From Glaucostegus cemiculus (taxonomy: Eukaryota), in contig CDPCPM010000073.1 in assembly GCA_976551045.1 (NCBI GenBank), positions 16,244,001 to 16,308,000 on the forward strand: a stretch of DNA of 64,000 bases. Direction: 5' to 3'. Shown piece after piece: positions 1 to 64,000 of the stretch. How positions within the stretch are numbered: position 1 is the stretch's first letter; each line of letters starts with the position of its first letter. The position numbers were made by a program, and so were the translations under genes. The notes below the pieces were generated by a model, which was not told the DNA's origin, made no database searches, and was given only the letters and a program-made list of their open reading frames with translations.

Positions 1-1209
1 TGCCAGGCGAAATTTGAAACCATGCCCCTGAATTACTAATCTAGTAACCTAATCACCACTCCACCAATTACATTTGGAGAGAAACACAGGGATAGGAGGA
101 GTTGCTAAATTTGGGAGAATTGTAAAGCTTGAGGAGGTTGGTTAGGAAGGACTGATAATGGAGAAATTTAAAAATAAGGTTAAGAATTATAAATTCAAGG
201 CATTGTTTAAGTGGGGGCCAGTGCACGTCAGCAAGCAAAGGGGTGTTAGCTGAGTGAGATTAGGTGCAAGTTAGGACACAGACAATAGGGTTGTGAATGA
301 TCTTGTTTATGTCACTAGGCAGCAATGTGTTGGAATAATCAGCTCTAGAGATAACAAAGCCATGAAGTAGAGGATGAGGGTTTCAGCAGACGTGGAAGGA
401 GGCTGTCTAAGTGATGTTTGAAACTCAGTTTAGGGTTATTATCAAATCAAAGTAGCTGTTAACTTGGTTCAGTGTCAGGAAATTGCCATGGATAGGAATG
501 GAGTTAGTCAGATAGGGAAGTAGTTTGTGATGGGAACAAAATTTGGTCTTCCGAACATTTAGCCGGAGGAAATTTCTGCTCACCCATTGCTGGAAAACAG
601 TCCGAAATCTCAGAGTCAGTAGAAGGCCAAAAGAGGCACTGGAAAGACAAAACCAGATATCATTGGCTCACATGTGGAAACTGATGGATATTCCCAGAGG
701 GGAGCATGAAGATAAGAAATAGGATGAGGATAGGATAACACCAGAGGTAAAATTTAAGGTGCACAGAGGGGGACCTTTCAGTGATACCCTGGCTACAAAA
801 TCCAAACTGTTAATGAAGTTGACAGGTATCAATGTTTGCAGTCTACATCCCTGAGGAAACTCGGGACCCATGTGGGCCTACTGATCACAATGCAAACAAG
901 TTTCTGTTCTCTGTAATATATAACCATCTCTGTCACACAAGAAAATCTGTCTTGATGGTCACTTACTGAAGCCTTTCTGGGTATCTGCATCTACTGCAAT
1001 GCCACTAAACATCAAAGAACTTAATCAGATTGATGAAGCCCAAACTGATACGGAAATTACCCAACCTCAAATAAATCCCCCAAATGAATACCAACCTCTC
1101 TTGTTGATCAGAAGTCACACTCCATGCTTTCCAGCCTCTTATATAATTTACATTAACCTAATAGGTTTACTGATTAGGATTAAATTTAGACTCCTTAAAT
1201 ACAATGGAT

Positions 1210-1373
1210 AATGCTGGGAAGTTTTGAGCATGTCAGGCAGCATCAATGGAAGCAGAAACCAAGTGAACATTTCAGCTCATGATCTTAGATCAGAATAGAT
1301 GAAAGGTTTTATAGTCTAGTTTAGAATATTGACCCAAAGTGAAAGTTTTGTTTCTCTGAATTATTTCCAGCAC
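1210..1373. repeat. Degraded palindromic Penelope-pLTR-like element
   Basis: gctgggaag..gtcaggcagcatcaatgga..aacatttcag and ..gtttctctg..tatttccagca resemble the two arms of the 19600 element. Confidence 0.45.
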
Positions 1374-1830
1374 CTTATAGACATATACGTCTCTCCACAA
1401 GTCTATTGGAAATGGTCCAGACCTAAGGGGCTGATTAAAAATATGAGCCAACAGCATTCTTTATCTCTTTCAGTTTTTCAAGTCCTCTTGTAAAACATTC
1501 CTTCCTTTTCCAGACCCACCCAAAAGAATACAGATTACCTGGTTATCCACCTCTTTGTTGCTTGTGGCATTTTAGCGGAGTAGATTAGCCTACACAGTGT
1601 ACTCAGATGAAAAATGTGTTTCATGTGTACACTGATGTGTTTTGATAAAATCTTGTGCAAGTATAAGAAAAATTTTACTTCTGTTTTTGTTGGCACTGTG
1701 TGGGAGTGGGAGGTGGTGCAGAATTTAATTTCTCCATTCTGGAGAAGTGCTTTTGAAGTTTCATTTACTGTGGAATGATCAACACGTTCAAGCCATCATC
1801 ATTAGCATTTCTGATGTCTACCAGTCTTAC

Positions 1831-2361
1831 CCCCTGGGAATTTATTTCAAACAATCTGGATCGTTTCTTCCTTTCTTTTATTTCAGTTGAATCTTCCCTT
1901 TGATCTGTCTTTCTCAATCCTTTCAGTTTGGACCACGACACATATGAAGTTAGGGAAGAGGGACTGCTAAATTCTGGACTGTTTCCAAAGGCAACCCCTC
2001 CTACTTTTGGTGAGAGATTGTCAATTTTGACTACAGATTTTATTTCATTGTTTAATGAGTCTTCCTTTGAATGTACTTGACCCCAATTTTCCTTCTCAGT
2101 TTCCTCAGCAGAGTGCATGGACTGAACCCTCCTCCCCTTTTCTCTTGAGGGTGCTAATGCAGAGTCTGCCACATTTGCTCGTGAGCGACGCTTTGCTGCT
2201 ATAACCGAGATGCTCTTTGTGCCCATGGTAATTTCTTGCAAACTCCCTGAGCCCTGCTGCTTGTTCACAATGAAGAACTCTGATTTGCTGCTTCCTGCTT
2301 CGGATGGTGTGTTGGACTGTTGACTCTTGTTCCAATCCTTTATGCTGATCAGATTCTGTTT
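1831..2361 (-). CDS. KIF19: KIF19-like tail exon (apparently human exons 17+18): [10 protein letters not shown]...[20 protein letters not shown]...[15 protein letters not shown]
   Basis: Long polypyrimidine acceptor ttttttttgtttgtccttatcag, donor gtaaga; 531 nt open, phase 0/0; GTK.I.V.AA.RRSR and RK.RSR.FE motifs of the KIF19 tail. Confidence 0.88.
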
Positions 2362-5300
2362 CTGATAAGGACAAACAAAAAAAAACAGTGCACTAAAAGG
2401 TAAAAATTCACCCAGAAAGTCTGCTCATAATAAACTGAATGAAAAGTTACTTGTTAAATTGTGAAAGTAGAACTAGGAAGTTTGTACCTTTACACACTAT
2501 TATACTTAGCCAAAGAACTTGATTTATCTTATCTTCGCACTTGCTGCCATTAATTAGAATAGCATTCTGTATTGGTGAGAGCTCTGGATTAACAGTGACA
2601 CTGATGACTGTAAATCAAACCCTGATTTATTGAACTGGATTGTGTACTGAAAGATGCATCTTAACCAAAGCTTATTTAATGGAAGCTGAGAGAAAGCATC
2701 CAATCAGAATGATTTGTCTCCAACATGAAATATGATAGTCAATCTGATAAAATGAATGTATTGTACAGTTAAACCTCACACAACTATGCCTTGGCATAGG
2801 TATAAATAATCAAGACAGTGGACCAAGAATGCAGACTATAGTGTTAATATTCTGCATTCTGTTATTGCTTTTCTCTTCTACTATCTCAATGTTCTGATGT
2901 GGTGAAATGATCAGTATGGATGGCATGCAAAACAAAGTTTTTCACTGTAACTTGATACATGTGACAAAAATAGAACATTCAGAATCAGGTTAATTATCAC
3001 TGACACATGTTGTGAAATTTGTTGTTTTGCAGCAGTAGTACAGTGCAAGACAAAGATGTAAAAATTACTATAAGTTATAAAAATAAATAAATAGTGCAAA
3101 AGAGGAATAATGAGGCAGTGTTCATAGGTTCATGGACCATTCAGAAATCTGATGGTGGAGGGGAAGAAGCTGTTCCTGATATGTTGAGTGTGGATCTTCA
3201 GGCTCCTGTACCACTTCCTTGATGGTAATAACGTGAAGAGAACACGTCCCAGGTAGTGAGGGTCCTTAAAGATGGATGCGGCCTTCTTGAGACACTGTCT
3301 CTTGAAGATGTCCTCAATGGTGGCAAGGGTTGTGCCCGTGATGGAGCTGGCTGAGTCTACAACCCTCTGCAGCCTCTTTCTATCCTGCTCATTGGAGCCT
3401 CCATACCAGGCAGTGATGCAACCAGTCAGAATGCTCTCCACCATACATCTGTAGAAACTTGTAAGAGTCTTTGGTGCCATACCAAATCTCCTCAAACTCC
3501 TAATGAAGTAGAGCCACCAGCATGCCTTCTTCATGATTGCATCAATGTTGACGCCCAGGAACTTGAAGCTGCTCACCCTTTCCACCGCTGACCCCTCGAA
3601 GACTGGTGTGTGTTCTCCCGAATTCTCCTTCCTGGTCCACAATCAATTCCTTGATCTTCCTGACATTGAATGCGAGGTTGTTGTTGTGACACCACTCAAC
3701 TAGGCAATCTATCTCACTTCTATATGCATCCTCATCGTCATCTGAGATTCTGCAGACAACAGTGGTGTCATCAGTGGATTTATAGATGGCATTTGAGCTG
3801 TGCCAAGTCACACAGTCATAAGTATAGAGGAAGTAGAGCAGTGGGCCAAGCACGCATCCTTGAGATGATCCTGTGTTGATTGTCAGCAAGGAGGAGATGT
3901 TACTACCGTTCTGCATTGACTGTGGTCTCCCAATAAGGAATTCGAGGGTCTGGTTGCAGAGGGAGGTACGGAGGTCCAGGTTTTGAAGCTTGTTGATTAG
4001 TACGGAGGGGATGATGTGTTGAATGCCAAGCTGTAATTTTTTTTATTCCAATATAAACTTTATTCTTGTAATCTATTAACAGCAGCCTGACGTATGTTTT
4101 TCTGTTGTCTAGGTGCTCCAAAGCCAAGTGGAGAGCCACTGAGATTGCGTCCACTGTTGTGGCAGTAGGCAAATTGCAGTGACTCCAGGTCCTTCCTCAG
4201 GCAGGAGTTAATTCTAGCCATGATCAACCTCTCAAAGTATTTTATCACAGTAGTCGTTGAGGCAACTCACCCTGCTTTTCTTGGGCACCGGTATGATTGA
4301 TGCCCTTTTGAAGTAGGTGGGAACCTCAGACCACAGCAGTGAGAGGTTGAAGATGTCCTTGAACACTCAGGCCAGTTTGTCTGCTTAGATTTTCAGTACA
4401 CTGCCAGGTACACCGTCAGGGCCTGAGCCCTTGCGAGGGTTCACCCTCTTGAAGGATGTTCTGACGTCAGCCTCCAAGACAGAGATCACAGGGTTGCCAG
4501 ATGCTGTGGGGATTTGCACAGGTGCAGTGTTATTCTCCCTTTCAAAGCGTGCATAGAGGGTGTTGAGCTCATCAGGGAGTGAGACATCACTGCCATTTAT
4601 GTCATATATTTATCACATATTTATTTAGCCAATAAGAAGTTGCACGTTCTATTTTCCCTACTAACTGGTAAAGATGGTTGCAAGTTTATTTTCTGTGGTT
4701 GCCTTGTGACTGTCAGGGGAAAGAATGATTCTCTCCTACTATTAATTCACTCCTGTACCGCAGAGGATGATTGTTTCAAAACCAAGCAGGCCTTAGGCTG
4801 AACCTCTGGGCTGACTGGCATTCTGACAGGAGACCTCCCAAAGTTGGAAGTTTTTTTGCCAAGGATCAGCCAGGGACAAATTAATTAAAGAACATTTGAT
4901 TATGATACATGGTACCCCTTGTGCAGTTGGGCTTCTGTTCATTTACAATCCTGGTTGACTTTCCTGATTCGCAGTTATTTACATAATTTTGGTCTACTTT
5001 CCAGCCTCTGCCATAAATTCTAACTAGAATGGAGGCATAATACTAGAGAAACAAAGCTTTGAGGTCTATCAATGAGTAGGGTTGACAACATCTTCTGAAC
5101 TGCTGGTTAAGTTATGTTGGAAAGTTTAAAACCACCTACCAATGCTAACAAAGGCAATGGTGCTGTGCTATATTACATCAGCTAGTTCCAGTTAACATAT
5201 GCCCGCTCCCCAGGGCCCATCCTTTCACCAGCCCCCCACCCCCAATCCCATGCTTCATCCATCCTGCCCGTCCAAGGTCTTGTGCATCCTTCCCTGCCCC

Positions 5301-8300
5301 AGGCCCATTATTTCCCCCTCCTCCCCCTATCTTTCTTCATTCTGCCCTTGATCCCTGCCCATGATCCTGTCCTTCCTCCACAACTTCCATTCCCCTCTTC
5401 CTCTCCCCATGTTCCTTCAGCACCTTCACAGCCTGATTCGCTCCCACGCTCCTGCCCTGTGTTCCTTCTGCATTTGCAGATTTCGGTGCCAAAGCCCTCT
5501 GCACTCCTCCAGCTCCCTCTCCCCAGTGGAGAAAGTGTGGCTGGCAACAGTGCAATGTAAATTGCAATGTGCAAGACTGGAAGGAAATGCTGAAGTTGTA
5601 AAACGAAACAAAACTGTTTTTTAAAATCATCCTCAGATAAAAGAAAGTAACTGCCAGTCAACTTGATATTGTAATTCATGTTAAAGTGCCACTTAATATC
5701 ATTTTACAAGTTTCACTCAATAGACAGAGTTCACTGGAAAATAATTGCAGGTTATTTCTTGCCGAAACTGAACTCACAATATCTCAATTGTCGCTCAGCT
5801 TGTGAGAACATGACCTTGCGCTAATAACACAGAGGAAACATGGGCAACAGATCTCCCAGCAAACGTGATCTACAAAACATTCTTATAAAGGAGGAAAACA
5901 ACATATACTTTCTGAGTGGCCATATTTCAATGCAAACATTGAACATGAATGAATTATGGGCTAGAAATTCATTCATACGACTTCAAAAGATGGAAATGTG
6001 TTTTGAAAATTGGCTTTAACTGAAGCACAGCAATTTTCTGTGCATTTCTGAATGTCTTAGAACCTGTTGGGAGGTTTGTCACCTTATTTCTCATCAGGAC
6101 TTTTTCTCTCCCTCACATATTTCTTCCACTACATGAAATGCAAAATTCATCCAGTGAGATTTTCAATTCTAGTCTAACCATGACAGTTTTATTTACTGAC
6201 AGAGCAACCAAGTTTTACTAATGTATTCCCCCTGAAACTGAGCTATTTAAAAGTCCAACACTTAAATTGCTTTCTTTGCCCTCACTGAGATCTGTGACCT
6301 CCTGAGACCTCAAACATAGCCGTACATGTGCCTTGTCCATCTACAGCAGTTGAAGGAATGGGGATTCTCTCCCTCCTCTGGAGCTCCTTGAATGCTGCAC
6401 CCAAGAACCTTGTCAACCTTTTCACTCTGTCTCTGCATAACCCTGAGACAAGTAGCAGTTTGTCATCCAGAATACTCCTCCTTACAAATGGCAGCAAGGA
6501 CAATGCACCGAGATTTCTGAGTAAGAACTGTGTCCAGTCAACACCTACAGAAAACTTTAGGTTTAACATTTCTAGACAAATTGGAATTATGCTAATCAAC
6601 AATTACAAGAGGAGTCTGGTTGTGGCAGTGGTATCCCTCAGAAGCCTTAATATCACTTGTTTAACTTCCAATCATATCATCTATAAGGAACTCATTGAGA
6701 AGCAGATCTTCACAGGGCTTTGACTTCTGCATGAATTACAGTGGAACAGTCTGATGAGGTTCTGGGAATAACCCACAACCAAATCTTCATATGAGCAACA
6801 ACTCTGCCTCAGTCACAATCTCCTAAACCCCACCAATATTACTCCCTTTCAACAGTCAACTCAGCCTGATCCCCACTGCTACCAGACTCTAACCCCAGCT
6901 GACTTCACCCACCCATGACAACAGGTCCAATCCCAGTTACCAAAATCCTACCCAAAATACTGTCCATTCCTCCACCACCATCCCCACCTATTCCCCCTCC
7001 TGACTACTGATCTGTAGCCACCTATCAACACCACTGCAGACTATAGATCTCCTCTCAAGTAGCCCTCCCACCACTCCATCTGCCCCTTCCACCCAGCTGG
7101 GTGACCTTCCCCTCCCAACCCTCATCCTGACCTCTCTATTTATGATCATTGCTGATTACCCTTTATTTTTATGTTGAAAGGATTAATTGCCTCATACCAA
7201 CCTGCAGTAACAGAGGTCCAGTCAGGCGGATGGGAGGTGGTGTTAGATTCGGCAGCTGCTTCATGTAGCGTGACTGTGTAGTGGCTTTGAACACCTTATT
7301 CACATCACTGTGAAAAACATGCCAATGTTTTATTTCTCATCAACAACAGCATTAAGTCAACAACTTCAACACCACAAAATATCATAAGTATCATAGGAGT
7401 GTTATCAAACAAAAAATTAATGTCGAACTTTACACAGAGCTACTAGGGCAATTGGTCACATGTGTGATCAAAGAAGTAGGTTTCAAGGAGTAGCTCAAAA
7501 GTGAAAAGAGAATTAGAAAGCTTTAGCAAGTGAATTCCCAAGTTTAAGCCTTTGATAATTTGATGACCTTAAGGCACTAGGACGCCGTGAATAATCTGTG
7601 TTGTAATCCTATTGTTATCAAAGCTCTCTCATGGATGAGAGGGAAAATAAGATGGTTGTCCTCCATGGTGAGAACATGGTTGCTGGTCTTATAATCATCA
7701 TTGTGCTTTATGTCATTTCTGCTTGGATCCATGGAAGAACGATGTTATAGTGATTGGTCACAAAGACAAACCGGGATTTTTTTTTAAAGGGATTGTTTCT
7801 CATCTGTGTGAAATATTGAGCTCTCTTTCTAGGTCTGTACATCAGCATAGTTTAGTGAGCCCAAAATGAATCTCATTGATTTAAACTTTTGTGTTTACAT
7901 CAGTTGTGCTGTGGTGGAGCCAAGTCAAGATGTCCACAATTGGTATGTAGATTTTTCTAATAGTTCAATTAAACCTTGGATTAATTATATAGAAGGGATT
8001 GAATTCTTTTCATGCAAAAGGATAAAAGTCATCCAAGCAGGAGCTAAGACCATGCAAGAAATGAGGCATTTGAAGAATTGATTAAACCAGATGAACAGCA
8101 TAAGTGACCCACTTCTATGGTTCAAAGATATAAGTTTTACAGATGGAATCAAGATCCAGACAATTTCAGACTCGTGACAGATTGCTAAACACTTTACGGT
8201 GAAAATTTGGAAGAGATGTTGCAAGATTACATTGCCTGTGAAAATCAAGATGTTTGCAAACAAAAGGAGGCTGCTAGCGCAAAGAAATTGAATTTTAAAC

Positions 8301-11300
8301 AGGCATTTGATTTTGCCCAGGCAATAAAAACACTGATCAGGCAAGAAGAGGATCAGGCATCACCCAACAAAGGCTCAGATTGTTAACAAGTTGGAGCCTG
8401 CTTCAACTGCAAAAATTAAAGAACCATCTGAGGGGGAATTGGTATTGTGGTAATTGCAGTATTAGGCTAATGAATTCAGATACAGAGTCTGTTTGCCATA
8501 ATTCTGGTATCCAGGGGCATTTGTCAAAATTGATTGAAAGTAAAGCAAGAACATGACAAACTCAAGTAACTGAGTATCCCAAGTCTATTGGGAAGAATGG
8601 TAATAGGTATCAGATGTGTGAACTGGGTGAAGAAGATGGGGATCTAGATGGATCATAGAGACGACTCATGTTACCTCAAAAGATTACTGAATCTTTCTTT
8701 TTAATCACTACACATGGAAGAGAGTATTAACGGAAACTGGTGCAGTTGCTGCAGTACTTGTGATGTGTGAGGAGGAATTTAATCACCATTAGACAGATGG
8801 TACAAATGAAGCTCAAGGAATCATCTGCCTTTCCTTGAATTCACTCGAGGAAAAGATGCAAAGTGATAACAATGTGTGAAGTTAGAATGAGAACTGGTGG
8901 AAGCGAAGGAAAGCTTCTTCTGATTAATATTTCAGGGCAGGGATCCAAATTGATCAATTGAAACTGACTACCAAAGATGAGGCTAGATTTAGGAGGGATC
9001 AAGAGCATGAAGAAACTGTCTGCATAATCTGTACCTAAGTATTCCAAAGTGTTTGTGATGTAATTGGCAGCATTCAGTTTGTAGGAGGATGCTACACCTG
9101 GGTTCTTGAAACAACTTGGACCTGGAACTTAGTCTGAAGTAAAAGGTCTGCTGAAGAGTTGAAGAGACTACGGGAAAGAATCATTGAACTATTAGGATTT
9201 CTCCAGTCATTCCTCCAATAAAGATTGATGGGATTATTACAATCTGTGGAGATTATAGGATAATGATCAACAGAGCATAATGTGTGATTGGAACAGGTGT
9301 GAGTTAGGAGTGTGCAGCAAAGTTTTGCAATGACCTCAAGTTGACAGCATGCAGAACAGGAAGGCTGCCCTGGATTACACTGGAAATATGAAGACCAGAG
9401 CTGGTCAGGGCAGAGAGAAGGGTTTCACCAGCAGATTCCTGTCAGCATGCTTCAAAAATTGGAAATACTGGTCTTTTACACATAATTTACCTTATCCATA
9501 CAGTTCTTTGGCTCTGGCCCTAGCATTACTCATGAGCTAGTATGTCAGCTCCAGAGGCTGCTTGACCTACTCCGGCTTCTACTTTTACACTCCTATGATA
9601 GAAACGAATGGAATATTTTGTGATTGCTGAGGAATCTTTCCTGTATGTACAACAGGGTAGAACATGCAGCAAAAGGCAAAAATACAGCTTCAAGCATGGC
9701 CTTAAACTTAAGACTTACAATTGATTTTGACAATATTGTGCTAAGTTCCACAATAGCATTTCCAGCCCTAGTTGTGCACATGATTGGAAAGTTCACTGTG
9801 AAACCTCTCACTGTGATTTAGTCATCCCCACATAGCTATCATTGGCTGATACACTGCCCTCCCATGCCTTGTTACCTGATTGAATTAACTTTGATGTCAG
9901 TCAGGCTTCTCCTCCAATTGCCAATATCTTTACAATTAATTTTCAAACATTCATTTAGTATGATAAAAATACACCATATTTCTATATGAAGACCTTTTTG
10001 GAGATTGGTCTTCAATTTGCGAGTCTTAGGGAATATTCTGGAGTGCTGGCAAGCCTAGCCAATCGCTAACTGCACAGGAATCTGAGACCCATCACACTCA
10101 CTCAGTGTGATGGATTTGACCTAGATGTTGCAAGATGCCCTGTTGTTTCTCCTCTTATCAGCAATATTCAGCAGCCAGACCCCACAGCAACCCTGACTGA
10201 TAAAAACATTAGTGGCCTCAGTCACATACTAATGTTGCAATTGTTTGCTTAACAAAATGAACATAGAAGATAATCCTGTAACGTAACTGCAGCAAGAGCT
10301 TGAACAGCGTTTTTTCCTGGAACACAGGAGCAATTGATTTTATTCCTTTGAGCTCACTTACTGGGAAATATGCCACAAGATAAATTATGCAGAAGGTGAA
10401 CATGTGCAATCTGGGCTGTAACATCTGCAGTACGGGCGAAAGAAAAATCACTTAACAGGGGACGACTGCTTAAATTATTTAGTAAGAGTAAACAGAAAGG
10501 TGTAGATAGAATATAGCTTGTGATTTTTAAATCTGGTTTGCTTAGCAATCTTTTCTTCAACATATTTGACATCACTTTTACAGAAAATGCACAAAGCTTT
10601 GATGAAGGAAACTGGATAAAGCATCAACTGCCTGGATCAATTATCCATCAAAGTTTGCAATCAAGTTTCCAGTGAACTAAGTGCATCAGCAAAACTATTT
10701 CTCACATCTCCATTATATGTTGCCTCAGTGTCTGCTTTTTCTGAACTGAGTCTGTGCCAATTATCATGGGGCACATCCTGCAAATGTTACCTCTCATGTT
10801 CAGGAAGTATTGGAGGCAGCGAGTCCTTAACCCGGGCGTGAAGCAGTTGTCTGTTTTCATGAACTGTCCTTGGCCTTGCATCATCTTTCCTTCCTTCCAA
10901 GGACAACACATAGTCTTCCAGGTTCAGCTGACGAGCGACATTCAGAATTGTGCGATCCTAGAAGAAACACATTAAGGAAGTGCAGAACATTACTGGGAAA
11001 TGCACAGCTGCAGATTTGTAAACGTCAATGTCATTTGATTCAGGTACAATACAAGAAGTTGGGTGTTATTTTCATCGTTTCATAAGGCTGATGTGCAACC
11101 AACAACTACACATCTTTTTTAAGGTCACTTAATCCATCTAAAGTTCTTGACGAGAGGAAGTTAATTGTTGAAGGTCACTGTTCAATTTTTTATATAGAGG
11201 ACAGAGTGTTGTTATGTGGCTCACAGTTTGGTCAGAATCGTCACAGTAACATTTCTACCTAATATATCACTTGTGCATGACGTAACTACAGCAGCTGTGT

Positions 11301-14300
11301 CCAGTGTGAATTGGATTTAGCACCTTCTATATTTTGTGCACCAAGTTAAAACCAGGAGGCTTTGCTTTTGGATGTTACTCTGTCCAGTGGAGTGAAAGTG
11401 GCTGTCAGATCAGCAGCTGCAATTGACAGTCACGGTGGGGGGTTTGAAATGTGTTGGTTGGGGAGTCAGGTCAGATCCTGCAGCAGACTGACAGGTCAAG
11501 CGAGAGATGCAGGCTTGGGGATTGGTGGCGAGGGTGATTGTGGGTGCTGGACTTGGGAGAGTTGGGTGGGTGAGTTACCGAAAGGGAACTAACCCAAGTT
11601 GTTTTCAAAGCAGAGGCCTGGTACCTGCTGAGGGAGGGTGGTATTTAAGTCATGCAGAAATTCTGATTTTGGCTGGCCTGTGGACAGTGTGGGCTATTCA
11701 TATGTAACTGAAAGACAGAGAAGTGCAGTCTAGGTCTGTGTTACATATCATGAACACTATTACATTACCCAGAGAACTCTTAGAGTCACCCTAACTCAAA
11801 AATCACAGACTTCTTAAAATATATCCTAAGTTCCCACTTTTCAATAACATTTTATTCTTCATAGAAATTGGATCAGGAAGCACACAAAACTACAGTGACT
11901 CCATTTCTAAGCATCAATCTTTCAGACAACATCAGAAGTGATTAAACTTGGTCTTGGTGTGTTTAGTGGCTTTATCCCACAGTAAGGATAAAAATGCACA
12001 GAGCAACAACACTATGCCAGAAATAAAAACAAACAGCCCCGGAAATACTCAGCAGGTGAGGCTGCATGTGTGGGAAAAGAAACAAGGTCAACCTTTCAGG
12101 TTGAAGACCCTTCGTCAGAAGTGCAGAAGAAGAGAAAAAAAGAAGGTGGGGTGGGAGGGGTGTCTCTGATAGGGTTAAACCAGGGTGATCATGGGAATGA
12201 ACTGTAAACAAGATTATCTGGTCAATGAATGAATTTCTGTTTTAATTTTAGATTTCTAGCATCTGTTTCTTTTTAATTTTTCATTTACCAGAAATCTTCA
12301 GCTCAACTGGTACAGCAAAGACGAGATATTTTTATTATATGACACTAATAGCATAAAAAAGACCAAAGTGGCTTCACAACAAATGCAGTCTACCAAAACT
12401 TAAAGTCAAGCTTAATGGATGCCATAATGGGTGACTAAAATTTAGTCCAAAAAAGTGGACAGAGAGCCACTGGAAGGGAATTCCCAGAACTTAAGGCCCC
12501 GACAGCTGAAGCCATGTTGCCAATAACGGGAGTGAAGGGTTTGGGAGTGCATAAGAGATCAAATGTGCAAAATTGCAGAGCTCTAGGGTTGTTCATAGGA
12601 CTGGAGAATGTTCCGGTGAAGGAGAGCCACAAAGATATTCAAACACATTGATGACATTTACCGATTTTGAGGCAGCAAGATATGGGAGACAATGCATCAT
12701 GGCAGATGGGTGCATAGAACTTGGCATTGGGTTGGAACAAATCTATGAGTTTTAGGTGAGGGAAAGATTATATTGTGTGATGATGGGAGCACATGCAGAA
12801 AGCCTAGGAAATGTTGGATTTGATGAGGCAGCAATGTTTAGGCTTAGGCAGTTTGAAGACAAGAATCGCTATGGATTTAGAAGTTGACTTTGTGACCGAG
12901 AGGTTATGGGGTTGAAAATTTCTCCTTGTGTAATCACACCACAGAAGGATTACACCACACTAATGAATCACGTTATTTGACTAAGACAGAAAAGAGACCA
13001 GTATCTTTTCCCTGAGGAATCCTGCATGAGTTTGCTGCACAACAACATTTTTACTTTGTGTGCTTAATAAAGAGCCTGGAATTATAAAATAACTAAAAGA
13101 ATGACAATTGATAAATATAAAATGAGCATTTTAGAGCCAGATAGGTTGTTAAGCAGTAGTAATAATTTAGGTAGGTTGTTACAATCTCAGAAATACCACA
13201 TTACTTGAGATGGGATATTTTCAATGCCTTTTATAGCAGGAATAGTTTGTAAATAGATGTTCTCATCAGATCACTGATAATACTACAATAAAACTGCAAT
13301 ATCTCCACCTATGGAGGAGCAGGGAAACACTGGCAGCTGTCTCTGGATTTCTTGATTTAGCCTGTACATTGCTACAGAAGTTGCCATTAGATTTGCTCCA
13401 TTGTATCATGACTACTCAGAGCCCCAGTGTTATTGTCAGTGCAAGTTATGTTCTATTGTTTTTTTAATGACCAACATTAAAATTAGATCATTTCTAAATT
13501 TCTTCTGGACAAATGGAGACAAAATGCAATGATGTTAATCTTCCAGTCACATTTATCCTCCATGGTGCTGCTTTTAGGGACCAGAATTACCCCATGAATT
13601 CCACACCATGGAGAACAACAGGTCTTTGCAGCAGCTTTCTTGGCGGTTGTGTTTCCTTTTGGGTGCTGAGAGAGCAAGAAATGAGCAAGTCTGCTCTACT
13701 CTGAATCAAATGCATATATAAAACTGCACTGATTATTATTTTCAGCATTATATAAACAAATTCTTCAGCCGCTATATTAATGTTATTGTTGTGATTATTG
13801 TAAATCTGTCCCATGAAGCTGTGGTTGCCATACCAGTTATATAATCATGCTATCGGTACAATTGATAATTTATTACTTGGAAATCCTATTAGTTTCAATC
13901 ACAGTGGGGTAAATGGTCAAGTACAGAATGATACAAATAAATCCGTCAGCTCTGTTACCCTCAGCGTGTTGGAGGTGATGGTATGAAGGGTGATCAGATT
14001 ATCTAGCATCCCCTCCTCTGTCTCTTGCCTATAGGTGGTGTAGAGATTCTGTAGTTGCTGTGGAACTTCAATGTTGTGATCTAGGGGGGAAAAGAAGAAG
14101 CATCAGTAGCTGTGTATAGCTGTCAAGCCACAAGTAAGCTCTTAGAATCTGAACTTCGCTGAAAACCTGATTCAGATTTATTCCACTGTAAGGATCCCAG
14201 GGCATCACTTCTGTGAGGCAGTTGTAATATTATGAACTGGTAAAACTCCTTCAAGAAAACAAAAGGTAGTTGTCTAAGTAAATGAAGCTGTTGCCATGGT

Positions 14301-17300
14301 CTTTGTTGTTTACGTTTTAATTTAATTTTTAAAATTTTTATTTACAGCGTGGTAACAGGCCCTTTCGGTCCAACAAGTCCGCGCCGCCCATTTTAAACTC
14401 CCAAATTAACCTACCCGTACGTCTTTCAGAATGTGGGAGGAAACTGGAGCACCCGGAGGAAACCCACGCAGACATGGGAGAACGTACAAACTCCTTACAG
14501 TCAGTGACGGGAATCGAACCCCGATCGCTGGCGCTGTAACAGTGTCGCGCTAACCGCTACGCTATCATGCCGCCCTGTTCTCCTGATCAATCATAGTGAT
14601 AGAGATTTTGAGATGGTAAAGTTTAAACCAGGGCACCATATACAGTTCTCACATCATCACAACATAAAGACCAAAATCTTTGCCCATCAAATGCAATGAA
14701 CAGACTGAATGAACCATAACTCATCCAACATAGGTGGCCATCAAATACATTCAGTATTTTACTTCCTGTTAAACCTATCTATTACCATTCACCAGTTCTT
14801 TATCTGATATGACCTGAACAATACATTCACCCTCAGGTTTATCAGTGCCAATGAGTTTCCATTTTTCTGCGCCAAACCACATAGGAGCAAAAGAGAGTCT
14901 AGAAACTGCAATGGATCCTGTTGGGTGTGCAGATGGTTGTAACAGCAGCATGCTGATAACTATTTCCATATCGGTTTGTTTTTTAAGCTTCAGTGGTGTC
15001 CAAGACCAAACCTCTCAGGGTGTCAGGGGAGAAGGGGCCATTGGTCACGTGTGATCAGGGCCTGGGGTCACATGACAAGCAAGAGAAGTAGGAAAACAGG
15101 AGGAGGAGGTGTAGGTGAAGAAGATCAGGATTAAGGTCTCTGTCATGGGCCTTGGTCAACTGTGGTGCAGTGGGTCTTTGTCAATTAGAACTGGGGATAT
15201 ACAAGAAAGGGAGAAATCAGAGAAAAATGAAGGGTGGCAGAAGAGATTTGAGCATTTGTGGAGATCAATAGGTTTTGGTGAGATTGGAGGGTATTGAAGG
15301 ATCAGTGGGATTGAAAAGTGGAGGGCATAGAGGTGCTGTGACAGAGCCAAGTTTTGCTCTTCCCTCTATTGATGGTCCAGTGATGCAGTCAGTGGAGCTG
15401 CTGCCTTACAGGGTCTACTGTCCCAGGTTCAATTCTGACCTCTGGTGCTGTCTGTGTGGAGTTTGCACATTCTCCCCATGATCATACAAGTTTCCTTTAG
15501 GTGCTCTGAGTTCCTCCCATATCCCAAAGACCTGTGGGTTGGTAAATTGGTGGTAGACACTGCAAATTTGCCCTGGTGTGCAAATATATGGTAGAATCTG
15601 GGGGGAGTTGATGGGAATGTAGGGAGAATAAAATGGGATTAACGTAGGATGTGTAGATGGATGCTTAGTGGTCAGTGCAGACCCATGGGCCAAAGGCTGT
15701 TTCCATGACTTCAGTTGTGTTGGGAGTTCACAAGAGGTATCAGAATCACAATCAGCCATTGGCGGTGGTTCGGGGACACCTTCACACTGCAGTCCGGGGG
15801 TGATGGGGCCAAAAGATACCACTATACATATGGATTCTCTGCATATAAGCATGTTATACGCTTGGAGGACTTAGAACCAATTCGGCATCCCACGAGAACT
15901 GTAGAGATATTCCTTGATTTATAAATATTTGCCATAACATTATTGACTCTTTAAGAAACGTCTCCTCAACTTACAAATCTATTTCTCATGATAACAAATA
16001 GCTTGCCACTCTCCACCCACAGAAGCTCATTGCCCCAAAATAACCATAACAGATTTGGCACAGCCTTTAGTAACAATGAAATTTTGCTCACCAAAGCATT
16101 TCCAAGAAAGCACCCTTTTGTAACGCAAAGAAAACCCCGTCCAACATTATGGTTGGCAGTGATGTTTTTAAATTCCTTCACACAGCACATAAAAACACTG
16201 CTGTGGCAAAGAATTTCCAAGCCTGTGACTTCACTCGAGGAAATTGCTTTACTGTGTTTACTCTATCATATCCTTTATCCTATTAAGCACCTCAATTAAA
16301 TCATCCCCCTACTTTCAAGGGAGATGAGCAATTTGTCCTCAATGTTTTTGCTTTTTTTCTGCCATTTGTCATCTACTGCTCCACCTTTGCAAAGTAAAAT
16401 ACTTGCTGTTATATTTTTGATTACTGACTTTTATTGGCTCTGGCTACTAATATAACATGTCCTAAATGACTGTCAAACCTCGGTCATAAAAGACTGAGTT
16501 AATGTCTTTGGCACAGTTTTAGACAAAGGAATTTCATTTGAGCGTGTTAAGCCTCTGTCCTGTAAACCAACAGCACAGCTTAACTCAATATGCAACATAC
16601 TGTCCCTGGGCCCCTATTTTAAAGCTATTAATATCTAAAAGTTTCCCATTAACTTAATGCCTCTATTAGAAATGAAAAAATTTTAAAGAAGCAGCTATTA
16701 TTTCAGTTTGTTAAAATTCTTTAAATTGTAAATATGATACTGATGGTGAGGTTTCATGCATCAAGATCTCCTTAATTACTGTGGGCAAACTTTAGGTTTT
16801 GAATTGGGTACCTCCTCCCTGATGCCAATGTTGAACTGGGCCTTACTGTCAATGTAAAATGGCAGCAGCTCCATTCTTTTTCCCCAATCCCCCAACCCAT
16901 AATCTACTCCTTCTTTACATTTTCCTTCCACAGCTCCTTGCTCTAACCTTACCATCAGCTAATTATGGTTGAAAATCAAATTTATAAACAATTAATGATT
17001 AAGTACTTAAAATAATGCATGAACTAATGTGTACATAGAGAACATAGAACATAGATACCTACAGCACAATTCAGGCCCTCGGCCCACAAAGCTGTGCCAA
17101 ACACGTCCCCACACTATTAGGCTTACCCATAGCCTTCTATCTTATTTACCTCCATGTACCTATCCAACGTATGTGTAGCAGTAATGCACATACAACTTAT
17201 TTCAACTCCATCAGTGTGAAAATGGTGCCACTCTGTGGGATAATTAATGAGCCTAGGTTAGGGTGGATCTTTTCAACAAATAATGTTTCCTGCTGCACTT

Positions 17301-20300
17301 AATTATCAGTGGAGGAATTATAGCATCGAGGTAGTGACCCTCTTTGACTCTGTGCCTACCAGATAAACAACACTGGGCATGAACCTTGCAAACACAGCCT
17401 TTTGTCTTCATTGGCTAGTTCCTGAATCTAACACTTCTACAGGGACATATCTGTAAAAACAGTGCATGAGTTGGAAAGCACTGACCATCCTTGGCTTTGA
17501 AGGGAAGGCAGAATAAGCAGCACAGAATGCATACATGAAGATATCTGTCCAGCAGCAATTCTCTTCACTTCCTTTCTGATTTCTTTACTGATTTTTTTGC
17601 AATGTTTTTTCAACCACCAAGTGCCCTGCAACAACTCATGCAAACCCATGAACTCCACCACCAACACAGATGAGGGCAGCAGGCATAAGGAAACACCACC
17701 ACCTATAAATTCTCCTCTAAGTCAAGGACCATCGGGATCTGAAAATCTATCGCCATTCCTTCATGTCACTGGGTCAAAATCCCAGGACCCCGTACCCAAC
17801 AGCACTCTGGCAGGACCTCAGCAGTTCAAGAAGGTTGCTGCCCACCACCGTCTCATGGGTAATTAGGGAAAGCCATTCAAATGCTGGTCTTCCAGTGACT
17901 CCCATATCTCATGTAGGAAGAGGAAAAGCTCCCATATTGTAACAGTGTGTTAACATTTTCTTTCCAATTTCAAGTAATAGGATTCTTGAATTATTTAAGT
18001 TGTTAAATACTCAGAAATGAAGTGTTACTGCCCAGAAATCTTGCCTCTGAGTCAGAACTTATATTTAAAGACTTGACACAGAAGTTACTCTAACTGTATG
18101 AATGAATTGATTTATTTATTTCCTGATATAATTATATTCTTACCACCAGCCAGCCAACTTCAACTTGGCCAACACTACTTTGCCGAGCAGCTGTGCTCCA
18201 TCTGCCATGGTCTCTGGAGCTCCAAGTTGCAAGCCATTTGAACTCCCCTGCCCATTCCCACATAGATGTGTCTGTCCTCAGCCTCCTCCAGTCGGGTGAG
18301 GCCAAATGCAAACTAGAGGAACAGCACCTCATATTCCACCTGGGTAGCCTACAACCCAACGGCATGAAAACTGAATTCCCCAATTTCAGGTAACCTGCTC
18401 CCCCTCTGGCCCTTTCTCTCTCCTCCTGGTCTAGCCAGTTCCTCCTGAACACACCCAACCACTGCCACCCCTAGGCCCCTATTACTCATTTTCTCTCCCC
18501 TTTTCCACCCGCTCCATCTGCCCATCAACACCACACACTCCTCCCAACAGGTCCCCTCCCCCTACTGTTCCCACCTGCCCACCCCACCTTCCTTTATTTG
18601 CTTCCATGCTCCACTTTCCTTTCCTATCAGATTCCATTATATGCCGCCCTTTGTTGCCTCCATCTATCACCTCCCAGCCTCTTGTCACTCTCTTCACCCT
18701 TCGCTCCTCCATCTGTCAATCACCCCTCCTCACCTGGATCCACCTATCATCTATCACGTTTTGCCCCACCCCTTCCTCTCACTTCATTATACTGGCTATA
18801 CCACCACCGCTTCCTCCCCCCACCGCTGCAACTTTCAGTCCAGATGAAGGGTCTTGACCCGAAACATCACCTGTCCATTTCCCTCCATAGATGCTGCCTG
18901 ATCCACTGAGTTCCTCCAGCAGTTTGTTTTTGTTTTGCTCAAGATTCCAGCATGTGCAGTGGTCTATCATGTCTCTGTGGTATTAACCCACTGGGTTTGA
19001 TAATTTGCTGTCCCTTTGGCACCAGATGCTCCTGAAAGTTACGGTGACAGGCCACTGACTGAAGCAAACATGCAGAATGCAATGGCTGTCCAGCACATCC
19101 ATTTAGGTAAAGAGAATTCCTAACCAGGTACTTTTAAAATTTCTGCTGTTGGACCAAGAGGAGCAGGAACAGCTGTCTGAACCCAACTAAAATGATCTGG
19201 GTCACTTTCCCACTGCAGTCTCCCTCTATGCCATAATCGCAACAAACCCTGAAGGCTAGATAGCCCACTTTTTAACTCTAGTCTGCTAAAACTTAATGCT
19301 CTCTCAATATACTTAAAGGAAAATGACTGCTACGCAGGAAAAAGCCCATTCAGAAAGATTATTCCCTCTCATCCCCTTCTCTGGGAAATAAAGCTCAAAC
19401 TTTAAAAGAAAATATAATTGACTTTATAATTTGCATATAGAAGGACACGTCTCACATGTTCTTCACTTATTCAACATTGGCTTTTATTTTCTCTTTTTCT
19501 CATCTGCCCATCCAAAAAATGGTTTTGCTGAGGAAATAAATGTAATTCTTTCATCCTGAATGACATGTTCAATAGTAATAAGCCTTAATTTATAACAAGT
19601 ACAGAAAATGTTGGAGATATTCAGCAGATCAGACAATACGTGTGAAGACACAGAGATAAAGTTTCAGATCAATGACCCTTCAAGACCTCCGATGAAGGGT
19701 CACTGACTTGAACTGTTAACTCTGTTTCTCTTTCCAGAGATGCTGCCCAAGCTGCTGAGTGTCTCCAACATTTTCAGCTTTTATTTTGGATTTCCAGCAT
19801 CTGCAGTTTTTTGCTTTTAACTTATAAGCACTTGCTTTTATATGATGCCCTTCATTTGGTGAAATGGCCCATGGTGCTACACAGGAGCATTATCAGATCA
19901 GACAGAATTTCTTGCCAAGCCTCTAAGAAAATCTTAGGCCATAGCACCAAAACACTTGGTCAAAGAATGGATTCTTAGGTATGCTCCACAGGAGAAGTGA
20001 TAGCAACAACATCAACACATTTAGAGAGAAAATATACTGGGGCCTTGACAACTGAAAACTGGCTGCCAATAGCAGAATGATGGCATTGGGATTAACCTGA
20101 CTGAAAGGAGATGGATAAACACATAATGATTTCACATTATTATTTTCTTTCCTAAAAGCTGAATCTTAACCACTGCAAACAATGGATAGCTAATATATTG
20201 CCCAATAATATTCTTCCACATTCTCACCTCTGGAAATTTTTAATCACCAAACAAGTAAGGATATCAAAAGTAAGATATTTACGAGTGTGTACTTTAATTA

Positions 20301-23300
20301 ACACAGTTGTCTCTTGAATTTCGCACAGGAGATTTAAACATTATTATAAAATCACACCAAGGATTTAAGAACTGCAGCTGTGGGACACAATTTCACAAGC
20401 AAGGACCTTAAGAAGTATAATTAGAGCCAATTAGGATTTATCAAATATACACACTCGGAACAGCAATGGGCAAGGCAGTGTCAAGATTACCAACACCAAA
20501 TGATGGATTCCTTAACTAGGAAGTCTTACATTTACACTTTGCTTCTTGAAACCTCAGGATATCCCAGAGAACTTTACGGCTAATTAAGTAATTTTGAAGG
20601 TAGTCACTGTTGTAAAGTAGCAAACAGGACAGCCAAGGTGTCCATATCAAGTCCCCACAATGTGATAATAAATAGCTATTAAGGCTGATTGAGCAAAAAA
20701 AACTTGCTAGCACATTAGGCTGAAATCCTGGCTCTACTTCAAAATAGTACCAAAGGATCCATATATCCACCTGAGTCTTAGTTTAACATTTTCTCTAAAA
20801 GACAGTGCTATACTCCCTTGGTATTTAACTGGAGTGCCTGCCTAGGTAGTGTGCTCAACTGGGACAAAAACACATAACTTAAAAGCGACAGTGCCAATTA
20901 CTGAACCACAGCTGGCATCTTTAGGAAAGTTTAAACAAAAATTTAAGAGAAGCAAATAGTGATTATGTAGAATGTTCAAGGGATGTCAGCTTACAGCAAA
21001 AATTTCAATGCTTTCTTTAATGTAACATTATCACTAAATAACTCAAGAAAATACAAAACTCTGTGCAGACTTTCAGATGGCTGCAGCAACATACAGTAAC
21101 AGAAGGGTAATAATGAGGGTCACAGACTCACCCTGCAAGCTGTTTTTTCCAGAGCTGATCTCAATCCAGCAGTGGCTAGCCCAATTACAATGAATTAGGA
21201 AAAGGGAAACAATCTGAGCATGATTTGCAGTGTGAATGCCATTAATACTTGTTTCAGAATATGAGCTTAACAAAGAAGCGAACAAGTGTTGGTGCATTCA
21301 CAAGGCACCGATTCATAAATTATCAGGGCATAGAATGGACCACTGTTGCAAGTAGATTAATCAGGAAGTCATAAAATTAATGGGCAGGATCACACTCATT
21401 ATGGCTCACACCTTGCACTTTCACCCCTGCACCCTGAGTGGGATCCATGGCTACACCATGGATAGGCCGCACTGGTGGCCTACACAGCACTGGCTACGAG
21501 TGGTGCCCAGGGCTCAGGTGGTAAAACCTGAAGGCTTGCCCTCAGCACTGCCCTGACAGCTTTAGATAAATCACTACCATCAAAAGAATCTTTCACTGTC
21601 TACAATATTAGGAGACATATAAAACAGTTGAAATGGATTAAAATAAGAAAACAAAATACTTAGAAAAAGATAATAAATGTGGTTAAAATACATTGCACAA
21701 CTGCTGATAATTATAAACATACATTTACAGAGAAGTAAACAAGAGTAAAGAAAGCCCAGGGATACCATTCAATCAAATGGAGTTGCTGCTTGTCCACAAG
21801 CCAGGGCTGGCATGGAGGTGAGTGTCAAGCATCAGGGAGCAGATGGGCAGTGGTTCCTATAGAATGGCTACTAAAATCAAGTGTTATGTGCCCGATATCC
21901 TGCAGATCTGCCTTGTAATGTGGGATATCATCAGACCTATTAACATTGCATTTCATAACTGTGGTGTTCTGACTGGGTAATTAGGACTTATAATTGTAAC
22001 CTTTTTGCACAGAATTTACAGGCACCATGTGCTGTGAACCAAGCTATTTTCTGCAGGAATATATAATCAAAGCAGTTCCCAGAGGGCAATGTAGTGCCGC
22101 ATAGGATAGAAAATTGAAGCAACTGCTCAGTACACTGAAGTGATTTATACTGCAAGGTTTCTTTTTTTTTCCCTGCAAATAAATATGTATCAAGGAAGAC
22201 AAGATACTAGATTTAGAAAAAGATTGTCTGGCCAAAGAACCACTTAATATATTACATACGTATAAATAATTCTTATGGGTAACACACTTTAAGGAAGTAT
22301 ATGGTACAATTTTCCAAAAATATGATAGCCTACAAATTAGATTGCACAACGCTGTTTACTTCACTGCTACATGATTGAAAATGTACTGGCCATGGAGTGA
22401 AGTGGGATAACAACCACCTCCTGGTTATTTTGAATTACTGGAAATTCAACCAGGAATTTCCTTTTATGAGTTACACTTGCACATCCAACACTCACTAAGT
22501 TACATAATGCTCCTTCCGAAGAATCTTATGGAAGATTAGATACATTATCCAAAGGATAACCAATGTCAGGTACTTCCAGAGCAACTAGGACTTCAGAGCA
22601 CCTTAGTGAGATCCCAGTAGTGCAAGTCCTTACTTAGTTTTTATCCTTTGGGTATCACCATATCCTCAGCCCTACAATACTGACCTTCCCACGCCTACCC
22701 CACATCACAGCAGCTCCACAATAACTCCAGGCGCACTCTCTCTCTCTGTCTCCCAAACAGTGTGAAGCACCCTGTAGGAGGAAAAGGGAAAGCAACACAT
22801 GCTGGGAGAAAATGATTTCATATCAGTTTGCAATGTCTGGTTTTGTATAATGCCTTGATATTGACCGATTTGGTCCTTCTCACTGAGATCTCAGTTCTCC
22901 TTTGTACTGAGGCCAATCAATTGAATTAGTTTTGCTTTTGGTCTTATTTTTAATCTTATAGCTGACCTGGTATCAAAATCAGAAATTATCCTCTTTGAAA
23001 CTAGAATATTTTTGAGGTGATAATCATTTCTGAACTTCAGCAGGGATATGTCTGCTCAATGCCTCTTCTAAAATTGATATGTACCTTTTTGATATCTTAA
23101 CAGCCAAATTTGGTGGTAAAAGTTGGTGCTGACTGCTTCTCTGTCCCTGATAAATTCACTTCTATTCTTGGCATTCAATGTATTTGAACTATAAACTGAC
23201 CTTCATAGCACCAAAGAACCCACACATATCATAGCCATTCACAAATTGGTGGGCTTTTGCACTCCTTCCACACAACATTGTGGCCAAGTTTGGAGACAAT

Positions 23301-26300
23301 ACAAGGATAGGTGGAAGGACAGGTGCTGTCATGGAAGCAAGAGGTTTGCAGAAGGACTCGGACGTGTTGGGAGAATAGGCAAAGAAGTGGCATATGGAGT
23401 ACAGGGAAGGGAAGTGTGGGAGTTATGCACTTTGGTAGGAAGAGTAAAGGTGTACACTATATTCTAAATAGGGAGAGAATTCAGAAATTGAAGGTGCACA
23501 AGGACTTGGGAGCATTGAAGGTGCACAAGGACTTGGGAGCATTGAAGGTGCACAAGGACTTGGGAGCCATAGCTCAGTATTCTTTTAAGGTTAACGTGCA
23601 GGTTGAACTGGTAGTAAGGGAGGCAAATGCAATGTTAGCATTCATTTCAAGAGGACTAGAAATCAAAAACAAGGATGTACTACTGAGGCTTGGTAGGGCA
23701 TTGGTCAGGCTGCATTTGGAACACTGTGAGCAATTTTGGGCCCTGTATCTAAGGAAAGATATGCTGGCAGTGGAGAGGGTCCAGAGGAGGTTCACAAGAA
23801 TGATCCCAGGAATAAAAGGCTTAATGTATGAGGATCATTTGACGTCCCTGGGTCTGTACTCGATGGAGTTCTCATTGAAACCTACTGAATACTGAAAGGC
23901 CTGGATAAAGTGGACGTGGAGAGGATGTTTCCATTGGTAGGAGAGTCTAGGATCCAAGGGCACAGCCAGAGAATAAAGGGACGTTCCTTTAAAACTGAGC
24001 TGAGGAGAATTTTTTTTCGGCCAGAGGATGGTGAATCTGTGGAATTCATTGCCACAAAGGGCCGTGGAGGTTCAGTCACTGGGTGTATTTAAGACAGAGA
24101 TTGATAGGCTCTTGATTGGTAAAAGGGTTAAGGGTTAAGGGTTACAGGGAGAAGGCAGGAGAATGTGGGTTGAAAAAATATCCTCCGTGATTGAATGGCA
24201 GACAGATGCAATGGGCCCGATGACCTAATTCTGCTCCTATATCCTGTGGTCTTAGGGGCTAGCATCTGTTTTTTACTGTCATAGACTCACAGAGAGATAC
24301 AGCATGGAAACAGGCCCCGAGACTCACCAAGTCTACGCTGATCATTAACCATTAATCCTACGTTAATCCCATATTTTTATTCTCCCACATTCTCATTACC
24401 TCCCCCCAGATTCTACCACTCGCCTTCATACTAGGGGCTATTTACTATGGCCAGCTATCCCACTAACCAAGTCTACCAACCTGGGTAAATGGTTTAACTG
24501 TTGGACTGCAGCTTTCAGTCACCCATAGTGCTGTTGCTTTTCACTTGAGGTATGGTGGAACTTCCTATCTGGGAACACATTAAATCTGCAGTTAACTACC
24601 TCCTAGATCTCCTGGTCATTCTCATTAAACCAGTCCTGGTTCTTCTTGATAGAAAAGCCACAAGTCTCCTCACAGGTGCTAATTCAGGGCAGTCCATAGA
24701 CTACAGAACTCTGTGGCTCCTGTTGGCTAAAAACTGACAAGTTGTTTGTGAGGTGCTGCCCGAGAAGATCTGCCTTTGACATTCTTGTAACAACATTTTT
24801 CAGTTGACACTGGTGTTTTGGAGCCAGGCTAGTGAAGATGACAGAGAGGATTGCGCAATGATCAGTCTAGCTGTCATCAGAATCCATCGTGGTATGGGTA
24901 ATGCTGACATTCTTGGTTGATAATCTAACAGGAGTCAGTGCCTGGACTGGGCACCTTGCCATGATGCCCCGTGCTTGTCTCTTTGATGAAACAGTGCACA
25001 GAATATTTTCACAAATCCACAATTGCCTTATTCACATCTGGAAGAGGGAGGTGTGCCAGAGGTCCTCATGGTGACCATAAGGATTGACAGTCTTTCAGAA
25101 ACCAATCCAACTGCAGTAACTACAGAAGGGTAGTTCTAGTATCTAACACGGGGAAAGTCATCTCCAGGGTTCTTCTCAACAACCTCCTCACTGTGGCCAT
25201 GTGTATCATCTCCACCCCAGGACCAAGATCATCCCAACCGCAGTTGAGAAGCTGCGGTACACAGAAAAATTTCACATTTTACCATGGTCAGAAACCAAAC
25301 TCCTCCAAGTCATCAATAACTTATTCAGTGAAGCATACAAGAGGATGAACCTTACACTCAACATCCACAAGACAAAGGTTGTCTATCAACCTGCCCAACT
25401 CTATAACACCACCCTATGGCATTAAAGGTTCACGATGAGATCAGAGCAATTCCCACAGCTCAGGAGCAGACACTGATGATGAAACCTACCATCCCCTTAA
25501 GTGCACTAGCACAGCCTTTGGCTGACTGTGGAAAAGAGTGCTTGAAGATCAAGAACCTCAAATCCAGCACAAAGTTCAGGGTCTACCTACAGCAGACACT
25601 TCAAGCCACTGAAAGGATACCACCAATGCTGCCTGTGCAAAATCTTACAAATCCACTGGAAGGATAAGCATTAACGTTCTCTCTCAGGCCAACCTCCCTA
25701 TCATTGAGGCCCCATCACACTTAATCAGTTCCATTCGAGAGGCCACGTAATTAGCATGCCTGACACTCCCCAAAACAGAGTTTATTCCAAGCTCTGTCAC
25801 GGGAAGAAATTACCAGGCAGATACAGGAAAATATTCAGGTCTCCATGAAAAAAAATCACAACCCCACCAACTCCTGGTAATCCCTAGCCCCATCACCACT
25901 CAAAGAGAAGTAGGAACATTAGAAATGGCACGAGGAAATCCATGCATCAGCAGTACATAGAAATCCAGTGTAAACAGCGGAAGGAGTGCACTACCTCATA
26001 AAATACCTACCCGTCGGGCACCTCCTGCGGCAGACGTCTGTGGTTTACAACTTGGCATAATCAGTCACACAAAACTAGGGGGAAGAAAGTCATCCTCAGT
26101 CCGAAGGGATACGCAAGAAAATTTGGGAACAGTGAACCTCCAGAGAAATACAGTAGTCCAAGAATATAAGGCATTAAAAGTCAATGAGTACACACAAAAA
26201 AATTGAAAAGGTTAATGGAATGTTGACCTTTACTGAAAGGGAGCTAGAATATGTAAGTGGTGGAAGCTATTTTACAGTTCTGGTTTGGTCTTGTTTTGAG

Positions 26301-29300
26301 AACTTCATCAGCCCTGGGTTCTTAACTTTGGGAAAAATATTAAGGTTCATCTAATCAGGGCAGTCAGGGTGACGTGGCTATGTAAAATGAGCCGGAATGG
26401 ATTCAGTTCTGCAATCATCCACTGCAGCTCCTGTGAGCTGGACATAATGATTAATATGCCTCATATTCTATCCATTATTCTAACTGATCTGTTACCATAC
26501 CATTTATCAGCTGTTGCTGCTGCTGTATAATCTCACTGCAGAGCGATCGATGTTGTTCATAGCGCTGCACAACAAAGTCTTTTTGTTGTAGGAGATTCTC
26601 TTTCCTCAGCAGAGCTGACTGGATCTCTGTATTCTCCACCTCCAGCTCGTGAACTTTACAGAGCAAACTCATGATCTCTTGCTGCTCCTTATTACTGATG
26701 CACTTTGGTAGCAAGTCCTCCATCTTTGAAACTTTAGCCTTGATTTCCTCCAACTTCTGTTCTAACTCACACTAAGAAACAGAGCAAACAAAGACATTTA
26801 TTGGCTTGGCTTTTCACTGTGAAACATACTTTCTGTCCAAATGAAATAATTAGAACTATATATGAATAATTGATTGCCAATGAACTGATTGTTCAACCCA
26901 TAGGTTTATTTCTGGATGTCCCATCAACATCACCATGTGAAGTACTTTCAACAACTAAGTTGGGCAACTTTTCAGTACTTTAGTCTCTGATCCCAGTGGA
27001 GTAAACCTTCTTCGCCTTTACTTCTGCGATGGTGACTGGGCAGAGCAGATTGCCCATCCACTGAAGAACCCATTGAGCCAAGGTGTTAGAAGGTTGTTGT
27101 TCTAAGCTGCACTCCTGAGACTTGAGCACATCCTCTTCACTGGATCTCTGCTGCACTGCCGTAGGTTTTGTTTTTCAAAGATATTAAACAAAGGCCCCAT
27201 ACACCTAGCCAGTAAAACAAAATATCCCATGCCACCAGTCAAAGAAGACCAGGATAATTCTCCCAATGTCTTTGCTCACTCAACATTTAGAAAAGTAGAA
27301 ATGAGCAAAGTATGCTGTATTTAAACATGTTCTGGTGTGATTTTTCACTATAGTTAGAAAATAGAGGACAATATAGCCCTAAGACACTTTGTATTTCCTA
27401 ATGCTAAATGTTTATCATTGTCTTCAGCCTAATGATATTTTGATAAAGGGGCAATATTCTGGTGCTTCTTTCAGCTCCTTTCATTACAGTTATTGTCAAC
27501 TTTTCCAAATGGAAACATTTATTTACCTTCTAGGGTTGGGATGCTCCTGACTTAACAGATCCTGTTCCATAAGATCTGCCGCTATACTCTTTAATGACCT
27601 TCTCACCGTCAGTGAAACAAATGGCACTGTACCCATTGTGGTTACATTACTGGAATGGCAATCCAGAGGCCTGGACTAATCATCTGGAGACATGAGTACA
27701 AATCATGCATAGCAGGTGGGGAATTTAAATTCTGTTTTTAAATAAATGAGGAATAAAAATCAGGGATCAATAATGGCCAGCATGAAGCTCTGGCCTTAAG
27801 AGCTCGTCTGAAAGCCAGTCATCCTTGCCTGTCATCTGGTCTAAATGTGACTGCAGACCCACAGCAATGTGCTTGACCAACACTCTAATGTGGTCGTCCT
27901 CACAGAATCATACTTTACATCTAACATCCTGGACACATTCATGAACATTTATACCTATGTCCGGTTACCCAACAGGACAGAAACACCAACCATGATGGGA
28001 TTTTGGCAAAGAGTTGGCAAGGAGCTATGGCAGTTCTCAACACTCGACTTTGCATCTCATAAAATTTCATACCACCTCACAGGTCATGAGCAAGGAAACC
28101 TCTGGCTAATTACCATCTATTAACAAAGCTCATTTGGTGAATCAATTCCCCTCCATGTTGAATATCAGTCAGAAAAGGCAACACCGGCGTAAGAGACACA
28201 GATTGTACTTTGACGGGAGACTTCAACATCCATCAGAAGCACACCTACTAACTGAACTAGCCAAGTACTGAAGGTCTTGCAGCCAGACGGGGCCTAGGAC
28301 AAATGGTGAGAGAACCAGTACAAATGGAAAAAATGTATCATTGTCTACACTAACCCTATCTCTCAAAGATACAATTGTCTATAACAGGGGAAGAAGGAGA
28401 GCACAATTCTGTCGGAAGCTACATTCTACCTTCATACGGATGACACCCTCTAACATGTTGTACACCACCTCCACTTTATCAGCTGAGGTGGATTCAGAAC
28501 AGATTGACCTGGGGATCTATTGCAGGCAATCAGAATCAGCAAAATTACATTCCTCAACAACAGTGGAGGCACAGTGGTGGAGAGAATAGAGGAGCTGCCT
28601 CATAGCTTCAGTAAGCCGGGTTCAGTCCTGACCTCCATTGTTGTCTGTACGAGAAACACGATGATGCTGGAAGAACTCAGCAGGCCAGGCAGCATCCATG
28701 GAGGAAGTCAACGTTTTGGGTCAGGACCCTTCTTTAGGACTGCAGATAGGAAAAGGGGAAGACCAGGGAGGGTACAAGGTGGTGATAGGTAGATGCAGGT
28801 AAAGAGATAATGATAGGCAGGTGGGGGGGGGAGGAGGGGAGAGCAGATCCACTGGAGGATGGGTCAAAGGAAGGAGAGAGAGGAAAATAAAGGTAGAAAA
28901 ACAAGAGGCTAGAAAAGGGAAGAAGATAAGAAGCATGGTGGGTGGGGGGAGGGGGGGTTTTGGGGAAGTGGGGTGGGGATTACCTAAAATGGGATAATTC
29001 AATGTTCATGCCGTTAGGCTGCATGCTTCCAAGACGGAAAATGAAGGGCTGTTCCTCCGGTTTGCACTTGGAATTCTGCTGGCAGTGGAGGAGGCCGAGG
29101 ACTGTCATATCAGTGACAGTGTGGGAGGGGGAGTTGAAATGACTGGCGACGGGGAGTTACCATCTGCATCCCGTTTGCAGTCACTTCATCACCTTGTGCC
29201 CACCCTGCCTCCCCTCTTTTGTCCACTTATCACTGCTCTGCTTTTCCCTCCTAGATATTGGGCTTCCCATCTTCAGTCCTGAAGAAGGGTCCTGACCCAA

Positions 29301-32300
29301 AACGTTGACCGCAGCTTTTCTCCACAGATGCTGCCTGGCCTGCTGAGTTCCTCCAGCATCATCGTGTTTTTCATCTAGATTCGGGCATCTGCAGTCCTTT
29401 GTTTCTCTAGCTGCCTGCATGAAGTTTGCTTGTTCTCCCTGTGACCTCATGGGTTGCCTCTGGATGCTCTGACTTCCTTCCGCGCTCCAAAGACATGCAG
29501 CAGGTTGGTAGTTGGCCACTGTCAGTTGCCGCTAGCGTGTGGGTGAGTGGTAGAATCTGGGAGGAGTTGATGGGAATGTGAAGGGAATACCACGTGAGCA
29601 ACGTAAATGGGTGCTTAATGATCAGCACTGACTCAGTGTGTCGAAGAGCCAGGTTCTGTGCTGTGTGACTCCAAGTGAAGGAGTGCATGGACCACAGACA
29701 CTGATTCCAGGCAGCACGATCTAGTCCATTGTGTTTTGCAAACCTGGAATTTAATATCTTGTGCATGTTTTAATCACCATTCTGCCACATAGAATTCCCT
29801 TGTGCTTTGCTGTAATTCAGCACATTTAAACTGTGCGGTTAAAAGTTACTCCCATCATCCACCATTGCAGGTGGTTCCCCAGATATTTCCCTCTTCACCT
29901 TGAGTGCTGCAGTCCTTCGTTGCTCAGTTAGCAGCATGCCGATTTCCTCCCGCGCCACGGTAACCTCCAGCGGTTCAGTCACATCCGGCTCATCCGCTAG
30001 TCTGGCTTCCCACTCCTCCCCGTCATGTTCCTTGTCAGGTCTCCCACTCCATTTCTCTTCCCACCATTTTCCAGAACGGTTTGCTTTCTCCCTTTCCCAG
30101 CTAAAGAAAGCACAAAATTGATTAGCTTCTATAGGTATTCCTTGATTTACCTAGAATGTGTCTCAGTGATTATAATGTTGTTAATCAAAAAGGCTGGGCA
30201 GAATGCTTTATGGGCATCTTGGTACAATATATTCCTGTGGACAGAGAGTGGGACACTATTTGTTTTAGTGAAAAATAAACGTATAAATTAAAGACACAAG
30301 CTCCAAGAATCAATGACATTTTAGTGAAAATTTGTAAATCACACATTTGTAAGTTGCGGATTACTTGTATTGAAATAAATTACCTGTGAAAGCAGGTCAC
30401 CTTTAGCCAACCATGGCCTGGGAATTCAGTCATGCAGAAAACAATTTTTTAACCTCCTAAATGATTGAATTGTAATACAAATGTGATTGGACCTTTTGGT
30501 GAGAACAATCAATAATCACACACTCCCATGCACAGAATGTGTGCAAAAACAAACTGTGTGGAGCACACAGTGCTGACATCAATCCAAGTCATGCCTACAC
30601 TGCGAAACTAATTCACGTATCTTCCTTAGTGTGAGCCATGCAGGGGTAGGCAGGTCTGATGAACCCTGCACCTGTACACTTCCAATAACTTGCAGGTTTG
30701 CTAGTGATTAAATAGGAGGAGGGCTCATTGCATTATAAAGAGCTGAGGGCCAGAGTTACAGGTCCTAGTGTGAGTTTGGCTGAGTGCTGTGTTTGGCTTT
30801 TCTTGCTGCAAACTTGGAACCTTTATCAGGGGTTCCACTGAAATTCCAGTCTGATCAGAAACTGGAGGTGAAGGAGCAAAGGGAAAGTTGCCTTTACAGA
30901 AATGGCTGAAGGGGGAGAGGCAGAAGGCTGTAGCCTGGGGGCAGGGAAGAGGAAGGGGTAGTGAACAGGGCCACATCTTTACCCCCATCTGTCTGAGGTT
31001 TGGTAAGTCACTAATGAAAGGGATTAATAACCTCCTACACGCAGACATCAAAATGTTCACCCGTGCCTTTAGAGATGAAGGTACCTGACACCTTGAATTT
31101 CACATTCCAGATGGCTGGAGCACAATTTGCAGTCACGGATGCTCCCCATTCACGAACAGGGGAATTTACAAACAGTACGCTGGAACAGAGGGACATGAGA
31201 GTATGTGTGCACTAATCCTTGAAAATGGAAGGACATATTGTAAAAAGCATAGGGAACCTGGTGCTCATAAATAGAAGTATAGAGAACAAAAGCAGGGAAG
31301 TTAGGTATGGAGTATTGCTTTCAACTTTGGTTGCCAGTAAGGATGTAAAGATCCAAGAGACATTACAGTAAAGATTTACTAGAAAGGTTCTAGAGGTCAG
31401 GGACTAAAGCTACAAGGAAAGCCTAGGGAGGTTGGGATTGTTGTCCTTGCAATAATGAAAGTTGAGAGAAGGCTTAATAGAGGTGTACAAAAGGTAAAGA
31501 AGAGATGGGGCTGCTTGTGATGGTTTAAGGATTAGGGAACATAAATTAAACATTTTCGGCACAAGACACATGGAGCACATGAGGAAAAGCTCTTGCTCAG
31601 ACAGCAGTCATGATCTGGCCTTCACTCTCTGCGGGCACCCATGTGAAACTTCTGAATTTTCATTCTAATCCAATACTAACGTGATCCTTGCAGTGTGCAC
31701 TGTTTTTCAGCTGAATCACTCCACAAAGGGAATCCTCACAGAGACATGGTTCCTATGCTGGCATTCCTCTGTTACTGCTCATCTCAGTATCACCTCTTGC
31801 ACAGAAACAAGCAAGTCAGAAAAAAACAAACAAACAATGTTGAACATTGTCAAACCACCAATCATCCAAAGCCACTCAATCGTTGATGAAACATCCAAAT
31901 GCATCTCTTCAGTGCCTCCCTTTCATGTGCCTCTGTCTGCCCTATCATTTCATCCCTGTGTTTTCTCCACAGAGGAAAGGTATTTCTCTGGAGCTGAGTC
32001 CATAAAGGCAGAAACAAGTAACTCTGGGTACATGCTGACCAGCTTCAGCATGCACCACGGACAGTAACGAGCTGGGCAATGACAGTCTGGCAACAGCAAG
32101 GGCAGTATTCGGAGTACATAAATACTGTCTCCCTGAGAAAGGGTGCTGCCTTTGTACTCCACAGAGGCAAGGGCAGGCATGATTTGACCAAGCAATCTGC
32201 TGTCGGGCAGATCGCTCTCCTTTGAACACTAGAGTCAAGAATTGTGATTATAGCAGTCTGAACTATCATGGCAACTGTCAAAGTTTCCAATGCACAACTC

Positions 32301-35300
32301 TTATTAGGACAGTCTCTGCCTCCCCTACAATGGAAGCTATGATCTCTGCCATCAGATATAACCCCGTGGTCAGATCTCCCATTGGCTAAAGGGAGCTGCC
32401 CACCACTTCCATGCTGGACAACAATGGGCTCCAAGGCTTCTCATAAAGCTCTTTGCAATGTTGGAGCCAGACTGTCCCACATTCAGAGGCATCTCATGTG
32501 GGCAAACTGGCAAAGCCCCAACAATCACTCAATGCACACATCACTGTCGTCCTCCCCTGACCTCTGGAACAAGACCACCTGTGATTTCACCCTATAGTGA
32601 GTTGCCACAAGCTACCCATTCCCCTAGCCAGCTGCAGTTCACTTGCATCTTGTGAAGCAGATCAAGCAAACGTCACCCACTGATCTCTCTGGCCACCTCC
32701 TGCCATTAGCACTCCAGCACTCGACTGCTTCCTATGTCCCTTAGTGTGCAAGATCTCTGTTCCAGTGTCCATCAGAATGTCAAGGTTAGTATCAATGAAA
32801 CAGGATACCCACTCCTGTGTGTCCGTGCTGCTCAAGGTACCCCAAGCCACATAATGACATCAGCTATACTTGGATTCTGTGGACACCTTCTTATTAATCG
32901 ATGTAAACTCAATGCCAACCAGCACTGGTTAGATTTAGCAGGAAAAAGGCCCTTCAGAATTACTTCCACCTGACATGCACAAATGGAGACCACATTGTGA
33001 TTGACATCTTCCAATCATTCAAGTCCTTGCATGAAGTGTGTGCACAAAAATTTTATCAGAACAGCACTAGGACAAGGGTACAGGAGCCCACAGATACATA
33101 GCACCATTTTAGCATGTGTTTTTGTGCACAGATTAATTTCTAATCAATGCAGCCTGGATGAAAAACAAAACCAAGTTCCTTTTTTAAAATATATTCCAAT
33201 CCTCTCTGTATTCTGCATCAATTTGGTTAATTATACTCAAATTCAGTTACCTTCAATTAGCACAGATTACAGTGCTCAATGAATATTCAACAGAAATTGA
33301 ATTGCATGAGGTCAATGTCTGTTGGTAACACCAGCTGTCAGGGTCCTGTGCCAATATAGATTTTGGATATTGGAATGATTTTTACGATGCATTTGGTCAT
33401 CATTATCATTGCTATTTTCATTACAAAAATATATGCAATAATATTTTGCACAGCAATAATACAGGAAAAGCTGCTCTCCTTCTGAAATATCAGAAGCCTA
33501 TTAAATAGAGGGCCACAATTACAATTTACATCTGCAATAAAATGGGAATCAATGGGAGCAATCAAAGGACACAGTCCTGTCAACAACAAACATAATGACT
33601 ATGATGTATCCATACACTTCTGCATTTACCTCCCCTGTAGGGCATATCGATTTCATATTCTGGAAGCCACATAAGATTGCAATGAGGAATGTATTTCATA
33701 GATAACAGCAAAGATGACGATGCAGAGAGCAGTAATAGTTAATAAAGCTATAATGGGCCCTCATGTCAGATTCAGCTTTTATAGACTAGGGAAGACCTGT
33801 GTGTCTTGTCAGCCTGTGACAATATTCTAAGTATCCTTCAGGAAAAATATTTTCATTAATTATAAAGCAATTCTGAAATCTGCAAAGACTGCTGATGCTC
33901 CCAATTCACCTGCCTGCATTGCATGGCAGATGCAGAACACAAAAAAACTGCACAAAATCAACTAAGCTGCTCATGTGTTAGATCACATCACAACAATAGG
34001 CTATTAAGCCTTTGAATTTATTCTTAGAATAAGGCAGGGTCAACATCCTATCACCAGTGTGTTTTAGCTTCATCTCTCTTCATGCCCTTGTTTAATTTTT
34101 AAAAAATCAATTGAGCTAAACTCAAAATCTTTTTGGTAAAGACTTAAAAAATGTGAGTTCTTTATGTGTGAAGAAGTGCCTCCTGCCCACAGTTCTACAT
34201 AGCGTATTTCTAATCATATGGATATAAGCATGGCTCAAGGGTCAAAACTGTGTTTTTGAAACAACCATTGGAAAAGTGCAACTTTGATGGTGTTTCTTTA
34301 CCCCCTGAAACCCCAACAAGCAAGTAGGCCTCCATGCTCTTAAAGCATGCACACTCCCCCCCCCACCCCACATATTATAGTGGCACATAGACAGGTACAC
34401 TAGTTTACATCAAAATGCTCTTTCAGAAAAGAATCCCAGTCATTTGAGATCATTGTAAAAGTTACAAAATGATGATCTTCTTCTGGTACACAAACACATG
34501 CTACATAGCGCCAACATTTACTCTGATCTTGACATGGAAAGGATCCCAAGGTTAGACACTCCCCAGTTCTGTAGGGTTGTGGCCTGGGCCAGGGATCAGG
34601 GTTAGTCCAAGACAGGCAATGTCTCAGTGGATGGCTGAATCAAAAAGCATCACATCTTTAAAAGGGAAAGCTGGATAAATGGTTAAAGAAAGTACAGGCA
34701 AAGCTGGCAAAAGGTTGGCTCAATCTTTGGAAATTGCAGCTTCGCTTCACTGTAAACCTCTATAAGACTTTAAATGAGATCCCTCCTGCACCACTACAAA
34801 CTAAGGGAAGTTCTCCTGATATCACCAATTTCTATTCTACAAGTCTTATTTTATCCCCACAGAAACTTTTACATTATGATCAGAGTATTCCTGAACACAA
34901 GTCTGCTAGTTTGCTTCATTGTAATTGAATCTTCAAAGTCAATTTCAAACAATGCATGGTGTATCACACATATCTATTGGTTCAGTTGGCTGCATAATTC
35001 TATTGTAGCAGCTGCTACTGCGATGTGAGAATAAAGACACCAGTCTGCAAGCTGTGGAACAAGACCGATTTATTTACCCGCCTTGCGCGGGCCTTTTAAG
35101 CGGCGCAGTTCCCGCCCTCCGAAAACGGAAATGATGTACGCGCTACGTCATCAAAACTTGTCGCGCGCGCGGGTTCTCCCCCGTTGCTCAGGGAAGGTGA
35201 AGGCCCAGCGCCATCTTGGGCCTCGCCGCTCTGACGACACATGCCCTGACCGCTGAGCCGGTTCGCCTGCACGCACAGTGAGTCGCCACACAACTCCCCC

Positions 35301-38300
35301 ACCTCCCCCCCCCAGAACCGGCGATATGGTCCCCAAAGTTCGCGGGCTGTGCTAGCCATTGCTTGGGTGGTCAGCCTCTGCATCGCAGTGTTGGGACCTC
35401 GACCGGTTGTTGTAGGTCTAAATTGGCTGGTTTGAGGCGGTCCGTCGTGAAGACTTTTCCCGTGCCCCCAGTGTCCAAAATAAAGGTGGACCCATTATTC
35501 CTGACGACCCGGAACGGCCCCTCGTATGGTCCTTGCAACGGTGCCCGTGGTGTGCCCCTGCGAACGAAAACAAACTTAGTCTCAGAGTTCCTTGGGCACA
35601 CAGGATCGGAACTGCCCATGTCGTGAAGTGGGAATCGGTGCCAAGCTGCCGAGCCTCTCACACAGTCTTCCCAGGACTGCTGCGGGTTATTCCTCTTGCC
35701 CCCTAAGTGCGGGTATGAACTCCCCTGGGACAACCAGGGATGCACCGTACATGAGTTCAGCTGATGAAGCGTGGAGATCCTCCTTGGGGGCAGTGCGTAT
35801 GCCGAGCAGGACCCAAGGAAGTTTGTCGACCCAGTTAGGACCTTGCAGGCGGGCCATCAGGGCTGATTTCAGATGGCGGTGGAAACGTTCTACCAACCCG
35901 TTTGACTGAGGGTGGTAGGCTGTGGTGGTGTGCAGCTGTGTTCCCACCATGTTCATTAATGCAGACCACAGGCTGGAGGTAAACTGGGCGCCTCTGTCTG
36001 AAGTGATGTGGGCCAGAACACCAAACCACAAGACCTAAGTTGTGAGCACTGCCCGGGTGCAGGAATCGGTCATGATGTCTGAGAGAGGGGTTGCCTTCTG
36101 CCACCTTGTGAAACTGTCCACGATGGTAAGAAGGTACCGCGCTCCTCTTGAAACAGGCAGGGGACCAACAAGGTTGAGGTGAATGTGGTTGAGCCTTCTA
36201 TGGGTAGGCTCGACCGCGGTGTTGGATGCGTCCACCGTGAGGGCGGTTGGGACGCCTGTCCTGGGGTGTACCAGCATCGCAGCATCTGCCAGGGTTTCTT
36301 TGGCCTTAATGAAGGCAGCCACGGCCTCGTTGTTCCAGGCGATGTCCTTGACCTCGTCAGACATCAGCGAGAACAAAGGGCGCATGCTACAGGCTGCTGC
36401 AGGGATGAAATGATGGTAAAAGTTGACCATCCCATCAAACTCCTGCAGGCCTTTGACTGTGTTGGGATGGGCAAAATGGCAGGTAGCGTCTACCTTGGCG
36501 GGTAGGGGTGTTGCTCCCTCACTGGTGATTCCGTGGCCCAGAAAATCGATAGAGTCGAGGCCTAAATGGCACTTGGCCGGGTTGATAGAGAGGCCGAAAT
36601 CACTGAGGCAGGACTACAGTCGGCAGAGGTGGGAAAGGTGTTCTTTGCGGTTATGGCTGGCGATGAGAATGTCATCTAAATAAATGAATACAAAGTCCAG
36701 GTCACGGCCTACTGCATCCATCAGCCGCCGAAAGGTCTGCACGGCATTCTTAAGGCTGAACAGCATTCGAAGGAATTCGAAGAGGCCAAATGGAGTGATG
36801 AGCACAGTTTTGGGGACGTCGTCAGGGTGGACCGGGATTTCACAGTATCCCCGGACAAGGTCCACCTTGGAGAAGATGTGGGCCCCCTGTAGGTTTGCCA
36901 CAAAGAAGGACGCAGGATAGCGGTCTGGGGTGGTGGCATCGTTCAGCCTGCGGTAGTTGCCAGCACCTTGTTCCTCAGGGCCGATGGAGATCTGTCCCCC
37001 AGGCCATTGAGATGAAGCAGGCGGGCAGCGTGCTCATTACGGGAGAGGCCGAAGGTCCGAATGAGGAGGGTCTTGAAAGCCGGTACTTATCTTACTCTGG
37101 AGGAGACTGGATGAAGTCTCCGACCTGGGCGGCTGTCTCCTGGTCCAGGGAGCTGACCACGTGGTAGTACCGTATGGAGTCGGAGATGTTCTGCCACAGT
37201 TGGAACTGGCCTTTGGCCTGGTCGAACCACACGCGGGGCCGAAGTGTCCAAAAGGTGGGCAGCTTGAGTGCCACTGCATTGGCTGCTGCGTTGTCGGTCA
37301 GTGTGTGGGTCCAAAATCTGTTTGGACTGTAGGGGTCACCAACGTAGCAGCTGCTACCACGATGCGAGAATAAAGACACGAGTCTGCAAGCTGTGGAACA
37401 AGACTGATTGATTTACCTGCCTTGCATGGGCCTTTTAAGCCGCCCCCTGAAAACGAAAATGACGTACGTGCTACGTCATCAAAGCTTATCGCGCGCGCGG
37501 GTTCTCCCCCGTCGCTCGGGGAAGACAAAGGCCCAGCGCCATCTTGGGCCTCGCCGCTCTGACCACGCACGCCCCAACCGCCGAGCCGGTTCACCTGCGC
37601 GGACAGTGAGTCACCACAGTATGATATATATTGCAAATAGTAAACTATACTTCCAACACAAATCTGTATGAAATCAAAACATTGTTAAATACCTTTGTTG
37701 GTTAATTTAAAGATTAATCTTGAACAGGATTTCATACAAGTTCTGTACATTATTTTATGACTTTTTAGGGAAATTTTTTTTTCTATTTTGGTGTCATTTT
37801 TTAATTAGAATGGTTTGAGTTTGCATTTAGTTAGCCTATTTAGAAAAGAGTATTGAGGTATTTTCTAGTTACGGTTGTTCCTGAGCAGACAATGGGTGTT
37901 GCTGTGGGGCTCTTGGTATGATGTTAGAGCAAGTGGGAGGTGGACAGAGGTTGGTGTTAAGGGGGTGAGGGAGAGATGTAGCAACAAAGGGTTTAGCAAC
38001 GAGCTTCAGAGTGTGTCAGGAAGACACTGAAGGTTCTGCCCACAAGGGAGGAGCAAGAAGAGAGGCACTTGGCAGATCACAGGGCAAATGTAAGGAGAAG
38101 CAAGGCAATTGCTCCACACACAAACAGCAAGATTTAACTTTAAAATGCAAGAAAATTGGATGACAGGCACCAACTAATACCCTATAAATTCCAAATATTC
38201 ATAGACAAAAGGACTTGTTTTCTGTTCTGCGTGTGACCTTCAGACAAAGAATGCAAATAATTTTTAGCTCTTTCTGGGGTAGAAATTCATCCTGGACAGT

Positions 38301-41300
38301 AAGGCAAAACAAGTAACATAGCTTGACTTGGCCATGAAACACCATCAGATTATCACTGTATTGAAGCCAAGCAAGATTACAGGCAACCAATTTTATAACA
38401 TCAATTTAGAAACAGAACCCAAAATAAATTTTTACCATTTTCTGTAAATATGTCATGTTGAAGGTAATGGACATCGTGGAACTAATGTTCCACTTGATTT
38501 GCAGGTAAAATGTTATTTCCTGCAAAATACAGATTCAGTGTTAGAACTGAAATAATCAGGAAAGCAACAGCCACAATGTTTGAATAGAGGCAGAAACAGC
38601 ATTCTTGAAAAAGACTGTGTAATCATAATCAGCAATACACTGTGGGTTGAGGTTTCTACTGCTGTGACTTCAACTGCCTTCCTGCTAAATAGGTTGCCCA
38701 CGCAGCTCATCGAATACTTCCACTGCAGGGGAATAATGCACTTTCAATTCATCTTCCATATTGACAGCAAAATTATCCCAATCAGCAGGCACAGCTTTCT
38801 GTGGGTTTGAAACACAGCTGAGCTTTTGACTGGAAGTTAGTCATCGTCACAGATTGTTCTCACAGCCCTAATGTCACTCAGACATAAAATGAAACTCAAG
38901 AGAATGAAAGCTCCATCATGGACTTTGTGTGAAGTCTGTATGGTTTAGAAGAGCTTTAAAGCTGTTTAATGATGATAAGCTGGAGTATGGGACTCCATGC
39001 AGCAAACACAGCAGACAATATAAAGGATTTGAACACTCAGCAGCTGACATTTTGTATAGCTTGGAAAGAAGAAGTAGAGAAGGCAGCAGCTACAAGTGCC
39101 TTTTTTTGAAGGGTCATCCCACAGTTTCTGCTATCAAAGACAACAGAGATAAAAGGTGCAGTCAGTGTTGTTAATCAAAAGTTTAAAAGATATTGACAGA
39201 AGACAGATATGTGGAGTTAATCATCAATCAGCAAAGATCTTATTGATTAGTGCAACAGGCTCCCACAACCAAATAGCCTAATGATATTTAGTGTTTTATA
39301 TTCCAGTGGGTCTCCCAGCCAATAGGAAAATCAGCAGTGGGATAGGAATAATTTAACTTGGTGATGTCATATACTAATCATACAAGATAAATTATTATTT
39401 ATAGATAAATCATTATTTCTTAATGTGCTATGAAATTAAAACTATTGGCACAGTTTAAGCCTTTATGATATTATTAAGATGTCAGTGGAACTCACTCAGC
39501 TATGGTTAGCAAATGTCTGGAGGTGTCAATGTGAAGCTCCATGTTGGTATTTTCAAGCTCCATGAGGTTGTGACGGATCTCCATTTGTTGTCTAAAAGCA
39601 ACTGTCAATTGATCCCTCAGTCTGCCCATTTCCCCTCGCTTGTATTCCACTGAGTGCTGCTGGACTTCAGCTGAAAGCACATCACAAAATTAGTTATAAG
39701 TAAAACTATTTCCCTCTTTGCAGTTTTTCCAGGTTCTGTTCTTTATGTTCCATTGAATACTTTCCCCAGTTCTTTTCAACTCCATTACTTTTTCATTTGT
39801 GAGAATTGTCAGATGAGGTGAAAATCTCCCAGACCTACACAACTCCAGTGACCCTGATACGATGCTGTCTGTGTGGAGTTTGTACATCCTCACTGTGACC
39901 CATAGTTTTCCCAGGGTGCTCTGGTTTCCTCCACATACCAAAGATGTGTTGGCTGGTAGGTTAATTGGCCATTGTAAATTTCCCCTTGTTTAAGTAGGGG
40001 GCCAGAAGGTGTGCATCCCAGAATTTCATTAAATAACATAGCAGCATCAATCCCAGATTTCAATACTGAGCAGCAGTCAATTTTCAGCATTTTGGCACCG
40101 GTGTAAACCAAAAACCCTGGGCCAGAATAATCTGAAGAACTGCTCATGGGCAACCTTGCATTGTTGTTTCTCTCAGCAGAGGTTCAACAAGGAAAACTGC
40201 TTTCCAGATTTTTCCAAAGAATTTATGTACTCATAATAATGAGGCTTCCCAGCATTGGGTAATAAAGCAATTTTCCACAATGTGTATTGAGTGCACAGTG
40301 AGCATTCTCCGGTTCCCTATAGGGATCAGATGTTATTTAGAATTCTTTCCATATTACCCCTACAGTTCATCACAGAAAACGACTACTAGCTTTTGCACAG
40401 GCCACCATTCAGTAAGATTGCCAGTTTAGGGTTGACTTGTTAAGAGGTGCCTCATTTCCTGGTCTATTCTCACAATGAAAAGTGGGGCCAGACCACTTGA
40501 ACTTATTCCATGTCAACCCAGAGGTTCTTTTAGGTATCCAAGGATTTAAACCCAAGGACTGGGGGAGAATAACACATAGGAAAGGCATGGAAAAAGAGTA
40601 AGTCTAAATGTCCCTATCAAATAGAAAGATGCAGAAGTAGATATACCCTGCTGTTATTAGTTAAAAGAAGAATTTACATAAACTTGTTAGTGCAATCTGC
40701 ATGTTAACATTTTTAAATCATCTGCTGCCACTGAATATTGCCAAACATTTAGCTTGGAAAATTATGCAGGCTGAATCTGTCAGAACCTAATATGATTTTA
40801 GTACAATACTTATCTGAGCAGCCTAGAACCAATCACTGACATAATATGGGAACTGACTGATTCTTTCTGTAAATACTGAAAGTGGCTGTAATGCTCTCGC
40901 CTCAGATGGCAAGCATCATTAGGATTGAGTTGATAACTATGATTTGTCTGATACTTAAGCCAAGGATGCCCACATAATTGTAGAGCACTGCAGATCACTG
41001 CTCAGCCAACCTGACTCACAGCAGAATTTGGCCCATTGCACCTATGCTGAATCATTGAAAGAATGATCCAAATTGATCAAACTCTCCTGATCTTCCCCTG
41101 TATATCACTGCACCCTAGTCACTAGATGATTCGAATAAGGCAAAGCTACTAAAAAGCCCTGGTTACCTCACATTTCAATTAATTTCTATGGGTCTGAACT
41201 CCACATGAGAGAAAGGATATCTTGGACTTGGAAAGATTTTATTGTAGCATTACCAGAATATTACCAGGGTTCCAACAGATAAATTAAAAGGAGAAATTAC

Positions 41301-44300
41301 AAAATTTATCGATGTATCCTTTGGAATACAAAAGGGTATTTTATTGAGGTTCCATGATTTTTGGAAGGGATTGATTGTGTGGAGAGAAAGAAACTTTTGT
41401 CTGCTGGTAAGGGAATCTATGACAAGGTGAAGCAACTTTGACATCAGAGCTAACTGATAATATCAACAGATCTCTTGTGAAGTTATAAGATCCAGCTCAA
41501 TTTACGTTATGGAAGGAGCTGCTCAAAAGTCAGTGAGCTAAATATTGAAGCACTTCCCGACTGAGAAATGTGAGGCAATCATAAAATGTGGCAGGTATTT
41601 ACTTTATTATTAAATTATTGAACAAGGAAATATGACATGCGCCAGATGGAATAGTATCACATTATCAACACCTGTATGGCACTGTTCATGGCAAGTCAAA
41701 GGATACCCTGTTTTATAAAGGCAGAACTTTATATTGGGTAAATAGTCTGCTGCTCAGTGTCCCTTTAACAAGGTTGAATTGCTATAAATGGGGTCAGTTA
41801 GAAGATATTGTTTCACTGCAGAATGGCAGGTGGTTGGAAATTCCTGGCTCTACACCAAGACCAGAAAAAAAATGAATGTTTTTCCTCGTCCTATTTTACA
41901 ACAGGCACAAAAATGGAACAAAATGGTAGAAGAGGTCTAATGGCCTTGGGTCCTGATGGCATATTTTAATCTCACGCAGCAGTTCAAAACTACACTCCCC
42001 AGGACAGGGGTTAGGGTTGGGTGATGAAAGAAAGACAGTTGAGGGTTGGAGAATGATGATCAGGGCCTTGGATCTGGGATAGGATTGTTTAAGAGTTCGG
42101 AGCCCTTCAAGGGTTGGTCAAGGTTATGCAAGAGGCATAATCAGGTAGGTTTGGGGCCAGCAGTCAAGAAGAGTCTAGAAGGATTGGATCCCAAGGTCAA
42201 GGGATGAGTCTGGAAGGATTGGGGTTCATGCCAAGGTGAGAGTCTCAAATAATTGGGGTCTGTGGTTTGAGCCAATGATTGCCTAAATGGCTGGGGTGAG
42301 GTGTTGTGAATTGGTGATCTGGGCCTCAGTAGGGGGTCCCAAACAGCTGCGGAAATCAGGAGAATACAGGGACCCTCGGAGGAATTGGGAGGGGGCTGGG
42401 CCTTGGTTGATGGATGGGGCAAAAAGATCAGAGGGTTTAGCTATGGGGTCCCAAACCCATGCTGCCCCAAACCAATGCTGCATTACTAAAACATGGTTGT
42501 GTCAGCAATAGGTGGTGTCCAACAAGGCTCTTTTCCAAAATAATTTTACCTAATTTTTCCCACATGTAGAATTAGTCAGGTCAGATTGACTCTCACCCTG
42601 AAGTTGCCCATCCAATTTCCAGAGTGACGTGTAAAAACCCTGGCCTAGTCATTACGACATTTCACTTTAGAACAAATCAGAGTGAAAAAACAGTGATGAT
42701 CACCCATTTTCAAATCACAAAATGCTTACAAAATTGAAGAAACCATTAAGAAATACTACTATAAATAACCTTTTTGGATTTTGTGTCTCATGTGGGGTAA
42801 TGATTATACCTTTGATTCTCCTGTTCACACAGAATCTTAGGACATCTGAATGACCTAACCTACCTTGAATATCCCTGATATTAGCCTTTTCTGATTTTCT
42901 CTGTTCTGGCCCCTGCTGGTCAATCTTCAGTTTGAGTCGCTCAATCTCTTTCTTGAGATCAGCTATGATGTTGGTGTACTGAGTAATGTGGTATGAGATA
43001 TTCAGCAGATTTTGTTTCACCTGAAGTGCAATAATTCTGCAATTAGAAACATGCAAAATAAAGGAAACACAGCCGGAAATAAGCTGAGACAATGTGGGCT
43101 GATTGACATCTGCAAGGGAAATTGCATTAGCTGGAACCTGGAGTACATTGTGCCAGAACAATGTGTACCAGCTAACATGAAGAAATGACAATGATGCTAT
43201 CTGCTGATTTGTAGTGCCTATTAGTAATGAACAATTGTCATGTTACCTAATTATTCTTCCTAGATGCTGTTACCATGGCTATGAACTTCCAACATTTTCT
43301 ATTTTCTCAAATTTCTTTTGCCTCCACTAAAATACAAGGTCTGTGCTGTCCAAAATAAACTCAGAACTCACTCCAAAAGCTTGAGAACAAAACCTAGTCT
43401 TACACTTTACTACAGTAGTGGGGGAGTGCGGCATTGTCAAAGATAACATCTTTCGGGTAAGGTGTTAAGTGGAGACCTGACTGCACACTCAGATATTCAT
43501 AGGAGAGCAAGGAAAGTTCTCTCTGGCAGACTCACGAATTATTAACGCTTAGCTAACATTAGTACATCATGTTATTTGGTCATTATCATGACCTATTGTG
43601 GGATCCTGCTCTGCTGAGATAGGTTGTCATGTTTCCCTCAGTTACAACAGTGACAATGCTTCAAAAGTATTCCATTAATGTTGTGTTCTAACTTGAAAAA
43701 AGATCCTACATAAGCACAGACAGGTCTCCATACATTATTAATAAAGAACATGGCTTGTAGAAAAGGTTACAGTTAGGTTTCCATCTTAATTAGAGTGGAT
43801 TATTTTATTGCTTCTCTTAATCTCTCTGAAGAATGATAATCATACAATATCAAATTATGAGTGTGCCGTTTCAGATGTCTGAGGTTGTAACAGAGTTTCT
43901 ACAGTGATGAGATAGGTATCCTGCATTTCTCACTCTCTAGTAGCCTCTATGTATGAGCAATAGGTGCGCTTGGCTGTGAGTCTACTCCAACCAAACAGCC
44001 TCCTGGCACTCACCTGTCACAACAAAAATGGCCCCTTGATTGAAAGTCTGTTTCTGTGTGCCTGTCTGATGAGCCTCTCTCTCAATGCATGGGATATCCT
44101 TGATTTGATCTCTTTAACTTTCATTTTGTGCACTAATCCAATTGTATAACACCACATTCTTTGTCCACTGTGCAATCCAATTTCTTAGCAAGAGACTCCT
44201 AGTAATGGAAAATTAGGTGTGCGGAATCCCACTCTATACCACAAGCACACTCACTCCCATTCCTCTTGTAATGGCCAGATAGAACAACAGCTGTGAGAAC

Positions 44301-47300
44301 ACTATTCTCCACATGCAGTCACCTCTACAGCTAAATCACAGCTAAAAGAGTACGATTTGATTTATCCTTCTTCCCTCGTACCCTGGTTTTAATATTTTTA
44401 GCACGGTCTGCGTATATCAAGGTATTCCTGGACTCCTCAAATGAACTACTGGCAGGGCTGATGTGAGCAATCATGACTGTTCTGCTGTTTCCACCCAATG
44501 AGTCCTGCAATAAAACAAAGAAAATTATTCTTTACTTAAGTGCAATCCATTGATAGTGAACACAAGGATTATGTAAAAAGCCAGAGTTGACATCCAATGC
44601 TAAGTTACAGGAGGTATATTTCATGAGTTACCGTGCCTTGCATGAATAAACAGCTGGACAGTTTGAACAATTGGACAGCAGCTGATCCATCCTTCTTCTA
44701 ATTCGACTTATTATAACTGGATAACCTCAGCTGCAAGAATTATACTTACTTTCACAACTGACCCTGTTTTCTATTGGCAAATTTATTTTGTTCACATGAA
44801 ACTGAAGGGAGGGAGTTGCAGGGAGTCCACAGAAGAACTTGGACAGCTTGGGAGAGTCAGAATCAGATTCGGGTTTATCATTATTGACAAGTGTCGTGAA
44901 ATTTGCTGTTTTGTTGCAGCAGTACAGTGCAAGATATAAAAATTACTATAAACTACACAAATAAATAAATAATGCAAAAGAGGAATAAGGGTCCAAAGAA
45001 GTGGCAGATGGAATACAGCAAAGGGAAGTGTGGAGTTATGCGCTTTGGTAGGAAGAATAAAGGTGTACACTACTTTCTAAATAGGGAGAAAATTCAGAAA
45101 TCAGAGGTGCAAGGGGACTTGGAAGTCCTAGTTCAGGATTCCTTTGAGGTTAATTTGCAGGTTGAGTTGGTAGTAAAGGCGGCACATTCGATGCTAGCAT
45201 TCATTTCGAAAAGACTAGAATAGAATAGGGGCGTCACGGTAGTGTAGCGATTAGGGTGACGCTATTACAGTGCCAGCGATTGGGGTTCAATTCCCATCAC
45301 TGTATGTAAGGAGTTTGTACGTTCTCCTGTGTCTGCATGGGTTTCCTCCGGGTGTTTGGTTAATTTGGTAGGTAGGTTAATTTGGGTTTAAAATGGGCTA
45401 CGTGGACTCGTTGGGCCAGAAGGGCCTATTACCATGCTGTAAATAAATTTAGTTTAATCTAATTTATAAAAGCAAGGATGTACTGTGGAGGCTTTAAAAG
45501 GCATTGTTCAGACCATATTTGGAAATATCGTGAGCAATTTTGAGCCCTGTATCTAACAAAGGATGTGCTGGCCCTGGAGAGTGTCCAGAGGAGGTTCACA
45601 AGAATAATCCCAGGAATTAGCGGCTTACTTAACATATGAAGAGCATTTGATGGCTGTACTCAGTGAAGTTCAGAAGGATAAGGGGTGGGGGGGATCTCAC
45701 TGACACCTACTGGATACTGAAAGGCCTGAATAGTTTGGACATGGAGAGGATGTTTCCATTAGTAGGACAGTCTAGGATCTGAGGCCAAAGCCTCAGAATA
45801 AAGGGATATCCCTTTAAAACTGAGATGAGGAAGAATTTCTTCAGCCAGAGGATGGTGAATCTGAGGAATTCGTTGCCACAGAGGGCTCTGGAGGCCAAAT
45901 TATTGGGTGCATTTAAGGCAGAGATTGATAGGTTCTTGATTGGTAAGGGGGAGGGGGGTTAAGGGTTACGGGGAGAAGGCAAGAGAATGGGGTTAAAAGA
46001 ATCAACCATGATTGAATGGCAGAGAAGACTTGATGGGCCGAATGGTCTTATGGTCCAAAACTAAATGGGAAGGAGGCAATATAATGCTACAGGTAGGATT
46101 GGCCAAAGTTTATGTGAGTATGGATCAAGATAAAATTCCTGGATCAGGGTCACATCATCTAGCGAGAAGTCAGTGTTAAGTTTGTATATACTGCTTGTGA
46201 TTTGAGAGTTGAAAGCTTCTTGGTACCTTTAATAGACGGGTCAGTTTACTGTCCCTGAAGTTGACATATTGGGAACGATTTGCTCCTTTTTCACTCAGTG
46301 CATTGATACAGTTTCCCAGAGCAAGTAGGGATCGATTAATGTGGGCTCCTTCTTTCATCCGTTTGCCAGTGTTCTGAGTCTATTGGGACAAAAATTGATG
46401 AGATATTTCTCCATCTCTCCCCTTTCATTGTTTAGGTGCTAGCCTGCTACATGGAACTCCATCACTACCAGATTAGGAGAAAGCACTCTCATGTTTACTC
46501 ATTACCCTTAATTTGTATCCTCCCTAAAACTGCAACCATTCTGAAGCTCTGTCCCAGTGTAAATTCCACGACACACCCTCAACCAGTTTTACCAACACTA
46601 ATTTGATCACTTCACATTTGAGTCACCATCAACACCCATCAAAACCTTTCGTCTTTCTTTCCATCTTTAAATTTCACCATAGGTTCACTTCATCTTGACT
46701 CCAATGGTTTGGCTGTTGGACAACTGTCCTTAAAATTTGATTTCACTATGAAATTTTACTGTGCTCCTCAAAGTATGTGGTCTCCTTGCTTTCTTTTACT
46801 CATTGTATATTTATCCCTTAAGGCAATGTTTCTATGCGTTTCAAGAATGCCAAAAATATAGAAGAGGGAGGAATGCCAGAAAGTCATTAATTAGGAATGC
46901 CACAAAGTCATTAATTATTAATCAAGTAGAATGGGAGGAAGGAAGAAAGATACTCTAGGAAATAAAGCTGGAATCCTCCTTTTTGGCAAGCAAAGTTATC
47001 CACATTTTAGGCCAGTGTCTTGCTATGCCTAATTAATGAATCCATCATTTACGTGATAACCTCAGATGTTTGATATGTCACTCATCCCTCCACATCCTTG
47101 TTTCCCTGTGGTCATTGATATCAGAATGCTAAATGCATGGGTAGCCTTCCTACCTCTTGGTCTCCACCAACATCTAATCAAATCATTCAGGAGGAGCAGA
47201 GATCAAAGGTCAGAATGAATAGAGGGCAATTATCTTTCTCCGAAAAATAATGCAATAGATACTGGGATCTTGGTGTAGATCAAATCTCTCTTATTTCCAT

Positions 47301-50300
47301 CTCCCCACTCCAACAATAACAACAATACTTTCCACCAGACCTCTCCCCCATACAGGTGGACAAAATGACTGAAAGTAAGGGTCAAATAGACAATGACAAA
47401 CATAATAGGACACATATTGGTTTTTTTAGTGTCTTGAAGTGTCTGAACATTTCCAAATGATTTACACAACAGCAATTCAACTTTAAAATATATCAAAAAC
47501 AAACTGAGGTAACCAAAGAAGTTGTAAGCTGAGTCGTGATTACCTGAGATGCTCTCTCAGACCCAGCAAGATCAATCAAAAAAAGACGGCCAATTCGGAC
47601 TTCCTCTGTAATGTCTTTTACTCGACTCCTCTGCTTGACAGTAACCTGCAGCACTGCATGGGAACGGGATGAGGTTTTGTTGGCTGCTGTTGGCTCTTGT
47701 GTCCGTTGTCTGTTTCCCTTTGTCAACAACTGCATGATCTGAGAATTATGTAAATAAAAGGTCACTTATAATGCGATCTAAATTTACTGAATGGCTTGAA
47801 GGAAAATTTTTGCTGCCGCTGCCCAGGTAATAAACCAGCTGCAAGAATCAACAGGCTAACACCGAAGACACATGTTGATTTCAACAGCAAACTGTTCTAT
47901 AATGAGTGGGCAATGCATTTTGGTAGCTTACCACCATGGGCAAGGAAGGTGAAACTTACTCTATGTGTTTCAAAGCAAAAAGCATTTGACTAGCCAAGTT
48001 CATGGCCGAGAATCTCATTGGATCAGAGCTAACATGTGAGGATAGGCAGCAATACCTCCACATGGTTATTCTCAATACTGATGCAAGACAAGCTTTTCAC
48101 TGTACCTCAGTACAGTGACAATAATAAACCAATACCAATAACAGAAATAGAACAAGTAAGACATGAAACCACTATCACTTGTATTGGCTCAATTCCATGG
48201 GCTCCTGCAGTCCTTCACTTTTTCATCCAAATGTTCACCCTTCCCATCCACAGAGATGGTGCAGAGCAGGTACAAGAGGATGAATGCCTACTCCTGCTCC
48301 AATTTCTTATATTCTTATTTATTGGCATGATGCATGAATATGAGCTCACGCCACCCTTTCCAGTGGGTTTGGGACAGTAACCCTGCACTTCATATTTTCT
48401 TCTCATTTGACAGGGTCAGAGAGTGCAGCAATCCTACAACGAGAAGTGAGACTGCATTTATAAAGCACTTACCACAATTTCAGAATATTACAGTCAATAA
48501 AGTACTTTTCAAGGGTCGTCTTTGTCTTAATAAGGTCCAATGCAGCAGCCAATTTGCAGGAAAAAGCAATGAGAAGACATGGGCAGGTCAACTAATATTG
48601 GGCAGGGCAGCACAACATGGGGAAAGTGGGCAAAGGAATGGCAGATGCAGTTTAACTCAGACAAATGTGAAGTGATGCATTTTGGGAAGTTAAACCAGGA
48701 CTGGACATACACAGTGAATGGCAGGGCCCAGGGAAAGTTATTGAACAGAGAGACCTAGGGGTACAAGTACATAGTTCCCTGAAAGAGGCAACACAAGTAG
48801 ACAGGATGATGAAGAAAGCATGTGGCACGCTTGCCTACATTGGCTGAGGCATTGAGTACAAGAGCTGGGACGCCATGTTACTGTTGTACAAAAATTTTGT
48901 TAGACCACATTTGGAGTATTTTGTGCAGTCCTAGTCGCCACACTACAGGAAGGATGTGATTAAGCCAGAGAGGGTGCAGAAAAAATTCATAAGGATGTTG
49001 CCTAGAATGGAGCACTTGAGTTAAAGGAGAGATTGGATAGGCTGGGACTGTTTTCCCTGGAGCGAAGGAAGCTGAGAGGTGACACGATAGAGGTATGTAG
49101 AGTTATGAGAGGCATACATAGGGTAGATAGCTGGAATCTGTTTCCCATGAGGGCATTTATTTAAGGTGAGAGGGAGGAGATTTAAAGGGTATCTGAGAGG
49201 TAATTGGTTTCTGGAAAGAGCTGCCAGAGGTGGTGGTGGAGGCAGTAACACCATTTAAGAGGCTAATGGACAGGTAGTTGAATGAGCAGGGCATAGAGGG
49301 ATATGGAATTAATACAGGCAAGATGGATTACTGTAGATTGGTATGATCGTTGGCAGAGATGCAATGGGCTGAAGGGCCTTTTTCTATGCTTTTTTATAAG
49401 ATAAGACATCTTTATTAGTCACATGTACATCAAAACACACAGTGAAATGCATCTTTTTGCGTAGAGTGTCTGGGGGCAGCCCATAAGTGTCGCCACACTT
49501 CCGGCACCAACATAGCATGCCCACAACATCCTAACCTATACGTCTTTGGAATGCGGGAGGAAATTGGAGCACCCGGAGGAAACCCACGCAGACACGGGGG
49601 AGAACATACAAACTCCTTACAAACAGCAGCAGGAATTGAACCAGGGTCACTGGTGCTGTAATAGCGTTACACTAACCGCTACACTACTGTACCAGCCCCT
49701 ACACTACCATGCCTGTTACACCTCTATGAGTCTAACACCTCTCCCTTGAATGGAATACTTTCTATGTCCTTCCGACTGGAGCCTTAGTTTGATGTCTCCT
49801 CTGAAAGTTACTGGTTATCTGTTTCCTCTCTTAGCTCAGGGCACTAATTATGGCATTCCTACCAGCACAAGAAAGAATGAGCTAACTCAACATAGGCAGG
49901 GAACAGACCTTGATTTTCTGCTCAGGGCTTAGTAAGTTGTTTTCTCATATGTAATACGCATGGGTAATTTGCCAGTTCTGCCCCTTGCTCTGCTGAACAC
50001 TTCAACCAACAATGATAAAATTCAAGTAATCTGTTGAAACTCTGCAGCACCTTCATTCAGTGCAGCTCCATACTCTCCAGACTAACGAGACACTCGCCGA
50101 CTAGAATATGCAGGTAAGCATGGCCTAATGATTATTGTTTAGTAGTGTATTGCTGGGCACTCAGAGTCACTGACTTAAAATAATTCAAGGACTTTATTCA
50201 GCAGTAAATAATAATCACAGGGCTATTATATGGATGTGCTACTGTCACACTGAATTCAAGGTAGATTCAGCATCTTTTGAAAATGAAGACAATCCACAAT

Positions 50301-53300
50301 GTGAAAGACAAGAATGGTTAAAAAAATCATGTCACAACCTGACAGAAAGCTGCATTGAGGGAATTTTATATTTTGATTAAAGTCAGCAGAGCAAAACATT
50401 GGTGCTTTGAAATAAGCAGTAGATCATTTTATCCTCTGATAAAACACACTAGCAGAGACCAACATGTTCTTTATGTAAGGAAAAGCAACTGTAATGCAAT
50501 GGTTGAAACTGCTCACATAAAATCAAAGGGCCATTCCTATAGAAGGGAAAGGACATGCAATATGGTTTCACTATATACGTCCAACACATAGTTCACAAAG
50601 ATTAGCCATGCTTTCACCGGGTAATCTTGCTGCCCAGTAGCCAGTCCTTGTTTTATCGTGATGGTTAAAATACAGCTGGCACACCATTACCAAATGAAAG
50701 CATCATGACAGCCAGGGTACCAGGCATTGAACCATTTGGTTCAATGTGTTTGTTCATACAGCAGTGCATTAGGAATGTGGTATCAGTGCCAGTACATGCC
50801 AAAATTGACATGTGGCACCCACATAACCTGTTGTGGAGAAGCCACTGGGCCAATGATTGCACCATGGAAAAGCCTGCAGTTCTATCAAAGCTGTCTTTTC
50901 TCTCTGACAACTCGCCTCTGGCATAAAAGAATGGAATGTCTGAATATAGAGTCTCAGAGATCTCCTTTCAGTCAAGGGCAAATGATGATAAACTGCAGAT
51001 ATCTTCAGCTCCAGCCAAACTTACACATATTATTTGCTACAGTAATTTTAGCAGCCACTGACAAGCAGTCCCTGCTCCACTGACTCTTCGGCTGTTGGCA
51101 CATTTCAATAAGGATGTCCTTACTGAAGTGCAGATATCCCATCATTGTTCCTCACTAAGGTTTCGGAAGGAGAGCAACTCCCTGAACGTGCTGGGCAGAC
51201 ATGACCTTCTGCTAAGTACCTTCCATTCATTCCATCCAGCAGCATCCCCCCATGCTCTCTCCCAGTCCTGCTCTATTCCAAGGTGATGTTTTGTGCGGAA
51301 ATATTGAAGTCAGGACAAAGTCCTTCAGCACTTGTCACAGCACTCCCTAAAGATGTTGGCAAATAGAAATGACTATTGAAAATAGCAGATGGATGCAATT
51401 GCACCTACAACCAGAGGATTCAACTAACAACTACACAATAAGTAATTGTAGACGAACAATTTAAATAGCACTGCCTGGGGAACTTCCTGCTGCTTAATAG
51501 ATATTCAACCAGGTCATAAGACAAGCTCCAAAATGGCAGGCTGGCCATAAATCAGAGGTACACTGTAATTAACATTATTTACCTGCTCTCTGCATAGTTC
51601 TGGCAGACATTAGCTGTGTACTCCCTAACACCTGCATCAATATGGCTTCCGGCATGACTTGTGGCAGAAGTATCAACGCAAGCTTCCTAATCAGCATCTG
51701 TGGCACCAATGCCAACGGTGGTAGGTGCTAGGCATATACCATTAATAATGTGAATGTCAGCAATGGCAACCAATGACACAGGCATGGGTTAGATGAGACA
51801 CTAATTTGCTCTGTATTTAAAACCGTGGCATCACACAGGTGCTGCCTAACTTTGAATCAATTGATCAATAAAATGTTTTTACTGGAAAGCCAATTTCAAG
51901 CTTAGCTACATGCTTTTGCTTTCCATTCTGGCTTCTCTAACCCAAAGGCTTGTTGAAGCTGGTGAAAGTCTGCTAAGGTTGGTACTTTTCCGGCTCTGTT
52001 CGTCTTTGTGCCTGTTGCAACTATGACTTTAGAGCCGTACCTCCATTGCATTGCTGGTTGAGAATTCTGTGATTCCAGCTATCTGGATCTCACCCCTGGA
52101 GTCTTCCCTCAAATCCAGAAACCCTGAGGAAGGGTTCAAGAGGTCACGGATCATTTCATTATAAATCTGAAATGAAAAAGAAAATTGGGAAACTGTGTAA
52201 TTCATCAACACCATTACTAATTGCACATTCTTAACCACTTATTATTGTCCTGCTTTGACTTCAACACAGCAGGCATTTTGAGATAAGAGAATGGATTACA
52301 TTTTGAACTTCATTCCAGAGCGACACAGATCCCTTTGGACTGAACTGTAAAAACTGGAAGGTACTAGGTTTGATCCATAATGGGTGCAGTATTAGGTGAT
52401 AGTGGAAGTGTTACCTGAGCTAGGGAAGGTTCAACCAACCAGGGCCACCTCCTGACAGGTATCCAGTAATGCACATCAGCATTAGAAGGAGATGATCTCC
52501 TTCCTTCTCTCCCATACTGAGCAAAATAACTCTCCAAAACTCATGGTCTAATAAAATGTAAATGTAATTTTAAAAACCTATTTAAAATACACCTGCTGAT
52601 TTTGAAATTAAGATGCTTGTAAAGTTAATGAATTCAGCTAACATTAAAAATAAAGTGAACTGAAAACATAAAACCAAAATAACCTGCTCACTAAATCCAA
52701 TCTATAATTAGAAATTACAAGCTCATATTGTGTTAACTTATATTTCCTGGCCAGATTTTATTTCCTTTCACAATTTTACTAATTTTTTTGATGAGCAGAA
52801 CATCTGAGTAGTGGTTTCTTCTTAGGGCTCATTTGGTGATTTGGCAGCAAACTATGCTCGAAATTGCCCTAGTTTTACCAATTTGCAACTCAAGCTCATT
52901 TGCATATCACCTATTCCATGAACCAGTGGTATCAGCTAGCATCTTGGGGAATGCATTATATATTTAAAACATGCTGAGCAATAAACTCAGTGCAAGGTTA
53001 AAGGAATGGTGAATTTTTGGAGTCATGTTCCTCAAGAGTTTATCCTGAGCTTGATCTGTACAAGTAGTATAAAAAAATTTCCATACCATCATGAAAAGAA
53101 ATGTAGGGAAATCTGCCAGAATATTGTTTAATGTTATTCTTGAACCTACATCATCAAATTTATCTGTTCATTTATATATTCAATATTTAATGGACCATAA
53201 TGTATGAGTAGGCTGCAGCACGTACCTACACAATAATAACTGCATCCCAAATTAATTCATTTGTTATAAGGCACTTTAACTTGAAGGGGTGATATGTTGC

Positions 53301-56300
53301 CATATGTATTTATACAAATTTGTTTTTCTTTCTAGCCAGAGAATGAAATTAGCAGGAATAAAACAACAGAATATCAGTTGTTTGATAATCATATCTGAAA
53401 AGACATTAATCCTTGACTGCTTGTGCTAAGCATGCAAATGCGATAGAAATTGAAGTCAATGGAAGCAAATATTGAAATCAGAGTATCAAGTATGGATGTT
53501 AATATATGCTATTAAGAGCAAGCAACCATGAACAAATTTCTACACTAACATTTAATGTCAAGTGCTGAGAGTAAAAAAAATCTTCATTTCAGTAAGCGCC
53601 TGTCTCCCTTTCTAAATCCCAGAAAATGCCAGCTACCACTGTTGCAATGAACCACTGCTATTGGCCAGCATTTTCAAATGTATTGAACTTTTCAACCACA
53701 CTGAGCAATAAACTCACATTTCAGTGCAAATTTCAGGGTGCTTTTCTTCATGTTTTAGCTCAGACAATGCATCCTGCCTAGGGGGCATGGCAGTTAGTCC
53801 TCATCTTGCAGTCATCTAGCTTGTACACGTACAACAGGAGGGGGAATCCCAGCTTCCCTCAGCTAGGTGCTGCTCAGGACAAATGCAGCAGCTGGCTAAC
53901 ACAGAAATCAAACATGGGACCTACCTTCCTGCCTGAGAAATGCATTTACATTTAATAACAGTGTCACTGACATTCTCCTATCCACCAAAAAATTTTGATT
54001 AATTTACTTTAGATTTACCTCCAAGTAAGACATAGAAACATTATAAAGCATGTTTTCACTCGTGGCATCGATTGCCTTGAATAGATCATTCAGAGTTTGG
54101 ACATAGATTCCAGGTTTGCAGTCCATCCCAAGCATGGTGTACGTTTTACCAGCTCCTGTATGAAACAAAGGCTTGTATAAATTTCTATCATTTGCCACCA
54201 GTTCACTTGCCTGTAATAGTAAGCTGTCCAGATCTTTAGGCAGCAACCTTGTCCATGATGTAAGCACCAAACATGATTGGTGAATACATGGATCAAATGG
54301 AAGACAGATTTCTTATAAGATGGGTACAACCTAGTTTCTTAAAGAGATAAATGAATTTCAAGGTTCCAAAAATGGACTAGAGTGTATTTTCCCAAAAGAC
54401 TAGAGGTATATTTTGTTCTTACGTTCTTTGGCAGAGGAAAGGATGACATCAGCTATGTTTTCAGGAAACCACATTCTCGTTGTTCCCCTACATGGATGCC
54501 AGATTTCCTATTAATTAACATCTTCTTCTAATTAGTCTTACTTTCCCAAGCATTCAAAAGTGTGGGGCTGGAGATTCAATGGTCATACCAGCCTGTTTCA
54601 TGCATCAGGATAAATTATCCCAAACTGACCAAAGCCATCAAGTCTCCTTTTACATTCTAATGATCTAGCACTTGTGATTTAATTTTCCCTCTAACAGCCT
54701 CCCAGTATCGTTTTGGTTCAGCTTGGTTATCTGAGTCATAGGTTCTAAACCCACTCCAGGGCTTGAATAGATCATCCAGGACAACAATTTGATTCATTCT
54801 CAGAGATGCTGCCCTCAGATGAGGAGGAGGCTGGATTTCAAAGACCCCACAATATTATTCTAGGGTTCTATATATTACTCTTTCTTCAAACAAAAACACA
54901 TTGCTATGTGAAAACATAATTCAACAGAACTGAACTTCAAATAAATTATGAGTCTAAACTATGTTTTAAAATGAGTTGTCACACCACCTGTAGGTCCATA
55001 CGCAAACACCGTAGCATTGTATCCAGAAATGACACCTTTAATCAGATCCTTTGTAGTGGCCAAATAAACATCCTCCTAAAAGCAATAGACAAAAGAGTGT
55101 TCACATCTGCAGTAATAAAGATATCAGTTTTTATGCCAACCAGACAGCAGTACAAATCTATCATCTTTGAGATGTAAATACAAATACATGTTTGAATATT
55201 TTCCCTATCATGGAATTTTAGTTTGTTTTTAGTTTGGGCGACACGATAGCGTAGCGGTTAGCGTGACGCTGTTACAGTGCCAGCGATTGGGGTTCGATTC
55301 CCGTTGCTGACTGTAAGGAGTTTGTACGTTCTCCCATGTCTGCGTGGGTTTCCTCCGGGTGCTCCGGTTTCCTCCCAAATTCTAAAAAGACGTACGGGTA
55401 GGCTAATTTGGGGGTTTAAAATGGGCGGCGCGGACTCGTTGGGCCAAAAGGGCCTGTTACCACGCTGTAAATAAAATGATAAAATTAAAATTATATAAAT
55501 TATTATTCAATAAATATATAAATCTAATACTGCTTATCAAAGGAAGGGATTTCATGATGAAATGATAAAAGCCTGGTCATCATTTTCTCCTCTGCCTGTT
55601 CAATGACATGCTTGCATTAAAGGCTTTCAATACATAGCCCCTCCATCTCAACTTTGGCCTTTCCTGCAACCTTCTCCACATTCTGATATTACACACAAAC
55701 TGGTGACTCATCACTTCCAGCGTGTTCCAAAACCATCATCCATCTGTTCTCAGGCCTTTGTCAAGGTGTGAAGAATCTTCTGACTGGATACTGGTCTTGT
55801 GCACTCTCCTATTTACATACACGGATAGTTCACTTTCTTTCCCAGAATGGTTTGCTTATATATCCAGGAGGACAAGTTCATCAGCTCTCTAGCAAAGATT
55901 ATGTCATGAGCACATAGAAAAATGTGGAAATATAAAGTACAGTTAAAGACAGCAGGGACTTGGAGAGAAGAGCTGGAAGTGATGGATGGCTTCATATCCA
56001 CTCAAGGGATTTCAGTGCAGAAAATGGAAAATGATTCCACTGGGCACTCAGTATCAGCAGGAGGGTGTTCCTTAGCTCACTGTTAGCAGCCCTGCCCTCC
56101 ATTGCTGAGCCCCTAACCTCCATAATTCTAAATCTCTCCACATCTCTAATATTAATGGGCAAATTTAAAACCTACAGCTTTCATCATCTGGTTCAATATC
56201 AAATATTGTGAAGCACCTTTGGATGTTTACTTTACTAAAGACATTATTTTAATGCATTATTAAAATACAATCTGACAGTGTATTACAATGCAATGTTAAA

Positions 56301-57372
56301 CTCTTAACCCATATTAAGATCACTCTTACAAAAGAACTTCAAACTTTGCAGTTATATTCTTTTTCGTTCATCTCGTTAGTGAGATTGCCAAATTATTAGT
56401 AAATGGAGATGAATAAGTAAACCTTTAAAGTAGCACTGACGGCTAGAAACTACCCTTACAGCAGGTGATTAAACTTATTGTCACCCTTCCAATTGTAGGA
56501 GAAGAGAGGCAGACTGACCTCGTCTCCAGTGTAAACACCAATAAAACAAACCATTTTGTTGCAGCTATGCCAATCAGATTATGGCTTAGATCTTGTTTTT
56601 TTTAATCAGAACCAGGCAATCCTTCAGTTCAGCATAGATTTAGTGAAGCCATTAAGTGGATCCAGAACCAAGATATGCAATTCTAACCTGTTGCTCAATA
56701 ACCATACACAAGGCGGCCCAAGGGACTGAATTAGAAATCTAATGCAGACTGCTGGAATTGATAGTCTCTGCTCTGATGGATGTCTGGGTCACAAGAGCAA
56801 TAAGTTTGAGCCTCAGTCCCAGTTCTAATGGACACTAGACCAACAACGTCAGCACTAATTGACAGCCTATCACAAAGAGGCCATCGAGATTCATGGTGTG
56901 TAATTACAAGCATGGTTCTATTGCGATAGGACTTTGGAACAAAGAGGCGTTGTTGCATTGAAATTTATCTGACAAAGAATGCAAACATTTCACGTTGCCA
57001 GGTGCTGACATTCATGATCTCAAATTAATTTCTGAAGAAAATTAATTCAATGAAACTGCTTCAGCACCAATTTGCAATTATTTTTAACATGATCTTGGAA
57101 ACCAAGGGCAATCACAGTTTAAAAGGTTATCCTTTGATTAACAATATTATGTTGAAGTAACAAAGGAAAAGCTGTTCATTTCTTCTAAGCCACAGGTTAA
57201 GATCTGCAAAGTTTTGGCGATGTAACAGCTAACATTTGTTTCAAAATTGCAGGTAGAATACCTGGGTGGAAGTGTCGTCAAACACCATGTCAAACATAAA
57301 TGTTCTTTCACGGGACCGATTAGCTCGCAAGATGTCATCTGGATCTTCTGTTGGATCCATCAAAACTACCAT
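1831..57372 (-). CDS. KIF19: Kinesin-8 family motor protein KIF19-like gene, partial (15 exons; 5' exons and 3'-terminal exon(s) not found in window)
   Basis: 15 exons with canonical AG/GT ends join in phase into 888 codons. Motifs: P-loop GPTGAGKT, switch I NKTSSRSH, switch [47 protein letters not shown]19-specific segments: [49 protein letters not shown]. Exon numbering follows my recollection of human KIF19. Confidence 0.95.
2850..2977 (+). mobile_element. Rex-Babar-type 3' end fragment
   Basis: aaacaaagtttttcactgtaacttgatacatgtgacaa matches the 3' termini at 48085-48140 and 59455-59512. Confidence 0.6.
2978..4598 (-). mobile_element. Rex1/Babar non-LTR retrotransposon, 5'-truncated and frameshifted (RT C-terminal half plus 3' UTR)
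   Basis: Fragmented RT: [104 protein letters not shown]. Short (TCTGA)-like tail at about 2978. Confidence 0.9.
5205..5530. repeat. C/T-rich low-complexity tract
   Basis: Strong pyrimidine skew that generates several spurious ORFs. Confidence 0.6.
7202..7307 (-). CDS. KIF19: KIF19-like exon 16: [35 protein letters not shown]
   Basis: Acceptor tttttcacag, donor gttggt; 106 nt, phase 2/0; VFKA and TPPPI motifs of the KIF19 tail. Confidence 0.88.
10791..10957 (-). CDS. KIF19: KIF19-like exon 15: [55 protein letters not shown](S)
   Basis: Acceptor gtttcttctag, donor gtaaca; 167 nt, phase 0/2 fits neighbours; LPP motif near the end as in KIF19. Confidence 0.82.
12015..12285 (-). mobile_element. 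Penelope pLTR-derived relic with hammerhead core (12086-12120)
   Basis: Minus strand: CTGACGA-A-GGGTC-TTC-aACCT-GAAAg-GTT; flanked by ctgctgagtatttcc; opposite-orientation pLTR end (gatttctagcatctg) near 12250. Confidence 0.6.
13959..14080 (-). CDS. KIF19: KIF19-like exon 14: (D)[40 protein letters not shown]
   Basis: Strong acceptor cttcttcttttccccccta/g, donor gtaaca; 122 nt, phase 1/0; resembles human YNLAVPQRLEELYEVY..ELEEG.L. Missed by the ORF track. Confidence 0.9.
14315..14575 (-). mobile_element. V-SINE, young full-length copy (CR1-type tail)
   Basis: Reverse complement closely matches 55236-55493. Confidence 0.92.
15372..15712 (+). mobile_element. Older V-SINE (HE1-like)
   Basis: B-box-like ggttcaattct, V-domain gtgtggagtttgcacattctcccc, tail gggccaaaggctgtttcc. 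Confidence 0.8.
17032..17170 (-). mobile_element. CR1-type 3' tail with (CATAGAA)n repeat
   Basis: catagagaacatagaacatag..tacagcacaattcaggccctcggccca. Confidence 0.7.
17670..17915 (+). mobile_element. Old CR1/L2-group LINE 3' end
   Basis: gggtcaaaatcccagga..cccaacagcact..gcagttcaagaagg..caccacc..aattaggga..aaatgctgg pattern recognised from such 3' termini. Confidence 0.55.
18195..18978 (+). mobile_element. Penelope-like element 3' fragment (GIY-YIG C-terminus, C-rich UTR, pseudo-LTR)
   Basis: [52 protein letters not shown], followed by the pLTR gatgctgcctgatccactgagttcctccagca. Confidence 0.85.
18836..18873 (+). ncRNA. Degenerate minimal hammerhead motif in Penelope pLTR
   Basis: CAGTC-CaGATGA-A-GGGTC-TT-GACCC-GAAAC-aTC-acCTG; GAAAC intact, U4 and stem III mutated. 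Confidence 0.6.
19600..19818. repeat. Palindromic Penelope-pLTR-derived element (long hairpin)
   Basis: Arms 19604-19627 and 19752-19775 are 22/24 complementary. Inner arms tgacccttca (19673-19682) and tgaagggtca (19693-19702) are perfectly complementary. Confidence 0.8.
20520..20920 (-). mobile_element. DeuSINE-like (SacSINE1-type) relic
   Basis: Reverse complement shows tgtcttt..gag..gttaaac and ggatcc..ggtactattttgaag Deu-domain-like segments plus the acaacagtgactaccttcaaaa tail. Confidence 0.55.
23270..24255 (+). mobile_element. CR1 LINE (HER1-like), 5'-truncated RT C-terminus plus 3' tail
   Basis: [67 protein letters not shown]; tail ...ctcctatatcctgtggtctt. Confidence 0.92.
23487..23567 (+). 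repeat. Perfect 3 x 27-bp tandem repeat inside CR1
   Basis: attgaaggtgcacaaggacttgggagc occurs three times exactly (23487-23513, 23514-23540, 23541-23567). Confidence 0.97.
24279..24482 (-). mobile_element. 3' half of older V-SINE
   Basis: tacagcatggaaacaggccc tail and ccccagattctaccac are the reverse complement of 15590-15710. Confidence 0.7.
25080..26120 (+). mobile_element. Degraded RTE-clade LINE
   Basis: [36 protein letters not shown]-like C-terminal motif; many frameshifts. Confidence 0.65.
26501..26771 (-). CDS. KIF19: KIF19-like exon 13: [24 protein letters not shown]...[17 protein letters not shown]
   Basis: Acceptor tgtttcttag, donor gtatgg; 271 nt; [14 protein letters not shown] conserved. 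Confidence 0.95.
27085..27330 (+). mobile_element. DeuSINE-like relic
   Basis: gagacttgagcaca..gctgcactgccgtagg..ttaaacaaaggcccc..atcccatgcc..aagaagaccagg. Confidence 0.5.
27636..28560 (+). mobile_element. Old CR1/L2-group LINE 5' part (AP-endonuclease relic)
   Basis: [21 protein letters not shown] and GDFNIHQ (about 28216) endonuclease motifs. Confidence 0.6.
28706..28742 (-). ncRNA. Degenerate minimal hammerhead motif in Penelope pLTR
   Basis: Minus strand: CAGTC-CTaAAGA-A-GGGTC-CT-GACCC-aAAAC-GTT-GACT. Confidence 0.6.
29274..29311 (+). ncRNA. Minimal type-I hammerhead ribozyme motif (G12 mutated to A) in Penelope pLTR
   Basis: CAGTC-CTGAAGA-A-GGGTC-CT-GACCC-aAAAC-GTT-GACcG: stem I, core, stem II and palindromic ACGT stem III. 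Confidence 0.7.
29899..30100 (-). CDS. KIF19: KIF19-like exon 12: [67 protein letters not shown]
   Basis: Acceptor ctttctttag, donor gtgaag; 202 nt; EP.EV..ARE.I..L..EQ pattern of KIF19. Missed by the ORF track. Confidence 0.92.
31170..31620 (+). mobile_element. Degraded CR1 fragment
   Basis: EQRD..V.VH.SLK-like and RFTR..LE pieces; gaaggcttaatagaggtgtacaaa. Confidence 0.55.
35004..35290 (-). repeat. 3' LTR (287 bp, TG...CA)
   Basis: Minus strand starts TGTGGCGACT and ends GCTGCTACA; preceded by a G-rich polypurine tract (35294-35313); AATAAA on minus at 35069-35074. Confidence 0.93.
37329..37341 (-). promoter_or_regulatory. Primer-binding site, tRNA-Trp type
   Basis: TGGTGACCCC(T)AC directly after the 5' LTR; complementary to the vertebrate tRNA-Trp 3' end (...GUCGGGGUCACCA) with one mismatch. 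Confidence 0.75.
37343..37618 (-). repeat. 5' LTR (276 bp, terminal CA mutated to CG)
   Basis: Aligns to the 3' LTR with about 32 substitutions (manual count) and one 11-bp indel. Confidence 0.93.
39496..39670 (-). CDS. KIF19: KIF19-like exon 11: (A)[21 protein letters not shown]...[14 protein letters not shown](D)
   Basis: Acceptor gctttcag, donor gtgagt; 175 nt; phases 1/2 match neighbouring exons. Confidence 0.95.
39835..39992 (+). mobile_element. V-SINE fragment
   Basis: gctgtctgtgtggagtttgtacatcctc..ggtgctctggtttcctccaca V-domain. Confidence 0.75.
41205..41450 (+). mobile_element. Degraded CR1 fragment
   Basis: gaaaggatatcttggacttgga..taccaggg..attgaggtt..ggaatctatgacaagg match the CR1 3' region. 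Confidence 0.45.
42864..43020 (-). CDS. KIF19: KIF19-like exon 10: [52 protein letters not shown]
   Basis: Acceptor cacttcag, donor gtaggt; 157 nt; neck coiled coil. Confidence 0.95.
43355..43720 (+). mobile_element. DeuSINE-like relic
   Basis: cactccaaaagcttgag..tagtgggggagtgcggcattgtc..catctttcggg..gttaa..ttacaacagtgacaatgcttcaaaagtattc. Confidence 0.55.
44382..44504 (-). CDS. KIF19: KIF19-like exon 9: [41 protein letters not shown]
   Basis: Acceptor ttattgcag, donor gtacga; 123 nt; end of motor domain. Missed by the ORF track. Confidence 0.96.
44857..44988 (-). mobile_element. Rex-Babar 3' UTR fragment nested in CR1
   Basis: tcagaatcag...gtgaaatttgctgttttgttgcagcagtacagtgcaaga...aaataaataatgcaaaagaggaataa matches 2978-3110. 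Confidence 0.85.
45228..45466 (+). mobile_element. tRNA-derived V-SINE (CR1-type tail) nested in CR1
   Basis: tRNA-like head with B box ggttcaattcc, V-domain ggagtttgtacgttctcc..gggtttcctccgggtg, tail gggccagaagggcctattaccatgctgtaaataaa. Confidence 0.9.
46227..46379 (-). CDS. KIF19: KIF19-like exon 8: [51 protein letters not shown]
   Basis: Acceptor cccaatag, donor gtacca; 153 nt. Confidence 0.96.
46869..46916 (+). repeat. 2 x 24-bp tandem duplication
   Basis: aggaatgccagaaagtcattaatt / aggaatgccacaaagtcattaatt. Confidence 0.9.
47544..47738 (-). CDS. KIF19: KIF19-like exon 7: [31 protein letters not shown]...[14 protein letters not shown]
   Basis: Acceptor ttctcag, donor gtaatc; 195 nt; switch I and switch II motifs. 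Confidence 0.97.
48030..48140 (+). mobile_element. Rex-Babar fragment (short RT piece fused to 3' tail)
   Basis: [11 protein letters not shown]-like RT piece followed by ttttcactgtacctcagtacagtgacaataataaaccaataccaata. Confidence 0.6.
48612..49392 (+). mobile_element. CR1 LINE 3' fragment (second subfamily)
   Basis: [56 protein letters not shown]; tail atgggctgaagggcct. Confidence 0.9.
49396..49698 (-). mobile_element. V-SINE with Rex-Babar-type 3' tail
   Basis: Same head and V-domain as the 14315 and 55236 copies, but the 3' end reads ttcactgtgtgttttgatgtacatgtgactaataaa(gatgtcttatcttat). Confidence 0.85.
50680..51200 (-). mobile_element. PIF/Harbinger transposase relic
   Basis: Ordered minus-strand peptides across frameshifts: [71 protein letters not shown]. 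Confidence 0.65.
52041..52166 (-). CDS. KIF19: KIF19-like exon 6: [42 protein letters not shown]
   Basis: Acceptor tttcatttcag, donor gtacgg; 126 nt; EIYNE motif spans the junction. Confidence 0.96.
54019..54155 (-). CDS. KIF19: KIF19-like exon 5: (G)[45 protein letters not shown]
   Basis: Acceptor catacag, donor gtaaat; 137 nt; completes the P-loop GPTGAGKT. Confidence 0.96.
54988..55075 (-). CDS. KIF19: KIF19-like exon 4: [29 protein letters not shown](G)
   Basis: Acceptor tttag, donor gtggtg; 88 nt; [10 protein letters not shown] motif and first half of the P-loop. Confidence 0.95.
55236..55493 (+). mobile_element. V-SINE, young full-length copy (CR1-type tail)
   Basis: gggcgacacgatagcgtagcggttagcg head, B box ggttcgattcc, V-domain, A-rich tail; CpGs largely retained. 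Confidence 0.92.
57262..57372 (-). CDS. KIF19: KIF19-like exon (human exon 3 equivalent): [37 protein letters not shown]
   Basis: Acceptor ttttcttctgtag, donor gtattc; 111 nt, phase 0/0; contains kinesin-8 loop L2. Missed by the ORF track. Confidence 0.95.
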
Positions 57373-59149
57373 CTACAGAAGAAAACACAGAAAAGAATGG
57401 ATTCAAAAAACAATGGATTTTTAGACAGGAAAATTATCGGGTGCAGTCGCAACCCTCGGGCAGCCCATTCATACAGCTACCGCCTTCACAAGACATGTGA
57501 CTTTTTCCTTTTGGTCTGGTTAAAATGGTGCATCATGGTGGAGCTTCAGAAATGCAACCTGACCTATAACCTTAACCCCACTAACCCACTCCACCCCAAT
57601 CCCTGCAGATACACTAAGTATACACAGCTCATTTTATTATCACCTCTGATTTGATATTGGCCTTTGTATAGGAAATATTTGTTCTGCTCGCTATTTTATT
57701 GCAGGCAATGCAATTTTACACTAAAGGCTGAGGGCACATTTCCATTTAGTTGATTGATCCATGTTCCCAGTGATGTTAAATCTAATTTGATTTGTAATGC
57801 TTCTTTTATAACGCTTTCAGCCTTCAAAGGTTGTTATGTCTGCATGTGGACAGAGAAATAAGACAGCCAGAATCACATTTATTGACTGCTATACAACAAG
57901 GCTGATCATCAGTTCTACTGAAGTCATTGTATTGTAACTGAATCCAAGTTGGAACACAGTGCAAAGTCCATTCTATCCTTGCTCTCCTGAATGTCGACAA
58001 CCCTCCTCAAAACCTATTTCATTGATCATGCTGTTAGTCACCCTCAAGTATGTCCTTCTTGGGGCTATACCAATTTATGTCTAACTCCAATAATGCTCCT
58101 AGTTTTCTATGTTAAAAGAGTTGTTATAAATACAACTTTTTATTGTTGATTCTGAGTCCCAGTCAATACACAACAGTTGTTTCTTAAAAAAATAATTTAA
58201 TCAAGACAGATTGTTTTAACTTCAACAAAGTACATAAACAAAATGCTCTTGGGATATCATGAACCATCTGACTCATACACCTTCAGAGACGCCAACAGAT
58301 TATCAAGTCAGATGATCTTAACTTCCTGAGCAATATGGAGAGCTACCAGTTACGTACAAACAATGTAAGGAGGAGAGAAACAGCCACTGAAGGAATGCTA
58401 AAACTGTTAATGAGAGAGAATTAATGCCACAAGCAATATTTGTAAATGAGATGATCTCAGCATCATTATTTGGGTTAATGTGGTGATTTCCTTTGAAACA
58501 ACATTCAGTAGAGGGAATTCCTAAATCATTTGCTTTGATCGGTGTCTCAGTCATTCAAGATTTATTCCTGGTTTGATAAGTAATTCAATTTTTTGCCTTC
58601 TGAATAAAAGGCAGGATAAATGAGTAACTGCTTTCCCTGAAAACATTGCAATTAATCTACATCAAAGCAATGACTGTAATATTGACAGGATCAGTTAACA
58701 ATGAAGATAAATAAAAACAATTGCCTCTGTTATGTAATGAATTGTCATTCTCAAAGAAAGCTGCTGAGAAATTAGATCATATCACGCTTTGTGCTCTACA
58801 TGATCCAATATCTATAAAACATAAATAAGATTTACAGCATGGATCAGGAAGTCCACAATATTCATTCTGGGGTCCTCCATGCACTTCCTCATAAATCACA
58901 GAAGATCCTGAACAAATGCAGTGGCGTCCAAGGACACCTAGATACATTCCCAGGACATTCACTCACATTCTACAGGCCACTCCTGGAAATGTAGACTCCA
59001 CAGCACCGGAAGCTTCTACATGACTTAAAGGTGACCGTCCTCAGCAGTTACCAGCCCAACGTTAGGAATCATTAGGGTTGGTCCCTTTATGTTATCTACC
59101 AATCAGCTCTCCTTCACCCTTACCTCCCCTATCACTCCAGTCACCTGGG

Positions 59150-59512
59150 ACATTCTCTCTTCTCTCCTCTTCCATCAGGTAGAAGAAACAGGAGCCTGAG
59201 GGCATGTACCACCAGACTTAAGGACAGCTTCTACCCCACTGCGATAAGACTATTGAATGGTTCCCTTATACAATGAATGGACTATGACAACACGATCTAC
59301 CTTGTTGTGACCTTGCACCTTATTACACTGCACTTTCTCTGTAGCTGTGACACTTTACTCTGTACCGTAATTGTTTTTAGCTGTACTACATCAATGCACT
59401 TTGTACTAACTCAACGTAACTGCATTGTGTAATGAATTGACCTGTACAATCGGTTTGCAAGACAAGTTTTTCACTGTACCTCAGTACAAGTTACAATAAT
59501 AAACCAATACCG
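59150..59512 (+). mobile_element. Rex-Babar 3' end (ORF C-terminus plus 3' UTR)
   Basis: Translates FSPLPSGRRNRSLRACTTRLKDSFYPTAIRLLN, homologous to the C-terminus at 3130-3240. Ends ttttcactgtacctcagtacaagttacaataataaaccaatacc. Confidence 0.85.
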
Positions 59513-62500
59513 ATCCCACCTCTAATCTTGCGACCTTCATCCAACCTAACCACCCCCCCCATTATTCCCAACGCTGAGGATCACATGCTCCACTCACCCA
59601 CCACCAATTGCCAGCAACCAGTCCTTATCCGAAGCATTCCCCGCATTGCCCTCCTCCTACCCCTCCCCCTGCCCAACCATCCACCCTCCAACACCTGGGC
59701 CTCAATCCACCATGATCATTTGGACATGGCCACAACCCCAGGACACATTCGATGTCTTTTTCACACTCTGCTCTGGTACTATGTGTAAAGGAAGGGTCTC
59801 CTCTTGTGAAAGGCCCATTCAGTAGCACCCAGTGCCTTCACCCTAGGCACTAATGAGTTTCCAAACAGCAGACCCACAAATAAAATTACCACCAGTGTGC
59901 TGCGCAGGGACCAATTAACACCCCACTGCAGGTGCTGGGACATTTAAGCCAAATTACCCTTTAATGACAACCATAGCAGCTCCATATTGTCCAATCTCCC
60001 CAGGATTCTACATTTAACCACATTAAAAACAGGGCAAGCGTCATGCCTTGCTGAACAATGAATTGGGCCAAATGACTTCACCCATTGTATTGCCACAATG
60101 CTTAACAGATCTCAATTAAACTGTCTCTCCCTGTCAATCTTTGATCTTTTCTGATACCTTCCAGTTTGAGATATGTTTGTTTGTTGCTACATATAGAGTT
60201 GCTACATCTCAACTATCTTGATGGGATTCAACATTTGAAATGACATTTTTTTAATGTGGACTATTTTCCCCTTCTATGGATTACTTTGCATCAGTCCCTC
60301 CGCTGGTAATTTACAGTATTTATATTTTGCATTGCCAGAACCTCTGAGGTTTGGTCTGGACTTGGTTTTAAGACTTTTGTAGCTTAGCAGCTTTTGGAAC
60401 AGTTCCAAAGCCACATTGGGGATTCACGACAGCAAGAATTACATAGTCTGCCTGCCCTCTAGCCGAGGAATGAAGCATGGAACCAGGGAGCCTTGCAAGG
60501 GAAGACAGTGGCTTGAATTAAGAAGCTTGAGCTCATAATTTAACTCCAAAGGTTCCATAAAATCTGATTATATATTGAGGTTCAAACAACAATAAAATTC
60601 ATAGGCTTTACACATTGAAAAATTAAGCAAGATGTTGTTCAATCACTGAGGACAGGTGAACAATAGAATAATACTGAAGGCTCAAGTTTGTGCAAAGGTA
60701 ATAAAGCTTCATAAATTACTTTGAAGAAACCTATTTATAATTCATTACCTTATTACTTCAGTGTATGATTACTTTTAACTGTAAAATCAAAAGGAGGGCA
60801 AGCTTAAACATGCTAAAACCAGAGTAATCAAACACCAACTATCCAATAAACACAATCACTGGCATTCAGTGAAATGTTTTTAAAGTCAAAGAGATTACTG
60901 GTAGAATTAAATGCTGGGGCAAAGTGATGAATGAAAGGATAATAAAGTGTTCATTATTTTAAACCATATGTCCTTTTAGATGTAATCAGCACACCCGTTG
61001 AAATTGAGAACTGATTCCAGTGAACACACATTCAAATACATTATTGCGTCACTGTAATCCATACTACAGCAATAGTTTGCATGATGAAAAGTGCAAATTT
61101 TGGCAAGCCATGAGTAAGGTTTTAATGTGAAAGGAGATTAGATAAGCCTGTCTCACAAACTTATTGACAAATCTAATCAAAGTTGTTTCAGGTCATTGTT
61201 ACTCGGACTGAATGCTACTGCATTAGGTTGAAAGGAGGAATGGAAGAACACAGTAACCTTTCATTTACTTTCAACAATAGATACTTTCTGTTTGGATTCA
61301 CAGAATTTTGCAACACACGAGGAGGCCACCGCAGCATCTCTCGAAACAACAATCTCACTTAGTCCCATTCTACTTGTTTCCTCCAACAACTAGTACAATT
61401 ATACAGTTCCAAGTATTTTTTCCATTTCCATTAAGATTCCATTTCCATCACTTGTTCTGTTAGGGCACTGATGGCCCCTTAACCCCTTCTGTAAGAAAAG
61501 GAAATTCCCTAAAGCACCCTATCAGTTCTTTAACTGTAACCTTCAGTTCATGACTATTAGTCCATTGCCTAAGTCACAATTACCTAAAACAACTTTGATT
61601 AGATTTGTGTGCAAGTCTGTGAGACAGCCTTGCAAACAATAATTTATTTTCAAGTTACTTTTCTGCATCTTTTATAGCCTGAATATCGTAATCATCTCAC
61701 TTAACTTCTTAAATCAAATATAAAAAGATCTATTCTGTGCCACGTTTCCATCGTTTAAATAACAACAATAACGTCTCTAACACTATTTTGAAGAACTCTA
61801 CAAATATTGCAAAAATCATTATTGCAACACTATTTTGCTTCAGGAATTATTAGTAGGATTTCTCATGCTGCTAGCATGTACCCTCACAGTTATGACCTCG
61901 CGAAGTAGCCCTTAAAGGGTCATACTACAGTACAAGCTACAATCTTCATACTACAGGGGAATGTTGATAAAGGAATGAATGCAAGCTTGAGTAATGAGAT
62001 GTGAATGAAAGCTCCTTCCAGGAGCTGGAAAACCTGCTCAGGCTGCTGAAGGTCAGTGTGTGCAGACTACATCTTCTTGTGCAAGGGCATTTCTGGCTGG
62101 AAGATGCCAGGGCTATTTAGTGCCCTCTCTGACTGCCTCCATTTTTGGAGAACCCTGCAAAGCAGCAAAGTACCCTGCCAGTCCTGAAGACTACAGTTGC
62201 ATTAATCAAAAGTGCCAGGAAGACTGAGGTTTTCTTGACTTCTGCAATGCAGCAGTGAGCAGTGGTGTGTCACGTGAAGCACTTATTAACAGATGCAACC
62301 CAGAAGGGTCCTGGGTAAAAAGGCAGTGCAGGCACCCCTGTGAGCCTGAGGTCACAGACATGAATGAGGACTACCTTGCAGTCGGGTTAGGAGATTAGTT
62401 CCCTGTGAAGGCTAAGTGGAAATGGTGTTGGATACCATCTCTTTCGTCAGTGGGGGAGGGACTTTAAGAAGTTCAGGATTGGGATAGAGATCAGGGGTTC

Positions 62501-63507
62501 TGGGGAGGCTCAGTGTTGGATTAGGGGTGGGTTTTTGCAGGGAACAGTATAGTAAACGTGAATGTGTCAATGAGCTTTGCTGATTAGGGTTGTACATTTC
62601 AGTGGAACTATCAAGATGCAGCAACAGATCAGTACTTTGCCTTTTACTTTAGATTTTGCCCACTCTGCTATCCTACAGAGCTTGTAGCTAGTTAGTCCTC
62701 ATGATGAGAGCTCCCCAACAAAGAGTTAATATCCACATTGTGCTTTAGTTGGCTGCAAATTACCAATGGAAATTACAGTAACTTTAGGTTAAACTTCCCT
62801 GAATTTACGGTAAACTGCACTGAAAGCTGAACATAAACACTTTCAAGGAAGAACTATACAAACAAAGTTAGAACAATGGCTGGAAAAACATTCATCTGTA
62901 TTTATTGTTGCTAAGGATGTGTCTTCCTGTTCACAACATTCCTCAGCACAGCTGCTTTCTGTTTTGATGGAGCAACGTTTGTAGAGTGAGTACTGAAAAT
63001 CACACCAGGATGGTCTATGTGGAGATAATTGTGGCTGTGAAACTGATTTCAATATCTTCAAAGGAGCTTCATTTTTATGTCATCTACAGGGCAGGATGAA
63101 TAAAATGAAAGTAAAGAAAAATGTGTACTGTACACATTCCTGTACATATATCTTTATTAGTAAAGTATACATTTGAAATTAAAAAATGGGCAGGCTTTTT
63201 CAAATACTCTGAACAAGAGCACAGATCTGGAGTGTTCTGATGTTTTCCAAGGAGGTACTTCAAAAGCATCTGAAATTAAGTGATTTGTGGATCAACCTGG
63301 AATAGTTATATTCTTTTACTTGAACGATAAAGCTATCAGAATGTTCATTACTAGGGGTGAGCTGCAGTTCTATACTGTTCAAATTAGTAAGCATCTTTTC
63401 TGTGTTTCATGAGTATTACCACAAGCCTGATTATTATAATTAAGGGACTTAAGTTTAACTTACAGAAGGATGAATACAGAAATTTCAGCAGCTGAAGTTG
63501 TAGAACA

Positions 63508-63800
63508 TCAACAACAACAATTGCATTTATGTAGTTGATCTTCTAAAGCACCCCAAGGTTATCAAACAAAATTTGACACTAAGTCACATAACAAGATACT
63601 AAGGCACGCCAGCAAAATTTTGGTTAAAGAGTTTAATTTTGAGGTATGTCTTAAAGGAGGCAAAAGTGGAGTGTTTTATAGAGAGAATCCCAAAGTGAGG
63701 AACGGACGCCAGTGAAAGAAGCAGATAAAATCATGAAGGTATCAGAATTGAAGGAACATAGAACATGTAGCTCTGGAGGTTACAGGGAGCTTATACCCAA
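63508..63800 (-). mobile_element. Old L2-like 3' end (related relics near 7340-7580, 12350-12700, 19830-20080)
   Basis: caacaacaac..gcatttat..ttatcaaacaaaatttgac..ggttaaagag..tttt is shared among these loci; family assignment is from memory. Confidence 0.45.
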
Positions 63801-64000
63801 ATAGAACTTTTCACAAAAATCAGCCTAATATTAAGAAAGAGCCACCATTGTTCTCCTTGTGGGAAGGTCAAAAAACTTCTGAGAATTATCTTCATTTCCA
63901 GGTAAGCTAGAAAGTTTCTTGCTCACATACAAGTGAATTTTCTATTTTAAAATGCTGTAGTTTATGCTGTATAAAATCTGCACTTGTATATCCATGGATA

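Follow-up and report, generated by a model that had tools for sequence, protein, structure and literature searches.

Cleavage of hammerhead ribozymes as dimers was reportedly described by Lunse et al. in 2016. Minimal hammerhead ribozymes (min-HHRs) have been found in the fish Penelope-like elements (PLEs) Xena, Poseidon, and Neptune, and about 4,000 and 9,000 such motifs were counted in coelacanth and Xenopus tropicalis, respectively (PMC4209133). Single min-HHRs did not cleave in that study and dimers did so weakly; its supplement shows that GUU triplets and stems I of 2-3 bp are common among published min-HHRs. Neptune-type PLEs contain a CX2-5CxxC linker between reverse transcriptase (RT) and endonuclease (EN), a feature shared with Nematis (PMC8557442). 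In an anole element, reverse transcription starts downstream of an uncut hammerhead (PMC11167929).

We compared these systems to a motif that recurs in a 64,000-nucleotide stretch of a Glaucostegus cemiculus contig (CDPCPM010000073.1), hereafter the window. The first-pass annotation had placed the gene KIF19 on the minus strand, and this was borne out by tblastn of batoid KIF19 proteins, according to which the gene spans the window and includes the following exons:

10793-10957, minus strand: KIF19 exon
13959-14081, minus strand: KIF19 exon
26502-26771, minus strand: KIF19 exon
29887-30120, minus strand: KIF19 exon adjoining the intron in which the copies at 28.7 and 29.3 kb lie

The window holds seven motif copies, and the four at 12085, 18836, 28705, and 29274 have exact motif spans of 38 or 39 nt. 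None of them is intact, and as judged from the protein alignment all are located in KIF19 introns. All five places pointed out by the first-pass annotation contain the motif. The copies and the associated parts of a PLE open reading frame (ORF) and its pseudo-LTRs (pLTRs) are as follows, with identities given relative to the RT+EN ORF of locus L141 (see below):

1199-1294, minus strand: strongly decayed extra pLTR/hammerhead copy, missed by the first-pass annotation (nhmmer E=5e-10)
12085-12123, minus strand: decayed hammerhead of the 3-nt-loop subfamily, with C15.2>G, mismatches in stems I and II, and 2 stem I pairs only; sense to KIF19
18220-18393, plus strand: C-terminal PLE ORF codons and stop (59% identity, E=9e-21)
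18836-18873, plus strand: minimal hammerhead of the older 2-nt-loop subfamily, with U4>A, G16.2>A, and stem I disrupted; antisense to KIF19
19594-19697, minus strand: truncated pLTR half without the CUGA box, fused inside the ribozyme to its inverted partner
19681-19816, plus strand: decayed pLTR half of the 3-nt-loop subfamily, with U4>C and a broken GAAAC
28650-29408: a single 5'-truncated PLE insertion with inverted pLTR (fold-back), ends approximate
28705-28742, minus strand: minimal hammerhead of the youngest subfamily, sense to KIF19, with G5>A and G12>A
28983-29156, minus strand: last 58 codons of the PLE ORF, where the GIY-YIG region ends (76% identity, E=1e-30)
29274-29311, plus strand: minimal hammerhead of the youngest subfamily, GUU triplet, with G12>A (CpG decay); antisense to KIF19

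The lesions previously named for these copies (U4>A, G5>A, G12>A, and C15.2>G) are all correct, but most copies carry more. A hammerhead follows 246 nt beyond the minus-strand ORF stop at 28980-28982, and another 451 nt after the stop of the plus-strand frame at 18220-18393, in an element extending to about 18960. The copies at 19594-19697 (minus) and 19681-19787 (plus) represent two inverted halves joined together. The 29274-29311 copy sits in the inverted pLTR arm of the fold-back insertion. Our search for target-site duplications of the window insertions returned short, doubtful matches only. A further candidate at 62179 (plus) was discarded as a chance 11-nt match.

We next consider the motif genome-wide. 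An exact pattern for the intact core yields 1,814 matches (893+921), compared with 0 (0+0) for the reversed pattern, and a further 187 exact core matches exist beyond these. An intact core is thus present in the genome itself, and the reconstruction of a consensus from broken copies is unnecessary. A pLTR profile finds 104 matches in a 664-kb sample and 0 when the same DNA is reversed. The resulting density of ~157 matches per Mb extrapolates to ~450,000 pLTR fragments in the genome, about 1% of them intact. The motif therefore likely occurs in hundreds of thousands of copies, in line with the high copy number suggested earlier.

The motif matches the published consensus CUGANGAH-stem II-GAAAN-palindrome-NUH (PMC4209133 supplement), and core, stems, and ACGU palindrome agree with the minimal type I anatomy that had been proposed. 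ACGU is the majority state of the loop-less palindromic stem III (15.2-16.2) in unselected copies, and changes to it are CpG transitions. The single consensus drawn up by the first-pass annotation mixes subfamilies: of 30 loci with an intact core, 4 (L014, L018, L029, and L030) have its 5-bp stem I, and the 2-nt-loop stem II folds in ViennaRNA as 4 bp plus a tetraloop. In the youngest subfamily, the triplet is GUU (66/66 copies), stem I has 3 bp, and stem II has 4 bp and a tetraloop; it has GACCG and an A-C mismatch at pair 4 of stem I. Another subfamily, about a quarter of the sampled copies (15/62), has a C at position 9, as do 76 of the first 100 listed among 410 matches. An alternative reading of this C is an inserted base ahead of A9. 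The literature searched, section 8 of PMC3088659 included, contains in the parts available to us no passage on position-9 hammerhead variants.

Pair 2.1-1.1 is C-G in 39 and U-A in 13 of 65 copies, and pair 10.1-11.1 is G-C in 46, G-U in 15, and A-U in 3. Double-change cells number 30 versus 16.7 in shuffles (reached by 0 of 500) and four pairs show a double change, which is not above shuffles (4.7); these counts reflect approximately four related subfamilies and thus few independent events, with the stem II columns preset by the search patterns. The first-pass annotation had named a lack of compensatory changes in stems I and II as evidence against a ribozyme. Such changes do occur between subfamilies (C-G to U-A in stem I, G-C/G-U/A-U in stem II), and the proposal therefore stands at the sequence level.

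Of 68 ORF-end rows, in which some loci are counted twice, 61 have the hammerhead 166-451 nt downstream of a PLE ORF stop, and a same-strand pLTR lies ~1 kb downstream in 24 of 30 loci chosen by RT similarity, one of the 30 being the query's own locus. L141 contains a 525-aa open frame with RT followed by GIY-YIG regions, although the Pfam matches on the PLE ORF are weak (RVT_1, E=0.011; GIY-YIG, E=0.099). A CX4CxxC linker can be read in the L143 and L149 frames. A motif downstream of the stop of an RT + GIY-YIG ORF supports the suggested origin in Penelope pseudo-LTRs, and domain order and linker together point to a Neptune-type EN+ PLE, making it a putative member of the Neptune clade. The protein is found across sharks and rays, consistent with the elasmobranch family proposed before, and its relatives carry PF00078 and PF01541. 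Among young copies, 26 of 100 have an inverted partner, whereas a partner on the same strand lies within 560 nt of 1 of 100. We did not find a full-length tandem master with two direct pLTRs among the best candidates from two sets of loci, 15 extended from the RT and 30 N-terminal. The longest common 5' homology stops short of any upstream pLTR, at a point ~1 kb upstream of where the early RT motifs lie.

Hammerhead cores are short, and the motif could be a chance look-alike at a repeat end. Rfam models detect no hammerhead in the window at E<=5 or in five intact-core loci at E<=10, and shuffled sequences fold as well as the monomers do (z -1.6 to +0.2). We nevertheless regard this explanation as very improbable, given the exact fit to PLE min-HHRs, down to the palindrome and the additional base that follows A9, the expected position in the PLE, and the compensatory pairs. 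The motif is the known minimal type I hammerhead of Penelope-type pLTRs, here in a shark/ray genome. The class itself is not novel, being known from PLEs of fish, coelacanth, and Xenopus (PMC4209133); our findings add sharks and rays, in which its copy number is very high and in which Rfam does not detect it.

It had been suggested that intact sense copies in introns might be selected against. In such a scenario, these copies would pair with another copy of the transcript they lie in, cut the host pre-mRNA, and be purged. The high pLTR density means that a long pre-mRNA contains several copies in the same orientation, both strands of the family are abundant as RNA (in RNA runs possibly from another species), and Xenopus introns hold fewer tandem retrozymes than expected (bioRxiv 10.64898/2026.07.22.740005). 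But only 1 of 104 sampled copies is intact in its core, so that two intact partners in one transcript should be rare, and monomers show no cleavage and dimers weak cleavage (PMC4209133). In 66 young copies chosen by their tail, CpG sites are changed in 80 of 264 cases, non-CpG core sites in 25 of 660, and weakly constrained sites in 37 of 660 (p=0.15). Five of the 66 are intact, compared with 4.4 expected under neutral decay, and KIF19 harbors 7 sense and 5 antisense copies, 0 intact (p=0.77); these tests pool orientations or are small, and a modest deficit of intact copies could thus escape them. Decay looks neutral and CpG-driven. The suggested selection is unsupported by these counts, purging is an improbable explanation, and we see no sign that the motif copies have consequences for KIF19.

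We then located the ends of 100 copies relative to the predicted cut. Their 3' ends map to +64..71 (36 copies) and +96..106 (37 copies) past this position, with 27 elsewhere. Ninety-three copies begin upstream of it, and a cleavage footprint in DNA, that is, copies starting at the cut, was rejected (0/100 exactly there, 4 within 2 nt). As copies end past the predicted cut and none starts there, the template for reverse transcription is likely uncut RNA. RNA reads show no end pile-up at the predicted cut, a weak test because the libraries are fragmented. Nearest-neighbor energies favor a mispaired rod or a full duplex over the double hammerhead in 9 of 9 natural copies. Between ORF stop and stem I we noted donor- and acceptor-like splice signals, with a G preceding TAA in 52 of 68 rows. 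Three RNA runs and one contig set, possibly from a different species, do not show such a joint among their 15 with the best support (69 weaker joints exist besides), and a spliceosomal intron from the stop to stem I is unproven.

Alternatively, the motif may derive from a hammerhead whose cutting is no longer needed. It would then be kept, or just carried along, for a structural role in the pLTR (for protein binding, as promoter, or as splice signal), at least one subfamily having spread with a changed core. The position-9 C subfamily would fit this idea, as would the insertions extending through the cut site, the uniform GUU and 3-bp stem I of the youngest subfamily, the in vitro insertion by core mutants of the anole element (PMC11167929), and the proliferation of Naiads lacking hammerheads (PMC8557442). 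Yet the remaining core and ACGU are the majority state in an unselected sample, the stems change in a compensatory manner, GUU and short stems I are common in published min-HHRs, and the position-9 C may be an insertion. We thus consider dispensable cutting rather unlikely, if clearly less so than purging. More specifically, the spread of the position-9 C subfamily may, quite tentatively, indicate that the core variant works in dimers or that PLEs can move in vivo without cleavage. In addition, the 5' edge of the ribozyme may double as transcription start or splice acceptor, which would link the ribozyme of a vertebrate PLE to its promoter and intron. The relevant signals are a TATA-like box 31 nt before a TCAGTCC, a pyrimidine tract with CAG, and a donor-like GTAA stop codon. 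The graded subfamilies (GUC/GUU, 3-/5-bp stem I, G-C/G-U/A-U closing pair, position-9 C) provide material for asking whether PLE hammerheads must cut.

Our preferred explanation, to which we assign a probability of about 85%, is an abundant pLTR hammerhead of an RT + GIY-YIG PLE, whose KIF19 copies are broken, truncated, likely decaying neutrally, and likely not cutting host RNA. In an active master, the two ribozymes of a tandem transcript would pair via the ACGU palindrome and slowly cut after GUU/GUC, trimming the precursor RNA, and the RNA that is reverse-transcribed would mostly still be uncut. A copy inserted on its own would lack a partner, and the ribozyme would be inactivated through its two or three CpGs.

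The ray family shares with published min-HHRs (PMC4209133) the CUGANGA box plus one extra base, G10.1-C11.1, GAAA, the loop-less palindromic C-G at 15.2-16.2, NUH, a short stem I, the pLTR location, mostly solitary copies, and opposite-strand pairs 100-700 bp apart. It differs by a shorter stem II (4-5 bp), by subfamilies with G-U or A-U at 10.1-11.1, by the subfamily with C at position 9, off the published consensus, and by its shark/ray host, a group absent from that paper's text and supplement file 2. As in Neptune EN+ PLEs (PMC8557442), a single ORF encodes RT, a Cys-rich CX4CxxC linker, and GIY-YIG at the C terminus, with a hammerhead near the 3' end, inverted pLTRs, and a tail. The anole element PAc (PMC11167929) likewise has two 3' ends ~35 nt apart downstream of the hammerhead (tail), insertions that pass through the cut site, and no RNA-seq ends there; however, it belongs to the Poseidon clade and its hammerhead was shown to cleave in vitro. 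Vertebrate non-LTR retrozymes, one of them chondrichthyan (bioRxiv 10.64898/2026.07.22.740005), also use a type I hammerhead from PLE pLTRs. We rejected identity with these: the retrozymes form non-coding tandem arrays, whereas the ray copies stem from a coding element, of which they are truncated, dispersed ends that rarely have a direct neighbor.

The hammerhead motif was present at all five places where the first-pass annotation had reported it, and a profile derived from 50 loci with intact cores recovered seven pseudo-LTR (pLTR) pieces in the window, among them one at 1199-1294 that was absent from the earlier list. None of the seven window copies is intact. In the 2.85 Gb genome, an exact 30-place core pattern was matched 893 + 921 times, against zero for its reverse. 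Intact natural copies hence exist in the genome, and the consensus reconstruction envisaged earlier is needless. In a motif-blind sample of 664 kb (the window, 400 kb alongside it and 200 kb from four other contigs), the profile matched 104 times, with a fully intact core in one match, and found nothing in the reversed control of that sample. Extrapolated from these 664 kb, a rough figure of ~450,000 pLTR fragments per genome is obtained. The motif is real and was correctly identified.

The last Penelope-like element (PLE) ORF codons upstream of the hammerheads at 18836-18873 (+) and 28705-28742 (-) match, at 59% and 76%, respectively, the frame of locus L141, a natural open frame of 525 amino acids with RT and GIY-YIG regions (weak Pfam matches). 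Relatives of this frame, which include proteins of whale, bamboo and zebra sharks, stingray, devil ray and skate, carry PF00078 and, in some cases, PF01541 as well. N-terminal to the endonuclease, the element ORF contains a CX4CxxC linker, a type described as characteristic of Neptune and Nematis elements (PMC8557442). A same-strand pLTR lies ~1 kb downstream in 24 of 30 loci chosen by RT similarity, and the motif is located 166-451 nt past the ORF stop in 61 of 68 ORF-end rows (all loci, some fetched twice). No full-length tandem master was recovered among the element loci searched. The minus-strand host gene, KIF19, has exons from past 57 kb down to <1.8 kb and its best matches in batoids; all window hammerhead and pLTR copies are intronic in it. 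The window also holds other repeats:

Other repeats in the window
35005-37684, broken LTR-type retroelement flanked by two direct repeats (35005-35290, 37344-37618), 85% alike
35005-37684, minus strand, coding pieces of this LTR-type retroelement: RT, RNase H-like, weak integrase
3133-4042, minus strand, LINE-like RT fragment in a KIF19 intron; RVT_1 and ALKBH8_N matches
14318-14575, 45229-45447, 49532-49701 and 55236-55493, young dispersed repeat of ~250 nt; copies up to 91% alike
23380-24202 and 44863-46023, second repeat in two copies, 78-87% alike

The family comprises several subfamilies. Subfamily A has a 2-nt loop and a G10.1-C11.1 pair; GUU is carried by 66/66 copies of its youngest branch, in which GACCG on the 3' side leaves stem I with 3 bp plus a mismatch. 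The 5-bp stem I proposed in the first-pass annotation holds for an older branch of subfamily A and fails for the youngest. Subfamily B has a 3-nt loop and 187 exact genome matches. In the 100 of these that were listed, pair 10.1-11.1 takes the form G-U 71 times, A-U 22 times, G-C 5 times and A-C twice; pair 2.1-1.1, which the search pattern left free, takes the form U-A at 13 of 20 loci. Subfamily C, in which position 9 is not A, gave 410 matches (C 76, G 21 and T 3 among 100 listed). Cytosine also occupies position 9 in 15 of 62 unselected copies, a frequency too high, and a type of change wrong, for decay. Loop II in the position-9 C loci (L161-L185) is often UUCG or UUUG. Five intact GUC copies on two contigs (L006-L010) have a G-A mismatch as second stem I pair and share their flanks, and probably spread via segmental duplication.

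We analyzed covariation in 65 of 75 aligned loci, after dropping 10 near-duplicates of the youngest branch. Pairing was found in 82.9% of cells, and double changes in 30 cells versus 16.7 in shuffles (reached in 0/500), counts that are inflated by relatedness; the number of stem pairs showing a double change (four) is not above shuffles in these loci. The six bases at the cut are mostly self-complementary in all subfamilies (GUCGAC, GUUAAC, and GUUGAC with a wobble), and positions 17, 1.1 and 2.1 consequently covary.

Young copies were chosen by a 35-nt tail pattern outside the ribozyme (4,068 matches, of which the first 100 listed were analyzed), and decay was counted in the 66 that cover the ribozyme gap-free. 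In these 66, changes affect 80/264 CpG cells, and 25/660 cells at non-CpG core sites versus 37/660 at weakly constrained sites (p = 0.15); five copies match the intact pattern, with 4.4 expected under independent site decay. KIF19 contains seven sense and five antisense pLTR pieces (p = 0.77), none of them intact and some being halves of one insertion. The idea that intact sense intronic copies are selected against thus finds no support in the decay and orientation counts, with which a modest, orientation-specific loss of copies may be compatible.

The 3' ends of young copies cluster 64-71 nt (36/100) and 96-106 nt (37/100) past the predicted cut; 93/100 start upstream of the cut and 0/100 at it. 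An inverted partner is present in 26/100 and a direct partner within 560 nt in 1/100. These end positions and partner orientations are the PLE tail pattern. For Poseidon PLE PAc of green anole, PMC11167929 describes RT initiation at two sites downstream of the uncut hammerhead, in vitro insertion that persists with core mutants, and RNA-seq reads without ends at the cut. By analogy, RT in the ray element may start downstream of an uncut hammerhead. The loop-less ACGU pairing can find its partner only in a second copy. For the Schistosoma minimal hammerhead, PMC4209133 reports absent monomer cleavage and weak dimer cleavage. Energy models, which ignore core contacts, place the double hammerhead at higher energy than mispaired forms in 9/9 copies tried. 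In three raw RNA runs, reads of the family (mostly 85-95% alike) number in the thousands and come from both strands, and in these runs we saw no accumulation of many molecules ending at one place. It is likely that a master element would cleave slowly as a dimer and that lone inserts would not cleave.

The ORF stop lies within a donor-like NN|GTAA(T/C) context at 18388-18396 (+) and 28977-28985 (-) in the window and at genome ORF-end loci, and stem I starts at a pyrimidine tract and CAG. For Drosophila Penelope, PMC4209133 describes an intron that ends at helix I. The sequence contexts make a pLTR intron possible; none of 15 RNA joints listed matches it. In the youngest branch (L216-L315), TATATA is positioned 31 nt upstream of the A in TCAGTCC, the latter at the first base of the ribozyme, motifs which we take to be TATA-like and initiator-like, respectively. 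The 5' ends of 10/100 young copies cluster at -34..-29, within 5 nt of the point so defined (a post hoc comparison), and those of 9/100 inside stem II at -19..-17, several of them at inversion junctions.

We found no description of this shark/ray hammerhead family in the literature searched, a scope with few subscription journals and no Repbase; a 2026 retrozyme preprint covers one chondrichthyan. The window motif fits the minimal hammerhead consensus as given in PMC4209133, which reports such ribozymes from coelacanth, from Xenopus and from the Xena, Poseidon and Neptune elements of fish. The kind of element is already known, and the shark/ray family is a new instance of it.
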